From contig OZ242005.1 in NCBI GenBank assembly GCA_965204725.1, positions 4,816,079 to 4,880,078 of the forward strand: a stretch of 64,000 nucleotides of DNA, in the 5' to 3' direction. Position numbers and translations under genes: made by a program. Source of the DNA: Candidatus Latescibacterota bacterium (lineage in GTDB: Bacteria > Latescibacterota > UBA2968 > UBA8231). The notes under the pieces are model-generated. The model had not been told where the DNA came from. It was given only the letters and a program-made list of their open reading frames with translations, and ran no database searches. Positions 1 to 64,000 of this stretch are shown here, one piece after another; within the stretch, counting starts at the first letter, position 1, and each line of letters starts with the position of its first letter.

Positions 1-679
1 GATCACCGGCGCAATGCCGCTCAAAGCAGGCGTGGACCAAGCGGGCGGCGTCCTCTTGGTGGCACCAGACGGCAAAGTAGCCCCGTTCCGGTGCGCGGGC
101 GTCGTTTTGTGCATTGATGCCGCCCCAGCGCATGGCAACCGCGCTGTGGCCTTGGTCGGCGACCTTTTGCACCCACTCCTCCACGTGGGCTTTTTCGCGT
201 CCGTAGTCGTTGATCGGGTGCGCGGGCACGGCCGCGGGAATCCGCTCGGGCCAAGCGGTTATCTGGTCGAACTGCCGCTCGGCCAACGTCCAATAGAAGC
301 CCGGCTGGTGAAAGTCGTATAGCCCATCAACCGCGTGAACCGAGCTGGACCCGACGATCATCGGCGGCTCGTCTTGGGCCAACACCGCGGCAAAAACCAA
401 GTCGGTCATCCGGTTCATGGCCGCCAAGCCGCCGCCCCGGGCCAGATAGACGACCAAGTCGCATCCGGGGATCAGGGCGCGGAAGTCGTCCGGCGATTCT
501 GTAATATCGAGGTCGATAAAATCCCCGCCGGCATCCGGCTCAGTCGCCTTGTCTAGCGCCCCAGGCAAATCCACGGAAACCATGCGGTAGCGCGGGTCGA
601 GCCGCGGCATATAGGTCCGCAGGCCCGAGCCAATCGCGCCGCGCCCGCCGATGAGCAAAACCTTGTATTCTGACGCCAT
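1..679 (-). CDS. NAD(P)-binding Rossmann-fold protein, epimerase/dehydratase-like; 3' end runs off the window
   Basis: Absent from the ORF track because there is no stop inside the window. Hand translation of the minus strand from ATG 679-677 is open to position 2. It reads MASEYKVLLIGGRGAIGSGLRTYMPRLDP..., with an N-terminal GGxGxxG dinucleotide-binding loop. GGAGG lies 6 nt upstream of the ATG. Track ORFs 14..322(+) and 21..293(-) are other frames of this gene. Confidence 0.55.
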   Translation of the reverse strand, partial: MASEYKVLLIGGRGAIGSGLRTYMPRLDPRYRMVSVDLPGALDKATEPDAGGDFIDLDITESPDDFRALIPGCDLVVYLARGGGLAAMNRMTDLVFAAVLAQDEPPMIVGSSSVHAVDGLYDFHQPGFYWTLAERQFDQITAWPERIPAAVPAHPINDYGREKAHVEEWVQKVADQGHSAVAMRWGGINAQNDARAPERGYFAVWCHQEDAARLVHACFERHCAGD

Positions 680-794
680 GCAACGCCTCCTTTGTGCAGG
701 CAAACCTAAGCGACGAGCCGCCGCTTGACCAGCCTTTGCCGCGCGTCCCGGAAGAAGGCAACCACCCGCCGCTGGGTTTGGATTTCTCGCTTCG

Positions 795-2714
795 TCACAT
801 GTTCGTCAACCAGCGCCCTTTTTCCGCAGTCAGCGCATAGACTGCACCCCATATCCCTGAGACGGAAACCTCGCCCAAAATCAACCCCAGAAAAAACGGC
901 TTGGCGTTCTGGAACAGACGCACGCCGCCAAAGCGGACGATGACCAACTTCAAAAACCAAGCGACCAGCGCCGAAAACCAGATCTGACTCGTCAACCAGC
1001 CCACGGCAATGGCAAAGCCGACCGGGTGCAAAGGCCACCAAAACCACCGATGCTGCGCCCACATTAGAAACCCCTCTACGGCCGCGCCGATTCCCTTGAA
1101 AAGCCAGCCGCGCATGTTGGCCTCGGGCATGTTGAGGATGGTCGGGCCGATGTAGGGCCAGCCGTGGGCACCGGCCCAATCGATCAGGGATAGATTGATC
1201 GCTCCATAGGTGTAGGCCAGTTCCAAGGTCATGTAAGCCGCGCCCACCAAGCTGCACACCAGCGCCAGCATCAGGCCCCAAAACAGCCGCGTCTTGGGGC
1301 CGGGGATCTGTTCGGCGAGTTTGAGACCATTGGCGCAGGCGACCATCGGCGAAGTCCGCGATTCCCCTTGCCAAACAAAGGTGAAGTTGAGGGCGACCAA
1401 GCCCTTGGCCCCGAGGACTGAGGTGCCCAACCCCGAAATGATGAAGTACGCCGGGACAATGGGGCTGCGGGCGGTAGCCACGCCGCCGGTGGCCACCACG
1501 CGCGCGACCAAGATGAAGAACAGCAGGCTGACGACGAGCAAGATCGGGAGCACCGCAATGGGCACCCCCGAACGCCAGAGCCAAACGGCGACGAAGAGCA
1601 GGCTGGCCAAAAAGCCGCAGACGGCCGTGCGATAGCCGAGCAACTCCTCGCTGTCGTCAACGCCGCCGTGCGGGTTCCAGAGCTTGCGCCCGACCTCTTT
1701 GAGATGGGGCCGGGCGGTCCACAGCCCAAAGAGCACCAACACAATGACCGCGCCGGTGGCTTGATGAGTCAGATCGGCCGGTTGCGAGTACTCGTACGCG
1801 CTCAGGCGCTCGGTGCTGGCGATGCCGAGGGTTTTGAAGACCCCTTCCTCCACCTTGGAGAACACATAGAAGAACCAGATGCTGAACGCGATCTCGAGAT
1901 TGACCAAGTAGAAGAAGCCGACCCAAGCCAAGTTGAGCGCGATCGGCAGGTGCAAGGTCTGATTGAAAAGGGAAAAACGGCCTCTAGGGTGGTATTCGGG
2001 TACGAATGGGAAGTAGTGGTTGAGGGCGTTGAGGCTGAGCAGGATGAAGGGCACGGCAAACCCCAGCCACATCCGCTGATTCTTAAAAAAAGGAGCCAAG
2101 CACATATTGGCGTCCTTCTCAATCATGTTCTGCGGCAGTTGGACCATGGGGTAGGTCAGCCGCTCGTGCGTTGACCACTGGCGGTGGAGGATGGTGCTCA
2201 GGCAAATCAGCATGAAGCTCATGGCCACGATCAAGGCCAGCCAGTAGGCCATCGGCTCCATCCAGACGCCCCACGGGATGGACGCACCTTGCGGCAGGCC
2301 CTCGTAGTAATACTTGATGGCCTCGAAATCCTGCGGTGCGATCCACGAGGGAATAAAATCGTAGAACAGCTCGGCGTAGTTGTTTTCTGGGGTCGCGTAG
2401 TAGAAGGGATAGACGATGGTGCCAATGAGGAAGAACATCAGGCCCCAAGTCGGCACCGTGACCGCCATGATCAACATGCAGTAAATCAGGACGAGATCGG
2501 CTTTGGACAGGGCAAAATGGCGGTGGATCAGGGCCACGAACCCATTGACGGCAAAGGTCAGAAAAAAAAAGAGAAACAGGGCACCCGGCGAAGAGGGGTT
2601 AAAGCCGACCCAGTAGTAATTGAACACAACCCCATAAGGGGCGAGCAGACCCACCGCTAGGGAGAGGGCGACGCCGACTAGCAATCCCCGGATGCTGAAA
2701 GGCGAGTGGGGCAT
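795..2714 (-). CDS. Large polytopic membrane protein, function unknown
   Basis: 639-aa ORF dominated by long hydrophobic stretches (LLVGVALSLAVGLLAPYGVVF, ALFLFFFLTFAVNGFVALI and many more). Its start lies 3 nt after the stop of the upstream SDR gene, suggesting an operon. Confidence 0.7.
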   Translation of the reverse strand: MPHSPFSIRGLLVGVALSLAVGLLAPYGVVFNYYWVGFNPSSPGALFLFFFLTFAVNGFVALIHRHFALSKADLVLIYCMLIMAVTVPTWGLMFFLIGTIVYPFYYATPENNYAELFYDFIPSWIAPQDFEAIKYYYEGLPQGASIPWGVWMEPMAYWLALIVAMSFMLICLSTILHRQWSTHERLTYPMVQLPQNMIEKDANMCLAPFFKNQRMWLGFAVPFILLSLNALNHYFPFVPEYHPRGRFSLFNQTLHLPIALNLAWVGFFYLVNLEIAFSIWFFYVFSKVEEGVFKTLGIASTERLSAYEYSQPADLTHQATGAVIVLVLFGLWTARPHLKEVGRKLWNPHGGVDDSEELLGYRTAVCGFLASLLFVAVWLWRSGVPIAVLPILLVVSLLFFILVARVVATGGVATARSPIVPAYFIISGLGTSVLGAKGLVALNFTFVWQGESRTSPMVACANGLKLAEQIPGPKTRLFWGLMLALVCSLVGAAYMTLELAYTYGAINLSLIDWAGAHGWPYIGPTILNMPEANMRGWLFKGIGAAVEGFLMWAQHRWFWWPLHPVGFAIAVGWLTSQIWFSALVAWFLKLVIVRFGGVRLFQNAKPFFLGLILGEVSVSGIWGAVYALTAEKGRWLTNM

Positions 2715-2717
2715 TCC

Positions 2718-3503
2718 CTACTCGGCGGCCGAGGCGGCCAAAAGCCCCCCATCCACCGGCAGGGACGCCCCGGTGATGCAGCCAGCGGCCGGCGAGCAGA
2801 GAAAGGCCACGGCCCGGCCAATGTCTTCGGGGGTTCCCGGACGACGTAGGGGAACGATGTCGTGGAGCCGTTCATGGAGAACGCCCCGTGCCGGAGGCGG
2901 TTCGTTAAAGACGTGATCAGTGTCCATGTATCCGGGCATGATGGCATTGCAGCGGATGCCGTGTTCGCCCAAGTCAACGGCCATGCTTTCGGTCAGGCGC
3001 AAGACGCCGGCTTTGGCGGCTCCGTATGCCGTGTCGTTCTTCCACGCCCGCCGCCCGTGTACCGAGGAGGTGCTGACGATGGCCCCCCCTTCGCCCTGCG
3101 CCACCATGGCGCGCGCCGCCTGCTGCGAGCACAGGAAAAATCCCTTGAGGCCCACGTCGAGGTTTTGATCCCAGTTCTCCTCGCTGAGTTCGAGGAAGGG
3201 CTCGCCCGTGCCGCCGTAGGGGTTGTTGACCAAGATGTCAATGCGGCCAAACCGCTCTAAAAAAGCCGCGAACATCGCCTCGACTTGGTCTCGAGCGGAA
3301 ATATCGCCCGCGAAGAATTCGGCCTCGCGGCCCATAGCGCGGATTAGGCTCAGGGTTTTGTCAACGTCTTCGTCGTCGTGTAGGTCGTTGATCCCCACGT
3401 CGCAGCCAGCTTCGGCTAAAGCGAGAGCAATGCCGCGACCAATGCGGCGCTTACCGCCGGTGACGAGGGCCTTTTTTTCGCGTAGCAAGTAGGGGTCGGA
3501 CAT
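2718..3503 (-). CDS. SDR-family oxidoreductase (3-oxoacyl-ACP reductase-like)
   Basis: Contains the cofactor loop ALVTGGKRRIGRGIA, an NNPYGG block and YGAAK (YxxxK). I moved the start to ATG 3503 (MSDPYLLREKK...), because the first 40 codons of the track ORF overlap the upstream gene. Confidence 0.85.
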   Translation of the reverse strand: MSDPYLLREKKALVTGGKRRIGRGIALALAEAGCDVGINDLHDDEDVDKTLSLIRAMGREAEFFAGDISARDQVEAMFAAFLERFGRIDILVNNPYGGTGEPFLELSEENWDQNLDVGLKGFFLCSQQAARAMVAQGEGGAIVSTSSVHGRRAWKNDTAYGAAKAGVLRLTESMAVDLGEHGIRCNAIMPGYMDTDHVFNEPPPARGVLHERLHDIVPLRRPGTPEDIGRAVAFLCSPAAGCITGASLPVDGGLLAASAAE

Positions 3504-3517
3504 GGTGCGCTCCTTGT

Positions 3518-4252
3518 CTAAACAATTTCGGGGTGGTTGTGCATCGAGGGGGTGGCCATGATGCGCTTTTGTCGCTCGGTTAGCTCGCCGTACTCTTCGA
3601 GGTTGTAAAACTCCTTGGCCCACGTCGAGTAGCCGGGGCTGTACTTATAAAGCAACGTGCGGCGTTGGTGCTCGGCACGCCACGGCATGGTGCCGTGGAT
3701 GAGGGCTTCGGTAAAAAACAAGGCATCCCCGGCTTTGGCCGTGGGTTGGACGACGTAGTGAGCACTGCGCTCGAAGTGCCTGACATCTTGGGGCAGGTTG
3801 CCGGGGTAATTGGTCTTGTGGCTACCCGGTACGCAGGCAAAGCCGCCATCGCCCTCATTGGCATCGGCGAGAAAAAAGGTCACCACGCTCAGGCCGTTGC
3901 GCATCTGGCCGTCGCGGTAGCTAAACCAGTGGTCGGTGTCTTGGCTAGGGCCGCCGTGGAGACCGCCGCGCGCGTCGCCGCGGTTCATGATGATGGCGTA
4001 GTCGTGGTCAATTCGGACCTTGGCGCCGATGAGTTCGATTAAGTAGGGCAGGATTTTGGGGTGGTCGATCAGGTTTTTGGTGGCTTCGCCCCAGCTACTG
4101 ACCTTGTTTAGGTCGTTGCGGGGGTGGTTGTCCCAGCCGGCGAGGTGCTGGTCAACCAGCGCATTGAGGTCGTCTAGTTCCCGTGGGCTGAGGACGTTTT
4201 TGACGACCAGATAGCCCTCCAAGTCAAAGACGAATTTTTCTTCTTCGTTCAT
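3518..4252 (-). CDS. Phytanoyl-CoA dioxygenase (PhyH) family Fe(II)/2-oxoglutarate oxygenase
   Basis: N-terminus MNEEEKFVFDLEGYLVVKNVLS, then blocks VPGSHK and FTEALIHGT typical of PhyH proteins. I moved the start to ATG 4252; the track ORF begins 55 codons upstream, inside the GH32-like gene. Confidence 0.7.
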   Translation of the reverse strand: MNEEEKFVFDLEGYLVVKNVLSPRELDDLNALVDQHLAGWDNHPRNDLNKVSSWGEATKNLIDHPKILPYLIELIGAKVRIDHDYAIIMNRGDARGGLHGGPSQDTDHWFSYRDGQMRNGLSVVTFFLADANEGDGGFACVPGSHKTNYPGNLPQDVRHFERSAHYVVQPTAKAGDALFFTEALIHGTMPWRAEHQRRTLLYKYSPGYSTWAKEFYNLEEYGELTERQKRIMATPSMHNHPEIV

Positions 4253-4265
4253 GGCGTATTCCTTT

Positions 4266-5813
4266 CTATTGCGCGTAGATGTCCTGCATCTGATAGGCGT
4301 CGAGCGCGACGAGTTCGGCGCTCTGGCCCTGTGCCCGCAACGAGACCCCCACGCTGTCGGCGCGGTCGGGATAGACCCGGGCGGCCACGCATTGTTGGCC
4401 GTTGGCAAAGACTTCAACGACGCTTTTATCGACGAAGACCCGCAGCTTGAGCGTCTCGCCCGGGGCGAGGATGACCGGAGCGGTCTCCGGGGCGCGGGAG
4501 AGCACGTCGGGCGCGACCGAAGAATACGAGGTGTCGAGCGAGATTAAGCTCTGGTGGTGGTCGCGGCCAAAGACGCGGTTGCTAAAGCCCCGGTTTTTGA
4601 AGAAGGCAATGCGCGTGTGCTCCTGTTTGCCGGGAGCGCGGAGGACGTTGAGTTCGACCATGGGCGCGTCTTGGGGGTCGATTTCGGCGACGATTTCGAG
4701 GGCGTTGCCGCGGACCGCATCGAGGACGAGCTCTTCGTTGGCCGGGAGAGTGGTTTGGCCGACGCGCTGGTGATCGCGCCGGAGCGACTCCAAGTCGCCA
4801 GCCGGCTCCATCGCGAGCGCGTCGCCGACCACGGTCAGCCGGCGGGGCAGGGTCATAATCTGGTTCCAGCCCTCGGTCGGTTTGCCGGGGTTCATGTTGA
4901 AGAGGGTCAAGACGCCGCCTCGGCCATCGGGGGTCGCCGAAGGGGCGTGGACGCCACAGGGCGCGGCCGCGCCAAAGTTGAATTTGGCTCCGTAGGTCAC
5001 GACAAACTTGTCGCGCTCAGTGTCGTAGTCGCCGAGCAGGTACTGGCCGCCGCTTCGATGGCTGAAGAAGAGGAGGATGTGGCGGTCGCCAATCGGCCAG
5101 AAATAGGGACAGGCTCCGTCGTCGCCGACGAGCGTGTACCCGTCGTCCTCGACGAAGGGGTGGAGATACTCCCAGTGCTCCAGATCGTTGGACTTGAAGA
5201 GGAAGTTGGCGCGCACGGGCTGGCCGGCCGGGCCTTCGGGCTTGGTGCCCGCCGACAGCGAGTAGTACGCGTCGCCCTGCTTCCAGATACAAGGGTCGAA
5301 TACTCGGTAGGGCTGGCCGGGCTGGATGGGAATTACGGCCTTGTTGGCGACCTTTTTCCAGTTGAGCAACAGCGGGTCCGAAGACGTGGCGACCATGTTG
5401 CCGACCTCCGTGCCGTGGTACATGGCAAGGACGCGGTCTTCCTCGACCAGCGTGGCTCCCGAAAAACAGCAGCGTTCTGGGTTCGGATAGATGCAGTAGG
5501 GCAGGTCGCGCCAGTGGACGAGGTCGTCGCTTATGGCGTGGCCCCAGTGCTGGCGGGTGTCCTCTGGCGGGTAGGCTTGGTAGAAGAGATGGTAGCGGCC
5601 CTGCCAGAAGCACAGTCCGTTGGGATCGTTGAGATTGGCTTCGGGATTGATGTAGTGGTAAATGGGGCGGTGCGGATCGCCGGCATACGAGCGGCGTGCG
5701 GCCAGCAGACGCTGCATCAGCGGGTTGGCGGCGAGGGCTTCCTCTTGTTCGGCCAGCGTGTCGGGGAAGGTGTAGTAAGGGACCTTTGAGGTGTAGTCGG
5801 GCGCGGCAGTCAT
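4266..5813 (-). CDS. Glycoside hydrolase family 32-like protein (beta-fructosidase fold)
   Basis: Contains NLNDPNGLCFWQGRYHLFYQ (the GH32 WMNDPNG nucleophile block) and YRVFDPCIW (RDP-like). The usual E-C-P block reads GACPYFW; see findings. Confidence 0.8.
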   Translation of the reverse strand: MTAAPDYTSKVPYYTFPDTLAEQEEALAANPLMQRLLAARRSYAGDPHRPIYHYINPEANLNDPNGLCFWQGRYHLFYQAYPPEDTRQHWGHAISDDLVHWRDLPYCIYPNPERCCFSGATLVEEDRVLAMYHGTEVGNMVATSSDPLLLNWKKVANKAVIPIQPGQPYRVFDPCIWKQGDAYYSLSAGTKPEGPAGQPVRANFLFKSNDLEHWEYLHPFVEDDGYTLVGDDGACPYFWPIGDRHILLFFSHRSGGQYLLGDYDTERDKFVVTYGAKFNFGAAAPCGVHAPSATPDGRGGVLTLFNMNPGKPTEGWNQIMTLPRRLTVVGDALAMEPAGDLESLRRDHQRVGQTTLPANEELVLDAVRGNALEIVAEIDPQDAPMVELNVLRAPGKQEHTRIAFFKNRGFSNRVFGRDHHQSLISLDTSYSSVAPDVLSRAPETAPVILAPGETLKLRVFVDKSVVEVFANGQQCVAARVYPDRADSVGVSLRAQGQSAELVALDAYQMQDIYAQ

Positions 5814-6016
5814 GGAATCCTCCGGCTTGGTAAGGGATCGTTAGGGCGGCGAGAAAGTATAGGGCTTGCGCGAGCGTCAATCCAGTCTGGGGGCAGAAGC
5901 AGCCGAGAGCGGCGCGGTTTGACAGCCGTCGCGTGAATGCGCTCTATTCCCTGCAACGCCATCGCATTGTTCGGGATCGGCGGCTAAACGCGCCATTGCA
6001 AAAGGAGCAGTCTTTT

Positions 6017-6679
6017 ATGGTCAAACCCGAAGTACTAGCAGCCTTTAAGGAATTCGACTCGCCGACGATTTTTAACGCCATCGTCTTAAAATGCGGCCTG
6101 CCCAACGAAGAGTACACCGACCACCGGATCCGCTGTCTGCTGCCGGAATTGGGGCCGATCATCGGCTATGCGGTGACCGTGGAAGTAACGACCAACGACC
6201 CGGACTCCGCAGCCGTGCCTTGGGAAGGGTACTACGAAGCAATCGACGCGATGGAGGGGCCAGCGGTCGCGGTCGTCAAAGACGTAGATTCGCGGCCCGG
6301 GCGCGGGGCCAGCTTTGGCGACGGCATGGCGCGGTTGCACCAGCGGCTCGGCGCGGTGGGGGCCATTGTCGATGGCACGGTGCGCGACTTGGAGGGGATC
6401 CGCCGGGTCGGGCTGCCGATCTTCGCGTGGGGGATGGTGCCCGGGCACGGCGTCTTTAACGCGACGCGGGTCAACGCGCCGGTTTCCGTCGGGTCGGTGC
6501 GGATTCGGCCGGGGGACCTGATCTTTGGCGACGGCGACGGCTGCGTACGCATTCCGCTGGAGCACGCCGCGGACGTGTTGGAATTGGCCGCCGAAGTTCG
6601 GGCCAAAGAAGCGAAGGTTTTTGCCTTGTACGATTCAGACGACTTTTCGCTCGCCAAGTGGCGAGAATCGCGCCAGTAG
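6017..6679 (+). CDS. RraA-family protein (RraA / 4-hydroxy-4-methyl-2-oxoglutarate aldolase-like)
   Basis: Contains GAIVDGTVRDLEGIRRVGLPIFAWG and PGDLIFGDGDGCVRIP, which are typical RraA-fold blocks. I moved the start to ATG 6017, preceded by AAGGAG. Confidence 0.75.
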   Translation: MVKPEVLAAFKEFDSPTIFNAIVLKCGLPNEEYTDHRIRCLLPELGPIIGYAVTVEVTTNDPDSAAVPWEGYYEAIDAMEGPAVAVVKDVDSRPGRGASFGDGMARLHQRLGAVGAIVDGTVRDLEGIRRVGLPIFAWGMVPGHGVFNATRVNAPVSVGSVRIRPGDLIFGDGDGCVRIPLEHAADVLELAAEVRAKEAKVFALYDSDDFSLAKWRESRQ

Positions 6680-6703
6680 CACCGCCGCCCACAGGAGGAC
6701 CGC

Positions 6704-7579
6704 ATGGAGACCACCACGGTAAAAATTGATCCCAAAGAAGAAATCGGCTTTATGACGGTGGACGAGGCCGATTTTGCCGCTTTCTCCCTGAGTCAGCAGA
6801 TCCGCCATCTCGAAGTGGAGGGCTACGTGCTCCTGCCGGAGGTGCTCGGCCCCGAGCACCTTGCCGAGCTGAAGGACGAGCTAAAGGACCTGCCGATGAC
6901 TCACAAGGACTACAGCAAGGCCCAAACCGTCCACCACGAACCCCAGTGCGCGAGCCGAGCGGTGGCCGAGCTGATCGGCCATCCGCCGATCGCAGAGTTC
7001 CTCAGCGCACTCATGGGGCCGGACATCGTGTTCACGCACGGGCTTTTTACCCGCACCCTCTCCGGCTCGCCGGGCATTTCAATGCACACCGACGGCCAGC
7101 CTTATGGCTCATCGATCTTTGGCTACGAAGGCTCTTCGCCGCGCCTTTTGCGGGTGCTCTACTACCTCGACGACCTACCGCCCGAGCGCGCGCCCTTCCG
7201 GCTCATTCCGCGCTCTCATCTCTCGTTTCACGCCCAAGCCAACCCGTATGTGCGCTACATCTCGCATCCACAGGAGATTACCCTCTGTCCCAAGGCCGGT
7301 TCGGTCGTCATGATACCCGCACTGCTCTTCCACGGCACTCATCCCAACCGGGACTTGGCCGCTCGGGAACTGATTCAGTTCGGCTACCGGCCGGCTTGGG
7401 CGGGGCCGGTTCAGCCAATGGACGAGTGGGATTCAGAATGGGTGAAAAACGCGCCGGCCGCGGCCCAACCGTTCCTCCAAAGCCGCAACACGACCGGCAA
7501 GGAATGGAAACAGGCCCACAAACCCCAAGGCATGCAGCGCGACGCCCCGGGTATCAATCCAGACCGCTGGGCGGACTGA
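6704..7579 (+). CDS. Phytanoyl-CoA dioxygenase (PhyH) family oxygenase, second copy
   Basis: Contains an HxD motif (ISMHTDGQ), LIPRSHL and LLFHGTHPN (distal His). It is a paralogue-type relation to 3518..4252. Confidence 0.7.
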   Translation: METTTVKIDPKEEIGFMTVDEADFAAFSLSQQIRHLEVEGYVLLPEVLGPEHLAELKDELKDLPMTHKDYSKAQTVHHEPQCASRAVAELIGHPPIAEFLSALMGPDIVFTHGLFTRTLSGSPGISMHTDGQPYGSSIFGYEGSSPRLLRVLYYLDDLPPERAPFRLIPRSHLSFHAQANPYVRYISHPQEITLCPKAGSVVMIPALLFHGTHPNRDLAARELIQFGYRPAWAGPVQPMDEWDSEWVKNAPAAAQPFLQSRNTTGKEWKQAHKPQGMQRDAPGINPDRWAD

Positions 7580-7655
7580 GGGATGGCTAGAACTTGCCCG
7601 GCCAGCACCAAGTTGCGACCGTAAGGCTGGCCTTCTTTTAGCGGAGGACTACGAC

Positions 7656-8669
7656 ATGGAAATGAAAAAAAACCAGCGCAAAATAAACTGGTATCGGTGT
7701 CCCTTGCCGCGCGAGGCACTCCACGCGCTCAACCAGCGCAGCGACTTCTGGGGGCTCCTACAAACGCTGGGGCACTTGGGGCTGCTGGCGGCGACTAGCG
7801 CGGGGGCTTGGTACGCGGCCGAGCACTTGGCGTGGCCGTGGCTGCTGCTGATCCTCTTTTTTCACGGGACGTTCTACGCCTTTTTGCTCAACGGCTTCCA
7901 CGAATTGTGTCACTCCACAGTCTTCAAGAGCAAGTTCCTCAACTACTTCTTCCTGCGCGTGTTCAGCTTTCTCGGCGCGTACAACCACATCCATTTCTGG
8001 ACCAGTCACACCGAGCACCACAAGTACACGCTGCACCCGCCCGACGATCTCGAAGTGGTTCTGCCGGCCCAACTGCGATTTGTCGATTTTCTCAAGAGCG
8101 CGGTTGTAAATCCGTGGGGCTTGTACGCCCGCTACAAGACGACTGTGCGGCGGGCATTCGGGAGATTAGAGGGCGAATGGGAGCTGGTGCTCTTTCCCGA
8201 GTCGGCACCGGACAAGCGGCGACAGCTCATTCGCTGGGATCGCTTCTTGTTAGTGGGGCACATCCTAATCGTGGGGGTATCCTTGTACTTCGGCCTGTGG
8301 CTGGTGCCGGTGCTCATTACGCTCGCGCCTTTTTACGGGGGCTGGTTGCTGTTTTTGTGCAACAACACCCAGCACATCGGCTTGCAGGATGACGTGCCGG
8401 ATTTTCGGCTCTGCACCCGCACGGTCCTCTTGAATCCGTTTTTCCGCTTTCTCTACTGGCACATGAACTACCACATCGAACACCACATGTACGCCGCGGT
8501 GCCGTGCTACCGGCTCGGCAAGCTACACGCGGCCATCAAAGGCGATCTGCCGCATTGTCCGCACGGGCTGTACGAGGCTTGGACGGAGATCGCGGCCATC
8601 CTCAAGCGGCAAAAGGCCGAGCCGGGCTACGAATACGTGCCAGAATTGCCCACGCCCGTCGCGGCTTGA
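7656..8669 (+). CDS. Membrane fatty-acid desaturase family protein
   Basis: Three histidine boxes (HELCH, HTEHHKY, HIEHHMY) plus hydrophobic segments. Confidence 0.85.
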   Translation: MEMKKNQRKINWYRCPLPREALHALNQRSDFWGLLQTLGHLGLLAATSAGAWYAAEHLAWPWLLLILFFHGTFYAFLLNGFHELCHSTVFKSKFLNYFFLRVFSFLGAYNHIHFWTSHTEHHKYTLHPPDDLEVVLPAQLRFVDFLKSAVVNPWGLYARYKTTVRRAFGRLEGEWELVLFPESAPDKRRQLIRWDRFLLVGHILIVGVSLYFGLWLVPVLITLAPFYGGWLLFLCNNTQHIGLQDDVPDFRLCTRTVLLNPFFRFLYWHMNYHIEHHMYAAVPCYRLGKLHAAIKGDLPHCPHGLYEAWTEIAAILKRQKAEPGYEYVPELPTPVAA

Positions 8670-8747
8670 GGCGGCGGCCTTTCAACGCCAGCGCGAAAGC
8701 CTGCCAAGTGTCAATGTTAGATAAATTACGTAACTCTTTGAAAAACA

Positions 8748-10208
8748 ATGATTTACCCCCCCCCCCCCCGAAAATTCGGTCCTGAGTTTCGGCGTCGCCT
8801 GCCCCAGCTTCTGCTTGTGTTGGCCCTCATGCTGGCGGCCTTCGCCTACGGCGGCCTCGGCGTCCACTACCAGCTATTCCCCTTCCCGGTCATCGCCGAT
8901 GGCATAAAGACCTTGCGGACTCTACACGAGGTACATACCAGAAAGGACCACAACAGCTTCATGCACTTCACCGATGTGCCGCCGGACAGCGTGGCCTCCA
9001 ACCGCTTCGAGTTCGTGGCCGGCGATGCCCTCAGCGGCCCAGTGCTGTGGCAGGGCGGACGCTACCAGTTCCTCGACTATTGCCCCGACTGGGGATGCCT
9101 CGCAGTAGAGTTCACCGCCACCGGCCAAGTCGCCCATGCCTACCCGTTCCGCAACGATGAACTCGAACAGGCGGCAGCCGCTGCCCAATCCGATGAATTC
9201 CCCTACGAACTATCCCCCGCCGCCTCTTTCGTCGAGGTGTATGTGGCAGCCATGTCGCGCTACGCGAATGGCGACCTGCTGGTGATTTTTTACCAAGACG
9301 GGGCTTTCCCCCATGGTGCGGGCGTTGCTCGGATCGACCGCGATGGGCATCCGGTCTGGTTCCGGCGCGACTACAGCCACCACTGGCCACATATCGAAGA
9401 AAACGGCGTCGCGCTGGTGCCCGGCACGTTGGTTGGCAGCGAGAGTATATCCCTTAAGAGAGGGCGAGGTACTATCACGCGCAAGTGCCGCACGGGTCGG
9501 CCGTTGCTCGACGAGATTCGCATGATCGACGGGAATGGCCAGATCCTAAAGCGCATCAGCCTGCTTGACGCTTTGCGCAATTCTCCATTCATGCACCTCC
9601 TGCCCACATTCGGGAACAAGGCTTTTTGTAACCTTCACCTCAACTTCGTTCACCGGCTTCGGGATGACGCCGGCGGGACATGGGGCCTCGCGCCGGGAGA
9701 CTTCGTGGCGTCCCTACGCAACCTGAACGCATTCGCTATTCTCGATGGCGAATCCGGCCGCGTCAAACGGCTGGTTCGGGGAACCTTCCTCAGTCAACAC
9801 AGCGTCCATCACCTAACGGGATCGACCTTCCTGATGTTCGACAATTACGGCGGCGATGGGGTTCACGGCCCCTCGCGGCTGCTCATGATCGACATCGCCG
9901 ATGGCCGGGAGACGACCCTCTTTCCCAACGACCAGACGCCCGAACCCCTGCGAAACCTGTTCTCCAGCTACAAAGGCGCAATCGACATCTCACCCGATCG
10001 CAGTCGGGCGATGATCTTATTCACCGTAGAGGGCGTGGCTGTCGAGGTACGCCTCGCCGATGGCGCGGTGCTGAACGCCTTCCACTCCCTACATAATGTA
10101 TCGAACTTGGAGCAGTTCCCCGAGCAGTTCCCCGAAGAGTACCCCGAAGAACGGCAGCAAAGGGCCGCCGTATTCGAGATAAATGGACTTTACTACATCC
10201 GCAATTGA
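8748..10208 (+). CDS. Membrane-anchored beta-propeller-like protein, arylsulfotransferase (ASST)-like
   Basis: 486-aa ORF with an N-terminal TM helix (LLLVLALMLAAFAYGGLGV). Blocks CNLHLNFVHRL, QHSVHHL and MFDNYGG resemble ASST-family motifs from memory. The family call is tentative. Confidence 0.45.
   Translation: MIYPPPPRKFGPEFRRRLPQLLLVLALMLAAFAYGGLGVHYQLFPFPVIADGIKTLRTLHEVHTRKDHNSFMHFTDVPPDSVASNRFEFVAGDALSGPVLWQGGRYQFLDYCPDWGCLAVEFTATGQVAHAYPFRNDELEQAAAAAQSDEFPYELSPAASFVEVYVAAMSRYANGDLLVIFYQDGAFPHGAGVARIDRDGHPVWFRRDYSHHWPHIEENGVALVPGTLVGSESISLKRGRGTITRKCRTGRPLLDEIRMIDGNGQILKRISLLDALRNSPFMHLLPTFGNKAFCNLHLNFVHRLRDDAGGTWGLAPGDFVASLRNLNAFAILDGESGRVKRLVRGTFLSQHSVHHLTGSTFLMFDNYGGDGVHGPSRLLMIDIADGRETTLFPNDQTPEPLRNLFSSYKGAIDISPDRSRAMILFTVEGVAVEVRLADGAVLNAFHSLHNVSNLEQFPEQFPEEYPEERQQRAAVFEINGLYYIRN
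8756..8769 (+). repeat. C14 homopolymer inside codons 3-8 of the ASST-like ORF
   Basis: Counted directly: 5 C at 8756-8760 plus 9 C at 8761-8769. They encode the PPPP of MIYPPPPRKF. Confidence 0.9.
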
Positions 10209-10263
10209 GAAGAAGCGAGTCGTGGAAGGCGCGGCGTACCGAGAAAAAGAATCCGGTTGCAGA

Positions 10264-11445
10264 CTAAAAGACTTCGCCTTCGTATAGTCGGCGCAAAAAC
10301 TCCTCCAGCGGCCACACGTCTAGGCCGTCGTAGTGATAGGCCCGTCCGCCGGTATAGACGCCGATCATGCGCTCCACCTCAATGCCTGCGGCCTTGTGCA
10401 AGGAGCGCATGGGACGCTCCCAACTCCGGTTCCACTTTTCCGCTAACTTGACTTCCAAACAGACGACCCGCGGCGGCGCGGAAGCCGTGCGCTTGCGCGT
10501 TTCGATGACAAAGTCGATTTCCGCGCCAGCGGGGGTGCGGTAAAAGGCAATGGGGCGGTGTTTGTGGCACACGTGGTTATAGACGCGCAATTCGTGATAG
10601 ACCAAGGTCTCTAAGGCCGTACCCAGCCACAAGCGATCGGCCGGATCATAGGCGAGGCCGGCCGCGGCCCGGGCCACTCCGGCGTCGAACCAGTAGAACT
10701 TGGGACGCGCCTTTTCGCGCACTTTGAGTTGAGGGCGGTAGGCGGGTAGGAAGTGGCCGAGCAAGGTATCTTGGAGAATGGAGAAATACCCATCGACGCT
10801 ACTGCGCGGAATGGCGGCATCGCGGGCGACGTTTTGGCCGTTTACTACTTGGCCGTTGAGTAGCCCCGCGACTTCGAGAAAGCGGAGAAAGGGAGGCAAT
10901 CGGCGCACCAAGCCCTCCTCGCTGATCTCTTCCTTGATATACGTGTGGACATACGCGTACAGCAGGTCGGCAGCGTACCGTGGATCCGCTTGCACGAGGG
11001 GCAAAAGGCCCCATTGCAGGGAAAACGCAGCGTTGAAGCTAGCCCCCAACTCCCGCTGGGAAAATGGGGCCATAAAGCGGGTCAGGGCGCGCCCACCGAG
11101 CAGGTTGACGCCGCCGCGCCGTAACGTGCGCGCCGATGAGCCGCAGAGGGCAAAACGCCAGCTTCGCGTTTCTAGTAGGCGATGCACCTCGTCTAAGAGG
11201 GCGGGTACTTTCTGGATTTCGTCGAGCACGATCCACGAATCCGCCGCCCGGTCGCCGACGAGTGCTTCTAGGTCATGGGGGTTATGAGATAGCTGCAAAT
11301 AGAGGGCCGCGTTGAGCAGGTCAAAGAAGGCGGCATTGGGCAAGGCTTGGCGCAGCCAAGTGCTTTTGCCCACCCCACGCGGACCGAAAAGAAAAAAGGT
11401 GCGCTCGGGCAATTCGAGTAGGCGCTGTATTGAGGAATTCTGCAC
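10264..11445 (-). CDS. AAA ATPase with C-terminal DUF4143-type (restriction-endonuclease-like) domain
   Basis: Walker A in LFGPRGVGKST and Walker B in WIVLDEIQ. The C-terminal AEIDFVIE...VCLEVKL is a D...ExK pattern. GTG start at 11445. Confidence 0.8.
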   Translation of the reverse strand: MQNSSIQRLLELPERTFFLFGPRGVGKSTWLRQALPNAAFFDLLNAALYLQLSHNPHDLEALVGDRAADSWIVLDEIQKVPALLDEVHRLLETRSWRFALCGSSARTLRRGGVNLLGGRALTRFMAPFSQRELGASFNAAFSLQWGLLPLVQADPRYAADLLYAYVHTYIKEEISEEGLVRRLPPFLRFLEVAGLLNGQVVNGQNVARDAAIPRSSVDGYFSILQDTLLGHFLPAYRPQLKVREKARPKFYWFDAGVARAAAGLAYDPADRLWLGTALETLVYHELRVYNHVCHKHRPIAFYRTPAGAEIDFVIETRKRTASAPPRVVCLEVKLAEKWNRSWERPMRSLHKAAGIEVERMIGVYTGGRAYHYDGLDVWPLEEFLRRLYEGEVF

Positions 11446-11524
11446 AATGCAAATTTACGGAACAACCGTAAAAAAACAATGCAAACGTACAGGACAACGG
11501 TAAGAAAACAATGCAAACGTACGG
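11444..11524. repeat. 2.5 tandem copies of a 32-nt unit (ACAATGCAAAyrTACrG..ACAAC.GTAA.AAA)
   Basis: Units at 11444-11475, 11476-11507 and 11508-11524 (partial). They fill the whole spacer between the phosphatase stop and the ATPase start. Confidence 0.85.
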
Positions 11525-11525
11525 C

Positions 11526-12086
11526 CTATTCAGCCCAGAGTCTCTCGAAAACCAATCGCCCATCAGCGGCTTCTTTCAGTGCGAATACGTCTGGATTCGA
11601 TAAAGACTCCCATCCATCGTAGCCGAAATCAGGGTCCAGCGCGCTCAGGACCAGACTCAGGAGGTTCCCGTGGGTCACTGCGATTGGGAGCCGGTGCCCA
11701 CCGTCAAGCAGCTCGGTTATCGCGGCCCAGCCGCGGTCTAACACTGCGCGGGCCGATTCGCCTCCCGGCATCCGCAACTCCAAGTCTCCGAATGAGTCGC
11801 GGATCACCTCGCGCCAGTTGTCAACCGGACGCCCCGAAAGCGTCCGCTCAACTAGGCGGTGATCCAAGTGAACGGGCAATCCCACTGTGGCAGCAAACGG
11901 CTCGACGCTTTGCTGTGCTCGCGTGTAGGTGCTGGAGACGATCCGGTCGATCGGGTAGCAAGACAAGAAACGGGCAAGTCTTTCCGCCTGATGTAAGCCA
12001 ATCTCTGTTAGTGCGGCATCCGAGTCTTGTCCTGATGCCTGACAATGCCTAATCAGCATCAACTTGCTCGTTGCGTTAGCTCGCAA
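11526..12086 (-). CDS. Histidine phosphatase (phosphoglycerate mutase-like) family protein
   Basis: Contains LIRHCQASGQ (RHG-type catalytic His) and VTHGNLL (second His block). Confidence 0.8.
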   Translation of the reverse strand: MRANATSKLMLIRHCQASGQDSDAALTEIGLHQAERLARFLSCYPIDRIVSSTYTRAQQSVEPFAATVGLPVHLDHRLVERTLSGRPVDNWREVIRDSFGDLELRMPGGESARAVLDRGWAAITELLDGGHRLPIAVTHGNLLSLVLSALDPDFGYDGWESLSNPDVFALKEAADGRLVFERLWAE

Positions 12087-12912
12087 GCTGTGTCCACGCC
12101 GTTACATGGGGCAGTAAGGCCACCGGGCGTTTGGCCGTCACCACTTCTTGCCGAACTCGCTCGGCTAGGGTATCTACATCGACTTCCGCGGCCGTGGCAA
12201 TCCCGTACTCTTCTATGAGCGGGAGCAGGCTGCGAAGGCTGTTGGCAACGAATTGGTATCCCGCCCAACCCTCCGGCCCGCCGACCGGCGCCTCAAAGTG
12301 CATGTACGGCTCGGGCAGCCCCGCCTCGACAAATGCGCGGTACAGGTCGAACCCCATGGCACTGTGCGCTCCAGAACGCTCAAACACTTGGATCGCCCAA
12401 TCAATCAGCTTGTTTGCCAGCGGCGTCTCTGAACGATACATCTGCCGGTAGATGGTGAAATCAGCTTCCTGAAAGGCCACGATCCCCCCCGGGCGCAGGC
12501 GCGTCGCTAGCTGTTTTAGGGCGTCGGCGGGATCGGCCATGTACATGAGGACCAGACGGCCGATCAGGGCGTCAAAGTCGTTGCCCAAGTCCAAGGTCCG
12601 GGCGTCCCCAGCGACGAATTCGACGTTGGTACATCCCGCGCCCTGCGCCCGTGCCTGCGCCGTCTCGAGAATCGCCGGATTTACATCCACGCCCACGACG
12701 CTTCCCTCTGGACCGACCAACTCGGCGGCTGTCAGGGCCACATCCCCGGCGCCGCTGCCAACATCGAGCACCTTCATCCCGCTGCTAAGGCCCGCCTCCT
12801 TAAAAAAACGCCGCGTCACCGCGTCGTATAGTTGCGACTGCTGAATCAGACGCTCCTCTTCCCCCTCGGTGCGCCCCATCGTATATCTCGCATCGTTTCT
12901 CGACTCGTTCAT
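12076..12912 (-). CDS. Class I SAM-dependent methyltransferase
   Basis: Motif I is VLDVGSGAGDVAL. I moved the start to ATG 12912 (MNESRND...), which has GGAGG 9 nt upstream. It overlaps the downstream phosphatase start by 11 nt. Confidence 0.8.
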   Translation of the reverse strand: MNESRNDARYTMGRTEGEEERLIQQSQLYDAVTRRFFKEAGLSSGMKVLDVGSGAGDVALTAAELVGPEGSVVGVDVNPAILETAQARAQGAGCTNVEFVAGDARTLDLGNDFDALIGRLVLMYMADPADALKQLATRLRPGGIVAFQEADFTIYRQMYRSETPLANKLIDWAIQVFERSGAHSAMGFDLYRAFVEAGLPEPYMHFEAPVGGPEGWAGYQFVANSLRSLLPLIEEYGIATAAEVDVDTLAERVRQEVVTAKRPVALLPHVTAWTQLAS

Positions 12913-13069
12913 GGAACTCAATCCTCCTTTTCGCTCGTTGTTTTGGTTCGACAATTCGTCCACAGAGCATCTAGTGCGCTGAGAGCAATTCGGTATTCAA
13001 GGTACTTTCAAGCAGAAAGTCAAACGCCACCCGCCCACTGGCCTCGCCATCCGACTTGTCCTTGGGTCC

Positions 13070-14638
13070 TCACATGCCCCAAAGGTCGATCTCCACTCCG
13101 CTGACTGACGCCCGCCGGTCGCGAAACACCTTGTCCTCCCAACGCCGCGCCGCCCGCCGGTCGAAGATCACCAGATGACCCGCCTCAGCCGCACATTGGT
13201 CCATGTATCCAGCGGTCTGCTCCAAGCCCTCGGCAATGGTCTGCTCTAGGCTTTTGTGCAGCACCTTGCACTCAACCACGACCTTGCGCGTTTGCTCGCC
13301 CTGCGGCCAGAGGATGAGCAGGTCGGTGCGCCGCCGCCCCAACCCGTACTCCCGCTCAATGCGACCACCGCTGTTGACGATGCGCTGCAAAAACGCCTGC
13401 AACAGCAACTGCGGGCCGGCCTCTTGGTATTGGAAGCGCGTCACCCAGTGCTCCGAATGCTCGCGGAAGAAGGTCTGGAACGCGGCCATGAGTTTGTCCA
13501 CGTTTAGGTTGCCGTCCGGCTCGACGTACCAAGCGGTTTCCTGCGCCAGTTCCTCTTGGGCTACCCACGTCAGTTCGCGGGGGATGACCTCGGCGTAGAT
13601 GGGGTTGGCGATGCGCAACGGGCGGTCTTGGGCGACGAGGCCGAGATCGCGCACGTACTCCAAATCGCGGTCCATGAAGCGGCGTTTGTCGCCGCCACTC
13701 AACAGCGGCTCGACCACGCGGCGGACGCGGTCTTCTTGGAGTTTGTCGGTCAACTGGTCGAGGTGGGTCTCGCGGCGCTGGATGAGTTGCTCGCGGGCTT
13801 GGCCAATGGCCGTGGCGGTGATGGGTTCTCGCCGGTCAGCGGCTCCATCTCGGAAGCAGGTTTGGTCGGCTAAGGCGTTGACCAGCCACGGCTGCCCTTG
13901 GGTCTGCGTCCAGATCAGGGCCAATGCTTCCGCGGTGAACGCCTGCCCGGTTGCTGCGGTGTGCTGGGCGAGCAGGGCCTGCACTTGGTCGGGCGAGAAG
14001 TCGCCCAAGCGCAGGGAGCGCGCCTTGATGTTGAACGCGCTCCCGCCGGCGATGACGGCGTTGGCCGCCTTGGAATGGATGCGGTAGTCGCGCACGTCGC
14101 GCACTCCGCACAGGAGCACACTCTGCGGAAAGCCCTCGGGTCGGCGGTCGTAGCCGGCCCGTAGCTGCCGCAGCACCGCCAGCAGCGTGTCGCCGACGAG
14201 CGCGTCGATTTCGTCGATGAGCAAGACCAGCGGCTTGGAATCGGCCGCAGCCCAGCGGGCCAATGCCTCGCCCAAGGCCCCCGGACCATACTCGGCGAGA
14301 ATGCCGGACCAGACCTTGGGCAGGAACTCGTCGCCCATGGCACGCGCTCGGGACGCAAACTCGCCGAGTATGACCTGCATGGCCGGCTCCACTGCTTCGC
14401 GCATGGCTTGGCCCCCCTCGACATTGACGTACACGCAACGGCAGGCTCCCTCGGCGTTGAGCAGGTCGCACAGGGCGAGTAGGGTCGAGGTCTTGCCCGT
14501 CTGCCGCGGGGCGTGCAGGACGAAGTACTTCTCGTCGCGGATGAGGGCGAGCACCTCGTTCAGGTCCAAGCGTTCCAGCGGCGGGATGGCGTAGTGGCGG
14601 GTGGGCTTGATGGGGCCGGCGGTGTTGAAGAAGCGCAT
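13070..14638 (-). CDS. AAA-ATPase-like protein with C-terminal PD-(D/E)XK nuclease domain (PDDEXK_9-type architecture)
   Basis: MRFFNTAGPIKPTRHYAIPPLER N-terminus. Walker A in HAPRQTGKTS and Walker B in LLIDEIDAL. C-terminal RRTDLLILW...VVVECKV is a D...ExK pattern. I moved the start to ATG 14638, with GAGGAG upstream. Confidence 0.8.
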   Translation of the reverse strand: MRFFNTAGPIKPTRHYAIPPLERLDLNEVLALIRDEKYFVLHAPRQTGKTSTLLALCDLLNAEGACRCVYVNVEGGQAMREAVEPAMQVILGEFASRARAMGDEFLPKVWSGILAEYGPGALGEALARWAAADSKPLVLLIDEIDALVGDTLLAVLRQLRAGYDRRPEGFPQSVLLCGVRDVRDYRIHSKAANAVIAGGSAFNIKARSLRLGDFSPDQVQALLAQHTAATGQAFTAEALALIWTQTQGQPWLVNALADQTCFRDGAADRREPITATAIGQAREQLIQRRETHLDQLTDKLQEDRVRRVVEPLLSGGDKRRFMDRDLEYVRDLGLVAQDRPLRIANPIYAEVIPRELTWVAQEELAQETAWYVEPDGNLNVDKLMAAFQTFFREHSEHWVTRFQYQEAGPQLLLQAFLQRIVNSGGRIEREYGLGRRRTDLLILWPQGEQTRKVVVECKVLHKSLEQTIAEGLEQTAGYMDQCAAEAGHLVIFDRRAARRWEDKVFRDRRASVSGVEIDLWGM

Positions 14639-14854
14639 TTCTCCTCGTTCTTCTGCGCGAGTGATTGGTGGCCGAGAGGATAGCCCGGCTCGAAAATCTA
14701 CAAAAACAGCCCAGACCACTCAAAGCGGGCTGGGCTGTCGGCGGGAGGGGCCACTGCTTTGCGGGTCACTTGCTGCATCGACCCGGTCGGCTCTGGGGAC
14801 AGCTACTGGATGAACTTCACCTGATAGTTTTCACCAACCCAATTTTTGCTAGGA

Positions 14855-15219
14855 TCATATATATAGGAGATAGTATCCACTGGTGCCTGGAACAGTAAAT
14901 TCTTCATTAGCTCCGCCCCAGATTACCGAGGAAAAATCAACCCAGTAGTAAACCCCATTGTTATTTTCAATTCCAAAAAAGAGGACGGTTGGTTCACTCC
15001 AAGAAGAACTGAGAGGAATCGAAGCATGAGAGGGATTCCCTTCCGTGTAATTCCTATTCAAAATCGTCCCTTCAATGACCTGCACTTCCAGAGCGGTCCC
15101 TTGTGGCCCTTGCGGTCCCTGTGGCCCTATGGGGCCCTGGGGCCCTTGGGTCCCTCGGGTCCCTCACAAGCGGCCAAGCTCACCAGCAAACTCAGAAAGA
15201 TGAGTGCCTGTCTTTTCAT
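14855..15219 (-). pseudogene. Small lipoprotein with collagen-like G-X-Y repeats, interrupted by a 1-nt frameshift
   Basis: From ATG 15219 (GAGGAG upstream) the sequence reads MKRQALIFLSLLVSLAAC (lipobox) EGPEGPKGPRAP and then stops at 15127. A second frame gives GTRGTQGPQGPIGPQGPQGPQGTALEVQVIEGT... and continues as track ORF 14855..15085. This is my own reverse-complement and translation. Confidence 0.55.
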
Positions 15220-15643
15220 CAGCGTTTTACTCCTCGTCGGAAGGTTGGATGGGTCACGGTTGCCGAGCACGACGTAACAAGCGGCACAAACAAGACGCCT
15301 CAAAACTATACTGTCAAGGGAAATCCAGTGTCACCCCCGCTAGCCAACTATGGCCCCCGAGGAATACATCGCCTTGGTCGATGAATTGGGCGGCACCACG
15401 GGCGAGAGCCGCACCATGCTGCACGATACCTAGGCCAGCGAGTTGATGGGACACAATGTCTTTCGCCGCGCTTGGTAAAACGCTCACTCCCTCATCAACG
15501 CCGGCCACGTTGCTCGATCTGCACCCGCCCCAGCGACGATGGCCCCGTCCCTTTGTCCCCGCACGAAACTAGCCCCACAGCCAGCGACACCAACAACGCA
15601 CAGTTAAACATGCCTTGCCTCTATAGGGGCTAGAGCGGTCCTT

Positions 15644-16900
15644 TCAGCCTTCCAATACCGTCCCCTCGTCCTCCAACCGCGCCATCAGCTGAGCGAATTC
15701 AGGTGTGCCGTCGTCGTCCCAGTACTCGGTCTCAACCGGCGCGGCATAGCTGTGGGGTATCCCGCCCCGGGTCCAGTCGGGCCGGATTAGGAAATGGCGC
15801 GTCGTTAAGGGATCGTATCTATGGTACATCCGCGTCCCATTGGCGAATTGCGATTTGACGATCCACGGCTCGATGGGCGGCAATTCCCGGTTCTCTAGCC
15901 GCTCCAACTCGTCGCGGTCCAGAGTCAGACCCAAGCCCGGCTTTTCCGGCACCCGAATAAACCCATTGATCGGCTCTAGACGCTCGCGCACCACCTCGTC
16001 CTTGATAATTTCGCTGCTGTCGATAAAGTGAAAGGTCGCAGAGGGAAAGGCTGCCATCATCTGGCAAACCATGCTCCGGGTGATCGTGCCGCCTACATTT
16101 TGCAGCATGAACGGTATGTTGCCAGCAGCAAATAGACCAGCCGCACGGATAGCCTCGCCAATTTTCTGATGACCGCGCATGTACACATCCCCCGCCCCCA
16201 TTAACACTTCGTACGTAGCATTTAGCGGCGCTTGATGGCGCACAATAGGCAGGGGGATGCGCCGACGCAAGTCAATCGACGCCAAAGTGTCGCCGGCATT
16301 GAGCGAATCTTCAAAGCAGCCGGCAATGGGATATTGGGCCAACCTAGCCAGCAAATCCGGCATGTGGTCATTGGTGCCGCCGCCGGTAAAGTCGTAGTGG
16401 ATCTTGAACCCGGGCGGGGCCACGATCTGCATGGCCTCGGTCTGGTCGAAGACGTTCTCAAAGGGCGATAGGTGGAATTTGAGCCAAGTGTAGCCTTGGG
16501 CGGCGTAGCACTCCACAGCCTCGGCCATCCGGCTGGGGGCACTCGACACGGTCCAACTGCCCACCGGCACCCACGAGCGGTACTTCTGGCCGAAGAGCTT
16601 GTACACCGGCACTCCCGCGGCTTGGCCCATTAAGTCGTACATGGCCGTACCTAGCCCGATGGAGACTTCGTCGCCCATCCATTCAAAGGGGTTGCTGCCT
16701 AGGTACTGGTCAATCACTTCCTGCGGCTCGGTGCGACCACTCTCGCCTAGGCCCACTAGACCGGTATCGGTGTGGGCCACGTACACTGTGCGCCGAGTCA
16801 CGCCTTGGTAGTGGCTAACCGGATAGGCGATCCAGTCTTGGTACTCTAGGCTGATCTCGCGTACTTCTATCTCCGTGACTTTCACGACATCTCCGATCAT
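15644..16900 (-). CDS. Enolase-superfamily enzyme (mandelate racemase/muconate lactonizing enzyme-like)
   Basis: 418-aa ORF. It has an N-terminal capping-domain-like region (TGLVGLGESG) and a barrel region with acidic metal-ligand-type positions. The family-level call is from overall resemblance only. Confidence 0.6.
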   Translation of the reverse strand: MIGDVVKVTEIEVREISLEYQDWIAYPVSHYQGVTRRTVYVAHTDTGLVGLGESGRTEPQEVIDQYLGSNPFEWMGDEVSIGLGTAMYDLMGQAAGVPVYKLFGQKYRSWVPVGSWTVSSAPSRMAEAVECYAAQGYTWLKFHLSPFENVFDQTEAMQIVAPPGFKIHYDFTGGGTNDHMPDLLARLAQYPIAGCFEDSLNAGDTLASIDLRRRIPLPIVRHQAPLNATYEVLMGAGDVYMRGHQKIGEAIRAAGLFAAGNIPFMLQNVGGTITRSMVCQMMAAFPSATFHFIDSSEIIKDEVVRERLEPINGFIRVPEKPGLGLTLDRDELERLENRELPPIEPWIVKSQFANGTRMYHRYDPLTTRHFLIRPDWTRGGIPHSYAAPVETEYWDDDGTPEFAQLMARLEDEGTVLEG

Positions 16901-16969
16901 TTGGTCATCGGCGCCCGTCAGATTACCTGCAAGGGCGGCCGCAGAGGAGGCACGTTCAAAAACCGTAGG

Positions 16970-19900
16970 TCAGTTTTTGACCGCAAAGAGGATTTTGTAG
17001 AGCACCGGCACGAACAGCAAGGTGATCACAGTGGCAAAGAGCAAGCCTACCATGATGGCCACCGCCATTGACTCCCACATCAGCCCGCCGCCCAAATAGA
17101 GGGGAACAAGCCCCAGCGTCGTCGTGCAGCTAGTCAGCAAGATGGGACGAAAACGCTGCTGGGCCGCGGCGACAATCGCTTCTATGGGCTTTTTGCCGGA
17201 TTGGTCCAGTTCGATTTGTATGCGATCTAAGAGCACAATGGCATTGTTGATAACGATACCGGCCAGCGAGATCAATCCAAGAAAGGCGAAAAAACCAAAA
17301 GACGCGCGGAAGATGAGCAGTCCGGCGACGACCCCGATCAGGCCGAGGGGAATCGTGCTCAGCACAATAAAGGTCTTGCGGAATGAGTTGAACTGAACAA
17401 CCAACAGCATCAAAATGATAAAGCCGGACAGAGGCAGCTTGGCGATGACCGCGCCTAGGGCCTCGCCGCTCTGCTCCGACTCGCCGCCTAGCGCGTAGCG
17501 ATAGCCCTGCTTCCAAGACTTGCTGTCTTCTTGGAGCCAAGGGACGAGCGCGTTGGTGACATCCTGTGCTGTAAAACCACTTTTGGCATCGCAGGTCACG
17601 GTCAAAGTGCGGTACAGACCGCGCCGTTTGATCTTGGCGAATTGCCACTGGGGCACAATCTGCGCCACTTGTCCTAGGGGCACGTTTTGGCCCGATCCTT
17701 GGGCGTAGATGTTGATGCTCTCCAGTTGGCGCACATCGACGTTCTGACTGCTTTCGTTGCGCAGGACAATGGGGATACTCTGGTCGCCCTCGCGGAAAGC
17801 ACCCGTATTGAATCCCGCCAGCCCGATCTGCAACGAAAGGGCAATGTCTTGATTGGTTAGGCCGGCATTCTGGGTCTTGGACTGGTCGATGTCAACAGCG
17901 ACCTTTTTGATTTTAGGCCCCCAATCGTCGCCGATGTTCTGCGTACTAGGTAGTTCGTTGAGCTTTTGCTTGACGCGCTCGGCGAGGCCAAACAGTTCGC
18001 TGGGGTCCGGCCCGGTTATCCGCACGGCCACATCTGTGCCACCGCCGCCGCCGCCCGCCAACGTTGAAACCCGGACCTCGGCGTCTGGAAAGGAGCGGAA
18101 GCAAAAGGCGTCTAGGCGGTCAATTACCCACTGGTTATCGTCGCCCGAACTGGTATTGATCAGCAGATGGGCATACCCCGAATTGGCTTCACCCGGCTGA
18201 TACCCTTGGTCGTAGGAGGGCGGCCCTTCGCCGACAAAGGTCGCCCAGTCCGTTACGCCGCGCGGCCGGTGGGTGTTCACCAAGAGGCTATCCGCAATAT
18301 GCGATTCGAGCCGTTCTACCCGAGCGGCCGTCGTCTCAATTTTGGTGCCCAAGGGCAAGTTCAGATTGATGGTCAACAGGTTGCGTTCGCTGTCGGGAAA
18401 AAAGACGAACGGCAAAAAACCAAAGCCAAAAAGCGACAAGACAAACAAACCAGCGATGATCGCCGTGAACGAATAGGGACGCTTGAGGGCCTTGAGGAGC
18501 AACCCTTTATACTGGCCATTGAGGCGGTCGATAAAGGTGCTTTGCCCAGCCTGAGATCCCTGCTGTTTCACCCGGATGAAAAACACCGCCAGCAAAGCGA
18601 CCATGGTCAGGGAGAGCAACCAAGAAGAGAGCAGGGCTATGGAAATCACACTGAAAAGCGGCCCCACGATCTCGCCCATGGTGGACTTGGCTAAGAAGAA
18701 GGACAAGAAGGCGGCCGAAGTGGTCAGCGAAGAGACCAAGAGCGGTACGGCCAGTTCCCGCGTCGATTCGATGGCCGCCGCTCGGGCGTCGGTGCCCTTT
18801 TCCATCTTGACCACAATCGCTTCGGACACCACGATGGCGTTATCCACCAACATGCCCAATGCCATGATCAGCGCGGCCAGCGACACTTGGTTGAGACCGA
18901 TATTGAGCAAACCCATGATGAAGAGGGTCGAGACAATGGTCATGGGAATGAGGCTAGCCACCACTAGGCCGGTGCGCAGCCCCAAAAAAAGCAGCATGGA
19001 CAACAGCACCACGGCGACGCTTTGCAAAAGATTGCTGGTGAAGTTGGTGACCGATTTCGCGACCTCAAAATCTTGGGAGGCCACTCGGTTGAAGGTTATC
19101 CCCAAAGGCAACCGCGCTTGGTGGAGGGCTACGAGTTGGTCGATCTCCTTGCCCAACTTGATGATGTTGGCCCCTTTGCTGAGTGCGACCGAGAGCGACA
19201 GCCCCGGCTGACCGTTGATTTTAACTAGGTGTTGTTGAGGGGTTTGGTATGCTCGCACGATGCGGGTTATATCGCCGAGGGCCACGCTTCCGGCCTTGCC
19301 GACCTCGATCAACGTCCTCCCCAGATCTTCCAGATCGGCGTAACTGCCGGTCGGTTCGAGCACGAGGCGTTCATCCTCTAGGCTGACCTCGCCGCCGGAA
19401 AAAACGATGTTGGTACTGGCGATGCTGTTTTTGATCTTTTGCGCCGAAAGGCCCAGTTCGGCCAGCCGAGCGTCGTTGAATTGCAGGTAGATCCGCTCCT
19501 CTTGGATGCCACTTATTTTTACTGCGGCCGCGTCGGGTAGCTTGATCAGGTCGTCGCGCAGGTCTCGGGCGTAAGCCTTGAGCTCGGCAAAGGTGAAACC
19601 ATCTCCTGTTAGGCCGATCACAATGCCGTACACCATTCCGATCCCATCGTCCTTGACCTCCGGGCCTTGTATGCCTTCGGGCAAGTTCGAGCGGATGGTC
19701 TCGATTTTGCGGCGCAAGCGGTCCCATACGGCTTGGAGTTTGTCCGGCGGCACTTCCTGTTTGAGCGTTACCGACACTATCGACAGCCCGGTCCGCGACT
19801 CACTGGTGACGGTTTTCAGCTCGGGCAATTCTTGCGCGACTTCTTCGATCTTGCTGGTGATCAGGGCTTCGACTCGCTCGGGGCCTGCGCCGGGAAAGCG

Positions 19901-20047
19901 CGTTACCACCGAGGCGACGCGAATGGTGTACGGGGGCATGCTGTCGCGCGGCATCGTCTGATAGCCAGCCAAGCCCAGCAGCACGACGACGAGCAAGGCC
20001 ACGATGGTGACGCGATTGTTTTCTAAGACGATTTGGGTGAGGTTCAT
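16970..20047 (-). CDS. RND efflux transporter, inner-membrane permease (AcrB-like)
   Basis: 1025 aa with a 12-TM/two-large-loop layout and typical blocks (LGMLVDNAIVVSE, GIVINNAIVLLD). Confidence 0.9.
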   Translation of the reverse strand: MNLTQIVLENNRVTIVALLVVVLLGLAGYQTMPRDSMPPYTIRVASVVTRFPGAGPERVEALITSKIEEVAQELPELKTVTSESRTGLSIVSVTLKQEVPPDKLQAVWDRLRRKIETIRSNLPEGIQGPEVKDDGIGMVYGIVIGLTGDGFTFAELKAYARDLRDDLIKLPDAAAVKISGIQEERIYLQFNDARLAELGLSAQKIKNSIASTNIVFSGGEVSLEDERLVLEPTGSYADLEDLGRTLIEVGKAGSVALGDITRIVRAYQTPQQHLVKINGQPGLSLSVALSKGANIIKLGKEIDQLVALHQARLPLGITFNRVASQDFEVAKSVTNFTSNLLQSVAVVLLSMLLFLGLRTGLVVASLIPMTIVSTLFIMGLLNIGLNQVSLAALIMALGMLVDNAIVVSEAIVVKMEKGTDARAAAIESTRELAVPLLVSSLTTSAAFLSFFLAKSTMGEIVGPLFSVISIALLSSWLLSLTMVALLAVFFIRVKQQGSQAGQSTFIDRLNGQYKGLLLKALKRPYSFTAIIAGLFVLSLFGFGFLPFVFFPDSERNLLTINLNLPLGTKIETTAARVERLESHIADSLLVNTHRPRGVTDWATFVGEGPPSYDQGYQPGEANSGYAHLLINTSSGDDNQWVIDRLDAFCFRSFPDAEVRVSTLAGGGGGGTDVAVRITGPDPSELFGLAERVKQKLNELPSTQNIGDDWGPKIKKVAVDIDQSKTQNAGLTNQDIALSLQIGLAGFNTGAFREGDQSIPIVLRNESSQNVDVRQLESINIYAQGSGQNVPLGQVAQIVPQWQFAKIKRRGLYRTLTVTCDAKSGFTAQDVTNALVPWLQEDSKSWKQGYRYALGGESEQSGEALGAVIAKLPLSGFIILMLLVVQFNSFRKTFIVLSTIPLGLIGVVAGLLIFRASFGFFAFLGLISLAGIVINNAIVLLDRIQIELDQSGKKPIEAIVAAAQQRFRPILLTSCTTTLGLVPLYLGGGLMWESMAVAIMVGLLFATVITLLFVPVLYKILFAVKN

Positions 20048-20078
20048 AGTATGATTTCTGTTCGGGACCGGGCGCGTT

Positions 20079-21185
20079 TCACTCCTCCAAAAGGCGCACC
20101 TTCATCCCGTTCAAGAGCGATCTGAGGCCCGCCGTTGCGACCAACTCCCGTTCAGCAAGCCCTTCTTCCACGACAAAGCCGTCTGCCAACAGTTTGCCGA
20201 TGCGGATCGGCCGTCGGCGGACAGTGCCCAAGCCCTCGGCGACCTCGTCGATGACAAAGACATATTGGCCTTTGGCGTCTTCCCCGACTGCTTTGACCGG
20301 CACCACGAGCGGGTCCGATGGCCCATCGGTGCCAAAGCGAAATTCCACCTCGCCGGCCATCCCGGGCCGGATGGCGGGAGCGGGAGCGTTGAGCCGCACG
20401 ATGACCGGGTACGTGCTGGAAGCGTCGAGTGCGTAGGATATTTCGCGGACCCGAGCCGCAAAATCCAAGCCGGGCAGGGCGGAAAAACGCACACTTACCG
20501 GCTCGCCGGTCTGGATTTGGGCGATATAGCCTTCGGGCACCCCTACCCTCATTTCAATGTCCTCACCCGCGCTCAACTCCACCAAGGGCGCACCGGCTTG
20601 GATCACTTCGTTGACCTCGTTGTGAATCGCGGTGACGATGCCGGCGACCGGGGCGTATATCTCGTTGTACCCGAGTTGGCGCTCTTGCAAATCCAAACTC
20701 TTCTGGGCCGATTCGTAACTAGACGTGGCCGAGGCAAAGCCGTTTTTAGCCTGTTCGTATTCGGCGAGGGAGACATTGTTGGCTTGGTAGAGCTGCCGTA
20801 CGCGAATGAGCCTAGACTGGGCATTGGCCTTTTGCACGCGGGCGTTTTCTAGCGCGGCCTTGGCTCGTTGATGCGCCAAGACGGCGTCGCGGTTGTCGAG
20901 GGTGGCAATGCGCTGACCTGCTTTGACTTGATCGCCCACCTTGACGCCGATCGATTCGATGAGGCCGCCCGTTCTAAAGCTGAGTTTGGCTTCGATACCC
21001 GCTTTGGCGGTTCCGGCAAAACGCTGGCTCTGGACAGTGCTGGCAGGATGGACTGCGGCGTATTTTACCGGGCGAATCGGTTCGGCGACCTGCGGTTCGT
21101 CGCCACAACCAACCCACAGGCCCAGCGCCAAAAGATAGCTCCCAACCGCTGCAAAATTCCGCTTTGGCATAATACCTCGCTTCAC
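20079..21185 (-). CDS. RND periplasmic adaptor (membrane fusion protein), lipoprotein
   Basis: Lipobox LWVGC, then coiled-coil, lipoyl and beta-barrel pattern. It overlaps the upstream TolC-like stop by 4 nt. Confidence 0.85.
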   Translation of the reverse strand: MKRGIMPKRNFAAVGSYLLALGLWVGCGDEPQVAEPIRPVKYAAVHPASTVQSQRFAGTAKAGIEAKLSFRTGGLIESIGVKVGDQVKAGQRIATLDNRDAVLAHQRAKAALENARVQKANAQSRLIRVRQLYQANNVSLAEYEQAKNGFASATSSYESAQKSLDLQERQLGYNEIYAPVAGIVTAIHNEVNEVIQAGAPLVELSAGEDIEMRVGVPEGYIAQIQTGEPVSVRFSALPGLDFAARVREISYALDASSTYPVIVRLNAPAPAIRPGMAGEVEFRFGTDGPSDPLVVPVKAVGEDAKGQYVFVIDEVAEGLGTVRRRPIRIGKLLADGFVVEEGLAERELVATAGLRSLLNGMKVRLLEE

Positions 21186-23566
21186 GGTGCATTTTTTCTT
21201 TTGGAGAAGAAGGCCGTCAAGCGCCCGACAAAGGCCTCCTGCTCCTCTGAAGTCATGAACATGGTGTACGCCCCGATGCTGTTTTCCAACTGTAGATAGC
21301 TGACCAAGTATTCATAAACGGCTCTGGCCTCGGCTTGGCGGGCAGAAAGGGCGGCGCGTTGGGCATCCACCAGTTGGGCGATTTCGAGTTGGCCTTTTTG
21401 GTAGGCTTCCTGCACTAGCTCAAAGTTCTTTTGCGCGCTGGTCGCCGCGACCTCGGCAAAGTATAGGTTGGTCCGCCTAGACACCAAGTTTGCCATCCGC
21501 ACCCGGACGGCCTCGGCGAGCTGCTGGCGCAAACCCTCTTCTTGGAGGCGGAGTTGCTGCTGCTGGATCGCGGTCTGATCGATGGCGATCTTGCGCTGAT
21601 TGCCCTGAAAGAGCGGGTACGTGAATTGAAGGGATAGGTTCCAAGTGGCATCAATGGGAGCGGGGGCGGGCGGCGGCATCCCCTTGCCAGCGCGCCAGAA
21701 TGTGTAGTCAGCCTGCCCCCGCAAGGCCACGGTCGGCAGGTAGTACAGCCGGCGGTTCATGGCCTGCTGGCGGTTGGCTACTTTCATGTTGGCCGCTAGC
21801 TGTTTGAGCGAAGGCATGTTTTTAAGCGCCTCTTCAACGAGAAAGTCGGTCAGGATCTCTACGTCGCTGGTGCGGTCGAGCAGGCGGTCGATGCGGGTCG
21901 GGTCGAAACGACTAAAGAGATCGTCGGAAAGCCGGGCATCCTCCACCTCGAACTCCTCGCCGATATCCGCTCGGTGGAGCAAGCGGTTGAGCCGCACTTG
22001 GGCTAGGTAGAGGTTGTTGAAGGCCTCAATCGAGGCTTGGGTGGCCCGGGCCACCTCGCTCTCCCAGCGGAATACATCGGCTACGCCAGCATAGCCAACG
22101 GCATTGCGGGTGCGGGCGATCTTCAAGTTGCTGCGCGAGGCTTCGAGGTTCTCCTCCCCAATCCGCACTCCGGTCTTGGCTAGCAGGATATTGAAGTAGG
22201 CTGTCGCTAGATTCAGCACCAAGTCCAGCGCGACTAGATCGGCTTGATGGCGGGCAGCCTCCGCGAGGTAGCGCTGGATTTGGACGTTGGCCAAGACCGA
22301 CTCGGAAAACACTATCTGCCGCACAGTACCCGTACCCGCGCCGGTGCGCTCGGGCTGCTGGCCCAAGGCGCGCTCGGCGACCGCTGGGTCCCTCTGCAAC
22401 AGGGTGGCTGAGGTCTCTACGGTCGGCAAGAGGGACGACTGGGCGCGGCGCACATTTTGGTCGGCCAAATCGACTTTGTGCTTTTCAATGCGGAGGTCGA
22501 GGTTGCGCTGCAAGCCCTCTGCGATGATCGCTCGTAAGCTCAAGCGGCGATCGGTAACGGGTTCGTCGGCTTTGAGTAAGCGGGCAGAAAACAGCGTTGC
22601 AAAAGAGAGGTCGAGACCGATCTGTCGGGTCGTTCTATCATTCAGGACCCATTGCTCGTCGAGGTTGCGTCGCACAGGTATCGCCGCCAGCTCCTCTCCG
22701 AGCACAACCCCTTCGACGATTAGGGCTAGGTTGCGCAAAATTTGGTCTCGGCCGTTCTCGTCGCCGATACAGGCCATCAGCCCCACATCTACATAAGACC
22801 GGCTCATGGCAAAGGAAGGCAGCTTGCGCTCGACAAGAGACTCAGCCAGCAGGGCGACCTCTTCGGGGGAACGCTCAAAGACCATCGCCAGATAGACCGC
22901 ATCGACCGCGTCGCTCAGCACCGGGAGGGCCGCTTCCTCATCCCAAAAAACCACCTCTACTTGGCTCCCATACAGCGCGGCGAGGCGGTCGAAGAAGCCC
23001 GCAAAATCCAGCGTACCTCTCAGGTTTTCACTGACGATGACGGCTAGATGCGAAAAGGGGTGGATGCGGTGGAGTGCCGCCAAGTCCTCGGCGATCGGGT
23101 GGGTACTGAGAACGTACGTAAAGTTGCGTACCCCGGAGACGCCGGGCTCGACGAGGGGCATCTGCTGTAACTCCACGTCTAGCACCCCCACGGCGATCGT
23201 TGGTTTGGGCAGGTCGCCTTGGGCGGCCAGCATCGCAGCAGTGGCCGGCCCGGCGGCGAGGATCAGATCGACCTTTGGGTCATTGGCTAGGGACAGATAG
23301 TCTTGGTAGTCGGCGGAGAAACGCAAATGCTCGGGGAGGAAATGGACCGACTTATGGACCCCTAGCACCTTGTGGATTTCCTCTTGCAAAGGGGCTAGCT
23401 CGCGCTCGGCATTAGCCGTCTCGGCCGCAAAATCGAGCAGTAGCCCGATGTAGAGGTCGCTCTTTTCGATTTGGGCGTACGTCGGCGGTACTAGGCCCAT
23501 GATCAGAACGACGGATATAGCTATAGCAGTCCTAAATGACTTGAAGCATGGAATGTTGATCGGCAC
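21182..23566 (-). CDS. TolC-family outer-membrane efflux protein with a roughly 330-aa N-terminal periplasmic-binding-protein-like extension
   Basis: Signal peptide AIAISVVLIMGLVPPTYAQ. Residues from about 340 to 794 show the duplicated TolC coiled-coil/beta pattern. The preceding roughly 330 aa look like an ABC substrate-binding-type alpha/beta domain. GTG start. Confidence 0.75.
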   Translation of the reverse strand: MPINIPCFKSFRTAIAISVVLIMGLVPPTYAQIEKSDLYIGLLLDFAAETANAERELAPLQEEIHKVLGVHKSVHFLPEHLRFSADYQDYLSLANDPKVDLILAAGPATAAMLAAQGDLPKPTIAVGVLDVELQQMPLVEPGVSGVRNFTYVLSTHPIAEDLAALHRIHPFSHLAVIVSENLRGTLDFAGFFDRLAALYGSQVEVVFWDEEAALPVLSDAVDAVYLAMVFERSPEEVALLAESLVERKLPSFAMSRSYVDVGLMACIGDENGRDQILRNLALIVEGVVLGEELAAIPVRRNLDEQWVLNDRTTRQIGLDLSFATLFSARLLKADEPVTDRRLSLRAIIAEGLQRNLDLRIEKHKVDLADQNVRRAQSSLLPTVETSATLLQRDPAVAERALGQQPERTGAGTGTVRQIVFSESVLANVQIQRYLAEAARHQADLVALDLVLNLATAYFNILLAKTGVRIGEENLEASRSNLKIARTRNAVGYAGVADVFRWESEVARATQASIEAFNNLYLAQVRLNRLLHRADIGEEFEVEDARLSDDLFSRFDPTRIDRLLDRTSDVEILTDFLVEEALKNMPSLKQLAANMKVANRQQAMNRRLYYLPTVALRGQADYTFWRAGKGMPPPAPAPIDATWNLSLQFTYPLFQGNQRKIAIDQTAIQQQQLRLQEEGLRQQLAEAVRVRMANLVSRRTNLYFAEVAATSAQKNFELVQEAYQKGQLEIAQLVDAQRAALSARQAEARAVYEYLVSYLQLENSIGAYTMFMTSEEQEAFVGRLTAFFSKRKNAP

Positions 23567-23590
23567 GGTCTTTTTTACCTATGAGGCGTC

Positions 23591-23637
23591 ATTCCCGTGA
23601 AAGAACGTCACCCCGTGCCCCGACACGGGGCGGGAAT
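23591..23637 (-). repeat. 47-nt nested-hairpin element, copy 1 (second copy at 57879..57924)
   Basis: The outer stem pairs ATTCCCG with CGGGAAT. The inner hairpin is CCCCGTG-6 nt-CACGGGG. Its reverse complement matches 57879-57924 at most positions. Confidence 0.8.
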
Positions 23638-23722
23638 CCAGTCTTGAAGGATGTAGGATTGCTATATTCCCAGCATTGAGTGGTCCACTCCAAATGGTTT
23701 CGTTCGATAGCCGTTGCGCGGT

Positions 23723-24358
23723 CTATGACGTGACGGATATGGCCTGTTTCCGCCACGCTTCGTCGTTCACCTGCCCGACCAGAAAGTCCGCGAGATCAGC
23801 GCGGCTGATATGACCGACTTGGCCCCAAATGGACCGATTTGTCGGCATATTGTTGACGGAGTAATCTCCCGAGGCCGGTTCGTCTTTCAAAATGGCGGCG
23901 CGCACAATCGTCCAGTTGAGGGTGCTGGCCCTGACGACCGCTTCCTGCGCCTCGTGGTCGGCGTAGATGTTTCGCAGCAGCGTCCTGTACAGCAGGCGTG
24001 CAAACCACGAGACCTGCCCCCAGCTTTCTCCCACTCCTGCGGCGGACACCACGACGAGACGCCCGACGTGGTGTTGGGTCATGCCGTCCACGACGTTCCG
24101 CGTACCAGCGGTGAGGGTGGCCTTGTCGCGCAGGCCGTTGCTGCCCAAGGCGACAATCGCCGCGTCGTGACCGGCGACCGCTGAGGCGACCGACTCGGCG
24201 TCCGTGACGTCGCCCTGAACGACGCGTACGCTGGAATCGCCGCGGTTAATTTTGTCCACCGAGCGTGCGAAGGCCGTGACGTCGTGCCCCTGTTCGAGTG
24301 CCTGCCGCCAGACGTGCTGCCCGGTTTTCCCCGTCGCACCAAAGACGATGATCTTCAT
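23723..24358 (-). CDS. NAD(P)H-binding protein (NmrA/flavin reductase-like atypical SDR)
   Basis: N-terminus MKIIVFGATGKTGQHVWRQALEQGHDVTAFARS. Confidence 0.85.
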   Translation of the reverse strand: MKIIVFGATGKTGQHVWRQALEQGHDVTAFARSVDKINRGDSSVRVVQGDVTDAESVASAVAGHDAAIVALGSNGLRDKATLTAGTRNVVDGMTQHHVGRLVVVSAAGVGESWGQVSWFARLLYRTLLRNIYADHEAQEAVVRASTLNWTIVRAAILKDEPASGDYSVNNMPTNRSIWGQVGHISRADLADFLVGQVNDEAWRKQAISVTS

Positions 24359-24494
24359 GGCGATTCTCCTCAGAGGCTGTCTGAAAACCTATGATGTAGT
24401 CCTCATTTGAATCGGCGTATTCATCAAGGCTCTTATGATGAGTACGCCAAGTGGCCAATATGCTACCGACGTAACCGATGCGCAATGGCGGGAA

Positions 24495-26051
24495 CTACCG
24501 GCGGTACTGCAAATAGATTTCCACGTGTTCGACTCGCAGCGGCACCCGCAGCCGTGCGTCGCGTACTAGCACCCGCAGCCGAACTTGGTGGACGCCTCGC
24601 CCTACCTGTGCCGCGGTCAAGCACCAGCAAAGCCAAGCGTTTTCCGACACATCGCTCGGATCGGCCGCATCTTCAGCGGCCGCATCGCGCACCATCGGCG
24701 TCCCCAGCGCGGCCCCGTCCAACAGTGCTTCGATCTGGTCGGCGGGCGACCAATGGGCCATTTCGATCTGCAACTCGGCGGCCGCCAACGGACCCTCGTC
24801 GGCGACGCGGACGTGGAAAATCGGGCCGCTGTCCGTGCGCGTGGGATACAGCGCTACCGGCACCTCGCCGTACAGGCGGTCATCGCGCTCGGCATCCACC
24901 CGGTTCCCGGTCTTGGGGCCGATGCTGCGGTGCAGGGCGGTGTACACTTTGTCCAAGCCGGCCAGCGTTTTTGCCGATCCCATGGTCGTAAGCAACGGGC
25001 GGTGCGTCTGGGCATGGCCGTGCCAGTTGAACGCATGCACGCCGTCGGCCCCGCGCATTAGCTGGTCTTGCGCCAAGCCGCGGAACCAATCCACCCGCCA
25101 CGATTGGTGGGGACGCAGCCGCCGCGCCTGCTGCCGTCCGTCCGAGTCCAAGCCGGCGTAGAAGCGCACGCCATGGGGACGGCACAACTCGACAAAACGC
25201 TCGACCTCGGCTCCGGGGTCGGTCCCCGAATTGCCGCCGCTGATAACCATATCGCACAATCCATCCCGCACCCAAGCCTCGACATCGTAGCCAATGCGGC
25301 CGCAGGCTTCAAAGGTCGTGGCCACCCGCACGGCCACGTGAAAGGGCCGCCCTCGCTCCTCGGCAATCCGGTCGGTCTGCGCCCGCACGGCCCGCATGAG
25401 ATCGGTCAAAACATAGCGCAAGCGGTACGCGTCGTCGGCTGGCAAATGAAAGGCGTGCCGCTGCCAGTCCAATTCAACGCCGTCCCAGTCGGCCAAGCGG
25501 CAGGCCTCGACGACGCGCTGCAAGAGGTGCGTTCGCACTTCGGGGATCGCCATATTCCACGAAGTCGAAGCCCAGCCCGGTGTTTGCTCCTCGCCCAAAA
25601 GCCACTCGGGGTGTTGCTGCCGCAGCGGCGTCAACTCAGCCCGTTGCAAGCCGCCCAGATCCCCCGGGCGCAAATCCCAGAAGTGATTGTCGTTCATGCG
25701 CAGCGATGGCAGCACCGCCATGCCCAGTTCGCGCCCGCGCTGCACTAGCGCCCCGTACAGGTCGTCCCCCCGCTCGAAAAAGGCGCGGATGTTTTCGCTG
25801 TGGCGCATCGTCTGCACCGAATCGTAGCGTCGCTCGGTTGATGCTCCCACCATGTCCAATTGCTGCGAAGGCCAAGGCACTTCGTGGACGCCTACGCACC
25901 AGCATAGCGCACCCACCTGAGTATCGGCCAACGGCGCGTACACTTTGTCGAGGAACTGCGCCAGCGATTGGGGGTACTCGCTGTAGCCGTGGGGTGCGCC
26001 ATCCCAGTTGTACATAATGCCGTAATTGGGCGCGGCCGTTCGCTCTGCCAT
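24495..26051 (-). CDS. Hypothetical protein, possibly TIM-barrel glycosidase-like
   Basis: Long ORF with codon usage like its neighbours. I moved the start to ATG 26051 (MAERTAAPNYG...), preceded by GGAGGAG; the track start at 26084 is TTG. No motif I can name with confidence. Confidence 0.6.
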   Translation of the reverse strand: MAERTAAPNYGIMYNWDGAPHGYSEYPQSLAQFLDKVYAPLADTQVGALCWCVGVHEVPWPSQQLDMVGASTERRYDSVQTMRHSENIRAFFERGDDLYGALVQRGRELGMAVLPSLRMNDNHFWDLRPGDLGGLQRAELTPLRQQHPEWLLGEEQTPGWASTSWNMAIPEVRTHLLQRVVEACRLADWDGVELDWQRHAFHLPADDAYRLRYVLTDLMRAVRAQTDRIAEERGRPFHVAVRVATTFEACGRIGYDVEAWVRDGLCDMVISGGNSGTDPGAEVERFVELCRPHGVRFYAGLDSDGRQQARRLRPHQSWRVDWFRGLAQDQLMRGADGVHAFNWHGHAQTHRPLLTTMGSAKTLAGLDKVYTALHRSIGPKTGNRVDAERDDRLYGEVPVALYPTRTDSGPIFHVRVADEGPLAAAELQIEMAHWSPADQIEALLDGAALGTPMVRDAAAEDAADPSDVSENAWLCWCLTAAQVGRGVHQVRLRVLVRDARLRVPLRVEHVEIYLQYRR

Positions 26052-26120
26052 GGTCTCCTCCAGCGCGTTACGTTGATCCGCCAAGCTACCGGAAACCTAA
26101 CAAAGAGCGGGCTATCACAC

Positions 26121-26968
26121 TAGAAGCTATCTCATAAATAGTCTGGCTGTGCTACGTTAGTGGTATTCCCTTTCGGAGGTATCTCTTATGGATCTTACAG
26201 ACGAACAGTGGTCGATAGTGTCCCCACTGCTGCCGGCGTGTCCCAAACGCCGCGATGGCCGGGGTCGTCCGTGGCGTTGTAACCGAGCGGTGCTCAATGG
26301 TATTCTGTGGATTCTCCGCACCGGGGCGCCTGGGCATGACCTGCCTGCTCGCTATCCGTCCTACCAGACCTGCCATCGTCGATTCCAACAGTGGTCGTCT
26401 GATGGCACCTTTGAACATATTCTGCGCACCCTCGCGCACGACTTGCATGAGCGCGGGGGCCTTGATGTGAGCGAATGCTTCATCGATGGCCTGTTTGTCG
26501 CGGCGAAAAAAGGGGGGACCAAGTGGGTCCGACCAAGCGGGGCAAAGGTACGAAGCTCATGGCAGTGGCAGACCGCGCTGGTCTTCCTATCGCCGTACTC
26601 ATCCAAAGTGCTTCGCCGCACGAAGTCACCCTCGTAGAAGCCACCCTGGAAAACCGATGGGTCCAGCCCCGACCGCAACGACTCATCGGGGACCGAGCCT
26701 ACGACTCGGATCGATTGGATGCGAGCCTGGCCGACCAAGGCATTGAGATGATCGCGCCGCATCGCCGCAATCGTACGCAGGCCAAAACCCAGGACGGGCG
26801 GCGGTTGCGGGGCTACAAAAGACGCTGGAAAATAGAAAGACTGTTTGCTTGGTTGCATAACTTCCGCCGCATCGTGGTTCGATACGAATACTATGCTGAA
26901 AACTACCTCGGCTTTGTACAACTCGGATGCATCCTCATACTGCTACGGTATTTATGAGATAGCTTCTA
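26121..26968 (+). mobile_element. IS5-family insertion sequence (IS427/IS1031-like), copy 1, 848 bp
   Basis: Perfect 20-bp terminal inverted repeats: TAGAAGCTATCTCATAAATA at 26121-26140, and its reverse complement at 26949-26968. Two overlapping transposase frames. TA at both junctions. An identical copy lies at 35986..36833. Confidence 0.9.
26188..26957 (+). CDS. IS5-family DDE transposase, orfA/orfB joined by a probable -1 frameshift
   Basis: orfA is 26188..26637 ([16 protein letters not shown]...RRDGRGRPW, the DUF4096-type N-terminus). orfB frame runs to 26957 ([21 protein letters not shown]...GDRAYDSD...[16 protein letters not shown], the DDE region). An A6G6 run at 26506-26517 sits in the overlap. 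Confidence 0.85.
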
Positions 26969-28203
26969 ATACCAAACACGCCGAGCACCGGCACATCGAC
27001 CGGACTGTACGCCGGCTCGGCTTGGAGGAGTTGCTGTACGTCGTCGGACGAGACCGAGGGATACGTCAGGTGCAGTCCCTTCTTGTTGGCGCACTCGTAC
27101 AAATCGCCATACTCGGCTCGGGGCACGGCGAGGAAACTGAAGACGTGACAGTCGTGTTCCAGTGCGGTCTCAATGGCCGTGCGCAGCACATCTTGCTTGC
27201 CGATTCGCCCTAATTGATCGACATAGCCGAGGATGAGCGTATCCGCTTCTGCAAGGACCGAAGCGAGCCGGGGCCGAATGCGTACCCCTATGTCGGACAA
27301 GCCCAACACGTGGCCCGCATCCTTACCAACCAGCCCCTTGCCCACTGGGTCGGCGATGCCCGTAATCTCAAACGCGAGTAGATCGTGCGCCCGGACCAAG
27401 GCGTGCATCTCCTTGTTGAACGGGTAGAGAGCCGCCTTCTGAATCCAAGAAAAACTTGAAGGATTGGCAGGAGGCTCCGGCGCGGCCACTGGGCGCGAGC
27501 GCATATTTGGGAGTAGCTCCGGCGTCCCCTGCAGCGCATTGGCCTGCAACTGCTCGCGCACCTGTTCCAACGATGCCCCCGGATGCGCTTGGCGAATCAA
27601 GGCAACCATGCCGGTAACGTGCGGCGCGGCAAAGCTGGTGCCCGACACCATCACATACCGAGGGTCGGTCCAGCAGACCCGCTGGGCATCGCCGCGGGCG
27701 ACGCACTCGATCTCGTCCCCCGGACGATAGTAGTACCCATAGCGTCCGCGGACCTTACCTCCCGCAACGCCAATAACATCTGACAACACGGCTGGGTAGC
27801 TTTCGCGCCCGTCATTGTGCTCGGCAGCGACGAGAATAACCTTGGCTTCACGGGCTTGGCGACAGACCTCGGCGAGTGCGTCCCGGAAGGTAACGTCCGT
27901 CGTGCCTAAGCTGAGGTTGACCACATCCATCCTCTGCTCAACCGCCCAGCGGATCGCCGCCAGCAGAGCCGGACCATCGGCGGTTAGGGACTCGTCAAAG
28001 AGGCGGACATCGTACAGGGTCGCTGTCGGCGCGATTTGGCGGATAATACCCGCGCAAGCCGTGCCGTGCCCCGCACTAGCAGCCGTTGGCGGAGACACCG
28101 AGTCCAAGAGTACCTCGTGAACCGCGCCGATCTTTTCGTGCGTCGGGTCAATACCCGAGTCGATGACGGCGACATGGACGGGATGATCGGGTTGATTCGT
28201 CAA
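26935..28203 (-). CDS. Subtilisin-like S8 serine peptidase, cytoplasmic, with its 3' end replaced by IS sequence
   Basis: Catalytic triad blocks are VAVIDSGID (Asp), GHGTACAG (His) and [12 protein letters not shown] (Ser). No signal peptide. Native sequence ends at about 26969; the last 11 codons ([11 protein letters not shown]) and the stop are encoded by the IS terminus. Confidence 0.85.
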
Positions 28204-28256
28204 GAGCTTCCTTTTGTTATACCTGATACGGCAGGTCCTATTCGGGTTTACGGGTG

Positions 28257-28940
28257 CTACTCTCGGTTAAAGTAGAAGGCGAGTTCTGGTTTTTGGCGGG
28301 CGCGTATGGCAATCGTCGAATCCATGCGGATCGCCGTTGCTAAGTCCGCGCTGGCCAACGCCGTTTCGCCGCGCCAAGCGCGGATGCGGGCTCGGTAATA
28401 CCACGCGACTCCTGTTTCGTGGTCGAGTAACACCGCCCGATTAAGCGCGTTTAACCCTTCGTCTAGTCTGTCTGTTCCTATAAAAAGAAGGCTTCGCTTG
28501 ATCCACGACTCAAGGTGGTCCGGGTCGTGCTGCAACGCGGTCTCAAGTGCTGCTTCTGCGGCCGCATAGTCCTTTTCTTGGAGGTGAAGCGAACCAATAA
28601 GTCCCCAGAAATGCGCGAAATGGGCGTCCGTGGAATCGGCGGCCAAGCAGGTTTTGTAAACATGTACGGCTTTCTCTACTTGTCGTAGGTCGCGCAGAAG
28701 ATCGCCCGTTTTCTGGCATAATCCCACGTTTTTGGGATCTAAGCGAAACGCAGCCGAATAAGACTCAAGTGCTTGCTCATAAGCGCGCCGAGCCATCCGG
28801 CGTTCATTGTTCGCCATGAGTCGATCTCCATGCCGTAAGTAAGTATCCCCATCCGATAGATCATATCTCACCATGAGATATAACAGTGAAAGTATCGTCA
28901 TGGAATTGATTACAACAGTAGAGACGACCCATTTTCTCAC
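28257..28940 (-). CDS. Membrane-anchored TPR-repeat protein
   Basis: N-terminal TM helix (VVSTVVINSMTILSLLYLMV) followed by TPR-like helical repeats (AYEQALESYSAAFRLDP..., AEAALETALQHDP...). Confidence 0.7.
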   Translation of the reverse strand: MRKWVVSTVVINSMTILSLLYLMVRYDLSDGDTYLRHGDRLMANNERRMARRAYEQALESYSAAFRLDPKNVGLCQKTGDLLRDLRQVEKAVHVYKTCLAADSTDAHFAHFWGLIGSLHLQEKDYAAAEAALETALQHDPDHLESWIKRSLLFIGTDRLDEGLNALNRAVLLDHETGVAWYYRARIRAWRGETALASADLATAIRMDSTIAIRARQKPELAFYFNRE

Positions 28941-29686
28941 GGTACAGAATCCAACCTATAAACTCTAGAGGAGAAAACTAATTCTGCTACTATATTGGCA
29001 ACGCCGTGTAGCACAATACAGGCTCCAATTGAACGAGATCGTTCATAGTAAAGAACAAGCACGAGACCTAAACCCAAATGAGGTAAAAGTGCCAAAAACG
29101 TTCCTTCCGTATTGTAGTGACATAAAGCAAACAGTATTACATTGGTTATAACAGCCCATACAAAAGATAAATGCCTTTTGAGGTAGGGATACAGAATACC
29201 TCTAAATAGCCACTCCTCCACTAGAGGAATGACAATGACACCCTGTAATAATCTTATAATTGATAAATCGGGTAGGTGCATTACGGGGGGGACATAACCG
29301 GCTGATCGAGATAGATTCGCTGGAACCGTAATCAACAAGACTAAGAAAACAGCCAGCCAGACTTCTCTACCCATACCATATAGAGACAGTTCTATCTGCT
29401 TGGGCACAGTTCCTACAATGAGATGAAAACAGGCAAGCATCAAAATCATCGCGGCAGCATGGGATCCAAAGAGGTAAATCGTGACGATTTTCATATCCCG
29501 CAACAGCAAAGACTCCTCTACCCAGTTATCGACACAAGCGTTTCTGAGTGCAATAAAAAAGAATAAAATGGCGAACTGTAGGATGACCAAGATAAGGTTC
29601 CATGGACACTCCCATTCTTGCCCTCGCATGGTATCCCAAGTGTTGATCACGATCCTATATCCCGTCTTAATGTACACACGATGCAC
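28937..29686 (-). CDS. CPBP (CAAX protease/bacteriocin-processing, Abi) family intramembrane protease-like protein
   Basis: Contains EEWLFRG (the EExxxR motif), FALCH and HGVAN blocks within a multi-TM protein. The true start may be an internal Met. Confidence 0.75.
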   Translation of the reverse strand: MHRVYIKTGYRIVINTWDTMRGQEWECPWNLILVILQFAILFFFIALRNACVDNWVEESLLLRDMKIVTIYLFGSHAAAMILMLACFHLIVGTVPKQIELSLYGMGREVWLAVFLVLLITVPANLSRSAGYVPPVMHLPDLSIIRLLQGVIVIPLVEEWLFRGILYPYLKRHLSFVWAVITNVILFALCHYNTEGTFLALLPHLGLGLVLVLYYERSRSIGACIVLHGVANIVAELVFSSRVYRLDSVP

Positions 29687-29808
29687 TCTGAGTGCTGGCT
29701 GTGCGGATGTATCTGCATCCTGCTCAGGTAGTTATAAGACGATGACAGCCTATGGGCATCCGCTTTGGCTGCAATGGATACCGTGATGGCTGTTCCAAAT
29801 AACCTAGT

Positions 29809-30510
29809 TTACCCTGCGCTGATCGAGTATTTTACCCAAGTGGCCCCCGCTGCAAAGAGTGTCTGTAGAGACCAGAAGATTGCAACGGCGAAGGCCGCTT
29901 GGAGGCGTTTGAGTGCGCATATGCGACTCAAGCCCAAGACGAGAAGCCCATAGTACCAGAAGCTGAAGGGGTTGATATTCATAAGTACAGTTTTGGTTAT
30001 CGGATGCAGTTCCCCATGCCAGAGGAGGTCTAAGCCAATAGAAATAGCTAGCTCATCTACCGTTGCTTGGCCTGTCTGAACTTTCATTATGCTTATACCC
30101 GCCATCAGCACCCCAGCAATGAAAGTCGTCATGTTGGAATAGGCGACTAGAGAGAAGATCATCTTGAATTCCGCCAAGCCCTCTAAGACTTGGACGATGA
30201 GCCATATCGCGAACGAGGAAAAGAACCATAGAAGCAGTATGCTGGGAAGGGTGGCGATGGTCGCCACGTAGTGGACAGTACGATTGACCTCCCTGACCTG
30301 TTTCAAGTCCGCCGATGGTATGGAGACTGACATCTGTTCTATAACAGCCTCTTGCAGCAGGGGGAAGGTGAGCCAAGTTATCAGAGTGGATCCCATACCG
30401 ATAGCGAGGAAGGGGGCTAACCAGTTAGGGTGCTCGAGGATCTGCCGAAAAGCATGTGAAGGCGACCAAATTATCCAGTATAAATTGCGAAAGGTAAGTG
30501 CGGTATCCAT
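29809..30510 (-). CDS. Yip1-domain-like polytopic membrane protein
   Basis: 233 aa. The N-terminus MDTALTFRNLYWIIWSPSHAFRQILEHPNWLAPFL followed by five hydrophobic helices is a layout typical of bacterial Yip1/DUF1282 proteins. The family call is by resemblance. Confidence 0.55.
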   Translation of the reverse strand: MDTALTFRNLYWIIWSPSHAFRQILEHPNWLAPFLAIGMGSTLITWLTFPLLQEAVIEQMSVSIPSADLKQVREVNRTVHYVATIATLPSILLLWFFSSFAIWLIVQVLEGLAEFKMIFSLVAYSNMTTFIAGVLMAGISIMKVQTGQATVDELAISIGLDLLWHGELHPITKTVLMNINPFSFWYYGLLVLGLSRICALKRLQAAFAVAIFWSLQTLFAAGATWVKYSISAG

Positions 30511-30529
30511 GGCGGTCGTATTCTTGGTT

Positions 30530-31081
30530 TTAGAGCAGGTGGCTACTTGGGTTTAGGGACCTATAACCCACTTCCCGACGTTGCAGTATGCCCTGTTCAT
30601 TTAAAAAAAGCAGCGTCGGGACGCGAACTATCCCTAGACGTTCGCGCAACTGAGTTTGGCAACCGAATAATACCAGAAATGAGCCGGTGATGTGCTGCCC
30701 GGCACCGCTAGGCAGTAAGGGGTGTTCTCTGATTACAGCAACGATCTCGACATTCATGATCGACCTGCGGCTTTGCCACTGTTTCAACTCGTCTAATTTA
30801 GTATGGCAAAAGCTGCATTCGAGATCGAGAACGGCGACAATCAGTTTTTTTTCTCGAAAGTCTTCGAGGTGGACGGCATTGCCTTGTCCGTCTTTGAGAT
30901 CAATTGAGGGCAAAGGTTGACCGATGCGGGCACTGTGTTTCGTTTTGCTGGTCGTTCCCATCCATAGGAACCCGACGGTTGTCGCTAAGGCGAGTGAAGA
31001 TAGTACCACGAGTGCCCGTATTCGGCGATTTACGCGCCTTCCACTAGCCATTGTCCTGCCGCTTCTGTAGGATCGAATCAA
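30530..31081 (-). CDS. TlpA-like thioredoxin-fold thiol:disulfide oxidoreductase, membrane-anchored
   Basis: Signal anchor (ALVVLSSLALATTVGF), a CxxC motif in LDLECSFCHTKL, and a cis-Pro region VRVPTLLFL. Confidence 0.75.
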   Translation of the reverse strand: MIRSYRSGRTMASGRRVNRRIRALVVLSSLALATTVGFLWMGTTSKTKHSARIGQPLPSIDLKDGQGNAVHLEDFREKKLIVAVLDLECSFCHTKLDELKQWQSRRSIMNVEIVAVIREHPLLPSGAGQHITGSFLVLFGCQTQLRERLGIVRVPTLLFLNEQGILQRREVGYRSLNPSSHLL

Positions 31082-31502
31082 AGAGGATTTTGGCCAGAGC
31101 TACTCGTTCCCTCTCTACGAGCTTTGCCTGCACCACAGTACCTTCCAAGTTGTACGCGAGGCGGTCGAAATCGACTTCCCCTTTGAGGGTGATCCAGACC
31201 CGGGTCGCGTCAGGTTCGTAGTCGATACGCCCGTTGATCTGTGCTATAATGGCACGGAGAACCTCTTGTTCGTCATAAGTAATATCAGCATAGTGGCATT
31301 CGCGTAGCAGACTCAGGCGCATATCTGGGATGTCCGCCTCCAATATCCAATCTGGTCCTCTGCGGTGGAGCAAACCCTCCAATTCTAGACCGACGTTCAC
31401 ACGTATAGTAGCTAGCCCGATCACCATAAACATCAGGATAAGCGTCGTGCCGAATAACAGGACGCCAACTTTCCATTCCAGCTTACGGGGGATTTTCATC
31501 AC
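31044..31502 (-). CDS. Membrane-anchored hypothetical protein
   Basis: 152-aa ORF with one N-terminal TM helix (VGVLLFGTTLILMFMVIGLATI). It is tightly packed between ABC and thioredoxin genes. Confidence 0.55.
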   Translation of the reverse strand: MMKIPRKLEWKVGVLLFGTTLILMFMVIGLATIRVNVGLELEGLLHRRGPDWILEADIPDMRLSLLRECHYADITYDEQEVLRAIIAQINGRIDYEPDATRVWITLKGEVDFDRLAYNLEGTVVQAKLVERERVALAKILFDSILQKRQDNG

Positions 31503-31510
31503 GAGTTTAC

Positions 31511-33271
31511 CTAGATATAAGGCTGATGAAAATTTGCAAAAGGGCCATTTTGATTGATAAGCTCGTTATAGGTACCTGCTTCGACAATTTTCCCTCCAGA
31601 GAGGACGTGGATGATGTCGGCAAGAACCAAGGACGTAGATTGATGAGCTATCAAGAGCGTTGTCCGGTCCCTAGTTGCCCTTTTGAGTATGCGAAGGACT
31701 GTCTGTTCCGTGTTGCTGTCGAGCGAGGACGTTGCTTCATCGAGAATGAGAATCTGCGGATTGCGTATAATTGCCCTAGCCAAAGCTAGGCACTGCTTTT
31801 GACCGCCCGAAAGCTGGACTCCCCCAGATCCGATGCGTGTATCGATACCTGCGGGAAAGTGCTGTATGAACTCCATACAATCCATCTCTTCTAGGGTCTG
31901 TTCTATCGCATGGTAAGTAGCATTAGAAGTCCCGTAAGCAACATTCTCTCGAATGCTGCCTGTAAAGAAAGACGCATCTTGTCCTACCCATCCGACAACA
32001 CCACGCAGATGATCCAGATTGTAGGAGTTTGCGTTGACTCCGTCTATGCGAAGCTCACCGGAGGTTGGCTCGTAGAACCGGACCAACAGGTGAGCCAAGG
32101 TGGTCTTCCCCGATCCTATCTTCCCGACCACGGCAGTGACTTGGCTGGGCTCCAACGTCAAGTCGATTCCGTTTAGCACCGGTAGCCCCTTGTCATAGGA
32201 AAAGTAGATGTTTTCGTACACCACTTTGCCTTTTCTAATCCGGTATTTGTTCTGAGGAACCTTTTTTTCGAGAGGCGTTTCCATCATTTCGACGACTCGC
32301 TTCAAAATACCTATGCCTTGGCGAAAACTGACGTATAGTACCGACAACTGGTTGACGGGACCGTAAACGTACGCCACCAAAGTGTGGAAGGCCATAAACT
32401 GCCCGAGGGTAAGCAGACCTTCCATGATCGAGTACGCGCCGTACCAGAGGACAGCCAGTCCACTTATGCTGTAGAGAAATATCTGCAGCAATTGAGCACT
32501 GACCATTGTCGCGTCACGTTGTAGGCGGCTCTCGGCTTCTCGACGCAAATAACCCGAAAGCCTCAGAACCTCCTTCCTCGTTCCGCCAAAGACCTTGGCT
32601 GCCAAGGCCGAATCCAAAGACTCTATGCGCATAGAGTTGGTCTGACTCTTCCTCTCCTGTGTCGCGGCACTGTATTTTTGGATGCGTCGCCCGAAGCGGA
32701 TATTCGTCCAGACAAAGGCTGGCAGAACTAGGAGAACGACTGAGGTCAGTGTTGAATTGAGGGAGAACATGATCACCAAGGCAATGGCGATGAGCGACAA
32801 ACTGCTCAAACCCTCAATGTACGTTCCTGCCATCAGCGTGTTTAACTGACGTACATCGTCACTGATGCGGGTGGAAAAGTAGCCAGGGCCGCGATTGAGG
32901 AGAAAGGAAACAGGAGCCTCAAGTACGGAGCGAAACAGTTTCAATTCCATATTGAAAAAAACGCGCCGCGAAAACACCAGTAGAAGGTAGCGATGTAGAA
33001 AACCTAGACCCAATCCCAGCAAGGTGGTAAGGATCAGGGTCGCGCATATGACGTTCAGTGCATGGATTTGGCCATTGGCTATAACCCGATCAATGATATA
33101 GATGGTCAATACTGGCATCGGTGACGCGAGGATGGTAGTGAACAGCATGCATACACCCGCTTCCACAGCACGCAGCCAGTAAGGAGAGAAGAAAGGGAGC
33201 AACCGTTGAAGTGATGCTAGCATCTCCAGCGATCTTTCCATTCTATTTCGTATATCTTCTTTTATAGTCAT
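31511..33271 (-). CDS. ABC exporter, fused permease + ATPase (type I exporter), no visible N-terminal C39 peptidase domain
   Basis: Six-TM N-terminal half. Walker A is GKIGSGKTT, signature is LSGGQKQ, and Walker B is ILILDEATSSLD. Confidence 0.85.
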   Translation of the reverse strand: MTIKEDIRNRMERSLEMLASLQRLLPFFSPYWLRAVEAGVCMLFTTILASPMPVLTIYIIDRVIANGQIHALNVICATLILTTLLGLGLGFLHRYLLLVFSRRVFFNMELKLFRSVLEAPVSFLLNRGPGYFSTRISDDVRQLNTLMAGTYIEGLSSLSLIAIALVIMFSLNSTLTSVVLLVLPAFVWTNIRFGRRIQKYSAATQERKSQTNSMRIESLDSALAAKVFGGTRKEVLRLSGYLRREAESRLQRDATMVSAQLLQIFLYSISGLAVLWYGAYSIMEGLLTLGQFMAFHTLVAYVYGPVNQLSVLYVSFRQGIGILKRVVEMMETPLEKKVPQNKYRIRKGKVVYENIYFSYDKGLPVLNGIDLTLEPSQVTAVVGKIGSGKTTLAHLLVRFYEPTSGELRIDGVNANSYNLDHLRGVVGWVGQDASFFTGSIRENVAYGTSNATYHAIEQTLEEMDCMEFIQHFPAGIDTRIGSGGVQLSGGQKQCLALARAIIRNPQILILDEATSSLDSNTEQTVLRILKRATRDRTTLLIAHQSTSLVLADIIHVLSGGKIVEAGTYNELINQNGPFANFHQPYI

Positions 33272-33330
33272 TAAGAAGCGTTCTTAAAACTAGGGTTTCG
33301 TACTCTCACTCGGCTCAAAGTATCTTAGGA

Positions 33331-33366
33331 TTAGCACGGCGCGACTATTTATGAGATAACTTCTAG
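33331..33366. mobile_element. Solo relic of the IS left terminus
   Basis: 33343-33366 (GACTATTTATGAGATAACTTCTAG) matches the outer end of IS copy 2 (36811-36834) at 23 of 24 positions. Weaker identity extends about 12 nt further inward. Confidence 0.7.
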
Positions 33367-34160
33367 CAATCGCCGGTCGCCTTCGTTAAACGTAGGAACA
33401 GGTCTTCCAATGTAGAGTCATTGGCTTTCTGTTGCAGTTCCCTCACCTTCACCTTGTCGTTCAATGATTCGGTTGAGGCGGAGAAGACTATCTTGCCTTT
33501 ATGACAGATCGCTACCTTTTCACACAATTCTTCCACTATGGGTAGAATATGGGACGTCAAGAAGACCGTCTTGCCTTTTCCAGCGGCATCCTTGAGGAGG
33601 TCCTTTATCATCTTGACCGACCGGGGATCGATTCCGGTAAAGGGTTCGTCGAGGAAGAGAAGTTCTGGGTCGTGCAGCAAAACCGCCGCCAGTGCCAGTT
33701 TCTTCTTCATCCCCGCGGAGTAGGTGCTGATCTGCGCGTCGCTAGCACTGCCTAGATCGAAAAGCTCTAGGAGATCGGCGGTACGTTGACGCAGTGTCGG
33801 CTTGTCGAGGCCGAACATCGCTCCGGAGAAATACAGATGTTCCTGGCCTGTGAGCGATTCGTAAAGGGCAAGGTCCTCGGCCATGATACCGATGCGCTTC
33901 TTGATCTCTGTCGCGTTGACCGTCATCTCTTCCCCCAGAATGTGAACCGTCCCCGCGCTAGGTGCCAAGAGCCCCGACAGCAAGTTGGTCAGCGTGGACT
34001 TTCCTGCCCCGTTTGGTCCGATGAGTCCGAGTATCACCCCTGGAATAACGTCGATGTCGACATTGTCTATCGCCAAGAGTCTTCCGTATTTCTTTGTTAG
34101 TCCGACCGCACGAATTGCGTATTCCATGAGACGACCTTCGTTTGCTTTATATTCTTCCAA
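33363..34160 (-). CDS. ABC transporter ATP-binding protein (ABC-2 type)
   Basis: Walker A is GPNGAGKST, signature is YSAGMKKK, and Walker B is LLFLDEPFTGID. Its stop codon lies inside the IS relic. Confidence 0.85.
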   Translation of the reverse strand: MEEYKANEGRLMEYAIRAVGLTKKYGRLLAIDNVDIDVIPGVILGLIGPNGAGKSTLTNLLSGLLAPSAGTVHILGEEMTVNATEIKKRIGIMAEDLALYESLTGQEHLYFSGAMFGLDKPTLRQRTADLLELFDLGSASDAQISTYSAGMKKKLALAAVLLHDPELLFLDEPFTGIDPRSVKMIKDLLKDAAGKGKTVFLTSHILPIVEELCEKVAICHKGKIVFSASTESLNDKVKVRELQQKANDSTLEDLFLRLTKATGDC

Positions 34161-34170
34161 AGCCCATTCT

Positions 34171-35856
34171 TTATGAGCAGAAACGGATGAGAAACAAGTC
34201 CCTTTTATCCAGCCACACCTCGGCTGCCTTCTGCAAAGTGAGAGTATAGAAAATCGCTGTGGTAATACACATAGCTGCTAGCAGCGACAGTAGGATTATC
34301 GGCTGCCTGACGACCTCGTGAAAGTAATACAGGCCCGCGCCAATTATTATAGCGGAAAGGCTCAGGCCTACTATGGCTAGAAAATCGGCCTGTAGAGAAA
34401 GGTAACGCCCGACGATGTTACCCGGTGAGAGCTTGAGCGGATAGAGTACAGAGGCTATGTTACCAATTAAGGTATGCAGCAGAGACAGGTACAGCATGAT
34501 CAAGATGATCGCCAGCCTTTCGGACCAGTCGGTATGTCCCCAACTAAGGTAGAAGGTCCACGCCATACTCGGCCCTGCAATCGCCCCTTGGACAAGCAGA
34601 TATGCTAGATTTTTACCGACTAGGATGGTTTTTGGCTGGATTGGAGCTAAAAAATTAAAGACGACTCCCGTAGATTCGAGACCGAAAATATTGTAGAAAA
34701 TCGCATAGGGTATTACACATATTGGCAATAACAACAGCAGTGAATAGGGGCCGACGACGACCCCTTTTGCGACGTGTATCAGAGGGATGGCAATGCCCCA
34801 AAGCAGGGTGGATAACAGAATGAGACGCAGCCGATTTTCGCGTAAGATATAAATCAATTCTTTGGCCGCGACGTTGGCCACTTGGCAGTTGAACAGCCCC
34901 TCGAACGCGCTGGTCAGTTTCTCGAACGTGTTGACATTGTATAAAATCGCCTCTCCCCCTTGAAGAGGCCGCTCGTACAATCTCTTCTTGAGCAGAAAAT
35001 AGGCAATTATTCCACAGCTAACGGCATAGACGATAAGGCCAACCGCTGGCCAGCCTGCGAGCCTGCCAGCGTGAAAACCAAGTAGCAGTTCGCTGACTAG
35101 GCCGGGAGGGGTCAAAACCCAATACGCGGCAGAGTGGTTGATCGGGGCGATGAGAGTATCGATATCGACATAGTGTCCAAGCATCGAATAGACGGAACCG
35201 AGCAGGATAGCAGAGAAGAAGATCAGCTTCCCACGATGCCTACTAAGCGACCGGATCAAGTCAGCCAGCAGCAGGCTAAGCATGTATACTAGCATGTGGT
35301 TGGCTAGCACGAATAGGGCGATAATGAAAAGTAAACCGACTGCAGGAACGAGACCTTGCTTCATTCCATAGAGCGTACCTAGCCACACAGCAAGAAGATA
35401 AAAGATCAAAAGCCAAGGGTTGAAGAGCCCCAACGTTACATCGGCTGCGTAGAGTCTCCATAGCCTGTAAGGGAACCGGACTAGTCGGAACAGTCGAGAC
35501 ATATCGGGCGTGGATATACCTCGGAACAAGCCCAGCAGTACCCATGCTATGGACAGATAGGCAAAGGTGGCTAGTACCAAACGGGGCAGAATATATGCAC
35601 CCTGGGTAGTTAGAAGTAGCTGAGTCGAATAGTAGAACTGAGTTATAAAAAAAATACCCCAGCTAATACCTAAAACGAGTACGGTGCCCATTAATAAACA
35701 CCATGTCCTCTCCCTCTTTGCCCAGTTGAGCGAAGCGTGGTATTTCAACCAGAGTATATAGACGACCATCATCATATTGGCGCAAATTCCTAAGTTGTGG
35801 CAGAAATCCCATTGCAGCCGTTCACTACGACGGTACGATATACCTAATAGCTGCAC
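34171..35856 (-). CDS. Polytopic membrane protein, probable permease partner of the adjacent ABC ATPase
   Basis: 561-aa ORF, almost entirely hydrophobic helices, 11 nt upstream of the ATPase gene. GTG start on the track, so the true start is uncertain. Confidence 0.65.
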   Translation of the reverse strand: MQLLGISYRRSERLQWDFCHNLGICANMMMVVYILWLKYHASLNWAKRERTWCLLMGTVLVLGISWGIFFITQFYYSTQLLLTTQGAYILPRLVLATFAYLSIAWVLLGLFRGISTPDMSRLFRLVRFPYRLWRLYAADVTLGLFNPWLLIFYLLAVWLGTLYGMKQGLVPAVGLLFIIALFVLANHMLVYMLSLLLADLIRSLSRHRGKLIFFSAILLGSVYSMLGHYVDIDTLIAPINHSAAYWVLTPPGLVSELLLGFHAGRLAGWPAVGLIVYAVSCGIIAYFLLKKRLYERPLQGGEAILYNVNTFEKLTSAFEGLFNCQVANVAAKELIYILRENRLRLILLSTLLWGIAIPLIHVAKGVVVGPYSLLLLLPICVIPYAIFYNIFGLESTGVVFNFLAPIQPKTILVGKNLAYLLVQGAIAGPSMAWTFYLSWGHTDWSERLAIILIMLYLSLLHTLIGNIASVLYPLKLSPGNIVGRYLSLQADFLAIVGLSLSAIIIGAGLYYFHEVVRQPIILLSLLAAMCITTAIFYTLTLQKAAEVWLDKRDLFLIRFCS

Positions 35857-35985
35857 CGTCAGCAGCGAAGCTACCCCAGAGTCCTGACCCTAGGGTAGCT
35901 TCTAAGTTGCTGCGTCGCTGCTGATACTGCTATAGTTATGATTCTGCGAGTAAGCCTAATTCGCAAAATCAAAACACCACGGTAT

Positions 35986-36833
35986 TAGAAGCTATCTCAT
36001 AAATACCGTAGCAGTATGAGGATGCATCCGAGTTGTACAAAGCCGAGGTAGTTTTCAGCATAGTATTCGTATCGAACCACGATGCGGCGGAAGTTATGCA
36101 ACCAAGCAAACAGTCTTTCTATTTTCCAGCGTCTTTTGTAGCCCCGCAACCGCCGCCCGTCCTGGGTTTTGGCCTGCGTACGATTGCGGCGATGCGGCGC
36201 GATCATCTCAATGCCTTGGTCGGCCAGGCTCGCATCCAATCGATCCGAGTCGTAGGCTCGGTCCCCGATGAGTCGTTGCGGTCGGGGCTGGACCCATCGG
36301 TTTTCCAGGGTGGCTTCTACGAGGGTGACTTCGTGCGGCGAAGCACTTTGGATGAGTACGGCGATAGGAAGACCAGCGCGGTCTGCCACTGCCATGAGCT
36401 TCGTACCTTTGCCCCGCTTGGTCGGACCCACTTGGTCCCCCCTTTTTTCGCCGCGACAAACAGGCCATCGATGAAGCATTCGCTCACATCAAGGCCCCCG
36501 CGCTCATGCAAGTCGTGCGCGAGGGTGCGCAGAATATGTTCAAAGGTGCCATCAGACGACCACTGTTGGAATCGACGATGGCAGGTCTGGTAGGACGGAT
36601 AGCGAGCAGGCAGGTCATGCCCAGGCGCCCCGGTGCGGAGAATCCACAGAATACCATTGAGCACCGCTCGGTTACAACGCCACGGACGACCCCGGCCATC
36701 GCGGCGTTTGGGACACGCCGGCAGCAGTGGGGACACTATCGACCACTGTTCGTCTGTAAGATCCATAAGAGATACCTCCGAAAGGGAATACCACTAACGT
36801 AGCACAGCCAGACTATTTATGAGATAGCTTCTA
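35986..36833 (-). mobile_element. IS5-family insertion sequence, copy 2, inverted relative to copy 1
   Basis: Same 20-bp termini as copy 1. All six-frame ORF translations are identical to copy 1. TA at both junctions. Confidence 0.9.
35997..36766 (-). CDS. IS5-family DDE transposase (orfA/orfB, probable -1 frameshift), copy 2
   Basis: Protein sequences identical to 26188..26957. The C6T6 run at 36437-36448 is the complement of the A6G6 slippery run. Confidence 0.85.
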
Positions 36834-36843
36834 GCAAGACTGG

Positions 36844-37038
36844 CTAGAAGCAAGAAAAAGCGACGCTATGGACTGCTACGGAAACAGCGAAAGCACCGAC
36901 TATGCCGCCCGTGGGGACGAACGTGGCTACGCTAAGGCCGAGACCTAGAACGGACAATCCGCATTCGACCCCGTATCCGCACACAGACGCGTTTCCGCCA
37001 TACGGACGCAACGTGCGTTTCCTCAAAGTACGGGTCAT
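36844..37038 (-). CDS. 64-aa Gly/Ala/Val-rich, 3-Cys hydrophobic peptide (candidate bacteriocin-like precursor or membrane toxin)
   Basis: AGGAGG lies 8 nt upstream of ATG 37038 (AAAGGAGGTGATAGATATG). Product: MTRTLRKRTLRPYGGNASVCGYGVECGLSVLGLGLSVATFVPTGGIVGAFAVSVAVHSVAFSCF. The track ORF starts 3 codons earlier at a GTG inside the RBS. Confidence 0.6.
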   Translation of the reverse strand: MTRTLRKRTLRPYGGNASVCGYGVECGLSVLGLGLSVATFVPTGGIVGAFAVSVAVHSVAFSCF

Positions 37039-37140
37039 ATCTATCACCTCCTTTCTATATTGGATTTGTGAATCCGTTCGGCGACCCGCGGGTCTGCAAC
37101 TATGTAACTAGTATTAGACACGCGTCTACTGAACGGTTCA

Positions 37141-38595
37141 TTAAGTCAACCTGTGGGAGATGCCCATGCTTTGAAAAATAGCCTGGGCCGTAGCCTTGTA
37201 TTCCGCAGCTGCATTAGTCCTCCCTTCTTGAGTGGCGATCTGAGACAAAGCTTCTAGTGCCTTGCCTTGGTCAATTCGACTGCCAACTTGCTCGCTCTTA
37301 TGCAACACCTCTTGGCAACATGAAGCAGCCTTCTCGAAATGTCCCTGACTAGTATATACTGAGCTTAAGTAATGGCCTATCTGCATTTCTAAGGTAGGTA
37401 GGCCCATCTTATAGCATTGGTCTACGAACCGTCGGAGAGAGAGAATTGTCGCCTCCACATCACTTCCGCCGGACAGCATTGAGAGCAGGATTTCGCACTC
37501 TAGAGCCAAGGGACGCAACCCTGATTGCTGAGCTAGAGTCAGAGCCTTGGCCAAGAGCTCCTGAGCTTGGGCGGTAATTCCCAACCGCAACAGGCACCTG
37601 CCCCATGTCAAACGGCTTCTGACTTGACCGCGCCTGTAGCGGAGGTGTTCCTCTAAGTCAATCGCCTCTGCGAAATAGCGGCCGCCGTTTTTCATGTCAC
37701 CGCTGCTTAGATGCATTAGTCCGCGTAAGCCCAACACTCTCCCTTTGGCGTGAGCGTCGTCCAAGCTCTCGTATAGCTCTTGCGCTGCGTCAATGTGGTG
37801 GCTAGCGTCATTCCTCCCTTGCAAAAGCCATAGGTAGGCCAATTGCAGGTGCAGCCGGCCTACGACATTAATTCTCCGCCTGCTTATTTGGACCAGTGCT
37901 TCACGGAGCACCGTTTCGCCATCGTGGAACTTGCCCATGGCCGTGAGCAATCCGCCTTTGACCAACGCTCTCGACGCGGCTGCCTCCACTGTATCCTGTC
38001 GTTTCGTGATGCTGTAAATTCCTTCGTCGCAAAGCTGGAGGCCTTGGTAGTATTGTCCGCGGTGCATGCAGAGAAGAGCTAATCGAGTCTTGACGAAATT
38101 CACGTGGTGGCCCTCGTCTTCCGTTTTCAATACGCCGGTCGCCTCTTCGAGACACCTGTTAGCCCCGGTCCAATCCCCCATATCTTGCAGGACTTGGGCG
38201 CGATTGATTTGTATCAGTCCTTGGAACTGCTCCCATCCGCGCTCTGCGGCGAGGTTTGCGGAACGAGAGAAGACAGCTTCGGCACTGTATAGATCGGATG
38301 TGAGGACACAGGCTACTCCTTGTGCCGCTTGGGCTATCAGGCTTGCGGTGGCCGTGTCGGAAGAAGCGTACAATTCCGCCGCTTCCTCGTATTTCTTAGC
38401 TGCGAAAGCCTCTTCGCCCCGCCGAAAACGATCGATTGCTAGTTCGTGCTTTGGCTCGGGTAGGGACTGTAATTCTTCCTGTAAGTCTTTTTCATTTGGC
38501 TTGAAAAACTGCTGACTATCGTCGGGTAGTTGAACTTCTGCGAAACCCTCTACCTCTTTCGCTTTCAGCTTGCGTATCCAGTGGTTCCTGATCAT
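37141..38595 (-). CDS. Soluble TPR-repeat protein (484 aa), no other recognisable domain
   Basis: Repeated about 40-residue helical hairpins with TPR-like A/L/Y/G spacing along the whole length. No TM helix, no HTH that I can see. Confidence 0.7.
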   Translation of the reverse strand: MIRNHWIRKLKAKEVEGFAEVQLPDDSQQFFKPNEKDLQEELQSLPEPKHELAIDRFRRGEEAFAAKKYEEAAELYASSDTATASLIAQAAQGVACVLTSDLYSAEAVFSRSANLAAERGWEQFQGLIQINRAQVLQDMGDWTGANRCLEEATGVLKTEDEGHHVNFVKTRLALLCMHRGQYYQGLQLCDEGIYSITKRQDTVEAAASRALVKGGLLTAMGKFHDGETVLREALVQISRRRINVVGRLHLQLAYLWLLQGRNDASHHIDAAQELYESLDDAHAKGRVLGLRGLMHLSSGDMKNGGRYFAEAIDLEEHLRYRRGQVRSRLTWGRCLLRLGITAQAQELLAKALTLAQQSGLRPLALECEILLSMLSGGSDVEATILSLRRFVDQCYKMGLPTLEMQIGHYLSSVYTSQGHFEKAASCCQEVLHKSEQVGSRIDQGKALEALSQIATQEGRTNAAAEYKATAQAIFQSMGISHRLT

Positions 38596-39037
38596 ATGGT
38601 GCGTCCCTCAGTTTTAGCAGCCTTTCGCTTCTATGGTTGAAATCACTAAGAGAAACGAGCGCACGAAACAGAAGCCCGGCCCATGGAATTCCCCCACGCT
38701 TAGGACATTACTTCGGCTATCCGGTCCCGAGGGACGGTCGTTTTGCCCAAGCACTTGGGATTCAGCGGTTAGAGCCGGCATCTTCTAACTCCATGCGCTG
38801 AAAGGGAAGGCCCCGAGCACAAGTGGCTCAAGGTTGACTTTATCTGGGGAAGGTCCGCACCGCGCAACCGCGCATACCGGCGCACCCATAGCGGCTCCCA
38901 AGGCATACTCCGCTGTGGTAATAGAGCCGTACAGACCGCTACCCACTCGGCACCGAATGGCTCGCCAAGGGTGAGCAAGGCGATCCTCCGGCCCTTGATG
39001 GGGCTTAAAAACTCGTAGCCTAGAGGTCGAAAATTGA

Positions 39038-39050
39038 GGGGGGGGGGGGG
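39038..39050 (+). repeat. G13 homopolymer in a gene-poor spacer
   Basis: Counted directly: 3 G at 39038-39040 plus 10 G at 39041-39050. Confidence 0.9.
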
Positions 39051-39364
39051 TAAGTCCTTGTCTTACAACGACTTACGACGATTTTCTTAGGTAAAATTTT
39101 AGGACTGGAAGCAGATGTAAATATCGCGGCGGGCTTTGCCGGCGGCAACGTCGTCGCAAATGTGGGGTGATTTCTCATCTTCCAGTTCGTCCGTACGATG
39201 GGCGGAACAGCAGGCTCCGCGTTAGGGCTATAAGCATAAGGAAACGCCAAAAGGCTTGTCAAGAGAAAATTTAGCACATCCTGCCGCAAGCCGCGTCCCT
39301 TCCACGGCGATTGCGGCCGGCGGCCCATTTGCCTAATCTGAGTATTCTTCCCAAAGGAACGGCC

Positions 39365-39862
39365 ATGAGCCCCGAAGAACTCGACTATACCGAGTGGCGC
39401 GACAGCACGGGCGCACCGCTGACGAAAAGGCCCGACCGGCTCGGCGTGGCGACCAACGGCTTTATCCGCGACAAGACCGGCAAAATCCTACTGCAACAGC
39501 GTGCGGACAACGGCTTTTGGGGCATGCCCGGCGGCCAAGTCGAACTCGGGGAATCCGTTGAGCAGGGCGTGGTGCGCGAAGTCCATGAGGAAACTGGCTT
39601 ACAGGTGCGCGTTGAGCGGCTGATTGGGGTGTACTCGGGGCTAGAAAGCTATCCGTTCATGCGCTATCCCAACGGCACCATCGTCCACTACCTCACCGTC
39701 GTCTTTGCCTGCGACCCGGTCGCCGGCGCGTTGCGGCTCTCGGCCGAAAGCACGGACCTCGGCTATTTTGCCGCCGATGCCCTGCCCGCCCAGACCTTGC
39801 TCTCGCACCGCATCCGCATTGAGGACGCCCTGACCGGCCTAGTGTACCCGTTTATTCGCTGA
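39365..39862 (+). CDS. NUDIX hydrolase
   Basis: Nudix box GMPGGQVELGESVEQGVVREVHEETGL. I moved the start to ATG 39365 (MSPEELDY...). Confidence 0.85.
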   Translation: MSPEELDYTEWRDSTGAPLTKRPDRLGVATNGFIRDKTGKILLQQRADNGFWGMPGGQVELGESVEQGVVREVHEETGLQVRVERLIGVYSGLESYPFMRYPNGTIVHYLTVVFACDPVAGALRLSAESTDLGYFAADALPAQTLLSHRIRIEDALTGLVYPFIR

Positions 39863-39950
39863 ATCCGCTGCTGTTGACCGCACTTTGCCCAACAGCAGAT
39901 ATTTCTTTTTCGCTCGCCCCAACCTTCACCTCGCCAAGAAGAGGAACGAT

Positions 39951-40928
39951 ATGATCAAAATTGCCGAAGTTCTGCCCGATCACCCCACGCCGCTGTGGCG
40001 GATGGTCAAGCAATGCGGCGTCGACCACGTGGTCGGCGGCTTCTCCACCCCAGGCGACCCCGCCGACATCCATCCCGAGCAACGGCCTTGGAGCTACACC
40101 AACCTCGTGCGGCTAAAGACCGCGTTCAACGATGGCGGCTTCTCCCTCGACGTCATCGAGGCCCGCCCACCGCTCAACAAGGCCAAGCTCGGCCTCTCTG
40201 ACCGCGACGAGGAGATCGAATACGCCTGCGAGTTGATTCGCAACATGGGCCGGGTCGGCATTCCGGTCTGGTGCCCCGAGTGGATGCCCGTGCTCAACTG
40301 GACTCGCACCTCTATGGCGGCACCCGGGCGCGGCGGCGCCATGGTAACCGGCTTTGACAACGAGCTGATGAAAAACGCGCCCCTGACCGACGCGGGCGTC
40401 GTCACCGAGGAACAGCTTTGGGACAACCTGAAGTACTTCCTCGAAAAGGTCGTGCCGGTCGCCGAGGAAGCCGGCGTCAAACTCGCCATGCACCCGGACG
40501 ACCCGCCGCTATCGCCCCTCCGCGGCATGGGGCGGATCATGCGCAGCGTCGAAAACTACCAGAAGCTCCTCGACCTAGTCCCCAGTCCAGCCAACGGGAT
40601 ATGTCTGTGCCAAGGCAACTTTACCCTAATGACCGACAACTTGCCCGAAGTCATCCGCCACTTTGGCGACCGCATCTACTTCGTCCACTTCCGCGACGTG
40701 CGCGGCACACCCGAAAAATTCGTCGAGACCTTCCACGACGAAGGCAAAACCGACATGCGCGCCTGCATGGAAGCCTACCGCGACATTGGCTTTGAAGGCG
40801 TCCTGCGCCCCGACCACGTGCCGACGATGGAGGGCGACCGCAACGACAGCCCGGGCTATTCGTCGATCGGGCGCTTGTTTGCCATCGGCTACATTAAGGG
40901 GCTGCGCGAAGCCGTGTACGCGAATTAA
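39951..40928 (+). CDS. Mannonate dehydratase (UxuA)-family protein, copy 1
   Basis: Contains YFVHFRDVRGTPEKFVETFHDEGKTDM...GFEGVLRPDHVP, typical UxuA C-terminal blocks. I moved the start to ATG 39951, with GAGGA upstream. Confidence 0.75.
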   Translation: MIKIAEVLPDHPTPLWRMVKQCGVDHVVGGFSTPGDPADIHPEQRPWSYTNLVRLKTAFNDGGFSLDVIEARPPLNKAKLGLSDRDEEIEYACELIRNMGRVGIPVWCPEWMPVLNWTRTSMAAPGRGGAMVTGFDNELMKNAPLTDAGVVTEEQLWDNLKYFLEKVVPVAEEAGVKLAMHPDDPPLSPLRGMGRIMRSVENYQKLLDLVPSPANGICLCQGNFTLMTDNLPEVIRHFGDRIYFVHFRDVRGTPEKFVETFHDEGKTDMRACMEAYRDIGFEGVLRPDHVPTMEGDRNDSPGYSSIGRLFAIGYIKGLREAVYAN

Positions 40929-41036
40929 AGCCTGCTGCTAGGCGAGTCGTGTAGTAAGCATTCCATCTATAAACGCGCCCGGCGTCGTCAGAGCCGCACG
41001 CGAGCGCATGGGCACACAACAGGAGGTCGTCACCGC

Positions 41037-41867
41037 GTGAAACTCTACTACAGCACCTATGGCATGAAGCAACTCGATGTTTTTGAAGCCTTGCCGCGCC
41101 TCGCGGACATGGGGTACGAGGGCATGGAAATCGCCGTCACCCCGGGCTGGCCGACCGAGCCGGCCAACATGGACGCGGCCGGGCGCACAAGGCTCGCCGA
41201 CCTGTTCCGCCAGCTCGGCTTCCCGACGCCGGCACTCATGGCTCTGCTCTCGCCCTGCGTCGAGGGCGAGGGACGCGCTGCCGCGCTGGCGCAGTTCAGG
41301 GCGACCTTTGAACTGAGCCGGGCGCTTAGGCTCGACGACCGCCCAATGGTCGTCAGCACCACCCTCGGCCATCCCAAGCCCGCTTGGGAGACCGGCAAAG
41401 AGCGGATCGTCGAGCTAGTGCTCGAAGTGGCCGACATGGCCGCCGAATACGACGTCACCGTCGCCATCGAGCCACATGCCGGCGACGACTTTGAGACGCC
41501 GGAAAAGGCTGCTTGGCTCATGCAGCAAACCAACCACCCGCACCTCGGCCTCAATTTCGACTACAGCCACTTCTGGGTTGAGGGGATCGGCTTGCAGCGC
41601 TCGATTGACCTGAATCTCCAGTACTCGGTCCACAATCACATCAAGGACGGCTATCTCGACGAGGAAGGACGGGTCCGCTATCTCCTGCCCGGCAGCGGCA
41701 AGTTGGACGTGACGGCTTACTGCAAAGCCATGCAAGACGCTGGCTGGAACAAGTACCTTTGCCCAGAGGTCACCGGCCAAATATGGAACGCACCTGGGTA
41801 CGACGCTTGGAGCACAGCGCAATTTTGCTACGACTCGCTGGACGCGGCGCGGCAGGCATTGCGCTGA
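41037..41867 (+). CDS. Sugar phosphate isomerase/epimerase (xylose-isomerase-like TIM barrel)
   Basis: Contains MGYEGMEIAV, AIEPHAGD and the NFDYSHF pattern of the AP_endonuc_2 fold. GTG start with AGGAGG upstream. Confidence 0.7.
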   Translation: MKLYYSTYGMKQLDVFEALPRLADMGYEGMEIAVTPGWPTEPANMDAAGRTRLADLFRQLGFPTPALMALLSPCVEGEGRAAALAQFRATFELSRALRLDDRPMVVSTTLGHPKPAWETGKERIVELVLEVADMAAEYDVTVAIEPHAGDDFETPEKAAWLMQQTNHPHLGLNFDYSHFWVEGIGLQRSIDLNLQYSVHNHIKDGYLDEEGRVRYLLPGSGKLDVTAYCKAMQDAGWNKYLCPEVTGQIWNAPGYDAWSTAQFCYDSLDAARQALR

Positions 41868-41890
41868 GGACGAGTTGCCGACTTGCTGCC

Positions 41891-42838
<948 letters not shown>

Positions 42839-43047
42839 TCAGGGTGATAAAGTATAGTCAAATTATCGTATTGGGCGTGAGGCGATACTAGACCAGCGTC
42901 CTCATTTCCCGCTGGCCATCGGGCACCCCTTGCCATTTAGCAAGAGCTCGACATAATAACTGTAGGCCGAACAACCGCCGAAAGCATCGGATAAGTTGCT
43001 CGCTGCGCTCCCGATTCGGCGCGGCGTTGAACGAACAGGAGCATGAC

Positions 43048-44226
43048 ATGACCAAGACCGTGATTCTCGATACGAATGTGCTTTACGATATAGGATTGAA
43101 TCGAGTCCGCGTTGAGGACGTCAGGCGGCCTAGAGAGCATCTCTGTTACTCTCCAATCTCAATTATTGAGTTGGTATCTAAACTAGATGGCGGGTCGTTT
43201 GCAGACCGAAAGGCAGCGGCTGGCGTTATCCTCAAGCACCGCATAGACGAACTCCCGGACCCCGAATCACATCTGACTACGGCATTTGGCTACAAGCTAG
43301 CGGAACCTGCCCCTTCATACTCCGACGCTGTCCGAGCCTTGGCTAAAGGTCAGAGCCTTGAAGAGGTGAGGCGCGGCGTACCAGACTACGAGGTTCGGGT
43401 CCGACGGAGCTTGAATGTACCGTTTGCAGCGACTTGGCGTGAGAAGGGTGAGCAAGAATGGGTGGATTCTCTCATCACCCTGATGGAGGATAATATCCCG
43501 GGGTTTCAAAAGTGGTACACAAAGGATCCAGCAAAACGGTTCTCGTCTGTGCCTAAACTTCGAGGAGAGGAGAAAGAGAGGTTTCTCGCCGGAATGAAGT
43601 CAAGAGAGTGGTCTGCTCGAATTATATCCGCTTGTCAGATGCGCGCCTTCTTCAAAGCGGACAAAAACGACCTCCGTGTATTTACTAAGCAGAGAGCAAA
43701 TGGATTAGCCGCGGCCATTCCCAAGATAGAGTGCTACTCCCATATATACACGCACTACTTGATTCGCCTAATGACTGAGGGGGTCTTACCCAAGAAGAAC
43801 GATAGCGGGGATATTGATTTCTTTCTCTACTCGACTGACGATGACCACGTCGTGGCGACCAAAGACAATAGGTGGATCAACATTGCGGAGGCCGCAGGGT
43901 TCGCCCGAAGGATACGCCGGCACGGATGCGAGCTCAGAGAAGCCGCATCGGCTGAAAGTCGGAATCGTCCAGAGGAGGAGGCCGCCAGATATGGCAATAT
44001 GGACTTTGAAGACTGCATTGAAATCCGACCCGGTGTTCGCAGTGGCAAGCCCTGTTTCAAAGGCACCCGAATTACGGTCTATGATGTATTGGAATACTTA
44101 GAGGGGGGGATGACGGAGGTTGAGCTTTTAGACGATTTTCCGACTCTGACACCGCAGCACATCCGCGCCGCCCGGGCCTTTGCCGATGCCCATAAACTTC
44201 AGTTCGCACCCGGTTCCACGGCGTGA
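43048..44226 (+). CDS. Fusion protein: roughly 320-aa PIN-like N-terminal domain + C-terminal DUF433 (COG2442) domain
   Basis: N-terminus MTKTVILDTNVLYD (PIN first Asp), SPISIIEL, GDIDFFLY and HVVATKDNRW (PIN last-strand-like). C-terminus IEIRPGVRSGKPCFKGTRITVYDVLEYLEGGMTEVELLDDFPTLTPQHIRAA is a typical DUF433 sequence. AGGAG lies 6 nt before ATG 43048. Confidence 0.6.
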   Translation: MTKTVILDTNVLYDIGLNRVRVEDVRRPREHLCYSPISIIELVSKLDGGSFADRKAAAGVILKHRIDELPDPESHLTTAFGYKLAEPAPSYSDAVRALAKGQSLEEVRRGVPDYEVRVRRSLNVPFAATWREKGEQEWVDSLITLMEDNIPGFQKWYTKDPAKRFSSVPKLRGEEKERFLAGMKSREWSARIISACQMRAFFKADKNDLRVFTKQRANGLAAAIPKIECYSHIYTHYLIRLMTEGVLPKKNDSGDIDFFLYSTDDDHVVATKDNRWINIAEAAGFARRIRRHGCELREAASAESRNRPEEEAARYGNMDFEDCIEIRPGVRSGKPCFKGTRITVYDVLEYLEGGMTEVELLDDFPTLTPQHIRAARAFADAHKLQFAPGSTA

Positions 44227-44594
44227 AACTGCTCCTTGACGAGAACCTTAGCCATCGGCTCGTTGCACGACTTGAGACATCTTTTCCCGGCACCGTCAGT
44301 GTCGATTATATTGGGCTTCACAGCCAGCCTGATATCGCTATTTGGGCTTATGCCGCCGCACAGGGCTTTGCAATTGTGTCGAAGGATGAGGACCTTCGTC
44401 AACTCAGTTTCTTCCGAGGCCATCCGCCAAAGGTAATATGGCTTAATGTGGGAAACGCTGGGACCGACCGGGTTGCGGACTTGTTGCTGTGGAACAAAGA
44501 TCGGATCATCGCTTTTCTCGGCCAGCGTGAAGACTCTCTTCTCACTCTAGAATCGAGACAATCTGCCGATTATTCAGTTATGAACCGCCAATAA
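44223..44594 (+). CDS. DUF5615 (COG4634) PIN-like/Mut7-C-type putative toxin
   Basis: N-terminus MKLLLDENLSHRLVARLETSFPG...AIVSKDEDL. Its GTG start overlaps the upstream stop (GTGA at 44223-44226). Confidence 0.7.
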   Translation: MKLLLDENLSHRLVARLETSFPGTVSVDYIGLHSQPDIAIWAYAAAQGFAIVSKDEDLRQLSFFRGHPPKVIWLNVGNAGTDRVADLLLWNKDRIIAFLGQREDSLLTLESRQSADYSVMNRQ

Positions 44595-44630
44595 TCTGTA
44601 CACCCCAAGAACTCATGGAGGAATAACACC

Positions 44631-44810
44631 ATGTGGCGCGATATCATCGTAGAAGAAATTCGCCGCAATCGTCAGGTGTATGCAGCAAAATTTCATCACG
44701 ACATCAAAGCGATCTGCCGCGCCGCCCGCGAGCAGCAAAGAAAAAGCGGGCACAAGATCGTTTCTTTGCCGCCGCGACCTGTCGCAACAGCTACGGAGGA
44801 TAGAGGATAA
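44631..44810 (+). CDS. 59-aa hypothetical protein (below the ORF-track cutoff)
   Basis: Hand translation gives MWRDIIVEEIRRNRQVYAAKFHHDIKAICRAAREQQRKSGHKIVSLPPRPVATATEDRG. GGAGGA lies upstream (ATGGAGGAATAACACCATG). It ends 4 nt before the likely start of the RM gene. Confidence 0.5.
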   Translation: MWRDIIVEEIRRNRQVYAAKFHHDIKAICRAAREQQRKSGHKIVSLPPRPVATATEDRG

Positions 44811-44814
44811 TTTT

Positions 44815-47800
44815 GTGAACCAAAGATCTATCTTCTCAACATATCTGAACGACCTGACCGCCGTCGTCCGGCAGGGCGACGCACGGGAGGAGAGCTTCTA
44901 CCCGGCACTGGCGGATATGCTCAGGGAAACGGCTCGCGCCACCGGGCGGACACACGTACACGTCACCACACTGCCCAAGCCCACTGAGGGCGGCAACCCG
45001 GACTTCCGGTTGTGGAATGGGACGGATCGCATCGTGGGCTATGTCGAGGCCAAGAAGCCGACGGAGGAGCGGTTGGATCTCGTCGAGAACTCCGAACAAC
45101 TCAAACGCTACCGTTCAACGTTTCCCAATCTCATCCTCACCAACTTTCTCGAGTTCCGCCTGTATCGCGATGGCGAGCGCGTGGACGCGGTCAGCGTTGG
45201 TCGGCCTTCGGTGCTCAACGCGCTGGGCACAACGCCGCCGCTGGAAAATCAAGCCGAACTCGCCGCTCTTCTCGACCGCTTTCTCGACTTTGCGCTGCCC
45301 TCGATGTTCACCGCCGAATCCTTCGCCGTTGAACTGGCAAAACGCACACGCCTGCTCCGCGATGTGATCGGCGAGCAGTTTGAGCAGGAACGCAACGCGC
45401 CCAAGATGCTCTCCGGTTTCTTCGAGGCGTTTCAGACTTATCTCATCGGGTCGCTGACAACGGACGATTTCGCCGATCTGTTCGCGCAGACGATAGCCTA
45501 CGGCCTGTTTGCCGCTCGCACTCGGGCTGGGGATGGATTCAACCGCCGCGTTGCGTTCGACAATATCCCACACACCATCGGCGTCTTGCGCGACCTGTTC
45601 CGCTACATCTCGCTCGACGAATTGCCCGCCCCACTCGCTTGGTGTGTGGATGACCTCGCCGAGGTGCTATCCGTGGCCGACGCGCCGGGCATTCTGGACA
45701 GCTACTACCGCGAGGGCAAGGGCGGCGATCCCATCGTGCATTTTTACGAGACGTTCTTGGCGCAATACGATCCCGACGAGCGCGAGCGGCGAGGGGTTTA
45801 TTACACGCCCGAACCGGTCGTTGGGTACATCGTCCGTTCCCTAAATGGCCTGCTCAAAACCGAATTTGACAAACGCGACGGCCTCGCTTCGGATGGCGTT
45901 ATGTTGCTCGATCCAGCAGCCGGGACGATGACCTTTGTCGCCCGTGCGGCGCAACAGGCGGTTGCCGAGTTTGAGGAGAAATACGGCAGTGGCGGCCGGG
46001 CGGACTTCATCCGTCGGCACATCCTTGAGAATTTCTACGCGCTGGAGTTGATGATGGCTCCTTACGCGGTCGGCCATCTCAAGATGAGCTTCTTCTTAGA
46101 GGAACTCGGGCACCGCCTCGCCGATGACGAGCGGGTGCCCTTTTATCTCACAAATACGCTCGACATGGAGGAACTAGAGGAAAGCCGGTTGCCCGGCCTG
46201 TCCGCACTGGCCGAGGAGTCCCGTTTGGCTGGCGCGGTTAAGAAACAGACGCCGATCTTGGTCATCTTGGGCAATCCGCCCTATTCGGGGCATTCGAGCA
46301 ACACAGGCGATTGGATTACGGAGTTAATCAACGATTACAAGCAGGTGGATGGAGAGCCGTTGGGAGAGAGAAATCTGAAATGGTTGCAAGATGACTATGT
46401 CAAGTTCCTACGTTTTGCCCAGTGGAAAGTAGAACAAGCCGGTCGCGGCGTCGTGGGGATGATCACCAACCACAGTTATCTCGATAACCCGACGTTTCGC
46501 GGGATGCGACAGAGTCTGATGCAGACTTTCGATGACATTTACATCCTCGACTTGCACGGCAATTCGCTGAAAAAGGAAACCAGTCCAGATGGTAGCCCTG
46601 ATCAAAATGTCTTTGACATCCGGCAAGGCGTGGCCATCGCCTTTTTCGTCAAGCGCGGCGAAGGTCGAGAATCGGAAGCCGTCGTCCAGCACGCCGAATG
46701 TTACGGAATGCGGGAGAGCAAGTATGAACGGCTCGACGCCCATGACCTCGGTAGCACCAAATGGCAACAAATAAATCCAGCATCGCCGTTCTATCTGTTC
46801 GTGCCCCGCGACGCCGCGCTTGAAGCCGAGTATCGTCGGTTCCTTTCTATTCCCGAAGTATTTTCTATCTCCGAAGTATTTCCGATCAACAGCGTCGGCG
46901 TTGTAACCGCCCGCGACCGTCTGACAATCCATTGGTCTGAGCAAGAGACATGGGATACGGTGCGGGCTTTTTTAGAGATGGACCCGGAACTAGCTCGGCA
47001 GGGATATAAACTCGGCGACGATACGCAAGAGTGGAAAGTGACGATGGCGCAAAAGGACTTGCGGGATTCCGGCCCGAAACGTGAGAATGTGATTCCGCTC
47101 CTGTATCGGCCCTTTGACGTGCGCCATACCTATTACACCGGCCACTCGCGGGGATTCATCTGTAGGCCCCGTTCCGAAGTCATGCGGCACATGTTGGCTG
47201 GGGGGAATCTGGCGTTGTGTGTTGGGCGTCAAGGGCAGGTTATCGGCGCGGGCGAGTGGAATTTGGTCTATTGCTCGCAGAACATAGGGGATCTTAACTT
47301 GTTCTACCGCGGCGGAAACGTGAACTTCCCTCTCTACCTCTATCCCACCGCTGACCGCGACGACCTTTTCGCGCAACACGAATCGTCCGAGCGTCAGCCG
47401 AATCTGAGTCCCAAACTGGTTGAGATGCTTGAGGAAGCACATGGTCAAGCGCCCTCGCCCGAAGCGATCTTTTACTACACATATTCAGTCTTGCACGCGC
47501 CTGCGTACCGCGAGAAATACGCCGAATTTCTGCGGATCGATTTCCCCCGCATCCCGTTCACAAAGGACAGCGCGTTGTTCGCCAAACTCGCCGAACTCGG
47601 TGAGCGATTGGTCGGCCTACACCTGCTCACGTCGCCCGAACTCGACCCACCGGCCTGTCGCTTTGACGGCGAAGGCGACGCGGTTGTCGCACGGACGAAG
47701 GCGCAGGGCTTTCGCTATGACGCCGATGAGCAACGCATGTACGTCAACAAGACGCAGTACTTCGGCCCCGTCCCCCCAGCGGTTTACGCCTACCCCATCG

Positions 47801-48006
47801 GCGGCTACCAAGTCTGCAACAAATGGTTGAAAGATCGCAAAGATCGCCGCCTCACCCTCGACGACATCCGCACCTACTGCCGGATGGTAACAGCCATCGG
47901 GCTGACGCTCGATATTCAGCAAGAACTTGACGTGGTATATGGCGGTGTGGAGAATAGCTGTGTGTCGGTTGGGGCCGAAACAATCACCGAAAGGGGCTTG
48001 ACATGA
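44815..48006 (+). CDS. Single-chain restriction-modification enzyme, MmeI-like (type IIL/IIG): PD-(D/E)XK nuclease + gamma-class N6-adenine methyltransferase + C-terminal specificity region
   Basis: Contains GNPDFRLW...VGYVEAKKP (a D-x13-ExK nuclease motif), LLDPAAGTMTF (SAM motif I) and ILGNPPYSG (motif IV NPPY). The C-terminal LHAPAYREKYAEFLRIDFPRIPF block is seen in type ISP/PglX/MmeI-like proteins. I moved the start to GTG 44815, because the track start at 44680 overlaps the 59-aa ORF in another frame. Confidence 0.65.
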   Translation: MNQRSIFSTYLNDLTAVVRQGDAREESFYPALADMLRETARATGRTHVHVTTLPKPTEGGNPDFRLWNGTDRIVGYVEAKKPTEERLDLVENSEQLKRYRSTFPNLILTNFLEFRLYRDGERVDAVSVGRPSVLNALGTTPPLENQAELAALLDRFLDFALPSMFTAESFAVELAKRTRLLRDVIGEQFEQERNAPKMLSGFFEAFQTYLIGSLTTDDFADLFAQTIAYGLFAARTRAGDGFNRRVAFDNIPHTIGVLRDLFRYISLDELPAPLAWCVDDLAEVLSVADAPGILDSYYREGKGGDPIVHFYETFLAQYDPDERERRGVYYTPEPVVGYIVRSLNGLLKTEFDKRDGLASDGVMLLDPAAGTMTFVARAAQQAVAEFEEKYGSGGRADFIRRHILENFYALELMMAPYAVGHLKMSFFLEELGHRLADDERVPFYLTNTLDMEELEESRLPGLSALAEESRLAGAVKKQTPILVILGNPPYSGHSSNTGDWITELINDYKQVDGEPLGERNLKWLQDDYVKFLRFAQWKVEQAGRGVVGMITNHSYLDNPTFRGMRQSLMQTFDDIYILDLHGNSLKKETSPDGSPDQNVFDIRQGVAIAFFVKRGEGRESEAVVQHAECYGMRESKYERLDAHDLGSTKWQQINPASPFYLFVPRDAALEAEYRRFLSIPEVFSISEVFPINSVGVVTARDRLTIHWSEQETWDTVRAFLEMDPELARQGYKLGDDTQEWKVTMAQKDLRDSGPKRENVIPLLYRPFDVRHTYYTGHSRGFICRPRSEVMRHMLAGGNLALCVGRQGQVIGAGEWNLVYCSQNIGDLNLFYRGGNVNFPLYLYPTADRDDLFAQHESSERQPNLSPKLVEMLEEAHGQAPSPEAIFYYTYSVLHAPAYREKYAEFLRIDFPRIPFTKDSALFAKLAELGERLVGLHLLTSPELDPPACRFDGEGDAVVARTKAQGFRYDADEQRMYVNKTQYFGPVPPAVYAYPIGGYQVCNKWLKDRKDRRLTLDDIRTYCRMVTAIGLTLDIQQELDVVYGGVENSCVSVGAETITERGLT

Positions 48007-48125
48007 TCACGCAACAGAAGGTATGGAACAGCCGGAAATGTTGCGCTGGGACTAGACATGCCATAGAGGAGTCTAAATTTATTTTTACCTTAAACTAACG
48101 GCTTTTCTGCTTTCTTTCCCTTCTC

Positions 48126-49040
48126 ATGCCCTTTCGTCGAGCCTCCGCCCCCACGCCAACCTGCTACCGCGACCGCCGAACCGGGGCGATAGTCGAAGAG
48201 CGCGTTCCGGGGGAGTCGCTCCTCCGCTGGTTCTACGGCACGAGCACGGGGCATCTTGTTTTTCGCGCTGTCCTCAACCGGCCCCTTTGCTCTCGCCTCT
48301 ATGGCTGGTGGCAGCAAAGCCCTTGGACCCGGCGTCAAATCCGCCGCTTTGTCGAGCACTACCGCATTGACCTCGACGAAATCGAACATCCTCTCAGCCA
48401 CTATTCGAGCTTCAACGACTTTTTCATTCGCCGCCTCAAGCCCGGCGCTAGGCCCTGCGACCCCGACCCCAAGCGCCTGTGTTGCCCAGCCGATGGCAAG
48501 GTTCTCGTCTATCCGCAGCTCGCAGCCGAGGAGGGGTTGCCGGTCAAAAGCAGCCAACTCTCAGCCTGTGCGCTCCTAGCCGCAGCAATCGATCCCACCC
48601 CGTATCGCGGCGGTTCCGCCCTCGTCGTGCGTCTCGCCCCCTACGACTATCACCGCTTCCACTTTCCAGCCGACGGCCAAGTCAGTCAGACGCAGTGGAT
48701 CGACGGCACTTACCACTCGGTCAATCCAATCGCCCTCGCCCGCGTACCCGATGTTTTCCACCGCAACCGGCGCTCGGTCTGCGAGCTGGCGACGCCCGCC
48801 TTCGGCAGGATTGCCTATATCGAGGTCGGGGCCATCAACGTCGCCAGCATCGTCCAGACGCATTCGATAGGGCCTTGTGAGCGCGGCCAAGAAAAGGGCT
48901 TTTTCCAGTTCGGCGGCTCGACCGTGGTGCTGCTTTTTGAGCCGGGGGCGATTGCCTTTGACAGCGACCTAGTGGCCGACTCCGCGGCTGGCCTAGAGGT
49001 ACACGTCCGCACCGGGGCCGGCGTCGGGGACCGCGCTTGA
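48126..49040 (+). CDS. psd: Phosphatidylserine decarboxylase proenzyme
   Basis: Contains YDYHRFHFP and the self-cleavage region FQFGGSTVVLLFE (GST motif). Confidence 0.85.
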   Translation: MPFRRASAPTPTCYRDRRTGAIVEERVPGESLLRWFYGTSTGHLVFRAVLNRPLCSRLYGWWQQSPWTRRQIRRFVEHYRIDLDEIEHPLSHYSSFNDFFIRRLKPGARPCDPDPKRLCCPADGKVLVYPQLAAEEGLPVKSSQLSACALLAAAIDPTPYRGGSALVVRLAPYDYHRFHFPADGQVSQTQWIDGTYHSVNPIALARVPDVFHRNRRSVCELATPAFGRIAYIEVGAINVASIVQTHSIGPCERGQEKGFFQFGGSTVVLLFEPGAIAFDSDLVADSAAGLEVHVRTGAGVGDRA

Positions 49041-49102
49041 CCCGCTCCGGGCGCTTAAGCAAATTTCCCGCCCTTCAACCCCTTACCTTCTGGAGGCTAC
49101 TT

Positions 49103-50083
49103 ATGTCCCTGCAAATGCGCGTGGGCTTGGGCCAGTTCAACGAACTCACCGACGAGAAACTCGCCTTTATCAAGCAGATGGGCTGCGACGATTTCCTGAT
49201 GAATACCCCCAAACTCCCCGGCGATAAGCAGTGGGAATACAGCGACTTGGCCGCCCTCAAAAAGCGGGCTGACGACGCCGAGCTGCGCCTAATGGCACTG
49301 GAAAACGTCCCCACATCGTTTTACGACAAAATCATGCTCGGCCAAGCCGGGCGCGAAGAACAGCTCCAGTTTATGATCAACACCGTGCGGAATATGGGCC
49401 GGGCTGGCATCCCGATCCTCGGCTACCACTGGATTCCCAACAGCGTCTGGCGCACGCCCGAGCCAGCGACCTTGCGCGGCGGCGCCCGCGCCACTCGCTT
49501 TACCCTCGCCGAACACGACCCCGAGGAACGGACTCACGGCCGCGTCTTCACCCACGAGGAGATGTGGGAAAACTACTGCTGGTATTTGGAGCGCGTCCTG
49601 CCCGTCGCCGAGGAAGCCAATGTGCGCCTAGCCCTGCACCCGGACGACCCACCCACCGGCACGACTCTCGGCGGTATAGCGCGGATATGCAGCTCTTTCG
49701 ACGACTTCAAGCGCAACATGGACACCTTCAACAGCCCGCATCACGGCCTCGACTTCTGCATGGGGTGCTGGTCGGAGATGGGCGGCCACGACAACGTCAT
49801 CCGCGCCATCCGCTACTTCGGCGGCCAAAAGAAGATCATCTACATCCACTTTCGCGACGTCATCGGGTCGGTAGAAGACTTCCACGAGACCTTCATCGAC
49901 TGCGGCCAAGTCGATACCTTTGAGGTCGTCAAGACGCTCAAGGCAGTCGGTTTCAACGGCTTTATGATCACGGATCACGTGCCTCATGTTGTCGATGACT
50001 CGCCTTGGGGGCACCGGGGACGCGCCCATTGCGTGGGCTTCATGCAGGCCCTCATCCAAGTGGTCAACAAGCTCGGCGCGTGA
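49103..50083 (+). CDS. Mannonate dehydratase (UxuA)-family protein, copy 2
   Basis: Contains IYIHFRDVIGSVEDFHETFIDCGQVD...GFNGFMITDHVP, parallel to 39951..40928. I moved the start to ATG 49103, with GGAGG upstream. Confidence 0.7.
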   Translation: MSLQMRVGLGQFNELTDEKLAFIKQMGCDDFLMNTPKLPGDKQWEYSDLAALKKRADDAELRLMALENVPTSFYDKIMLGQAGREEQLQFMINTVRNMGRAGIPILGYHWIPNSVWRTPEPATLRGGARATRFTLAEHDPEERTHGRVFTHEEMWENYCWYLERVLPVAEEANVRLALHPDDPPTGTTLGGIARICSSFDDFKRNMDTFNSPHHGLDFCMGCWSEMGGHDNVIRAIRYFGGQKKIIYIHFRDVIGSVEDFHETFIDCGQVDTFEVVKTLKAVGFNGFMITDHVPHVVDDSPWGHRGRAHCVGFMQALIQVVNKLGA

Positions 50084-50126
50084 CCCAAATCGCCACGGCG
50101 CGACCGCTGTACCCCGCTGCGTCCGG

Positions 50127-50171
50127 GATCGAGGGCGTCCCGCCCTCGACGAGGGCAAGATGCCCTCGATC
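50127..50171. repeat. 45-nt nested palindromic element built from four CGAGGGC/GCCCTCG arms
   Basis: Sequence is GATCGAGGGCG-TCC-CGCCCTCGA-C-GAGGGCA-AGA-TGCCCTCGATC. Arms 1:2 and 3:4 pair, or alternatively 1:4. Confidence 0.75.
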
Positions 50172-50222
50172 CTTGGGAGGCTGGTGTCTGGTGTCGTGTA
50201 ATAAAAAGCCACCCTTTCACCA

Positions 50223-51140
50223 ATGAACGCCAACCGACCAGCCGGTGCCAGCGGCGATCTCCTGCTCCTGCTCACGGCCTTGATCTGGGGCTTCGCCTTC
50301 GTCGCCCAACGCGCCGGCATGGAGCACGTCGGCCCCTTCTTTTTTAATGGCGTGCGCTTTGCCCTCGGCTGCTTGCCGCTGTTGCCCTTTGTCCTGCGAA
50401 CCACCACCGCGCCGCTCGCATCCCGCTTCCGGCGCGCCGTCCCGGGCGGCCTGCTCGCCGGGCTTTTCCTGTTTGTCGCCGCTTCCCTGCAACAGGTCGG
50501 CATCGTCTCGACTACGGCCGGCAAGGCCGGGTTCATCACCGGGCTATACGTAATTCTGGTGCCGATTCTCGCCCTGTTGCTGCGGCATCGCAGCCGCAGC
50601 AGCACTTGGACCGGCGCGCTGGTGGCGACCGCCGGCCTGTACCTGCTGAGCGTGGAGCCGCCACTGGCCATTGCCCGCGGCGACGCGCTCGTGCTCGTCA
50701 GCGCGTTCTTTTGGGCCGGGCACGTGCTGGTCATCGGCAACCTTTCGCGTCGGCTCGATTGGGCGATGCTGGCCTTTTTGCAGTTCCTCGTCTGCGCGCT
50801 CCTCAGCACGGCCCTCGCCCTCGGCACCGAGCCTATCGCCCTGCAACCGCTTGTCCAAGCGGCCGTACCCGTATTTTACGGGGGCGTCTTGTCGGTGGGG
50901 GTGGCCTATACCCTACAGGTAGTGGCTCAGCGGCGAGCGGCCCCCGGCCACGCAGCCATCATCCTCAGCCTAGAGACGGTTTTCGCCGCGTTGGGAGGGT
51001 GGCTTTTGCTGGACGAGGAAATGCCCTTGCGCGGGCTGGCCGGGTGTGGGCTGATGTTGGCGGGGATGCTGATCTCGCAGGTGGGATTGGGGCGGCGGGC
51101 CAAAACGCAGCGGCTTACCGCGACCGACCCGCCCCGGTGA
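50223..51140 (+). CDS. DMT-superfamily (EamA-type) transporter
   Basis: Ten hydrophobic helices and a duplicated EamA pattern (LLLLTALIWGFAFVAQR...). Confidence 0.8.
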   Translation: MNANRPAGASGDLLLLLTALIWGFAFVAQRAGMEHVGPFFFNGVRFALGCLPLLPFVLRTTTAPLASRFRRAVPGGLLAGLFLFVAASLQQVGIVSTTAGKAGFITGLYVILVPILALLLRHRSRSSTWTGALVATAGLYLLSVEPPLAIARGDALVLVSAFFWAGHVLVIGNLSRRLDWAMLAFLQFLVCALLSTALALGTEPIALQPLVQAAVPVFYGGVLSVGVAYTLQVVAQRRAAPGHAAIILSLETVFAALGGWLLLDEEMPLRGLAGCGLMLAGMLISQVGLGRRAKTQRLTATDPPR

Positions 51141-51218
51141 TAGCTTGCTCCCCCAACCCCCTTCTCCTACCTTCCCCAAGCCGTTGCCCCCCTACGCCCC
51201 TGTCGAGGGATTACCATC

Positions 51219-52430
51219 ATGGTCGACCGCCCCAAAATCGCCGCTATCAGCACCATTTTCCACAAATACTCCCACACCCAGCACATCGTCGATCGCTTCT
51301 TGGAAGGCTACGGCTGGAACGGCCGCCACCACCGGCCGGCGATGGACTTGGTCTCGCTCTACGTCGATCAGGTCGACCCCGACCCGGAGGCCGACCGCCC
51401 CGACCTGAGCCGCGACCGCCAAGCGCGCTTTCCGCAGCTAACGATCTATCCGACCGTGGCCGACGCCCTGACGCTGGGCGGCTCAACCCTCGCCGTGGAT
51501 GGCGTCCTGCTCATCGGCGAGCACGGCCGCTACGGCCACAATGAAAAGGGCCAGCACCTCTACCCGCGCTACGAGCTGTTCAAACAAATCGCCTCGGTCT
51601 ATCGCACGACCGGCAAGAGCGCGCCCGTGTTCAACGACAAGCATCTTTCTTGGAACTGGGACTGGTGCCAAGCGATGTACGATGTTGCGCAAGAGCTCGA
51701 TTTCGCCTTTATGGCCGGTTCTTCGCTGCCCGTTACTTGGCGCACCCCGTCGCTCGACATGCCCCTCGGGGCCGAGGTTGAAGAAGCCGTCTGCGTCTGC
51801 TATGGCGGCGTTGATAGCTACGACTTCCACGGCTTGGAGACCGTACAGTGCATGGTCGAGCGCAGAAAGGGCGGCGAGACGGGCGTCAACCGGCTCCGGG
51901 CCTTTCGCGACGACCACTTCTGGCAGGCCCACGCCCAAGGGATGTGGTCGCCGGCGCTCTTTGCCGCCTGCCTGTGCCGCAGCCACACGCTCGCGCCAGC
52001 GAGGCCCGGGTTCAACAACCCCTTCCCCACCATCGACGAACTCAAGCACCTAGTCAAAAGCCCGGTCGCCTACCAGTACGAGCACGCCGATGGCCTCCGC
52101 TCGACCATGATCTTGATGAACGGACTCGTCGAAGATTTCAACTTCGCCGCTCGGCTCAATGGACGGGCCGAGCCGCTCTCGACGCAGATGTACTTGCCCA
52201 TGCCCCCGGCCCGCACCACGCTGGCCAACTTCTTCAGCCCGCTGGTCAACAACATTGAGCGGATGTTCCTGACCGGCCAAGCCTCCTATCCGGTTGAACG
52301 CACCCTGCTCACTTCGGGCTTGGTCATCGCCGGCGTCGATAGCCTCCACCAAGGCCAAGCCGCAGTCGAGACGCCCCATCTAAACATCGCCTACCAACCC
52401 ACCGCAGAATCTACCTTCTGGAGAACGTAG
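51219..52430 (+). CDS. Conserved hypothetical protein, tandem paralogue A
   Basis: 403 aa, clearly homologous along its full length to 52457..53638. Shared blocks include VSLYVDQ, IGEHG.Y..NEKGQ.LYPRYE.F, NDKHLS, AGSSLPVTWR and ERR.GGETG. Confidence 0.7.
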   Translation: MVDRPKIAAISTIFHKYSHTQHIVDRFLEGYGWNGRHHRPAMDLVSLYVDQVDPDPEADRPDLSRDRQARFPQLTIYPTVADALTLGGSTLAVDGVLLIGEHGRYGHNEKGQHLYPRYELFKQIASVYRTTGKSAPVFNDKHLSWNWDWCQAMYDVAQELDFAFMAGSSLPVTWRTPSLDMPLGAEVEEAVCVCYGGVDSYDFHGLETVQCMVERRKGGETGVNRLRAFRDDHFWQAHAQGMWSPALFAACLCRSHTLAPARPGFNNPFPTIDELKHLVKSPVAYQYEHADGLRSTMILMNGLVEDFNFAARLNGRAEPLSTQMYLPMPPARTTLANFFSPLVNNIERMFLTGQASYPVERTLLTSGLVIAGVDSLHQGQAAVETPHLNIAYQPTAESTFWRT

Positions 52431-52456
52431 CCTCTTTCCTTGGAGCCTTCCCACTC

Positions 52457-53638
52457 ATGGCCACCAAACGCATCGCCGTCATCGCCACCATCTATCGCTA
52501 TCTCTCGCACGCCCAGCACTTTGCCGACCGCTTCTTAGTCGGCTATCCCTACGGCGGTCGCTGGCAGCGCCCCGACTGCAAGATCGTCTCGCTCTACGTC
52601 GATCAGCAGCCCGAAGGCGACCAAAGCCAAGACCGGGCGCGCGAGTTCGGCTTTGCCGTGTACCCCACCATTGCCCAAGCCCTGCGCTGCGGCGGCGACG
52701 AACTCGCTTGCGACGCCGTCCTGATCATCGGCGAGCACGGCGAGTACCCCAACAACGAAAAGGGGCAAAAGCTCTACCCGCGCTACGAGTTTTTCAAAGA
52801 ATGCGTCCAAGTCTTTGAAGAAGACGGCCGCACCGCGCCCATCTACAACGACAAGCACCTCTCATACAGCTTCGACAAGGCACGCGAGATGGTCGCCGAT
52901 GGCCACCGGCTCGGCTTCCCAATTTTGGCCGGTTCCTCGCTGCCCGTAACTTGGCGTCTGCCCGATGTCGAGTTGCCTTTGGGCTGCCAGATCGAAGAGG
53001 CCCTAATGATCGGCTGCGGCGGCTCCGACCCGATGGACTACCACGCCCTAGAGGCCATGCAGTGCATGATCGAGCGCCGCTCCGGCGGCGAGACCGGGAT
53101 CCGAGCCGTTCAACTGATCGAAGGAGACGACGTGTGGAAAGCGGGCGAGGAGGGGCGTTATTCGTTGGAATTGCTCGAAGCCGCCCTCTCGCGCAGCGAC
53201 ACCCCGTGCGGCAAAACCGACGAGGACGGCCGCACCCAAGACTTGCTGGGCAACGGCGAGTTGCCGCGGCTCGTCAAGGAGCCAGCCGCGTACTTCATCG
53301 AGCACAACGACGGCCTCAAGACGACCCTGCTGATGCTCAACGGCGCCATCCGCGACTACTGCTTCGCCGGCAAGCTGGCGGGCGAAGACGCGCCCATCTC
53401 GACCCAGTTTTTCTTGCCGCCGACGCCCAACGTCACCTACTCGGCCTGTCTGGTCGCCAAGATATGGGAAATGATCGAGACCGGCCGCGCACCCTTTCCC
53501 GCCGAGCGCACCCTAATCGTCAGCGGCGCGCTCGAAAGCTGCCTGACCTCCAAGGTGGAGGGGCACAAGCGGCTCGAAACGCCTCATCTCAAGGTAGAGT
53601 ACCAAGCGCCTGCCGAGTCGCATCACGGCCGCTTTTAG
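52457..53638 (+). CDS. Conserved hypothetical protein, tandem paralogue B
   Basis: 393 aa; see paralogue A. Confidence 0.7.
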   Translation: MATKRIAVIATIYRYLSHAQHFADRFLVGYPYGGRWQRPDCKIVSLYVDQQPEGDQSQDRAREFGFAVYPTIAQALRCGGDELACDAVLIIGEHGEYPNNEKGQKLYPRYEFFKECVQVFEEDGRTAPIYNDKHLSYSFDKAREMVADGHRLGFPILAGSSLPVTWRLPDVELPLGCQIEEALMIGCGGSDPMDYHALEAMQCMIERRSGGETGIRAVQLIEGDDVWKAGEEGRYSLELLEAALSRSDTPCGKTDEDGRTQDLLGNGELPRLVKEPAAYFIEHNDGLKTTLLMLNGAIRDYCFAGKLAGEDAPISTQFFLPPTPNVTYSACLVAKIWEMIETGRAPFPAERTLIVSGALESCLTSKVEGHKRLETPHLKVEYQAPAESHHGRF

Positions 53639-53667
53639 TTGGAGCACATACAACGACACACCTGCAA

Positions 53668-54705
53668 ATGAAAGGAAGCATCATGCCTACCATCCCCACG
53701 CGCTCTTTGCGCACCGGCGTTGAGTTGAGCACCCTCGGCTTTGGCGGTGCCCCTTTGGGCGAGCTTTTCGATCCGGTCAGCGAAACCCAAGCCCAAGACA
53801 CCCTGCAAGCGGCTTGGGACGCCGGTATCCGCTACTACGACACCGCCCCGTTTTACGGCTATGGCAAAAGCGAGCACCGCCTCGGCCACTTTCTCCGCCA
53901 GCAGGAGCGCGGCGACTTCGTGCTCTCGACCAAGGTCGGCCGAGTGCTCACCGCCACCCGCAATCTCCATTCTTTCGAGCAGGGCTTCTGGATCGGCGGC
54001 CTGCCCTTTGACTTCCGCTTCGACTACGGGTACGATGGCATCATGCGCTCGTGGGAAGACAGCTTGCAGCGGCTGAGCCTCAACTCCATTGACCTGCTGT
54101 TGATCCACGACCTCGACAGCTTCTTCCACGACAGCGAGCAGCGCTTCTCCGCCCACCTCAACCGCCTGATCACCAGCGGCTGGCGCGCCCTCGACGAGCT
54201 GCGCTCCCACGGGCTGATCAAGGCCGTTGGTGCTGGCCTCAACCGCATGGGGGCCATGCCGCGCCTGCTCGACGGGGTGGACCTCGACTTCTGCATCGTC
54301 GCCATGCCCTATACGCTCTTGGACCAAGACTCTCTCGACGAGGAGTTTCCCCTCTGCGAGGAGCGCGACGTGCGCATCGTCATCGGCGCGGTTTTCGCTT
54401 CCGGCATCCTCGCCTCCGGCCCGGTCGAGGGTGCTCGCTACGCCTACGACACTGCGTCGCCCGAAATCCTCGCCAAGACTCGCCGCATCCAAGCCGTCTG
54501 CCAGCGGCACGATGTCCCCTTGCCGGCCGCGGCCATGCAGTTCCCGCTCGGGCACCCCCTCGTCGCGGCCATCATCCCCGGTGCCCTCGTCCCGGCGCAT
54601 GTCGAGACCAATGCCCAGTGGTTTAAGCACACCATACCAACCGATCTGTGGGCCGAGCTAAAGGCCGAGGGATTGTTGCGGGCAGATGCCCCGACGCCGA
54701 ACTAA
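53668..54705 (+). CDS. Aldo/keto reductase
   Basis: Contains LGFGGAPLG, IRYYDTAPFYGYGKSEHRLG and LLLIHD. Only the last roughly 345 codons of track ORF 52951..54705 are real. The start is either ATG 53668 or ATG 53683. Confidence 0.8.
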   Translation: MKGSIMPTIPTRSLRTGVELSTLGFGGAPLGELFDPVSETQAQDTLQAAWDAGIRYYDTAPFYGYGKSEHRLGHFLRQQERGDFVLSTKVGRVLTATRNLHSFEQGFWIGGLPFDFRFDYGYDGIMRSWEDSLQRLSLNSIDLLLIHDLDSFFHDSEQRFSAHLNRLITSGWRALDELRSHGLIKAVGAGLNRMGAMPRLLDGVDLDFCIVAMPYTLLDQDSLDEEFPLCEERDVRIVIGAVFASGILASGPVEGARYAYDTASPEILAKTRRIQAVCQRHDVPLPAAAMQFPLGHPLVAAIIPGALVPAHVETNAQWFKHTIPTDLWAELKAEGLLRADAPTPN

Positions 54706-54715
54706 GAGGTTGAGC

Positions 54716-57700
54716 ATGAACCATAAGCAGGTATTTGATCACATCCTCGGGCGGCACTACACGAACTTCGACGGGCTGGCCGGGATGCACGTGGAAGACA
54801 TCTACCAAGACCGCCGCGGCCTGCTCTGGATCGCCACGGCCGACGGCGGCGTGGGCCGGTTCGACGGAGCGAATTTCGACATCTTTAGCCTCTCGAGAGG
54901 GGTTCCCCATATCACGGTAATGACGATTGCTGAGGACCCAGACGGGCGAATGCTCTTCGGCACTCTCGGCGGCGGGCTAGCCGTATATGACGGGCAGGGG
55001 TTTCAGGTGCATACCACCGAGCACGGGCTGCCGTCCAATGAGATCATGAGCCTGCAACCCCAAGCCGATGGCTCAATGCGGATGCTGACCGGCGCGGGGA
55101 TAGGCCGGTTCGTCGATGGCCAGTGCGTAGAGTGCGTGACAGAAATTGCGGGGCAGCCGCTAGGCCCGGTGTACGACATGGCGACCGACGCGGCCGGTAC
55201 GACGTGGTTGGCGACGCGGGAGCGCGGGGTTCTCAGCCTAGAGGGCCAGCCCCTGAGTGGGGACTTAGGCACGGGAAGCGGCGCGATGCAGTGGCCGTGG
55301 AAATTCGCCCAAGGCCCCTCCGGCCCTCTGTGGATCGCCTTTCGCTACACCGGTCGCAAACCCATTATCGGCTGCTATGATCCAGCGAGCAACCAGCTCG
55401 AACTCGTCGAGGTGGATGACCCAGCCGAGGAAGCCGAGATCGTCTGGCACGGTACGCGGCACGTGCGCGTCGATGATAGAGGCTTGCTGTGGATGACCTG
55501 CCGGGGCGTCTTGGTGTACGACGGACGGGCTTGGCATCCATTCGCCACCGAGTTGCCGGATAGCCATTTTTCGGCGACGCGACTGACGTATGAAGACCGC
55601 GAGGGGAACATCTGGTTGGGGCTGTGGGGCGGCGGGCTGGTTTTTTGCGATCCGGTCAGCGTCCAGCTATACACCCAAGCCGATGGCCTGCCCGACAGCG
55701 AGGTCCAGTGTCTGAGCGAAGACCGCGAAGGTCGGCTGTGGATCGGTACGATGGGGGGCTTGGCCTGCCGCCAAGACGACCGGATTCGCCCGGTAGATCC
55801 AAGGCGGGAGGTCTCAACGCTGGTGATTGACCAACAGGGGCAAGTCTGGAGCACAGGACCTGAGGGAGACATATTCAAGGCGACGGGTGGAGAGGCCGAG
55901 GCGATTGAGGGGGCCGAGACGACCCTCACGGAAGGAATCGCGGGGCTGTGGGAAGACCAAGCAGGACGCCTAAACGTCTGCACTTCCGAGGGGCGATTGG
56001 GGCGGATCGAACAAGGTCGCTTTACGCCACTTGCGGAGCGGTTTCCCCGCGGTTGCACGGTCGTGTTACAGGATGGAGCAGGGACCCTCTGGGTCGGCCT
56101 CAGTAGGAAAGAGTCCGCGCTATGCTATTATGAGGATGGTCGTTTCCACACGCCGACGGTGGCCGGCGTGAAAGACATCGGGAGTGTGAGTGCTTTGTGC
56201 GAGCACCAAGGCGCACTCTGGATCGGGACGGAAAACTATGGCCTGTTCGCCTTGGACTACGCTTCCGAGGAGATCCGCCGGTTTACGGTGGATCAGGGGG
56301 GGCTGTCGGTCAATGGGATCTCGGCTCTGATGAGCGATCCGCAAGGCGATCTGTGGATTGGGACCAGCGGTGGGGGCGTCCTGAAGTACGACGGCCGGAC
56401 CTTCCATACCATTCGGCTGGGACAGGGCGCGTTGGAAAACATCGTCGAGGCCATTGTGCGCGACAGCCGGGGCCGGCTGTGGTTTGGGACGCGCAGGGGT
56501 CTCATTGCGTATCGGCCCGGGGAGACGCCGCCGCGCATCCTAATCCGCCAAGTCGTGGCCGGCCGAACTTGGGACGACCCCCAAGCCGTGTCCTGCCCAG
56601 ACAGCACCCCCGAGATTCAGTTTCACTTCCAAGGCATCAGTTTCAGGAGTGGGGCCGGGCAGATGCGCTACAGCCACCGGCTCGTCGGCCCCGGCCGGGC
56701 CGAAGAGTGGAGCGCGTTCACGCCCGCCAATAAGGCGACGTACCGAGACGTGCCGGCCGGCCAGTTCCACTTTGAGGTGCGGACCACCGATCGGGATGGC
56801 TTGCTATCGGACATCGCCCGCCTAGAGGTTCGAGTGACCCCCTCTCCCCAGCGGCACATAGAGCACATGCTGCGGGCCTCGCATCAGGGTTTTATCAGCC
56901 AAAGTCCGGCCATGGCCGAGGTTCTCGAACGGGTCGACTCAATGGCCGAGGCGGACCTGCCGGTGCTGGTGCTGGGCGAGACCGGGGTTGGCAAGGGGGT
57001 GTTGGCGCGGCTTATCCACGACCTTAGTCCGCGCCGAGCGAAACCCTTTATAGCGGTCAATTCCGGGGGCTTGTCCACCGGGGTGATACACAGCGAACTG
57101 TTTGGCCACGAAAAGGGGTCCTTTACCGACGCGCATGCCCAAAGAATCGGCTATTTTGAACGGGCTGATGGCGGCACCTTGTTCCTCGACGAGATAGGCG
57201 ATTTGTCCGTAGAGTCCCAACAGCTCTTGCTCCACATCTTAGAGGATAAGAACCTGATGCGCCTCGGCGGCGGAAAGCCGATCCCGATAGATGTGCGGAT
57301 TGTTGCTGCGACCAACAAGGACCTCGAAGAGGCCATTCAGGCGGGCGTGTTCCGGGATGATCTGCTCTATCGGCTGAGGACATTATCAGTATTAGTACCG
57401 CCGCTGCGGGAGCGTCGGGAGGATATCCCGCTCTTGGCGGCGTATTTTGCGAACCAGTGTGCCCAAACCCTAAAGCGGCCGGTGCCGACCTTAAGCGACG
57501 AAGTACTCGCGCACTTGCAGGAATATCCTTGGCCGGGGAATGTGCGCGAATTGGCGCATCTGATACAGCAGGCGGTGGTGCTGGGCAAAGGGGATGTCAT
57601 GCGGATAGAGGATGTACCGCTGATGGCGGCCCCACCTGTTGAACAAGGCTCCGACGAGGGCACTGACGATGACGCCAAAAAGTGGGGATTCTTCGACGAG

Positions 57701-57871
57701 GATGCTAGAAATGAAGCCGAAAAGCAGCGAATTCTGAAGGCTCTCCAAACCACGAACTGGCGGGTCTCTGGCCCGCGGGGGGCGGCTCAGTTGTTGGAGA
57801 TAAGCCCGGAGAAGCTGCGCTATCGCATGCGTAAGTACGGGTTGAAACGGCCCGGGAAGGCGTCGCAGTAA
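54716..57871 (+). CDS. Sigma-54-dependent transcriptional activator with N-terminal beta-propeller repeats + Y_Y_Y sensor region (no TM, no receiver, no kinase)
   Basis: About a dozen repeats of the form G.LWIGT..GGL..YDG (two-component-regulator propeller type). A Y_Y_Y-like block follows (MRYSHRLVGPGRAEEWSAF...GQFHFEVRT). The AAA+ core has GETGVGKG, ELFGHEKGSFTDA (a GAFTGA variant), LFLDEIG and PWPGNVREL. The C-terminal Fis-type HTH is RGAAQLLEISPEKLRYRMRKYGL. I moved the start to ATG 54716. Confidence 0.8.
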   Translation: MNHKQVFDHILGRHYTNFDGLAGMHVEDIYQDRRGLLWIATADGGVGRFDGANFDIFSLSRGVPHITVMTIAEDPDGRMLFGTLGGGLAVYDGQGFQVHTTEHGLPSNEIMSLQPQADGSMRMLTGAGIGRFVDGQCVECVTEIAGQPLGPVYDMATDAAGTTWLATRERGVLSLEGQPLSGDLGTGSGAMQWPWKFAQGPSGPLWIAFRYTGRKPIIGCYDPASNQLELVEVDDPAEEAEIVWHGTRHVRVDDRGLLWMTCRGVLVYDGRAWHPFATELPDSHFSATRLTYEDREGNIWLGLWGGGLVFCDPVSVQLYTQADGLPDSEVQCLSEDREGRLWIGTMGGLACRQDDRIRPVDPRREVSTLVIDQQGQVWSTGPEGDIFKATGGEAEAIEGAETTLTEGIAGLWEDQAGRLNVCTSEGRLGRIEQGRFTPLAERFPRGCTVVLQDGAGTLWVGLSRKESALCYYEDGRFHTPTVAGVKDIGSVSALCEHQGALWIGTENYGLFALDYASEEIRRFTVDQGGLSVNGISALMSDPQGDLWIGTSGGGVLKYDGRTFHTIRLGQGALENIVEAIVRDSRGRLWFGTRRGLIAYRPGETPPRILIRQVVAGRTWDDPQAVSCPDSTPEIQFHFQGISFRSGAGQMRYSHRLVGPGRAEEWSAFTPANKATYRDVPAGQFHFEVRTTDRDGLLSDIARLEVRVTPSPQRHIEHMLRASHQGFISQSPAMAEVLERVDSMAEADLPVLVLGETGVGKGVLARLIHDLSPRRAKPFIAVNSGGLSTGVIHSELFGHEKGSFTDAHAQRIGYFERADGGTLFLDEIGDLSVESQQLLLHILEDKNLMRLGGGKPIPIDVRIVAATNKDLEEAIQAGVFRDDLLYRLRTLSVLVPPLRERREDIPLLAAYFANQCAQTLKRPVPTLSDEVLAHLQEYPWPGNVRELAHLIQQAVVLGKGDVMRIEDVPLMAAPPVEQGSDEGTDDDAKKWGFFDEDARNEAEKQRILKALQTTNWRVSGPRGAAQLLEISPEKLRYRMRKYGLKRPGKASQ

Positions 57872-57878
57872 GGCTGGC

Positions 57879-57924
57879 TTCCCGCCCCGTGTCGGGGCAC
57901 GGGGGGACGGTCTGGCTCGGGAAG
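57879..57924 (+). repeat. Nested-hairpin element, copy 2 (8 nt after the activator stop)
   Basis: The outer stem pairs CTTCCCG with CGGGAAG. The inner hairpin is CCCCGTG-TCGGGG-CACGGGG at 57885-57904. It is the reverse-complement relative of 23591-23637. Confidence 0.8.
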
Positions 57925-57993
57925 GACGGAGACCGGCTCTACGGCTTGTTCAACACGCCCCAATTTTCAGATCGCTTCTTAGAGGACGCTGTA

Positions 57994-58062
57994 AAAAGTT
58001 GTGCAAAAGTTGTGCAAAATCTGTTCACTTGCACAAGTTTTGCACAAGTTTTGCACAAAAAA
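57994..58062. promoter_or_regulatory. Array of five phased 8-mer sites: TTGTGCAA x2 then its complement TTGCACAA x3 (candidate activator UAS)
   Basis: Sites at 57999-58006, 58010-58017, 58029-58036, 58040-58047 and 58051-58058. Spacing is 11 bp within each arm. Confidence 0.6.
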
Positions 58063-58140
58063 GTCGCAAATCAACTTGCGATGACGCCTCATGCTGGCCT
58101 CGTTGAGATTTTTTTTTGCTATCCAACGTCTTGTTTTTCA

Positions 58141-58170
58141 ATCCTTTAGGTATTCCTAAAGGATTTTTTT
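58141..58170 (+). terminator. Intrinsic-terminator-like hairpin (10-bp perfect stem, 4-nt loop, T run)
   Basis: Sequence is ATCCTTTAGG-TATT-CCTAAAGGAT followed by TTTTTT. An A/T-rich stretch with a T9 run lies at 58109-58117 just upstream. Confidence 0.6.
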
Positions 58171-58188
58171 GTGCCGGACCGGCATCTT

Positions 58189-58204
58189 TGGCACGAAATT
58201 TGCA
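58189..58204 (+). promoter_or_regulatory. Sigma-54 (-24/-12) promoter
   Basis: TGGCACGAAATTTGCA matches the TGGCACG-N4-TTGCW consensus exactly. The GG is at 58190-58191 and the GC at 58202-58203. It lies 46 nt upstream of ATG 58250. Confidence 0.75.
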
Positions 58205-58249
58205 ATAGTCTTTACAAGCGCATTTCATCTACCATGAGGCGTAACGGAT

Positions 58250-59395
58250 ATGGAAGCCCTGCTCAACGATTTTGGCCGCGTGTTTTTGCTGGAGTTGGTT
58301 ATGGCCTGCGCCATTACCATCTGCGGTTGCTATACAACCTATACCGATATTCACTTCCGCCATATCCCCCATTGGGCTAGTTGGGGACTGCTGGCCGTAG
58401 GTTTAATAGGCCAAGGTCTATTTTGGATTTGGGGTGCGGTCGAACTGGACCAAGCAGGCATCGTCTTGTTGGTCGGTTTTGTTGTTGGTTACGTACTCTA
58501 TATCTACGGATTTTGGGCACCCGGCGACGCCAAGTTGTTTTGGGCTTTTGTCTTGGTGCTGCCGCCGACGTTCTTCCCCTCCACTTCCCTCTCCTCCTTT
58601 GACGCGCCGATTTGGGCGCTCCTGCTCAACGCCTTAGTGCTCACCTGTTTTGTCTTGCTGGCGCTGTGGGCGGTTTTGCGTCGGGGGCGGTCGGCGGAAG
58701 TCGAGGGGGATTGGGGGCCATCGCAATGGCTGTATCTAGGCTTGGAGTTGGCCGGCCTGATAGGGCTCGTGCTGGGGTTTGGCTCCTTCCTGCTGGCCGA
58801 GACGATGACCTTTGTAGAGGTCGTGGTCGCCATCTTGGTGCTCTATCTGCTCGTTGACCACTTCGTCCCCCAGAGTTACCGGCTGACCTTGGCCCTGCCC
58901 GGTCTTATCCTCGGCGGCTACACGGCCCTGCAATCGGGAGAATGGCTGATCTATCTGGTGCTGTGGGTCCTCGCTTGGGGGGTGTTCTCCCTCTATAGCA
59001 TCATCCGGCATCTAGTCCCTCGGCACTTCGTACAGGCGATTCCTATTCAGGCGTTGCGCGCCGGCATGGTGCCGCAGGTAGCGATCTACGCGGCGGATAC
59101 CGGCGGAGCGGCGGAATACCGTTGTGGCGCAGAGGTTGGGCCGGGGCAAGATGTGCTGTGTTATCCTGGCCGGCCGTTGACCAAGGGGCAGGTGCGGACG
59201 TTGCACGAAAAATCGGCGGGCGGTGCTTTCGCGCCGTTTGGCCATGAGTTGGCAGTGGAACTGGCCGTCCCTTTCGCGCCGATAATCGCCGTCGCTGGGG
59301 TGCTGACCCTAGTCTTGGGCGGCAGTCTAATCAGACCCCTGATACAGTTGTTCTCTCCGTGGCTGCCGTCGCTTCAGCAGTTGTTGGTGGGGTAA
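58250..59395 (+). CDS. Peptidase A24 (prepilin/preflagellin peptidase)-like polytopic membrane protein
   Basis: Two Asp motifs in the expected context: TYTDIHFRHIP and FWAPGDAKLFW (GxGDxKL-like). Multiple TM helices. Confidence 0.65.
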   Translation: MEALLNDFGRVFLLELVMACAITICGCYTTYTDIHFRHIPHWASWGLLAVGLIGQGLFWIWGAVELDQAGIVLLVGFVVGYVLYIYGFWAPGDAKLFWAFVLVLPPTFFPSTSLSSFDAPIWALLLNALVLTCFVLLALWAVLRRGRSAEVEGDWGPSQWLYLGLELAGLIGLVLGFGSFLLAETMTFVEVVVAILVLYLLVDHFVPQSYRLTLALPGLILGGYTALQSGEWLIYLVLWVLAWGVFSLYSIIRHLVPRHFVQAIPIQALRAGMVPQVAIYAADTGGAAEYRCGAEVGPGQDVLCYPGRPLTKGQVRTLHEKSAGGAFAPFGHELAVELAVPFAPIIAVAGVLTLVLGGSLIRPLIQLFSPWLPSLQQLLVG

Positions 59396-59397
59396 TC

Positions 59398-60015
59398 ATG
59401 AACCGAGATAGAAAAGACCCTGTAACACTGGCCTTTGGCGTCCTGTTGGTCGCCTTGCTGCCAACCTTTTTCCTGTTGGTGAGCCACTACCCGTCGTTAG
59501 AGGAGCGCGTGCAACAGTTGAAGCCTAAGCCCTTGGTGCCCGCGCCTTCACTGGAGGATCTGTTGGCGCAAGTCAGCCAAGCCGTATCCGACAGTACGCT
59601 CCAACTCCAACAGGTATGGGCTGCCGAGCCGGAACCGACTTCTGGCCTAGTGGCCGACTACAAGGTCGTGCGCGGCGGCCTAGCGGTCTATCGGCTGGTT
59701 CTATTCCGCCACGACATCGCCTGTAGCGTGTGCCGGGACGTGTTGGCCGCCGCTCTGTACGATGGCGACTCACTGGTGCAGATCTTTCTGCTCGACGATT
59801 GGGAGGTGCGCGGCGAGCGGGTTGATACCGCACAGTTTTTGCGCCAATTCGCGGGTCGCCCGCTGGCAACCGAACTGGCTCTTGAGGCCAATGTCGATGG
59901 GATCAGCGGGGCCACGTTTTCAACCGGGGGCCTCGTCGAACAGCTCAACACGGCGGCGGCGTGGGTGCGGGCGCATCCGCTGGAGCCGCCGGCAAGCGAG
60001 GGAGAAAACCTGTGA
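59398..60015 (+). CDS. Membrane-anchored FMN-binding (FMN_bind) domain protein
   Basis: N-terminal TM helix (LAFGVLLVALLPTFFLLV). C-terminal FLRQFAGRPL...NVDGISGATFSTGG is the flavinylation-type SGAT motif. I moved the start to ATG 59398. Confidence 0.7.
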   Translation: MNRDRKDPVTLAFGVLLVALLPTFFLLVSHYPSLEERVQQLKPKPLVPAPSLEDLLAQVSQAVSDSTLQLQQVWAAEPEPTSGLVADYKVVRGGLAVYRLVLFRHDIACSVCRDVLAAALYDGDSLVQIFLLDDWEVRGERVDTAQFLRQFAGRPLATELALEANVDGISGATFSTGGLVEQLNTAAAWVRAHPLEPPASEGENL

Positions 60016-60551
60016 ACGCTCTCAGACCCAATCGCTGGGCTACGACCTTGATCGTGGCTACGGGCCTCCTGTTGGGAGCCTGTGTATTCCTAGCGGCCAA
60101 GATCGTCAATCCTCCGCCGATTGATCGGCTCGATGTGGCGTTTTGGGATTTGCTGGGTACGCAAGCGGCTATCCTCGAATTAGAGAGCCTGACGGGCACA
60201 GACAAGGTTTCCAACGCGCAGTTTGCGGGCGAGCCCTATCTGCTCATTTTCGCCGACCCGACTTGCAGTGCCTGCGAGGCCATTTATCCCCACTTGCTGC
60301 GCGCCTCGCAAGTGCAGGGCGTGAATGTCCTGTTCATTGCCTCGGGCGACCGGCAGGCGATGCAAGACAAAGTGGAGGAACACAGTTTTGCATTCCCGGT
60401 CGCCTTTGATTCCCTGTTGACGGCCAATAAGCCCTTTGAGGTGGGTGCTTTTCCCGCCTCTGTACTGGTGGATGCCGAAGGCAACATTGCCAAAGCCGCT
60501 ACCGGCGATCAGGGTGCTGTCGCCGTAATACGCTTGGCTGGTAGTTCCTGA
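60012..60551 (+). CDS. Thioredoxin-fold (TlpA/redoxin-like) protein, CSAC active site, membrane-anchored
   Basis: TM helix ATTLIVATGLLLGACVFLAA, and LLIFADPTCSACEAIYP. Its GTG start overlaps the upstream stop (GTGA at 60012-60015). Confidence 0.7.
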   Translation: MNALRPNRWATTLIVATGLLLGACVFLAAKIVNPPPIDRLDVAFWDLLGTQAAILELESLTGTDKVSNAQFAGEPYLLIFADPTCSACEAIYPHLLRASQVQGVNVLFIASGDRQAMQDKVEEHSFAFPVAFDSLLTANKPFEVGAFPASVLVDAEGNIAKAATGDQGAVAVIRLAGSS

Positions 60552-60566
60552 AAGGATGGATGCGCC

Positions 60567-61271
60567 ATGTACGTTGTAACTCTCTTGCGTCGTCCGGTGG
60601 TGTGGACGGTGGTGGCCAGCGTCGCGGTCGTGGTCTTTTTGGCCTTGCGTCCCTCTTCGTCGGCCCTCTCGCCGGTGGTGTGGACCGAGCCCTCGGCTAA
60701 TCCGCTGGCCGAGGTGCTGCGGCCGGGGGATACCGCGCCGGACTTCGCGCTGCCGGCGGTACAGGGCGGCACGGTCGCCTTGAGTGCGTTGCGGGGAAAG
60801 CCCGCTTTGCTGGCCTTTGTTACGGCGGAGTGTCCGTATTGTCAGAAGCTATACAAGCAACTCGAAGCCTTTGAACTGAATGCGGACCAACAACTCGTAT
60901 TCATCTGCCCAAGCGAGGAGGGTGCTCGGAAAATCAGCGAGACCTATTCCTTTACGTATCCGGTGTTGATCGACTCGGCTGGGGCGATTTCACAGGCGTA
61001 CAAAACCCCTGGGGTGCCTGCGGTGTATCGGGTCGGCCCCGAGGGGAAGATTGTGGATTTGGCGGTGGGATGGCCGACGGCTTGGACGTTTGTTCGGGGT
61101 TTTGGCCGCCTCCAGCTTAGCGAAGGCTCTGAAGGTTATTCGTTTAATGGCTCAATCATCATGCTGGCCCAGAAAGGAGGTGCATCCCGTGCTCGTAGGT
61201 TTGATGCTCGTCAGCAACCACAACGGTTTGCTGATCCTTTTTCCAATTACTCAAGGAGAATTGCGTTATGA
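60567..61271 (+). CDS. Thioredoxin-fold (TlpA/redoxin-like) protein, CPYC active site, membrane-anchored
   Basis: TM helix VVWTVVASVAVVVFLAL, then PGDTAPDFALP...ALLAFVTAECPYCQKL...GVPAVYRVGPEG. Confidence 0.7.
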   Translation: MYVVTLLRRPVVWTVVASVAVVVFLALRPSSSALSPVVWTEPSANPLAEVLRPGDTAPDFALPAVQGGTVALSALRGKPALLAFVTAECPYCQKLYKQLEAFELNADQQLVFICPSEEGARKISETYSFTYPVLIDSAGAISQAYKTPGVPAVYRVGPEGKIVDLAVGWPTAWTFVRGFGRLQLSEGSEGYSFNGSIIMLAQKGGASRARRFDARQQPQRFADPFSNYSRRIAL

Positions 61272-61609
61272 AATCTCTACTTTTGTTCTTGCAGGCGGTG
61301 CTGGTGCTGCCGCTGGTGGCTCCGCTGGTGGAGTTCGCCACGTCAACCAGCGGGCACGTTGAGCCGCGTGAGGGGTTGGCGCTGGGCTGGCTGGGCAGCG
61401 TGGTGGCGGGGCTGGCGGTGGTGTTCGGCACGGCCGACCAGACCCAGGCCGATTCCTGCTACGGAATCTCGGAGGGAAGCAAGGGATCGTACACAACGTC
61501 GGATCCATGCGAGTGGAGGGACCATAAACCCTTCAGGTATTGGGTGAATTATTATCGCCACTACGAAGGGGGACCGGGCTGTGTCTATCTGTATTCTGTA
61601 TGCGTATAG
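61268..61609 (+). CDS. Small secreted/membrane protein with a 4-Cys, Tyr/Trp-rich C-terminal module
   Basis: ATG overlaps the upstream stop (ATGA at 61268-61271). It has a signal-like N-terminus, a second hydrophobic segment (LALGWLGSVVAGLAVVFG), and then DSCYGISEGSKGSYTTSDPCEWRDHKPFRYWVNYYRHYEGGPGCVYLYSVCV. Confidence 0.55.
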   Translation: MKSLLLFLQAVLVLPLVAPLVEFATSTSGHVEPREGLALGWLGSVVAGLAVVFGTADQTQADSCYGISEGSKGSYTTSDPCEWRDHKPFRYWVNYYRHYEGGPGCVYLYSVCV

Positions 61610-61720
61610 CCCGGTCGCCCAGTAGCCCCGTCGCTACGGCTCCCGGCTGTATCTATCAGCGTTTTGCATGCGGTCAGGTGAGCTCCTGTGACGTTATACG
61701 GTAGTTGCCAAGACGACGCG

Positions 61721-61755
61721 CCCCTGTGGTACTTTCGGGCCAAGTACCACAGGGG
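61721..61755 (+). terminator. 14-bp perfect hairpin downstream of the small Cys-rich gene
   Basis: Sequence is CCCCTGTGGTACTT-TCGGGCC-AAGTACCACAGGGG. No T run follows, so its terminator function is inferred only from position. Confidence 0.5.
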
Positions 61756-61817
61756 TAGGCGTCCTTATGTCGCTCAGAACATCCTAAAACAAATCTATCA
61801 CGCTTTGGAGGTTCGTT

Positions 61818-63956
61818 ATGCGCGGTTTGCTCGTTGCGATTGGATTGGTGGTGGCTCCATTTAAGGTCTTGGCTTTAACATGGGATTTTGACGCGGGCAC
61901 GACTTGGGGATGGGCAGCCCAAGAGAGCGCCTTCGGCTCAGACCATGGTACGACCACGGTGTACAGCGAAGTCGCAGATGGCGTCTGGCGCATTGCGCCG
62001 GTGCCGCACGGGAAAAGACCAGCCATTCGCTTGCTCTCGCCGCTGATTGGGGAAGACTCTGACCTGTTCGACTGGGTCACCCTACGGCTACGCATCATCC
62101 ACGATCTCCCCACCGAGGGGGTCCTTGAAATGTCGTGGTCCAATGTCGAGTACAGACGCCGCAAGAAGGAAGAACCCAGCGTAGGGTTGGGATTTTTTGT
62201 AAGCCGTCCTCAAGTTTATTCCACCGAATGGGAAGACATCACCATAGATATACGGGCTTTGGAAGCGGCTCCAGCAGGAGAGATCGATTGGGAGGTCACT
62301 TGGGAGGACACTCTCTTCCACTTCTTCTTAGACCTAGACTTATTGCATCTACACGACATACAAGAATCCAGCTTAAGCCCGGCGGCTCGTCCGACCTTTG
62401 TCGAAGTCGATTGGATTCAACTGACGGGTGCTGAAGAGTTGCTGCTGGGGGAGTTGCAGCCTCGGGCGAGCATCGTGGAGGCCGGGTTGCCTGGGACGTT
62501 GTTTGCGGAACCGCGTTTTTCGGTGTTGGGTCGAAATATCGGTAACCCAGGATCGCATGGTACTTTGGGCGATGTGGATGGCGATGGGGATGCCGATCTG
62601 GTCGTGAAATGGGAGGAAATAATGGCGAGCGATGGCTGGTCCATAGCGACCAGCGATGGCTTGGGGAGCTTGGTCCCTACCCAAGAGGTCCTCCTCCCAC
62701 AGGAGGCTTATTCGATTCCGATGATTACGGGAGGCGATTTCGACGGGGATGGGCTTCTCGATCTGGCCTTTAGTACCGGTCGAACTATCGAATTGTGGCT
62801 CAACCGGGGCGAGGATGGATTTGAAACCATCCTACAGCTATCCGATAGCTATTTCATCGGTCTAGCCGATGGCGACGGCGATGGCGATGTGGACCTGTTG
62901 GCGGTAGAAGACCGCGACGACCTATGGTCTAACTTGACTATGTGGATCAACGATGGCGCGGGCGGGTTTGCCCACAGCGATCGGTTCGTCCTCGACACCG
63001 AAGAAGAGCTCGGTCGTTTCCTGCTGGCAGGGCAACCGGAGGGCGAGGCCGTGCGTGTGCTGTGGATCCGACCCTGCTGGAAGCCGCAGGGGCCGTGGCG
63101 GCTGACCCAGCCATGGGCGGCAAACGAGGAGCCACCGCTGTTTTTTGAGCTTGGGGAGGTCAACCCCTGCGACATGGACCTGCTGGCCGATCTGGATGGG
63201 GATGGAGCGGTAGAGTTAGTCGGAACGCCCGAGCGGAACCTGTTCCCGGGCTTTTCTCGGGGCAACACCCATCACGGTTTAGCCCTGTGGCGCGTGAACC
63301 CTTCGGGCGGAGTGGAACGCCACACCCTGCTCGGTCCGCAGGTGATCGTGCCGTATTCGTGGCCTAAAAGTGGGGTCATTGCCAGCGACCTGACCGGCGA
63401 TGGCCTTTTGGACTTGGCCGTAATCAATACCAACTTAGCGATGAATCCGGCCCTGATTGTCTTGGTTGGCCAGCGCGATGGCCTGCCCGTCGTCGAAGGG
63501 CACTACCCCCTGCCCACCATCGGCCGCAGCCTGCTCGCAGGCGACGTCAACGGCGATGGGGCGACCGATCTGGTCGTGCTGGGGCGGAGTCAGCGCGGCG
63601 ACGGCGGAGCCTTCGTCTTCCTCAACCAAGGCGTTCCCGCCACTGCCATCGCCGCCGAGACGACGACCATGCCTACGACCTTTGCCCTCGGTGCCAACTA
63701 TCCCAACCCGTTCAACCCGGCCACGACCATTCCCGTGTCGGTGGCGGTGGGTGCGGGCGAGGTCGATTTAACCATCTATAACGTCTTGGGGCAGCCGGTG
63801 CGCCGCGTGTGGGCGGGTTCGTTGGCGGCGGGCGAACACCGGCTGGCTTGGGATGGCCGGGACACGCAGGGGCAACCCGTTGCCGCTGGAGTCTATTTGT
63901 ATCGGTTGCAGGTGGGCGACCAGACGCGCATTCGCAAGATGGTCAAAATTGAGTAG
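61818..63956 (+). CDS. FG-GAP/VCBS-repeat protein with T9SS-type (Por/FlgD-Ig-like) C-terminal sorting domain
   Basis: Repeated DxDGDGxxDL calcium-binding-type loops (GDVDGDGDADLVV, GDFDGDGLLDLAF, DGDGDGDVDLLAV, DLDGDGAVELVG, DLTGDGLLDLAV, GDVNGDGATDLVV). The C-terminus is LGANYPNPFNPATTIPV...GVYLYRLQVGDQTRIRKMVKIE. Confidence 0.8.
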   Translation: MRGLLVAIGLVVAPFKVLALTWDFDAGTTWGWAAQESAFGSDHGTTTVYSEVADGVWRIAPVPHGKRPAIRLLSPLIGEDSDLFDWVTLRLRIIHDLPTEGVLEMSWSNVEYRRRKKEEPSVGLGFFVSRPQVYSTEWEDITIDIRALEAAPAGEIDWEVTWEDTLFHFFLDLDLLHLHDIQESSLSPAARPTFVEVDWIQLTGAEELLLGELQPRASIVEAGLPGTLFAEPRFSVLGRNIGNPGSHGTLGDVDGDGDADLVVKWEEIMASDGWSIATSDGLGSLVPTQEVLLPQEAYSIPMITGGDFDGDGLLDLAFSTGRTIELWLNRGEDGFETILQLSDSYFIGLADGDGDGDVDLLAVEDRDDLWSNLTMWINDGAGGFAHSDRFVLDTEEELGRFLLAGQPEGEAVRVLWIRPCWKPQGPWRLTQPWAANEEPPLFFELGEVNPCDMDLLADLDGDGAVELVGTPERNLFPGFSRGNTHHGLALWRVNPSGGVERHTLLGPQVIVPYSWPKSGVIASDLTGDGLLDLAVINTNLAMNPALIVLVGQRDGLPVVEGHYPLPTIGRSLLAGDVNGDGATDLVVLGRSQRGDGGAFVFLNQGVPATAIAAETTTMPTTFALGANYPNPFNPATTIPVSVAVGAGEVDLTIYNVLGQPVRRVWAGSLAAGEHRLAWDGRDTQGQPVAAGVYLYRLQVGDQTRIRKMVKIE

Positions 63957-64000
63957 GGTGAAGGCTCTTGAGCCATGGACTCAATCGCGGCTACGGGCCA

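Follow-up and report, generated by a model that had tools for sequence, protein, structure and literature searches.

The genes at positions 28257-38595 of the window (the whole 64,000-nt stretch of DNA that was analysed), together with a truncated protease gene beyond them, are best explained as a decayed copy of a leader-dependent, RiPP-like peptide cluster with carrier-protein chemistry, whose predicted product would be exported and whose producer would be protected; we put the probability of this reading at about 60%. The cluster family is common in Candidatus Latescibacterota and is uncharacterised; judging by its closest relatives, the organism of the window probably belongs to the same phylum. 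As the initial annotation had claimed, eleven co-directional genes are present in the order soluble TPR protein, small peptide, permease, ATPase, fused exporter, small anchored protein, redoxin, Yip1-like protein, CPBP protein, anchored TPR protein and S8 subtilase, all on the minus strand, and they form a low-GC island (GC 0.43-0.53, vs. about 0.60 in the flanks). The S8 gene had been placed within 28257-38595 but lies outside, at 26935-28203. The “cargo” genes have a lower GC content than their own genome in every related locus examined; this composition is therefore a trait of the family and not proof of recent transfer. Recent horizontal acquisition has only indirect support, from a cassette swap in the window lineage relative to locus L023, to whose CPBP gene the window copy is 81% identical at the nucleotide level, and from a relocated cluster fragment in L001.

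The search for IS-free versions that had been recommended was productive: strains known from metagenomes, at 99.8% identity to the window, carry the locus intact and contiguous, with neither of the two IS copies. In these strains, the S8 protease continues into a DUF1611/TIGR04066-like P-loop domain, giving a fusion protein of 627 aa (L017 to L020), and downstream of the fusion lie genes for an acyl carrier protein, an AziU2-like protein and a BtrH-like protein. The suggested test of gene-order conservation also had a positive outcome: at least six further genomes, distinct at the species level, share the order 484-aa TPR protein, precursor, ABC-2 pump, fused exporter, small anchored protein, TlpA, Yip1 and S8.

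Comparison with the intact strains shows what the window copy has lost. IS copy 1 (26120-26973, plus strand) cuts the 3' end of the S8 gene, whose stop codon now falls inside the IS (26974-28203 lies outside it), and homology to the intact strains stops at 26966. The 5' two-thirds of the fusion gene remain: the S8 domain is whole, and the P-loop domain is lost. The truncated 422-aa product, annotated in the source genome as P0051, has no signal peptide and matches a QhpE-like S8 model (2.4e-42) and positions 2-156 of 361 of TIGR04066 in NCBIfam. Beyond IS copy 1, the window lacks the carrier protein, the AziU2-like 201-aa protein, the BtrH-like 332-aa protein and a 128-aa protein; at least 8.7 kb of intact-strain sequence after the fusion gene is missing. 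The earlier statement that the locus has no modification enzyme is thus an artefact of decay, the modification genes having been lost from the window through the IS. IS copy 2 (35981-36834, minus strand), an IS5-family element (IS427-like, two overlapping ORFs; DUF4096 and DDE_Tnp_1), was correctly placed after the peptide gene. Its 854 nt are 100% identical to the inverted copy 1, and it lies between the precursor gene and the remaining genes of the operon. The near-identical strains L011-L018 lack it and have a clean junction (36832/35988, with a 3-nt overlap). With IS copy 2 in place, the precursor gene is uncoupled from the operon, and IS copy 1 has cost the locus both its P-loop domain and the carrier-protein module. 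Given both insertions, the window copy would be at best an export and protection island, not a producer. As for the “IS relic” reported after the ABC-2 ATPase, a match to the IS terminal inverted repeat does exist and spans 24 nt (33343-33366, no strand assigned; 23/24, E=4e-5, blastn-short); it presumably occurs in the IS-free strains too, as its stretch is 99.8% identical to theirs.

The small peptide gene withstood scrutiny. The 64-aa ORF (36844-37038, minus strand) has the strong ribosome-binding site ascribed to it, AAAGGAGG, 8 nt 5' of its ATG. It encodes a leader of about 25 aa (MTRTLRKRTLRPYGGNASVCGYGVE) followed by a 39-aa Gly/Ala-rich hydrophobic core whose first and last residues are Cys. 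A leader HMM matched this ORF with E=1.4e-8 as its sole hit in the window and gave no matches to reversed sequences. Two distant lineages have homologues (P0005 and P0006/P0014) beside their versions of the permease, ATPase and exporter, at 32% identity for the permease; the small ORF itself shows 36-41% identity, and its C-terminal Cys is invariant. Iteration of the HMM yielded 32 ORFs in 28 related loci, all on the strand of the S8-DUF1611 gene. Their leaders share the motif M-x-K-L-x-K, a basic stretch and then [VA]-x-[AG]-Y-x-x-[ED], and across the family the leader is conserved and the cores are hypervariable. In window-type precursors, the leader is followed by some 40-55 aa of hydrophobic, Gly/Ala-rich core with one Cys at each end (8 of 8). 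Many precursors of the other subtype have 120-160 aa, which is long for RiPP precursors, and acidic tails. The 64-aa ORF is a real gene and a member of this leader-bearing family; its hydrophobic core could be no more than a two-helix membrane hairpin. Only about 30 of 81 loci yielded an ORF with the leader, the other 50 or so did not, and many S8-DUF1611 loci are therefore without an identified substrate.

Among the species-representative genomes scanned, 79 loci, most of them in Latescibacterota, have the S8-DUF1611 plus carrier-protein core, and a single genome can hold up to five paralogous loci. The fusion protein of the window lineage is 51% identical to that of L008, and identities range from 57 to 96% across the 120 best matches. 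All close members combine the subtilisin domain in one protein with the P-loop domain, whose Walker-A-like motif G-T-x3-G-K-F-T is invariant. The carrier protein, with an LDS motif that includes the canonical Ser, follows directly (+1) at 49 loci when genes are clustered and at 65 when tblastn is used. The 201-aa protein (p201) matches AziU2 (E=7e-9), and BtrH-like proteins (BtrH_N plus DUF4872) occur in 26 plus 13 loci. The S8 domain would remove the leader, with the cut probably falling just ahead of the first Cys. An activated acyl or aminoacyl group would come from the P-loop domain and the carrier protein, and a carrier-protein-dependent, amide-forming enzyme would move it onto the peptide. 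There is precedent for such enzymes in the papain-like carrier-protein-dependent ligases CtaG, BtrH, AsbE and MllDE (PMC12865890). At other loci, the amide-forming partner may be a transglutaminase that shares one protein with the carrier domain, or a PCP accompanied by an NRPS Condensation-domain protein, both of which were found. We infer from gene neighbourhood that this chemistry is tied to the peptide. The role given to the DUF1611-like domain is guesswork from its P-loop motif and the use of acetyl-CoA by the DUF1611 protein DgcN, and our literature search returned nothing on DUF1611 in peptide maturation. The initial annotation held that the gene set matches no described class. In part it does match one, a TIGR04066/TIGR04069 “peptide maturation” cassette noted with a subtilase and an ABC transporter in bacteriocin-like clusters of Firmicutes; that cassette, whose neighbours include Cys-rich peptides and a peptide-modifying radical SAM enzyme, is itself chemically uncharacterised.

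Export of the product would fall to the fused ABC exporter and a small anchored adaptor. The exporter (31511-33271, minus strand) is an MsbA/HlyB-like TMD-NBD protein (ABC_membrane and ABC_tran) without a C39 peptidase domain; its best NCBIfam matches, MsbA-related and type I secretion models, are all below cutoff. At 63 of the 81 loci, a member of its family is no more than 10 genes away from S8-DUF1611, an upper estimate because stand-alone ABC ATPases also fall into this blast family, and an HlyD-like adaptor is near S8-DUF1611 in 47 loci. The 152-aa protein (31044-31502, minus strand), anchored by a single N-terminal TM segment (residues 12-30), has orthologues after the exporter in L025, L033, L035, L036 and L038, and HlyD-like proteins fill the same slot in L008 and L022. 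By position it is the equivalent of these short adaptors; hhalign aligned only the C-terminal 30 columns, with a probability of 6%. The anchored TlpA/ResA-like redoxin (30530-31081, minus strand; CSFC motif; AhpC-TSA, Redoxin and ResA matches, the last at 1e-8; TM residues 23-41) would act outside the cytoplasm, where it would form or edit a disulfide that joins the two terminal cysteines. The proposal of an extracytoplasmic thioredoxin for the peptide's cysteines gains weight from the Cys pairs in all eight precursors and from the presence of TlpA only in window-type loci. A Cys-pair precursor was identified in six TlpA loci (the window lineage and five others) and not in L025 or L037. Some TlpA loci add a MauE/DoxX partner, and MauE is likewise restricted to window-type loci.

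The remaining membrane genes, an ABC-2 pump, Yip1 and CPBP, may protect the producer's membrane. The 534-aa, ~12-TM permease (34171-35775, minus strand) has no Pfam match itself; among 1.84 billion representatives it has 379 distant relatives, some of which match 12TM_1 or ABC2_membrane. Its AF2 model (pLDDT 87) most resembles NosY and CcmB (TM 0.55-0.60 on the target), and by this predicted fold the permease has an ABC-2 (type V) architecture in two tandem halves. In L036, L038 and L044, its equivalent is split into two genes of ~230 and ~260 aa. The DrrA/ABC-2-type ATPase gene (33363-34160, minus strand; ABC_tran 1.3e-29; TIGR01188 drrA 1.3e-70, below the trusted cutoff) always follows the permease gene. 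The permease is a candidate self-protection pump subunit. One relative keeps only a precursor fragment, the permease and the ATPase at another chromosomal site, the form expected of an orphan protection module. The 5-TM Yip1/YknW-like protein (29809-30510, minus strand; Yip1 6e-13; YknW_fam 63 bits vs. a cutoff of 110), at the matching position in L025, L033, L035, L036, L038 and L044, is a further candidate protection component. The proposed parallel with YknWXYZ was strengthened, as Yip1 also occurs in full YknWXYZ-like modules of related loci: downstream in L038, another Yip1 is accompanied by HlyD and MacB-type permeases, and L033 and L036 have Yip1 and HlyD in the mapped range, with a MacB-type gene further on in L036. 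The CPBP (Rce1-like) intramembrane glutamic protease family protein (28937-29686, minus strand; Rce1-like 1.9e-19) also recurs in related loci: a CPBP family lies one to three genes upstream of S8-DUF1611 in 30 of them.

Could the same biosynthesis serve something other than a toxin? The product might be a processed, possibly acylated or glycosylated hydrophobic peptide of the cell's own envelope, or a signal, with the ABC systems, Yip1 and CPBP acting in sorting or quality control rather than immunity. The best NCBIfam matches of the CPBP protein, MrtJ and MrtS (both below cutoff), point this way, Mrt-type CPBP proteins being sorting proteases, as do the AraC-type response regulators and TPR proteins that head many clusters, the paralogous loci within single genomes and a length-variable upstream homopolymer that would suit a phase-variable surface trait. 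We nevertheless regard this reading as unlikely: hypervariable cores behind a conserved leader, cassette swaps between close relatives, an orphan pump and YknWXYZ-like modules are all typical of antagonistic peptides and of immunity to them.

Less probable still is a thiotemplated small molecule, made in the manner of closthioamide or butirosin by S8-DUF1611, the carrier protein and a transacylase and secreted by the exporters, with the small ORFs being unrelated membrane proteins or regulators of the transporters. Of the ligases named above, CtaG, BtrH and AsbE all work in non-ribosomal pathways; the PCP and Condensation-domain proteins and the loci without a leader-bearing ORF fit as well. 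However, every close member has a subtilisin joined to the P-loop domain, the leader motif occurs only on the cluster strand beside these genes, the related Firmicute cassette accompanies a radical SAM enzyme and Cys-rich peptides, and no adenylation, PKS or other building-block enzymes were present in the loci inspected. That two identical inverted IS copies bracket 26974-35980 might suggest a composite element of unrelated membrane genes with a spurious small ORF. Such chance juxtaposition is refuted by the same contiguous order in IS-free strains and by its recurrence in other species, and the conservation of the small ORF, including its last Cys, also speaks against it.

The cluster also includes two TPR genes and has a conserved non-coding region upstream. 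The soluble 484-aa TPR protein (37141-38595, minus strand; Pfam/NCBIfam TPR matches, a MalT/AfsR-like TPR region, no TM segment) has homologues at the matching position in L033, L035, L036, L038 and L044, and in other genomes an AraC-type response regulator often comes just before this first TPR gene. The anchored TPR protein (28257-28940, minus strand; TPR matches, TM residues 5-23) belongs to a family that accompanies CPBP in 15 loci. The non-coding leader region upstream of the cluster (38596-39420, minus strand) is 78-86% identical to that upstream of the L023 cluster. Its best promoter-like site, TTGACA-18-TATGCT, which the scan did not place above shuffles, lies upstream of a homopolymer tract (13 G on the plus strand, 39038-39050) whose length varies from 9 to 17 in near-identical strains and from 10 to 16 in other species.

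Does the island at 28257–38595 encode a system for producing, exporting and resisting a peptide toxin, as the initial annotation proposed? The ORF list and domain searches bore out its eleven minus-strand genes and their order. In the direction of transcription, they encode a TPR protein (37141–38595), a 64-aa ORF (36844–37038; AAAGGAGG lies 8 nt 5′ of the ATG), a permease without a Pfam match (34171–35775), a DrrA-type ATPase (33363–34160; 238 bits against the drrA model, cutoff 312), an MsbA-like fused ABC exporter (ABC_membrane plus ABC_tran, without a C39 domain; 31511–33271), a 152-aa protein with one transmembrane segment (31044–31502), an anchored TlpA/ResA-like redoxin with a CSFC motif (30530–31081), a Yip1/YknW-like protein (29809–30510), a CPBP protein (28937–29686), an anchored TPR protein (28257–28940) and an S8 subtilase without a signal peptide (26935–28203). 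The subtilase does lie at the cluster end, as described there, but its gene is truncated: the stop codon falls inside an IS element. The membrane anchors predicted for the cluster proteins match a simple hydropathy count. The Yip1-like protein scored 49 bits against Pfam Yip1 (cutoff 28.6) and 63 bits against the YknW model NF052650, below the cutoff of 110. BLASTP matched the 152-aa protein to no HlyD-like protein, and hhalign aligned the two over 30 C-terminal columns only, with a probability of 6%; we thus keep the label “mini-HlyD” for it in a purely positional sense. The GC content of the cluster genes is 43–53%, vs. ~60% in the window flanks. Pfam and NCBIfam searches of the cluster genes in the window and in L017, an intact sister locus, gave no match to LanB/C/M, YcaO or a lasso cyclase, and no radical SAM gene was present in the window, among the downstream genes of L017/L018, or in the related loci L008 and L022. 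As tRNA and Rfam scans across the window returned no matches, no tRNA-linked integration site was seen. Promoter and terminator scans gave no signal above that of shuffled sequences.

Two IS copies have reshaped this locus. IS copy 2 (854 nt; 35981–36834) is 100% identical to an inverted copy, IS copy 1, at 26120–26973; the element was assigned to the IS427 group of the IS5 family (~0.85 kb; two ORFs in overlapping frames, one for DUF4096 and one for DDE_Tnp_1). The IS relic of the initial annotation consists of 24 nt that match the end of the IS (33343–33366). A search for IS-free versions, recommended in the initial annotation, was successful: metagenome scaffolds with 99.8% identity to the window, free of both IS copies, encode exactly the window peptide. 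A cluster of the L017 type spans ~19.5–33 kb of ENA scaffold PANK22-1_SAMN12291263_METAG-scaffold_183. Where IS copy 2 would lie, the IS-free strains have an empty site that connects 36832 directly to 35988; the junction overlaps by 3 nt, consistent with a short target duplication. At IS copy 1, the homology of the intact strains to the window ends at 26966, and at least 8.7 kb of the DNA that follows the subtilase gene in those strains is absent from the window. The source genome’s annotation carries the truncated product (422 aa; P0051). In the window, then, the precursor is cut off from its operon and the modification module described below is gone; the window copy therefore cannot be a producer. 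A composite transposon as the source of the gene order was rejected because the same order is found in the IS-free strains.

The intact strains reveal what was truncated. Their 627-aa protein consists of S8, DUF1611_N and DUF1611 P-loop domains (hereafter, the S8-DUF1611 fusion) and is TIGR04066-like over model positions 2–360; the window remnant covers positions 2–156 only. The scores for this model (111 bits in L017 and 133 bits in L008, nearly over its full length) stand against a cutoff of 200. The fusion gene is followed by genes for an 86-aa acyl carrier protein (ACP) and for proteins of 201, 332 and 128 aa. The ACPs bear the canonical LDS serine; the NCBIfam models listed for them at E ≤ 0.1 are generic ACP ones and do not include TIGR04069. 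The 201-aa protein resembles AziU2/Azi28 structures (E = 7e-9). The 332-aa protein matched BtrH_N weakly (E = 1.2e-3); a representative of its family matched the same model at 4.6e-12, in addition to DUF4872 and Peptidase_C39_2. In L008, a fusion gene (51% identical) is accompanied by genes for an ACP and a transglutaminase-core protein, and in L022 the ACP is itself fused to a transglutaminase core. The 332-aa protein and the L008 transglutaminase share no BLASTP similarity. Within the DUF1611-like domain, a G-T-x3-G-K-F-T loop is invariant, and the domain matches the DUF1611 structure 2g0t; together, these features suggest nucleotide-dependent chemistry. By extension, the domain may take part in loading the carrier protein. 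Acetyl-CoA chemistry is attributed to DgcN, and a literature search gave no confirmation of it.

How widespread is this arrangement? At least 1191 relatives of the fusion protein were detected at E ≤ 1e-10; the best 120 of them are 57–96% identical, and all except P0051 have both domains. When one genome per species was scanned for the DUF1611-like domain, 79 loci were recovered, mostly from Candidatus Latescibacterota, often several per chromosome and up to five. The remainder are from Gemmatimonadota, KSB1 and Melioribacteraceae/Rosettibacter, and from Lachnospiraceae at 32% identity. The window’s nearest relatives are Latescibacterota MAGs, and the window probably belongs to the same phylum. 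Genes around the fusion gene were called and clustered in 81 loci, and representatives were annotated. Upstream, the fused ABC exporter family occurs three to six genes away in 63 of the 81 loci (an upper estimate, as stand-alone ATPases are included), a HlyD-type adaptor in 47, and a CPBP protein, at a distance of one to three genes, in 30; less frequent are TPR proteins and AraC-type response regulators (15 each), GNAT proteins (10), and TlpA and Yip1 (8 each). Downstream, the ACP is the very next gene in 49 loci by clustering and in 65 by tblastn, two BtrH-like families account for 26 and 13 loci, and AziU2-like proteins for 11. In four loci, the gene 3′ of the ACP encodes a PP-binding domain plus an NRPS condensation domain. 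Such neighbors indicate that the carrier protein’s partner varies among papain-fold, transglutaminase and condensation-domain proteins; by our analysis, it appears consistently to belong to a family with characterized members that form amide bonds from carrier-bound donors, or to be a close structural relative of such a family. Only the Lachnospiraceae, Acetatifactor and Melioribacteraceae/Rosettibacter loci have a radical SAM family beside the fusion gene; in two others (L060 and L061), it lies far upstream.

The initial annotation had also called for a check of gene-order conservation, and locus maps show that the order recurs in L033, L035, L036, L038 and L044. Together with the window lineage, these loci constitute what we term the window-type architecture, found in part in L025 and L037: an AraC-type regulator (not always present), a 484-aa TPR protein, a precursor of 64–89 aa, the ABC-2 permease (one gene of ~540 aa, or two of ~230 and ~260 aa), its ATPase, the fused exporter, a small anchored protein, TlpA, Yip1, the S8-DUF1611 fusion and the ACP. 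The precursors in L033, L036, L038 and L044 were added by manual inspection. Extra genes for a MauE/DoxX protein and a GT28-like glycosyltransferase occur in L033, L035 and L036. Downstream, L038 has a module of Yip1, HlyD and MacB-type genes, and both L033 and L036 have Yip1 and HlyD, with a MacB-type gene further on in L036.

Is the 64-aa ORF a gene at all? The permease family is rare, forming four clusters in a word-indexed search of 5.8 billion proteins. On contigs that encode P0004, a permease with 32% identity, a small gene overlaps the start of the permease gene, and its 73-aa product aligns with the window peptide over its entire length; the two share L-x-K-R-x-L-R-x-Y-G, a Cys before GLGxSVA, and a terminal FSC. 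A profile search recovered just three peptide clusters, namely the window’s own, P0005 and P0006/P0014, the last from a Latescibacterota MAG. All three peptide-bearing lineages place the peptide gene first, then those for the permease, the ATPase and the fused ABC exporter. On this comparative evidence, we take the 64-aa ORF to be a real, conserved gene.

Small ORFs upstream of the fusion gene in four other loci (L023, L024, L042 and L093) start like the window peptide, and an HMM built from the first ~30 residues over three iterations matched 32 ORFs in 28 loci. Each of these ORFs runs in the same direction as the fusion gene, and reversed sequences gave 0 matches. The single match of the HMM in the window is the 64-aa peptide (E = 1.4e-8). 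The leader motif reads M-x-K-[LI]-x-K, a basic stretch, and then [VAI]-x-[AG]-[YC]-x-x-[ED]. The sequences behind the leader are unrelated between subfamilies, and the cores are hypervariable. This combination of a conserved leader, a variable core and an adjacent S8 fusion gene would fit the generic definition of a RiPP. In a divergent subgroup of the fusion family (39% identity), up to three short precursors stand in tandem (L089, 354–539, 10921–11217 and 11787–12002; L086, 16593–16769). They have in common the leader MKKLTKRNRKHNRKVVFGYH-x-EC, and thus multi-precursor loci exist within the same leader family.

In all eight window-type precursors, the hydrophobic core opens with a Cys, and a second, invariant Cys lies among the last three residues. 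Leader cleavage is likely to occur directly before Cys26 of the window peptide. Since these terminal Cys pairs coincide with a TlpA gene restricted to the window-type architecture, they lend support to the earlier suggestion that an extracytoplasmic redoxin would handle the peptide’s cysteines.

We examined the permease separately. Scanned in full with HMMER, 1.84 billion representatives yielded 379 relatives, a few of which match the 12TM_1 or ABC2_membrane models. A genome scan with the permease alignment gave no matches, and the corresponding metagenome scan added one lone, distant permease (L007). The AlphaFold model had a pLDDT of 40 with an alignment of four sequences; with 50 sequences, the pLDDT was 87 and the pTM 0.86. 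Its best Foldseek matches were NosY, CcmB, ABCG transmembrane domains and KpsM (TM 0.5–0.6 on the target), with weak E-values (best, 0.12); we thus claim the fold class alone. According to this model, the protein is a tandem ABC-2 (type V) permease, and an ABC-2-fold permease paired with a DrrA-type ATPase has the composition of an ABC-2 (type V) exporter. Membership in a well-defined nutrient or lipid export family, which would have spoken against the toxin reading, was examined and not found. The pump is a candidate self-protection exporter: L001 retains it as an orphan beside a precursor fragment.

That locus also bears on the mobility of these genes. L001 (~87% nucleotide identity) lacks an IS and an intact precursor, and comprises only the precursor’s last 84 nt, the permease and the ATPase; these latter two look like an orphan pump. 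The segment (L001 9711–12380, equivalent to window 33367–36915) sits between homologues of window 51134 and 51093, i.e., at a different chromosomal site, ~12 kb off in window terms. In L023/L026, from a Latescibacterota MAG, the upstream non-coding region and the CPBP, TPR and S8-DUF1611 genes are 78–86% identical to the window, and the cargo between these parts differs (HlyD, a second CPBP and a 127-aa precursor). Such conserved flanking parts around a different cargo show that cassettes are exchanged at a conserved locus. In every genome checked, the cargo’s GC content is 5–10 points under that of its own fusion gene and flanks. Because this trait is common to the whole family, low GC by itself does not date a transfer, and we rejected it as proof of a recent one.

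We consider it reasonably probable (about 0.6) that the cluster is a RiPP-like production, export and protection system. The S8 domain would remove the leader, a transacylase would put a carrier-protein-borne group on the peptide, the product would be exported through the ABC exporter and its adaptor, TlpA would handle the disulfide, and the ABC-2 pump, Yip1 and CPBP would protect the producer. The specific acylation chemistry is doubtful by comparison. As for the earlier reading of a peptide-toxin locus, the eleven genes stand, and the interpretation placed on them holds in part.

Which described systems come close? Class II bacteriocin and microcin systems share several features with the cluster: the peptide is small, hydrophobic and Gly-rich and has a leader at its N-terminus, its dedicated exporter is a fused ABC protein accompanied by an accessory protein anchored in the membrane, and an ABC-2 pump and a CPBP protein are close by. 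Unlike in double-glycine bacteriocins, the leader here is basic, and GG is found in the window copy only, with GH or GF in the homologues; unlike in C39-ABC systems, the candidate leader protease is the cytoplasmic S8 fusion protein. With neither a conserved GG motif (YGG, YGH and YGF among the homologues) nor a C39 domain, the double-glycine/C39 class was rejected. The circular bacteriocins were set aside because no membrane partner was recognized by Pfam. In sublancin and glycocin loci, a disulfide-stapled helical-hairpin peptide is encoded with BdbA/BdbB thiol-disulfide oxidoreductases, a glycosyltransferase and an ABC exporter. The present loci resemble them in the terminal Cys pair on a peptide with two predicted hydrophobic segments, in the locus-encoded extracytoplasmic thioredoxin-fold protein, and in the GT28-like or GT1 glycosyltransferases of some sister loci; they differ in having a single Cys pair in place of two nested pairs, no SunS-type GT2 and no C39 exporter. 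The YknWXYZ system of Bacillus subtilis, which protects against SdpC, consists of the Yip1-family protein YknW, an MFP and a MacB-type ABC pump. A Yip1/YknW-like gene is present in the cluster, and L038 has Yip1, HlyD and MacB_PCD/FtsX together; in the window, however, Yip1 adjoins TlpA and CPBP, not a MacB-type pump.

The nearest described relative is the TIGR04066/TIGR04069/TIGR04068 “peptide maturation system” of Clostridia and Paenibacillus, a cassette of sactipeptide-like clusters (e.g., Roseburia intestinalis and SacP23). Common to both are a DUF1611-related protein, an ACP-type protein, a subtilase, a fused ABC transporter and small Cys-containing peptides; the subtilase and fused transporter are found in the window cluster itself, and the genome scan also recovered the Lachnospiraceae loci, at 32% identity. 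In the present loci, however, subtilase and TIGR04066-like protein are fused into a single chain, the radical SAM maturase (TIGR04068) is missing from the window lineage and from most mapped Latescibacterota and Gemmatimonadota loci, and papain-fold, transglutaminase or condensation-domain partners are added. Lacking the radical SAM gene and scoring below the TIGR04066 cutoff, the locus was not assigned to the cassette. What appears to be new, judging from the gene content, is the protease/P-loop fusion, the absence of a radical SAM enzyme, the family’s own leader and the varied partners. A literature search (DUF1611, Latescibacterota or BtrH in a RiPP context) returned no description of such a system, which is weak negative evidence.

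Those partners recall a different literature. CtaG, BtrH, AsbE and the MllDE fusion are carrier-protein-dependent amide-forming ligases, and AziU2/U3 are the closest structural relatives of their papain-like fold (PMC12865890). As with CtaG (closthioamide) and BtrH-BtrI (butirosin), a stand-alone carrier protein here lies beside BtrH_N-type and AziU2-like proteins; as with MllDE, the carrier protein of one lineage has a transglutaminase-core domain fused to it. However, those enzymes serve non-ribosomal pathways with small-molecule acceptors, whereas the likely acceptor here is a ribosomal peptide; the similarity to CtaG/BtrH/AziU2-type proteins is weak (E = 1e-3 to 7e-9), and the window itself lacks these genes.

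Could these loci make a new class of hybrid ribosomal/thiotemplated peptides? The enzyme would then be bifunctional, its subtilisin domain removing the leader and its DUF1611 P-loop domain charging the dedicated carrier protein; a papain-fold, transglutaminase or condensation-domain enzyme would link the carrier-bound group to the exposed N-terminal Cys, or, alternatively, a peptidyl-carrier thioester would be used to close the peptide. The products would be acylated or cyclized, membrane-active peptides with a terminal disulfide staple, made by paralogous, cassette-swapping loci, several per genome, spread over Latescibacterota and Gemmatimonadota. That all of these steps hold jointly seems unlikely to us. 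If the RiPP-like model itself is correct, an uncultured candidate phylum would harbor a large, diversified family of peptide natural-product clusters; the literature search gave no description of this family or of its chemistry, which would be carrier-protein-dependent modification of ribosomal peptides by a protease/P-loop fusion. The proposal offers a testable function for the DUF1611/TIGR04066 domain and for the TIGR04066/TIGR04069 cassette of gut Firmicutes, and the leader motif can be used in genome mining. As the window’s own copy is broken by two IS elements, the interest rests on the family and on the role of DUF1611.

Several minor features of the region were recorded. Past the intact cluster of L017, on the opposite strand (14865–19699), lie genes for a stand-alone DUF1611 protein, an MR_MLE racemase-family protein, a Peptidase_C39_2 protein, PfkB and Amidohydro_2; the set resembles the DgcN/DgcA D-glutamate pathway, and the window genome has either lost it or carries it elsewhere. 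Some 440 nt before the first cluster gene is a homopolymer tract (39038–39050), which reads C on the operon strand. It is 13 nt long in the window and 9, 10, 15 or 17 nt in strains that are otherwise 99.8% identical (L011 7992–8001, L012 26–42, L013 452–460 and L014 274–288), and it was also recorded in L029–L032. In other species, tracts of 10–16 nt with similar flanks, ACTTA-Cn-TCAATTTTCG, precede clusters. The tract represents either a switch for phase variation or an assembly error at a homopolymer. A second C tract with similar flanks (14 nt; 8756–8769), detected as an inverted-repeat match, sits at the extreme 5′ end of a 486-aa ORF (8748–10208), where it would encode prolines; it could act as a frameshift-type switch for that ORF. 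L011 2610–4175 and window 42864–44552 do not align: this L011 segment, which adjoins a Type ISP restriction-modification gene, has a different 292-aa DDE transposase gene and small ORFs, a further case of IS-linked strain variation near the cluster. A GC-rich, 59-nt inverted repeat pair (23587–23645 and 57870–57928; 86% complementary, 34 kb apart) contains the internal hairpin CCCCGTGCCCCGACACGGGG and may be a repetitive extragenic element. Finally, a 154-nt direct repeat (51447–51600 and 52661–52814; 71% identity, 1214-nt spacing) reflects two adjacent paralogous genes of ~395 aa, without Pfam matches, that are also present in L001 (6879–9300).

What the first reader, a model, noticed from the sequence alone, without database searches (positions are those of the whole stretch)
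36844..37038. 64-aa Gly/Ala/Val-rich, three-cysteine peptide with a Gly-Gly after a basic 15-residue N-terminus
The sequence is MTRTLRKRTLRPYGG / NASVCGYGVECGLSVLGLGLSVATFVPTGGIVGAFAVSVAVHSVAFSCF. The near-consensus RBS (AGGAGG, 8-nt spacing) argues that it is translated. The basic N-terminus ending in GG and the 49-residue glycine-zipper-like hydrophobic body resemble double-glycine-leader class II bacteriocins. However, the leader lacks the usual acidic/hydrophobic consensus, and the neighbouring exporter lacks a C39 peptidase domain. IS copy 2 lies 10 nt downstream of its stop and separates it from the export and immunity genes.
Basis: partly seen in the sequence, partly recalled or inferred. 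Interest (0 to 1): 0.6.

Follow-up and report, generated by a model that had tools for sequence, protein, structure and literature searches.

The report
Precursor gene of an exported peptide
This 64-codon gene is real and most likely encodes the precursor (a 25-residue leader plus a cysteine-capped, two-helix hydrophobic core) of an exported, probably antibacterial peptide made by a rare gene cluster of uncultured Latescibacterota. The proposed Gly-Gly cut site is not conserved, and insertion sequences have broken the cluster in this genome.

Summary
The ORF (36844-37038, minus strand) is as described: same 64-aa sequence, AGGAGG 8 nt before the ATG, three Cys, and an IS 10-12 nt after the stop. 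It is a real gene. Homologues of 64-82 aa sit in the same position (large TPR gene, peptide, unclassified permease, ABC ATPase, C39-less ABC exporter, small membrane protein, thioredoxin-like protein, Yip1/YknW-like protein, usually an S8 protease-TIGR04066/DUF1611 fusion plus carrier protein) in at least 10 independent loci. No Pfam or NCBIfam model matches the peptide.

The alignment shows a conserved N-terminal leader (M1, L5, K7, Y13, V19, Y22, E25), then an invariant Cys26 and a variable Gly/Ala-rich core that usually ends in a second Cys. Gly14-Gly15 is not conserved, so the double-glycine/C39 reading fails. The broader reading, a leader-bearing precursor in a production/export/immunity cluster, holds.

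A congener carries the same leader on an unrelated 136-aa cargo beside the orthologous maturation genes. One close pair of homologues differs by 12 nonsynonymous and 1 synonymous codon changes.

In this genome one IS separates the peptide gene from its operon. A second IS cuts the protease gene, whose remainder lies 1.09 Mb away. Six metagenome contigs carry the intact locus.

The parts
36844..37038 (-). Precursor peptide gene, 64 codons plus TAG stop
   Evidence: Identical product on 6 metagenome contigs. Syntenic homologues.
36964..37038 (-). Leader region, codons 1-25 (conserved M1, L5, K7, Y13, V19, Y22, E25). It contains the non-conserved G14-G15 and the non-conserved C20.
   Evidence: Alignments A4 and A5. 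AF2 models residues 1-24 as coil at low confidence.
36847..36963 (-). Core region, codons 26-64. It starts with the invariant Cys26, has two hydrophobic Gly/Ala/Val-rich helices around a PTGG turn, and carries Cys63 near the C-terminus.
   Evidence: A5 has C26 invariant in 10 of 10 sequences. Hydropathy and zero net charge. AF2 helices at 25-38 and 46-63, pLDDT 60.
37047..37052 (-). Shine-Dalgarno sequence AGGAGG, 8 nt before the ATG
   Evidence: A GAAAGGAG-like motif is conserved before all homologues and absent before most neighbouring genes.
35986..36833 (-). IS5-family insertion sequence (copy 2, two-frame transposase), a strain-specific simple insertion with TA duplication between the peptide gene and the permease
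   Evidence: Absent from six otherwise 99-100% identical metagenome contigs. 14 copies or fragments in the genome.
37141..38595 (-). 484-aa all-TPR protein, always immediately upstream of the peptide gene in the hydrophobic-core family
34171..35856 (-). Permease of 534-561 aa with no Pfam family, always immediately downstream of the peptide gene (probable start at 35775)
   Evidence: Retained with the ATPase in the decayed locus L035.
33363..34160 (-). DrrA-type (ABC-2) ATPase, partner of the permease
31511..33271 (-). ABC half-transporter exporter (membrane domain plus ATPase) without a C39 domain
31044..31502 (-). 152-aa protein with an N-terminal membrane helix. HlyD-type adaptors occupy this position in L036 and upstream of the exporter in G005.
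30530..31081 (-). Membrane-anchored thioredoxin-fold protein (AhpC/TSA, ResA-like) with a CSFC motif
29809..30510 (-). Yip1-domain membrane protein, YknW-like
28937..29686 (-). CPBP/Rce1-like intramembrane protease. This family is often linked to bacteriocin self-immunity.
   Evidence: The orthologue in G005 is 83% identical.
28257..28940 (-). Small TPR protein with an N-terminal membrane helix
26974..28203 (-). 5' part (about 412 of 627 codons) of the S8 subtilase-TIGR04066/DUF1611 fusion gene, cut by IS copy 1. The rest of the gene lies at G000:C1:3754284 onward.
26120..26973 (+). IS5-family copy 1, one endpoint of a roughly 1.09-Mb inversion
35860..35905 (-). Strong stem-loop (14-16 bp) in the native peptide-to-permease spacer. 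It may be a transcript-processing or attenuation hairpin.
   Evidence: the 231-nt spacer has a z-score of -4.96. No U-tract follows the stem.

Best explanation
The ORF encodes the precursor of a ribosomally made, exported peptide from a previously undescribed family found in a few Latescibacterota.

Shown:
- The gene is conserved and syntenic.
- It has an unusually strong, conserved ribosome-binding site.
- Residues 1-25 form a conserved leader.
- Residue 26 is an invariant Cys.
- The remaining 38 residues are a variable, uncharged, Gly/Ala/Val-rich segment that usually ends in a second Cys.

Inferred mechanism:
1. The leader docks the precursor on the cluster's maturation module: a cytoplasmic S8 subtilase fused to a TIGR04066/DUF1611 domain, a carrier protein and a BtrH_N-like protein.
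2. The subtilase removes the leader at or just before Cys26.
3. The C39-less ABC exporter, with the small membrane adaptor-like protein and the Yip1 protein, moves the core out.
4. The membrane-anchored CxxC thioredoxin-fold protein closes a Cys26-Cys63 disulfide, which staples a two-helix hairpin.
5. The product acts on membranes of competitors.
6. The unclassified permease/ABC-2 ATPase pair and the CPBP protease protect the producer.

In this particular genome the system is probably disabled. One IS separates the precursor gene from the rest of the operon. A second IS, followed by an inversion, has split the protease-fusion gene and carried the carrier-protein and BtrH-like genes 1.09 Mb away.
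For: - Conservation and synteny.
- Leader/core architecture and the invariant Cys: alignments A4 and A5.
- Modular leader: congener G005 keeps orthologous CPBP, TPR, S8-TIGR04066, carrier-protein and BtrH_N genes (80-86% identity). Its front half is instead HlyD, an ABC exporter and a 136-aa protein with the same leader and Cys but an unrelated cargo.
- Protease fusion: the S8 part best matches the leader peptidase QhpE (6.8e-42), the C-terminal part matches TIGR04066 'peptide maturation system protein' (4.5e-32), there is no signal peptide, and the catalytic D/H/S motifs are present.
- Literature: TIGR04066, an ACP-related protein, a subtilase and an ABC transporter are a recognised bacteriocin-type cassette in Firmicutes (PMC10731318, PMC4573289).
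- Core evolution: 12 nonsynonymous against 1 synonymous codon differences between L027 and L029, compared with 89:76 in the adjacent permease and ATPase (Fisher p = 0.007).
- Orphan immunity pattern: L035 keeps only a 3' relic of the peptide gene plus the permease and ATPase.
- Accessory island: GC 45-53% against 60-64% in the flanks. The permease is found in none of the 30 congeners searched.
- Breakage in this genome.
Against:
- No cleavage site, modification or disulfide has been demonstrated.
- The AF2 model has low confidence (pLDDT 60).
- The selection test rests on one sequence pair. A second pair (G079 against G069) shows purifying selection, with dN/dS of 0.26.
- The G069/G079 sub-family lacks the S8-TIGR04066 gene in its cluster, so that module is not obligatory.
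- The peptide gene is always glued to the permease gene, with a 4-nt overlap in L036. That would also fit a transporter subunit.
- ResA/TlpA-like thioredoxins are usually reductants, not oxidants.
Confidence: 0.65

Rival explanations
1. One reading: a class II bacteriocin with a 15-residue double-glycine leader, cleaved after G15 by a C39-type activity during export.
For: GG is present at residues 14-15, and the C-terminal part is a hydrophobic glycine-zipper-like body. One MAFFT run (A3) placed the leader/core boundary near residue 16.
Against: GG is not conserved in any alignment. Once the bridging homologues P0019 and G124 are included, the V-x-[AG]-Y-x-x-[ED] motif of the leader extends to E25. 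The exporter has no C39 domain and the conserved cluster has no C39 gene. The leader lacks the usual hydrophobic and acidic double-glycine consensus.
Confidence: 0.04
2. A membrane-resident two-helix hairpin that stays in the producer's membrane as a subunit or regulator of the adjacent permease/ABC-2 ATPase transporter. It is not a secreted product.
For: The peptide gene is always directly upstream of the permease gene, with a 4-nt overlap in L036. The composition resembles a two-TM hairpin, with only chance-level similarity to ATP synthase subunit c. The N-terminus of the window's copy is basic, which fits the positive-inside rule.
Against: The N-terminal charge varies from about -3 to +6 across homologues, and the G047-type leaders are acidic. 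The same leader is attached to a largely soluble 136-aa cargo in G005, which has no such permease. One close pair shows an excess of amino-acid-changing substitutions in the core. In L035 the permease and ATPase are kept while the peptide gene is reduced to a relic. The two conserved Cys would both face the cytoplasm in an N-in hairpin, yet the cluster carries an extracytoplasmic thioredoxin.
Confidence: 0.13
3. A secreted signalling (quorum-sensing-type) peptide sensed by the adjacent TPR protein, with the response-regulator/AraC gene found upstream in several loci as the output.
For: A roughly 500-aa TPR protein lies immediately upstream in all loci of the hydrophobic-core family, and a receiver-AraC regulator lies upstream of it in L022, L028, L029 and L036.
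Against: The core is 38-55 residues long and strongly hydrophobic, unlike known TPR-sensed pheromones. The cluster carries two self-protection-type modules (ABC-2 pair, CPBP). The core diverges rapidly. TPR proteins are also common accessory or regulatory parts of RiPP clusters (weak HaaT and AfsR TPR hits). Autoinduction by the product would be compatible with the main explanation and is not exclusive of it.
Confidence: 0.1
4. A chance ORF or a mis-annotated non-coding spacer.
For: It is small, has low-complexity composition, matches no protein family and has no significant match in the congeners searched.
Against: Profile matches at syntenic positions have E-values down to 6e-36. The start, the SD and specific residues are conserved. 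Gene callers predicted it independently on all contigs.
Confidence: 0.01

Closest known systems
CcpM / TIGR04065-TIGR04069 'Cys-rich peptide maturation' cassettes of Firmicutes (e.g. the SacP23 cluster of Paenibacillus polymyxa, PMC10731318; the Roseburia cluster, PMC4573289)
   Same: A small Cys-bearing precursor, a subtilase, a TIGR04066-type protein, a small carrier protein and an ABC exporter are encoded together.
   Different: No radical SAM maturase (TIGR04068) appears among the Pfam-annotated genes within about 10 kb in L010, L026-L031. The precursor does not match TIGR04065. The carrier protein scores as an ordinary PP-binding ACP and does not hit TIGR04069. The subtilase and TIGR04066 parts are fused. 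The TIGR04066 score (111 bits) is below the family cut-off (200). Extra thioredoxin, Yip1, ABC-2 and TPR genes are present. The core is a long hydrophobic hairpin rather than a short Cys-rich peptide.
Class I lantibiotic export/processing logic (NisT exporter without a peptidase domain plus the subtilisin-type leader peptidase NisP; LanFEG ABC immunity) - from established knowledge
   Same: A leader-bearing precursor, an ABC exporter lacking C39, a separate S8 leader peptidase and an ABC-2-type self-protection transporter. A structured hairpin follows the structural gene.
   Different: No LanB/LanC/LanM enzymes. The core has no Ser/Thr-Cys pattern. The S8 protease has no signal peptide and is fused to a P-loop domain.
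Double-glycine-leader class II bacteriocins
   Same: An unmodified-looking, Gly-rich amphipathic or hydrophobic core of 40-50 residues with GxxxG-type motifs, and a dedicated ABC exporter with immunity-type genes.
   Different: There is no conserved GG, no consensus leader and no C39 domain.
Bacillus subtilis sporulation killing factor operon skfABCEFGH and the YknWXYZ protection system - from established knowledge
   Same: A hydrophobic Cys-containing peptide encoded with a CPBP-type membrane protease, an ABC-2 ATPase/permease pair and a thioredoxin-like protein (skf). A Yip1-family membrane protein works with an ABC system in protection against an endogenous peptide toxin (YknW; NCBIfam YknW_fam hit at 2.6e-17, below cut-off).
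   Different: No SkfB-type radical SAM enzyme, no sequence similarity between the peptides, different phylum, and presumably a diderm envelope.

Membership tests
Double-glycine-leader (class II) bacteriocin precursors | Gly-Gly (or GA/GS) at -2/-1 of the cleavage site, conserved among homologues | tested here: not met
   A2, A4 and A5: positions 14-15 are GG only in the window's peptide. Homologues have GH, GF, DA, NE, TG or DT.
Double-glycine-leader (class II) bacteriocin precursors | Leader consensus with hydrophobic residues at -4, -7, -12 and -15 and acidic residues | tested here: not met
   Read directly from the sequence: P, T, T and M occupy -4, -7, -12 and -15 relative to G15, and there is no acidic residue in 1-15.
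Double-glycine-leader (class II) bacteriocin precursors | Cognate ABC transporter with an N-terminal C39 peptidase domain | tested here: not met
   Pfam finds ABC_membrane at 38-306 and ABC_tran at 366-515 and no Peptidase_C39. The same holds for the homologous loci.
CcpM / TIGR04065-04069 peptide maturation cassette | TIGR04066-family maturation protein in the cluster | tested here: inconclusive
   Residues 256-618 of the intact fusion protein match TIGR04066 at E = 4.5e-32, but 111 bits is below the 200-bit cut-off. Pfam DUF1611 is above its cut-off.
CcpM / TIGR04065-04069 peptide maturation cassette | Subtilase-family protease in the cluster | tested here: met
   Peptidase_S8 at 2.6e-28, QhpE-like at 6.8e-42.
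CcpM / TIGR04065-04069 peptide maturation cassette | ACP-related protein TIGR04069 | tested here: inconclusive
   An 86-aa PP-binding protein follows the fusion gene and overlaps it by 16 nt in L030. It hits general ACP models and does not hit TIGR04069 at E <= 0.1.
CcpM / TIGR04065-04069 peptide maturation cassette | Radical SAM/SPASM maturase TIGR04068 | tested here: not met
   No Radical_SAM family appears among the called genes within about 10 kb in L010, L026-L031. No radical SAM hit appeared in the Pfam scans of window, L021, L022 and L047 ORFs.
CcpM / TIGR04065-04069 peptide maturation cassette | Precursor of the TIGR04065 Cys-rich family | tested here: not met
   No NCBIfam hit for the window's peptide, and only chance-level hits to unrelated families for five homologues, at E <= 10.
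RiPP-type / leader-dependent exported peptide precursor (generic) | Conserved N-terminal leader with a variable core among homologues | tested here: met
   A4 and A5. The leader is shared with an unrelated 136-aa cargo in G005.
RiPP-type / leader-dependent exported peptide precursor (generic) | Leader is removed and the core is exported or modified | not testable with these tools
   This needs mass spectrometry of the product.
YknWXYZ-type protection system | Yip1-family YknW together with a membrane-fusion protein and an FtsX-type ABC permease | tested here: inconclusive
   A Yip1 domain protein is present (YknW_fam at 2.6e-17, 63 bits against a 110-bit cut-off). The partner permease has no FtsX or any other Pfam domain. 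The 152-aa protein is not recognisably HlyD.

The most novel reading that the evidence does not exclude
The invariant Cys directly after the leader is the point of the system. The protease half of the S8-DUF1611 fusion exposes Cys26 as the new N-terminus. The DUF1611 (DgcN-like) half, together with the dedicated carrier protein and the BtrH_N-like transferase, then caps or acylates that Cys with a carrier-protein-borne group. The product would be an N-capped (lipo)peptide hairpin, and this would be a ribosomal/thiotemplated hybrid class of natural product that has not been described chemically. The Latescibacterota leader family would then be a portable address tag for this kit.
Probability: 0.15. 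Interest if true: 0.8.

Novelty: new variant of a known kind. Interest (0 to 1): 0.5.

Why it matters
Latescibacterota are uncultured, and almost nothing is known about their peptide natural products. The finding supplies a clear substrate family, with a defined leader motif and an invariant Cys, for the S8-DUF1611 fusion plus carrier protein maturation kit. That kit has not, as far as I found, been studied biochemically, and it occurs in 86 of the 168 genomes of this phylum that were searched. With a known substrate, the chemistry of the kit can be tested directly by co-expression and mass spectrometry.

The locus also offers a natural series for studying how such loci evolve:
- the intact cluster in metagenomes;
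- the IS-broken cluster in this genome;
- a relic that keeps only the immunity-type genes (L035);
- a cargo/exporter cassette swap in a congener (G005).

For genome annotation, it shows that this 64-codon ORF should be called as a gene.

Tried and rejected
- **Double-glycine leader.** Rejected because GG is not conserved and there is no C39 domain.
- **Exhaustive phmmer against 1.84 billion representatives.** The only non-self hit, P0002, is a 1186-aa tandem-repeat protein. I judged it a low-complexity artefact.
- **Single-sequence search of 60 relatives.** Nothing significant. Homologues appeared only through synteny and then through profile searches.
- **Genome-contig scan with the permease profile.** It returned only the three loci already found.
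- **PDB sequence searches with the permease and peptide profiles.** No meaningful hits. The ATP synthase subunit c matches are at chance level (E about 3-5).
- **Composite-transposon reading of the two inverted IS copies.** Rejected. The 9 kb between them is contiguous with the peptide and TPR side in the IS-free contigs. The far side of copy 1 is not the native neighbour, which lies 1.09 Mb away.
- **Recurrent '1 TGA' inside a sub-family of S8-DUF1611 homologues.** Checked as possible recoding. In the three genomes examined it is the ordinary stop codon, read through by the six-frame aligner.
- **Alignment A3.** It placed a 13-residue gap in the leader. It was superseded once the bridging homologues P0019 and G124 were added.
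- **The paper on DD(I/V)LF orphan RiPPs (PMC12703449).** Its main text does not discuss the subtilase or carrier-protein genes, so I did not use it.
- **IS junction in the S8 gene.** The junction bases differ from the IS-free allele at two positions (TTA|IS and IS|AAG against native CTAG). I did not resolve why.

Full report
**1. The observation**

AGGAGG lies at 37052-37047, followed by an 8-nt spacer and the ATG. The alternative GTG start three codons upstream lies inside the SD/spacer, and homologues align from the ATG. Cysteines are at 20, 26 and 63, and GG at 14-15.

An 854-nt repeat (IS5 family, transposase in two frames) starts 10-12 nt after the stop codon. The neighbouring 586-aa ABC exporter has no C39 domain.

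**2. It is a real, conserved gene**

The single sequence finds nothing significant in 60 relatives, in 5.8 billion clustered proteins or in 1.84 billion representatives. The exceptions are itself and a repeat-protein artefact.

Synteny gave the homologues. The unclassified permease next to the peptide gene has relatives in only three other species genomes, all labelled Candidatus Latescibacterota MAGs. Each of them has a 74-78-aa ORF in the same slot between a roughly 500-aa TPR gene and the permease.

A profile of these four sequences recovered further 74-82-aa proteins (plus one 54-aa fragment) from metagenomes. Their loci show the same gene order. A further sub-family (P0019, G124) bridges the window's peptide to the rest, and G160 adds another member. 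Eight of the 168 genomes searched in the phylum match the profile.

All copies carry a GAAAGGAG-type Shine-Dalgarno sequence 8-10 nt before the ATG, whereas most neighbouring genes have none. No Pfam or NCBIfam model matches any member.

**3. Anatomy of the family**

With the bridging sequences included, the alignment is stable (A4, A5).
- The N-terminal 25 residues form a conserved block: M1, L5, K7, Y13, V19, Y22 and usually A21 and E25. The consensus is MxKLxKPxxRxYxxxxxxVxAYxxE.
- Cys26 follows and is invariant in 10 of 10 sequences.
- The remainder is variable, uncharged and Gly/Ala/Val-rich. It has two hydrophobic stretches around a Gly/Pro turn and usually ends in a second Cys (Cys63 here).
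- Gly14-Gly15 aligns with GH, GF, DA, NE, TG or DT, so it is not a family feature. The basic charge of the window's leader is not a family feature either, since the G047-type leaders are acidic. Cys20 is also not conserved.

AF2 on the 11-sequence alignment gives coil for residues 1-24 and helices at 25-38 and 46-63. The mean pLDDT is only 60, so this is weak support for a helical hairpin.

**4. The cluster**

Six metagenome contigs that are 97-100% identical to the window over the aligned stretches carry the locus without the IS. They give the native order:
1. TPR(484)
2. peptide
3. permease
4. DrrA-type ATPase
5. ABC exporter
6. 152-aa membrane protein
7. membrane-anchored thioredoxin-fold CxxC protein
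8. Yip1/YknW-like protein
9. CPBP protease
10. small TPR protein
11. S8 subtilase-DUF1611 fusion (627 aa)
12. PP-binding carrier protein
13. 201-aa protein
14. 332-aa BtrH_N-like protein

The fusion protein has no signal peptide and has the D/H/S motifs. Its S8 half best matches the cytoplasmic leader peptidase QhpE (6.8e-42). Its C-terminal half matches TIGR04066 'peptide maturation system protein' (4.5e-32, below the curated cut-off).

TIGR04066, an ACP-related protein, a subtilase and an ABC exporter form a cassette noted in Firmicute bacteriocin-type clusters, where they accompany a radical SAM enzyme (PMC10731318, PMC4573289). No radical SAM gene is seen here.

The fusion plus carrier protein is present in three of the four sub-families. 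It is absent from the G069/G079 clusters, which keep the TPR, permease, ATPase, exporter, small membrane protein, thioredoxin and Yip1 genes. In the phylum as a whole the fusion is very common: 86 of 168 genomes, with up to 7 copies per genome.

**5. Tests that separate 'precursor' from 'membrane subunit'**

(a) The congener G005 has orthologues of the CPBP, small TPR, S8-TIGR04066, carrier protein and BtrH_N genes at 80-86% identity. Its front half, however, is HlyD, an ABC exporter and a 136-aa protein. That protein's first ~40 residues carry the same leader motif and the Cys, and its remainder is an unrelated, partly acidic cargo. A shared address tag on different cargoes beside the same maturation genes is what a leader peptide predicts.

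(b) Between two closely related loci (L027 and L029) the peptide differs at 12 nonsynonymous and 1 synonymous codons (core 9:0). The adjacent permease and ATPase differ at 89:76 (Fisher p = 0.007). This suggests diversifying change in the core. It is one pair only, and the G079/G069 pair shows dN/dS of 0.26.

(c) In L035, whose permease is 83% identical to the window's, only the last roughly 32 codons of the peptide gene survive, without a start or a leader. The permease and ATPase are intact and are joined to a fragment of the BtrH_N-like gene. Keeping the transporter after losing the peptide fits a self-protection role better than an obligate subunit relationship.

(d) The two conserved Cys flank the hairpin and would lie on the same side of a membrane. 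The cluster encodes an extracytoplasmic CxxC protein.

**6. Most likely mechanism**

Shown: the gene is conserved and syntenic, has a leader/core architecture and an invariant Cys, and co-occurs with an S8 leader-peptidase-like fusion, a carrier protein, a C39-less exporter, a thioredoxin and ABC-2/CPBP genes.

Inferred:
- The leader is recognised by the maturation module and removed at or just before Cys26.
- The core may be modified at that Cys.
- The ABC exporter, with the small membrane protein and Yip1, exports the core.
- A Cys26-Cys63 disulfide is formed outside the cytoplasm.
- The stapled hydrophobic hairpin acts on target membranes.
- The permease/ATPase pair and the CPBP protein protect the producer.

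A very stable stem-loop in the native peptide-to-permease spacer (z = -4.96, no U-tract) resembles the hairpins that follow structural genes in lantibiotic operons. The low GC of the island and the permease's absence from the 30 congeners searched mark it as accessory.

**7. State of the system in this genome**

IS copy 2 is a simple TA-duplicating insertion between the peptide gene and the hairpin/permease.

IS copy 1 cuts the protease-fusion gene after about codon 412 of 627. The rest of that gene, together with the carrier protein, 201-aa and 332-aa genes, is 100% identical to the metagenome allele but lies at G000:C1:3754284-3756831. There it abuts another, oppositely oriented IS copy. This fits a roughly 1.09-Mb inversion by recombination between IS copies.

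The genome holds 14 copies or fragments of this IS. All six metagenome contigs lack both insertions, so the breakage is recent and strain-specific. If the assembly is correct, this strain is probably a non-producer that still carries an intact precursor gene.

**8. Comparison with known systems and novelty**

The peptide is not a double-glycine class II bacteriocin, because three defining features were tested and not met.

It works most like a leader-dependent RiPP or lantibiotic-style system, with a separate S8 leader peptidase, a C39-less exporter and ABC-2 immunity. Its maturation genes are a variant of the CcpM/TIGR04066 cassette without the radical SAM enzyme. It also shares accessory genes with the B. 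subtilis skf and YknWXYZ systems (CPBP, thioredoxin, ABC-2, Yip1).

The peptide family itself, meaning the leader motif plus the invariant Cys plus the hydrophobic hairpin, matches no curated model I could test. I therefore rate it a new variant of a known kind, of moderate interest. Its main value is as a defined substrate family for an unstudied maturation kit.

**9. Limits**

No chemistry has been done. The structure model has low confidence. The selection evidence comes from a single pair. The antimicrobial role is inferred from gene content only.

Noticed in passing
window 26120-26973 and G000:C1:3753435-3756831 (L033/L038): The S8-DUF1611 gene is split by an IS. Its 3' third, with the carrier-protein, 201-aa and BtrH_N-like genes, lies 1.09 Mb away next to an oppositely oriented IS copy. 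This implies a megabase inversion, or an assembly join, across IS copies. The junction bases (TTA|IS and IS|AAG) differ from the native CTAG at two positions, and I did not explain this.
   Followed up: partly
G000 whole genome: The genome holds 14 copies or fragments of the same IS5-family element. Eight are essentially identical, so the element has been recently active. All six related metagenome contigs lack the two insertions seen in the window.
   Followed up: partly
L047 (G005:C1:2842000-2860000), ORF 9540-9950 (-): A congener has the orthologous CPBP, TPR, S8-DUF1611, ACP and BtrH_N half of the cluster. A different front half replaces the window's: HlyD, an ABC exporter, a 136-aa protein with the same leader and Cys but an unrelated acidic cargo, a second CPBP and an HTH gene. 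This is a cassette swap.
   Followed up: partly
L035 9675-12518: A decayed version of the cluster in a related species. It has a 36-codon relic of the peptide gene with no start codon, an intact permease and ATPase, and then a fragment of the BtrH_N-like gene. The pattern is that of an orphan immunity remnant.
   Followed up: yes
window 35860-35905 (-) = L010 8290-8325: A 14-16-bp perfect stem-loop (GAAGCUACCC...GGGUAGCUUC) lies in a strongly structured spacer between the peptide and permease genes (z = -4.96), with no U-tract. Its stem sequence resembles the IS terminus (GAAGCTATC).
   Followed up: partly
window 37082-37093: A perfect 12-nt palindrome, GACCCGCGGGTC, lies in the 102-nt gap between the TPR gene and the peptide gene. 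It is nested within a longer CCGTTC...GAACGG inverted repeat. It could be an operator or a hairpin.
   Followed up: no
window 33332-33366: A 35-nt match (89%) to the IS terminus lies between the exporter and ATPase genes. It is also present in the IS-free metagenome allele, whose alignment is contiguous across it, so it predates the current insertions.
   Followed up: partly
phylum-wide: S8-DUF1611 fusion genes occur in 86 of 168 genomes of the phylum, with up to 7 copies per genome. G000 has a second, intact paralogue at C1:3975799-3977670 (58% identity). The recurrent '1 TGA' in a sub-family of hits turned out, in the three genomes examined, to be the normal stop codon read through by the aligner.
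   Followed up: yes
L037 (GCA_003660745.1, QMUU01000022.1): A contig carrying this bacterial-type cluster (peptide P0019/P0020) is deposited in a MAG labelled Thaumarchaeota. The closest peptide is in the Latescibacterota genome G124, so the contig is probably mis-binned.
   Followed up: no

Follow-up and report, generated by a model that had tools for sequence, protein, structure and literature searches.

An antitoxin-type DUF433 domain at the C-terminus of a PIN-like protein, encoded directly upstream of a DUF5615 gene in Candidatus Latescibacterota

We analysed a stretch of 64,000 nucleotides of DNA from Candidatus Latescibacterota (hereafter the window), in which the gene for a 392-aa protein is directly followed by a gene of the DUF5615 family. 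On balance, we find it probable that the two genes form a DUF433/DUF5615 type II toxin-antitoxin system, the antitoxin of which is tethered to an autonomous PIN-like nuclease. The toxin-antitoxin pair itself is ordinary; it is the fusion partner and the arrangement that are new.

Organisation of the locus

The features of the locus are collected in Table 1. The homologues started with MTKTV or MAKTV at the N-terminus. The block with the candidate promoter and the inverted repeat was kept 5ʹ of the orthologous genes in L001, L003, L004 and L013, including L013, where the tail is not DUF433, and the conserved block (42929..42957) may possibly serve as promoter and operator. The stop codon of the fusion and the GTG start codon of the DUF5615 gene share a GTGA overlap in the sequence, and the overlap recurred in the relatives, in which the toxin match starts at the base that ends the fusion match. 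The motifs listed in an earlier note on this DNA (ILDTNVL, SIIEL, GDIDFF and VVATKDNRW) were all present and coincide with those columns of the family alignment that are best conserved, while the N-terminal domain, given there as roughly 320 aa, was resolved by AF2 pLDDT into an N-domain of about 293 aa and a disordered linker of about 25 aa.

Table 1. Coordinates in the window of the fusion gene, its parts, its partner gene and its neighbours
Feature	Position	Strand	Description
hemF	41891-42805	minus	
Inverted repeat CTTGC-N6-GCAAG	42929-42944	+	Overlaps the candidate promoter; possible operator
Candidate promoter TTGCCA-16 nt-CATAAT	42930-42957	+	Consensus scan, 10/12 matches
AGGAG ribosome-binding site	43037-43041		6 nt 5ʹ of the ATG at 43048
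392-aa fusion ORF	43048..44226	+	PIN-like N-domain, linker, DUF433 antitoxin domain
N-domain, residues 1-71	43048..43260	+	PIN-type N-terminal half: strand-D/E8-T9-N10, strand, helix with E41, R54
Residues 72-250	43261..43797	+	Mostly helical insert of ~180 aa; conserved R199, Y230, Y234, Y237
Residues 251-293	43798..43926	+	N251-D252-S-G-D255 helix, strand, T271-x-D273, W276; proposed C-terminal half of the PIN core
Linker, residues 294-317	43927..43998	+	Disordered; duplicated or extended in 420-428-aa relatives (alignment length variation)
DUF433 (COG2442), residues 318-392	43999..44223	+	Antitoxin-type winged-helix domain
123-aa DUF5615 gene (COG4634, Mut7-C-type reduced PIN)	44223..44594	+	GTG start; PF18480, E 8.4e-27
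59-aa ORF	44631..44810	+	Outside the conserved module
Type IIG restriction-modification enzyme	44815..48006	+	PADLOC REase_MTase_IIG 1.2e-246; Pfam Type_ISP_C 2.4e-88
psd	48126-49040		

The 59-aa ORF was missing from L002, an orthologous locus with fusion, toxin and restriction-modification (RM) genes. Its small-protein family is also represented in L163 and L164, directly 5ʹ of N-domain genes that lack a tail. For the RM gene, the GTG at 44815 is probably the true start.

To place this neighbourhood in context, we compared 20 congeneric hemF-psd slots. RM without the pair was found in four slots, the pair without RM in three and both in three (in one of them in the opposite order), and five slots were empty. 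A functional link between the pair and the RM gene was rejected, as neither a fixed order nor a conserved co-occurrence was present among these slots, and by this comparison the RM gene occupies the variable insertion hotspot between hemF and psd independently of the pair. The position of the RM gene beside the pair had been described correctly in the earlier note; a joint system of the two did not hold up, since presence, absence and order vary independently.

Conservation of the fusion

Over 100 protein clusters (387-501 aa, 62-99% identity), all of them close relatives from Candidatus Latescibacterota, had the fusion architecture in common, and 104 full-length relatives were obtained. AF2 predicted two well-folded domains with a disordered linker between them (pLDDT below 50), and pLDDT was mostly above 85 in the ~180-aa insert. 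The dN/dS ratio was 0.12-0.15 in the PIN halves, the insert (0.15) and DUF433, in comparison to 0.48 in the linker; both domains, at about 0.13, are by this measure under purifying selection. The possibility that two genes had been merged by assembly or a frameshift, as considered in the earlier note, or by gene calling is practically nil: many assemblies, closed chromosomes among them, contributed the more than 100 independent clusters in which the frame was uninterrupted, both domains and the linker were in frame with dN/dS well below 1, and nothing was found in favour of an artefact. The fusion is thus genuine.

The DUF433 tail and the DUF5615 protein

The assignment of the C-terminus to DUF433, made in the earlier note from the sequence, proved right: residues 324-379 matched Pfam PF04255 with an E-value of 8.9e-22 (77.1 bits, cut-off 23.6). 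The tail also matched PDB entry 2ga1, both by sequence profile (E 3.1e-4) and by Foldseek (E 2.1e-3, probability 1.0; chain B, rmsd 2.0 Å over 64 columns), and Foldseek aligned it with Rv2018 (5af3) with probability 0.99. The partner was likewise confirmed as a translationally coupled DUF5615 protein by the PF18480 match (93.7 bits, cut-off 23.8) and by the GTGA overlap in the sequence and its relatives; it has in addition a weaker, sub-threshold match to PIN_10. Residues D6, D37, D55 and the PPK motif of DUF5615 were invariant in 27 relatives.

In 168 Latescibacterota genomes, DUF433 was located directly 5ʹ of all 28 intact DUF5615 homologues, and the two DUF5615 genes that lacked DUF433 upstream both encoded truncated toxins. 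DUF433 without a partner was found in L014/L147. [quoted passage not shown] Two more canonical DUF433 + DUF5615 pairs are present in the source genome, and the relatives with 42-65% identity within the phylum were ordinary short pairs.

The N-domain

Stand-alone relatives of the N-domain, of about 270-300 aa, form dozens of clusters at 50% identity and are widespread. None of the models of Pfam, NCBIfam, PADLOC and PHROGs that were searched matched this family above threshold, and we could not match the N-domain to any of the clusters named in the text of Matelska et al. 2017.

The relation to PIN nucleases was examined at the level of profiles and of predicted structures. In the 392-aa protein, residues 5-82 matched the Pfam PIN model with an E-value of 0.005 (17.8 bits, under the cut-off of 23.6), and a PF01850 match was found in 21 of 58 members of the N-domain family, the best with 1.1e-6. 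When aligned by hhalign with 19 VapC PINs of the same genome, the N-terminal half gave probabilities of 81-89% and E-values of 2.5e-6 to 1.2e-5. Splicing out the insert did not lengthen the significant hhalign alignment to PIN profiles into the C-terminal half, which came into register with VapC, at its third Asp and its T-x-D motif, solely in forced global mode and with low confidence. The insert itself gave no match in profile and fold searches. The top Foldseek matches of the N-domain were PIN proteins (1o4w, SMG6, VapC, Utp24 and T5 exonuclease), with TM-scores of 0.2-0.4, and the best E-values for two models were 0.068 (1o4w, probability 0.98) and 0.39, neither of them significant. The second model, of a stand-alone homologue, was built from an independent alignment of stand-alone relatives and reached a pLDDT of 95.6, yet no significant PDB match was found for it by Foldseek, so that the N-domain fold as a whole is without a close solved relative.

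In 58 diverse homologues, E41 and D252 were invariant, and at least 90% had each of D8, T9, N10, N251, D255, T271 and W276. Of 113 sequences in the fusion clade, 112 retained D252 and 105 had an acidic residue at position 273. The four PIN-type acidic positions (D/E8, E41, D252/D255 and D/E273) are thus conserved across the alignments of 58 diverse and 113 close homologues. The first of them is Glu instead of Asp in 44 of 109 fusion-clade sequences, and this exchange at position 8 might reduce or alter catalysis by the N-domain.

A complete PIN fold of the N-domain is therefore only partly demonstrated: the N-terminal half by profile comparison and the C-terminal half by motifs and modelled topology. 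Since the PIN match of the 392-aa protein is below threshold, the C-terminal half does not align significantly and no Foldseek match is significant, the label "nuclease" is derived from the acidic motifs and the predicted topology. The earlier proposal of a PIN-like N-terminus with a large insertion was upheld for the N-terminal half and the conserved acidic residues, but the full fold lacks a significant structure match.

Origin and natural variants of the fusion

From the comparison of relatives, the N-domain of ~290 aa is a pre-existing stand-alone family that gained a DUF433 tail once, in Latescibacterota. The history is therefore the reverse of the one in the earlier note, which had a DUF433 partner acquire a domain. 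The N-domain was present in 30 of 168 genomes, in one copy each, and in 6 of 49 genera, with three decayed copies, and the GC content was 0.49-0.55 at the locus in comparison to 0.60-0.66 in the flanks; the module is, on this distribution, accessory and patchily distributed. A phage origin was rejected, as no relative was found in viral contigs and no PHROG matched the N-domain or the toxin (BFVD was unhelpful).

The natural variants demonstrate that the modules are separable. In L161, residues ~6-305 are deleted in frame and MTKTV|VKEKAARYG...DUF433 remains, followed by DUF5615, and in L152 an out-of-frame deletion removed the N-domain with DUF433 and DUF5615 retained. Tail-less N-domains with intact motifs were present in both the fusion clade and its sister clade (P0096, P0097, P0102, P0103). 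Module swaps were also found: in some relatives the order N-domain-DUF433-DUF433(B) precedes a different DUF5615, and the N-domain of the sister clade either has a 75-aa protein encoded next to its C-terminal end or is joined to it in one chain, together with a retropepsin-like aspartyl protease. We looked for a conserved partner or antitoxin of the stand-alone family in about 50 metagenome loci and found none, the clusters of neighbours being duplicate contigs. Judged from the tail-less intact N-domains and the stand-alone family without a conserved partner, DUF433 appears dispensable for the N-domain.

The toxin was absent beside the fusions in L001, L009, L170 and L171, and the DUF433 tail remained conserved despite the missing toxin gene in L001, L009 and L171. 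The tail may thus also serve the N-domain, by DNA binding, oligomerisation or regulation, which hints, at the level of gene content, that the N-domain and its tail might be less than fully independent.

In our searches DUF433 was also fused to Lactamase_B, short-chain dehydrogenase, DEAD/ResIII and DUF5615 domains; a word-indexed survey of DUF433 fusions returned mostly the same clade.

Comparison with known systems

Short DUF433 + DUF5615 pairs have been described as COG2442-PIN (Makarova et al. 2009), and COG4634 was placed in the Mut7-C group (Matelska et al. 2017). The present locus shares with these canonical pairs both families, the gene order and the overlap, and differs in that its antitoxin forms the C-terminus of a 392-aa protein. 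The earlier note had called the family computationally predicted, which is no longer accurate, as two members have been tested experimentally: VapBC10 (ssr2962/slr1767) of Synechocystis PCC 6803, consisting of a DUF433/COG2442 antitoxin and a PIN-like RNase toxin (PMC3834315), and Rv2018/Rv2019 (VapBC45) of M. tuberculosis, in which Rv2018 neutralises the rRNA-cleaving Rv2019 (PMC5175181). Toxicity, neutralisation and rRNA/mRNA cleavage are established for VapBC45 and VapBC10, and both toxin neutralisation and binding of the operon promoter are known from VapB10 and Rv2018 (PMC5175181, PMC3834315). As in these two systems, the DUF433 antitoxin domain here lies 5ʹ of a small, predicted PIN-like toxin to which it is coupled; unlike them, the toxin best matches DUF5615, with PIN_10 weaker and sub-threshold. 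Rv2018 is likewise a multi-domain DUF433 protein. However, its extra domain was described as a winged HTH (PMC2701414), whereas here it is a 293-aa PIN-like protein that is also found alone.

With the VapC-type PIN nucleases (PF01850), the N-domain has in common the strand-D-T-N motif, the Glu-bearing helix, four conserved acidic positions and the predicted alternation of strands and helices, in which a helix bears the penultimate acidic motif and a strand precedes the last. It differs from them by the ~180-aa helical insert in the core, by scoring below the Pfam thresholds and lacking a significant structure match, and by a stand-alone family without an adjacent antitoxin.

EzeT and CapRel are toxin-antitoxin proteins in which both parts are fused into a single chain. 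They resemble the present fusion in that a single polypeptide combines an antitoxin-type domain with one that is similar to a nuclease or toxin. Here, however, the cognate toxin of the fused antitoxin is encoded by a gene of its own downstream, and N-domains are naturally found tail-less; the comparative evidence (tail-less N-domains and a partnerless stand-alone family) speaks against a dependence of the N-domain on its fused antitoxin of the EzeT/CapRel type.

Discussion

We propose that the 123-aa DUF5615 protein would act as the toxin, most likely as a Mg-dependent RNase by analogy to Rv2019 and VapC10, and that the last 75 residues of the 392-aa protein would be its antitoxin and probably also a DNA-binding autoregulator of the operon. 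The antitoxin would be joined by a flexible linker of ~25 aa to the C-terminus of an autonomous protein of ~293 aa. This protein would itself be a metal-dependent nuclease that works independently, with a probable role in conflict or defence, rather than a second toxin restrained by DUF433. As to the selective reason for the fusion, one polypeptide would give a fixed nuclease:antitoxin ratio and would place the nuclease under the autoregulation of the antitoxin, and the loss of the whole gene would set the toxin free, which amounts to addiction at the level of the gene. Judged from the variants, such addiction gives the N-domain no protection from internal deletions, and these were observed (L161 and L152).

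Alternatively, the whole operon could be an anti-phage defence of the abortive-infection type, in which the N-domain detects a cue from the phage or cuts its nucleic acid and, via the linker, controls the stability or availability of the antitoxin, so that infection frees DUF5615 and the cell shuts down. The surroundings of the family are suggestive in this respect: the stand-alone relatives, by a simple listing of neighbours, often adjoin GmrSD, HNH, AbiEii, HipA, Mokosh-type helicases, PD-T4-6-type kinases, STAND NTPases or mobile genes, and the hotspot also gathers restriction-modification and toxin-antitoxin cargo. Two unrelated antitoxin-type modules are joined to the same N-domain, and the Pez-Ham system offers a precedent for a toxin-antitoxin pair that regulates linked defence genes (PMC13064477). 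However, about half of the fusions are without the toxin, which a toxin-dependent mechanism would not tolerate, and the N-domain matched neither PADLOC nor PHROG models, so we consider this scenario rather unlikely. A known defence system was rejected as well, because PADLOC gave no match for the fusion and DUF5615 proteins.

The earlier note had seen in the locus two nucleases with one antitoxin. According to this interpretation, the N-domain would be a second PIN toxin held in cis by DUF433, which would also neutralise DUF5615 in trans, and loss or proteolysis of the tail would unleash both nucleases. The conserved catalytic-type residues of the N-domain and the purifying selection on it would fit, as would the DUF433 tail kept where DUF5615 was lost and the other antitoxin-like small protein at the same position in the sister clade. 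It is difficult to reconcile, however, with the persistence of tail-less N-domains with intact motifs in the fusion and sister clades, and with a large stand-alone family without a conserved neighbour able to act as antitoxin; moreover, the disordered linker gives no sign of a fixed arrangement of the domains. The interpretation is therefore unsupported, and we regard it as distinctly improbable.

Under our favoured reading of a toxin-antitoxin pair tethered to an autonomous PIN-like nuclease, the locus brings to light a sizeable PIN-like family of ~290 aa, split by a large helical insert and without a database model or a solved relative, and hence, in practical terms, a new putative nuclease family to characterise. 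It is also a clear natural case of an antitoxin domain grafted onto another protein, in which the deletion and swap variants show which parts depend on which. If the tether is functional, be it in co-regulation, addiction or as a back-up to defence, it bears on the purpose of chromosomal toxin-antitoxin modules.

The occurrence of two unrelated antidote-type modules (DUF433/DUF5615, and the 75-aa protein with the retropepsin-like protease) at the same C-terminal position may indicate that antitoxin tails are a general 'addiction handle'. We put this forward as a speculation with the odds against it. If the nuclease is a defence effector, the locus would encode a two-stage system, in which the nuclease would act first, and destruction of the protein or a block of its synthesis would then remove the tethered antitoxin as well and let the second nuclease kill or arrest the cell. 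Such a system would be a previously undescribed coupling of an immune effector to a suicide back-up and would stabilise costly defence genes.

The fusion gene and its locus

The earlier note had described a 392-aa protein with a DUF433 tail whose gene overlaps a DUF5615 gene, and our analysis confirmed this arrangement: the TGA stop codon of the fusion gene (44224-44226) overlaps the GTG start codon of the 123-aa ORF, and Pfam assigned residues 324-379 of the fusion to DUF433 (E 8.9e-22) and the 123-aa protein to DUF5615 (E 8.4e-27), with a PIN match below threshold at residues 5-82 of the fusion (E 0.005). Neither protein had a match in NCBIfam or PADLOC. The start of the fusion was assigned to the ATG and not to an upstream TTG, since the ATG has an AGGAG 6 nt ahead of it and every relative begins with MTKTV or MAKTV. 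A promoter-like site and an inverted repeat were kept upstream of orthologues, and we regard them as a candidate operator only.

In a search of 5.8 billion proteins we found 104 full-length relatives of the fusion (372-501 aa, 62-99% identity), nearly all of them with DUF433; their genome records belong to Candidatus Latescibacterota and include closed chromosomes. The N-terminal domain (N-domain) was present in 30 of 168 genomes of the phylum, a single copy in each, and in 6 of its 49 genera; three of these copies were visibly decayed. Among 14 genes compared pairwise, dN/dS came to 0.13 in both the first PIN-like segment and DUF433, 0.15 in the insert and 0.12 in the last PIN-like segment, and the linker reached 0.48. 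In the AlphaFold2 model of the fusion (pLDDT 84.6) two folded domains were separated by a disordered stretch (residues 294-317). The fusion is real: in view of the number of full-length relatives, the closed chromosomes and the low dN/dS, the objection that it could be an artefact of assembly, frameshift or gene calling can practically be set aside.

Features of the locus (window positions) and of relatives' loci (L-numbers)
Feature	Locus	Position	Strand	Remark
hemF-psd slot	window	42806-48125
hemF	window		-	upstream of fusion
promoter-like site TTGCCA-16-CATAAT	window	42930-42957		overlaps inverted repeat CTTGC-N6-GCAAG
fusion ORF	window	43048-44226	+	392 aa
DUF5615 ORF	window	44223-44594	+	123 aa
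59-aa ORF	window	44631-44810		between toxin and restriction-modification gene
type IIG restriction-modification enzyme	window			downstream neighbour; PADLOC 1.2e-246
psd	window			other flank of slot
59-aa-ORF family member	L163	2805-3008
59-aa-ORF family member	L164	2811-2987
59-aa-ORF family member	L010	5331-5462
59-aa-ORF family member	L012	5204-5293
FRGGIxYG family member	L163	3926-4645		downstream of N-domain gene
FRGGIxYG family member	L165	560-1513		upstream of N-domain gene
N-domain, 75-aa protein and protease	L165	1693-3232		also L166, L167
N-domain fused to 75-aa module, with protease	L013	6001-7529
tandem DUF433 relative	L168, L169	~1130-2980		N-domain orientation
neighbours of stand-alone relative	L048	2559-3908 and 4871-6112		GmrSD/HNH-type protein; 414-aa protein

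PIN likeness of the N-terminal domain

When 1.84 billion representatives were searched exhaustively with HMMER, matches to residues 1-291 came from dozens of stand-alone proteins, 270-300 aa long and 24-45% identical, and the N-domain is therefore an independent protein family and no outgrowth of DUF433. Across 58 diverse members E41 and D252 were invariant, and D8, T9, N10, R54, R199, Y230, Y234, Y237, N251, D255, Y261, T271 and W276 were each found in at least 90%. In the fusion clade, position 8 was D (65 sequences) or E (44), position 273 was acidic in 105 of 113 sequences, and E41 (109/111), D252 (112/113), D255 (109/113) and T271 (112/113) were conserved. The Pfam PIN model was matched by 21 of the 58 members, at best with 1.1e-6. 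When the family profile was compared with one built from 19 VapC proteins of this genome, the first ~47 residues aligned with a probability of 81-89% (E 2.5e-6 to 1.2e-5); the C-terminal motifs (a helix with N-D-x-G-D, then a strand, T-x-D/E and W) came into register with VapC, at its third Asp and its T-x-D-x-x-F, only when a global alignment was forced.

AlphaFold2 predicted strand 4-7, helices, strand 31-34, the helix bearing E41, a further helix, a short strand 67-68, a helical insert of ~180 aa, helix 252-260, strand 267-270, a helix and, in the DSSP string, a short strand at ~288-290; as modelled, this would be the order expected of a split PIN core. An independent second model, of a stand-alone relative (pLDDT 95.6, pTM 0.91), had an identical order of elements. 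The top Foldseek ranks for both models were taken by PIN proteins (AF0591, SMG6/EST1A, VapC, Utp24 and T5 exonuclease), none of them a significant match (best E-values 0.068 and 0.39), and the N-domain has neither a close solved structure nor a library model. We share the earlier suggestion of a PIN-like nuclease with a large insert. The N-terminal half and the acidic signature, which is present in homologues, support it well; the whole fold is not proven.

The DUF433 tail and the predicted DUF5615 toxin

In 2009, DUF433 (COG2442) genes that precede a PIN-like gene were predicted to form a toxin-antitoxin class (PMC2701414). The class had been presented to us as computationally predicted, but it has since been tested by experiment: in Synechocystis, the DUF433 protein VapB10 binds the promoter and neutralises VapC10, a toxin that arrests E. 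coli (PMC3834315), and in M. tuberculosis the multi-domain DUF433 protein Rv2018 neutralises Rv2019, which cleaves rRNA and mRNA (PMC5175181). Among PIN-like domains, COG4634 and PIN_10 are assigned by Matelska et al. to the reduced Mut7-C group (PMC5499597). The DUF5615 protein of the window retains D6, D37, D55 and PPK, invariant across 27 relatives, and the DUF433 tail resembles the solved DUF433 structure 2GA1 in sequence profile (3.1e-4) and in fold (probability 1.0). Besides the fusion, the same genome carries two ordinary short DUF433+DUF5615 pairs. It is rich in toxin-antitoxin genes, with 22 VapC-type PIN (PF01850), 8 DUF433 and 3 DUF5615.

The hemF-psd slot

The GC content of 42.8-48.1 kb is below that of the flanks (0.60-0.66): the pair has 0.49-0.55, the restriction-modification gene 0.52-0.61. 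We surveyed the slot in 20 other genomes of the genus (L143-L162). It was empty in five, held other cargo of 1-1.6 kb in four (another small two-gene pair included), and held the restriction-modification gene alone in four, two of them damaged. DUF433 alone, the N-domain-deleted pair, and the latter with the restriction-modification gene were found once each. The fusion with its toxin was found in two genomes, with the restriction-modification gene following in one more, and with that gene placed first in another. In this genus the slot is thus a hotspot of insertion and, because its contents vary in this way, the restriction-modification gene is an independent tenant: it does lie beside the pair, as the earlier note had pointed out, but elsewhere it occurs alone, is absent or stands in the other order. 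Cargo at L145 was a pair of 87 and 178 aa, and at L149 a 296-aa protein with a small protein of 75 aa. In the window the long restriction-modification ORF opens at 44680 and relatives align only from residue ~41; the true start is probably the GTG at 44815, directly after the 59-aa ORF.

Neighbours of the N-domain outside the fusion

In the sister clade of all DUF433 fusions, the gene for a 75-aa protein lies 26 bp behind the N-domain and is overlapped by that for a 127-aa retropepsin-like aspartyl protease (PF13650, 5.4e-11); at L013, where the 75-aa module is fused to the N-domain, the overlap with the protease gene is ATGA. The 75-aa protein weakly resembles DUF5678 (E 0.11), and its pair with the protease looks like an undescribed toxin-antitoxin-like module.

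The 59-aa ORF belongs to a small-protein family with the motif …IVEE[IV][HR]…, which is also located directly upstream of the N-domain gene in two tail-less relatives (L163, with an 8-bp overlap, and L164), and at L002, the orthologous locus, it is absent. The ORF may encode a partner of the N-domain or may simply be further hotspot cargo. A family of 240-317 aa with an FRGGIxYG motif and no Pfam match also flanks the N-domain gene in tail-less relatives.

In ~50 metagenomic loci of stand-alone relatives, no neighbour gene family recurred beyond duplicate contigs. The 140 neighbouring ORFs included HipA, AbiEii, GmrSD, HNH, Mokosh-type helicases, PD-T4-6-type kinases and STAND NTPases, and also a Mu-like head protein, a transposase and housekeeping genes; taken by itself, this list suggests that the stand-alone genes may reside in variable or defence regions. 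A search of viral contigs and PHROGs turned up no relative. A sensor-coupled abortive-infection system would be another explanation of the locus, and we consider it unlikely. At L048 one stand-alone relative has a GmrSD/HNH-type protein on one side and a 414-aa protein without a Pfam match on the other; L051 has a related arrangement, and at L052 a cyclase-like protein precedes the relative.

Natural variants and the proposed mechanism

DUF433 was located immediately upstream in 28 of 28 intact DUF5615 homologues of the phylum, and the only two exceptions were truncated toxins. In one (L011/L193, genome G140) a deletion joins the N-domain directly to DUF5615 residues 12-72, so that DUF433 and the first catalytic Asp of the toxin were removed together; the other lacks its first 31 residues. 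At the decayed locus L007 the DUF5615 match is in three fragments. The N-domain was deleted in frame at L161 (MTKTV joined to VKEKAARYG, which leaves a DUF433 protein of ~90 aa with DUF5615) and out of frame at L152, with the DUF433 and DUF5615 pair kept. The toxin was lost and the fusion left intact at L001, L009, L170 and L171, and about half of the N-domain-bearing genomes have no closely related DUF5615. The relatives P0096 and P0097, nested in the fusion clade, have lost the tail and kept the N-domain; the DUF433 fusions form a monophyletic group in the tree, and absence of the tail is a secondary state. Some 501-aa relatives (L168, L169; genomes G090, G076) carry two different DUF433 in tandem, with a DUF5615 of a different subtype downstream (109 aa, 8.7e-7), and at L170 the second type of DUF433 has its own gene upstream (91 aa). 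Together, these variants show that the toxin depends on DUF433 and, as far as comparative evidence goes, that the N-domain would depend on neither DUF433 nor the toxin. Since the tail is conserved even in toxin-less loci, there are hints that it also serves the N-domain. The model proposed at first reading, two toxins with a single antidote, appears very doubtful to us.

The architecture had been noted as one not seen described, and the searchable literature likewise gave us no description of it or of the N-domain family. Our sequence searches showed no more than that DUF433 also occurs joined to several other domains. We consider it somewhat probable that the locus encodes a type II toxin-antitoxin module of the DUF433/DUF5615 kind in which the antitoxin is tethered to a PIN-like nuclease that is otherwise autonomous. 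A weakness of this mechanism is that 40% of the fusion clade has Glu as the first acidic residue. In the tethered module, the DUF5615 toxin would probably be an RNase, the DUF433 tail would neutralise it and probably autoregulate the operon, and the N-domain would act as a separate metal-dependent nuclease. Through the tether, the nuclease would share the antitoxin's stoichiometry and regulation, and loss of the whole gene would become costly.
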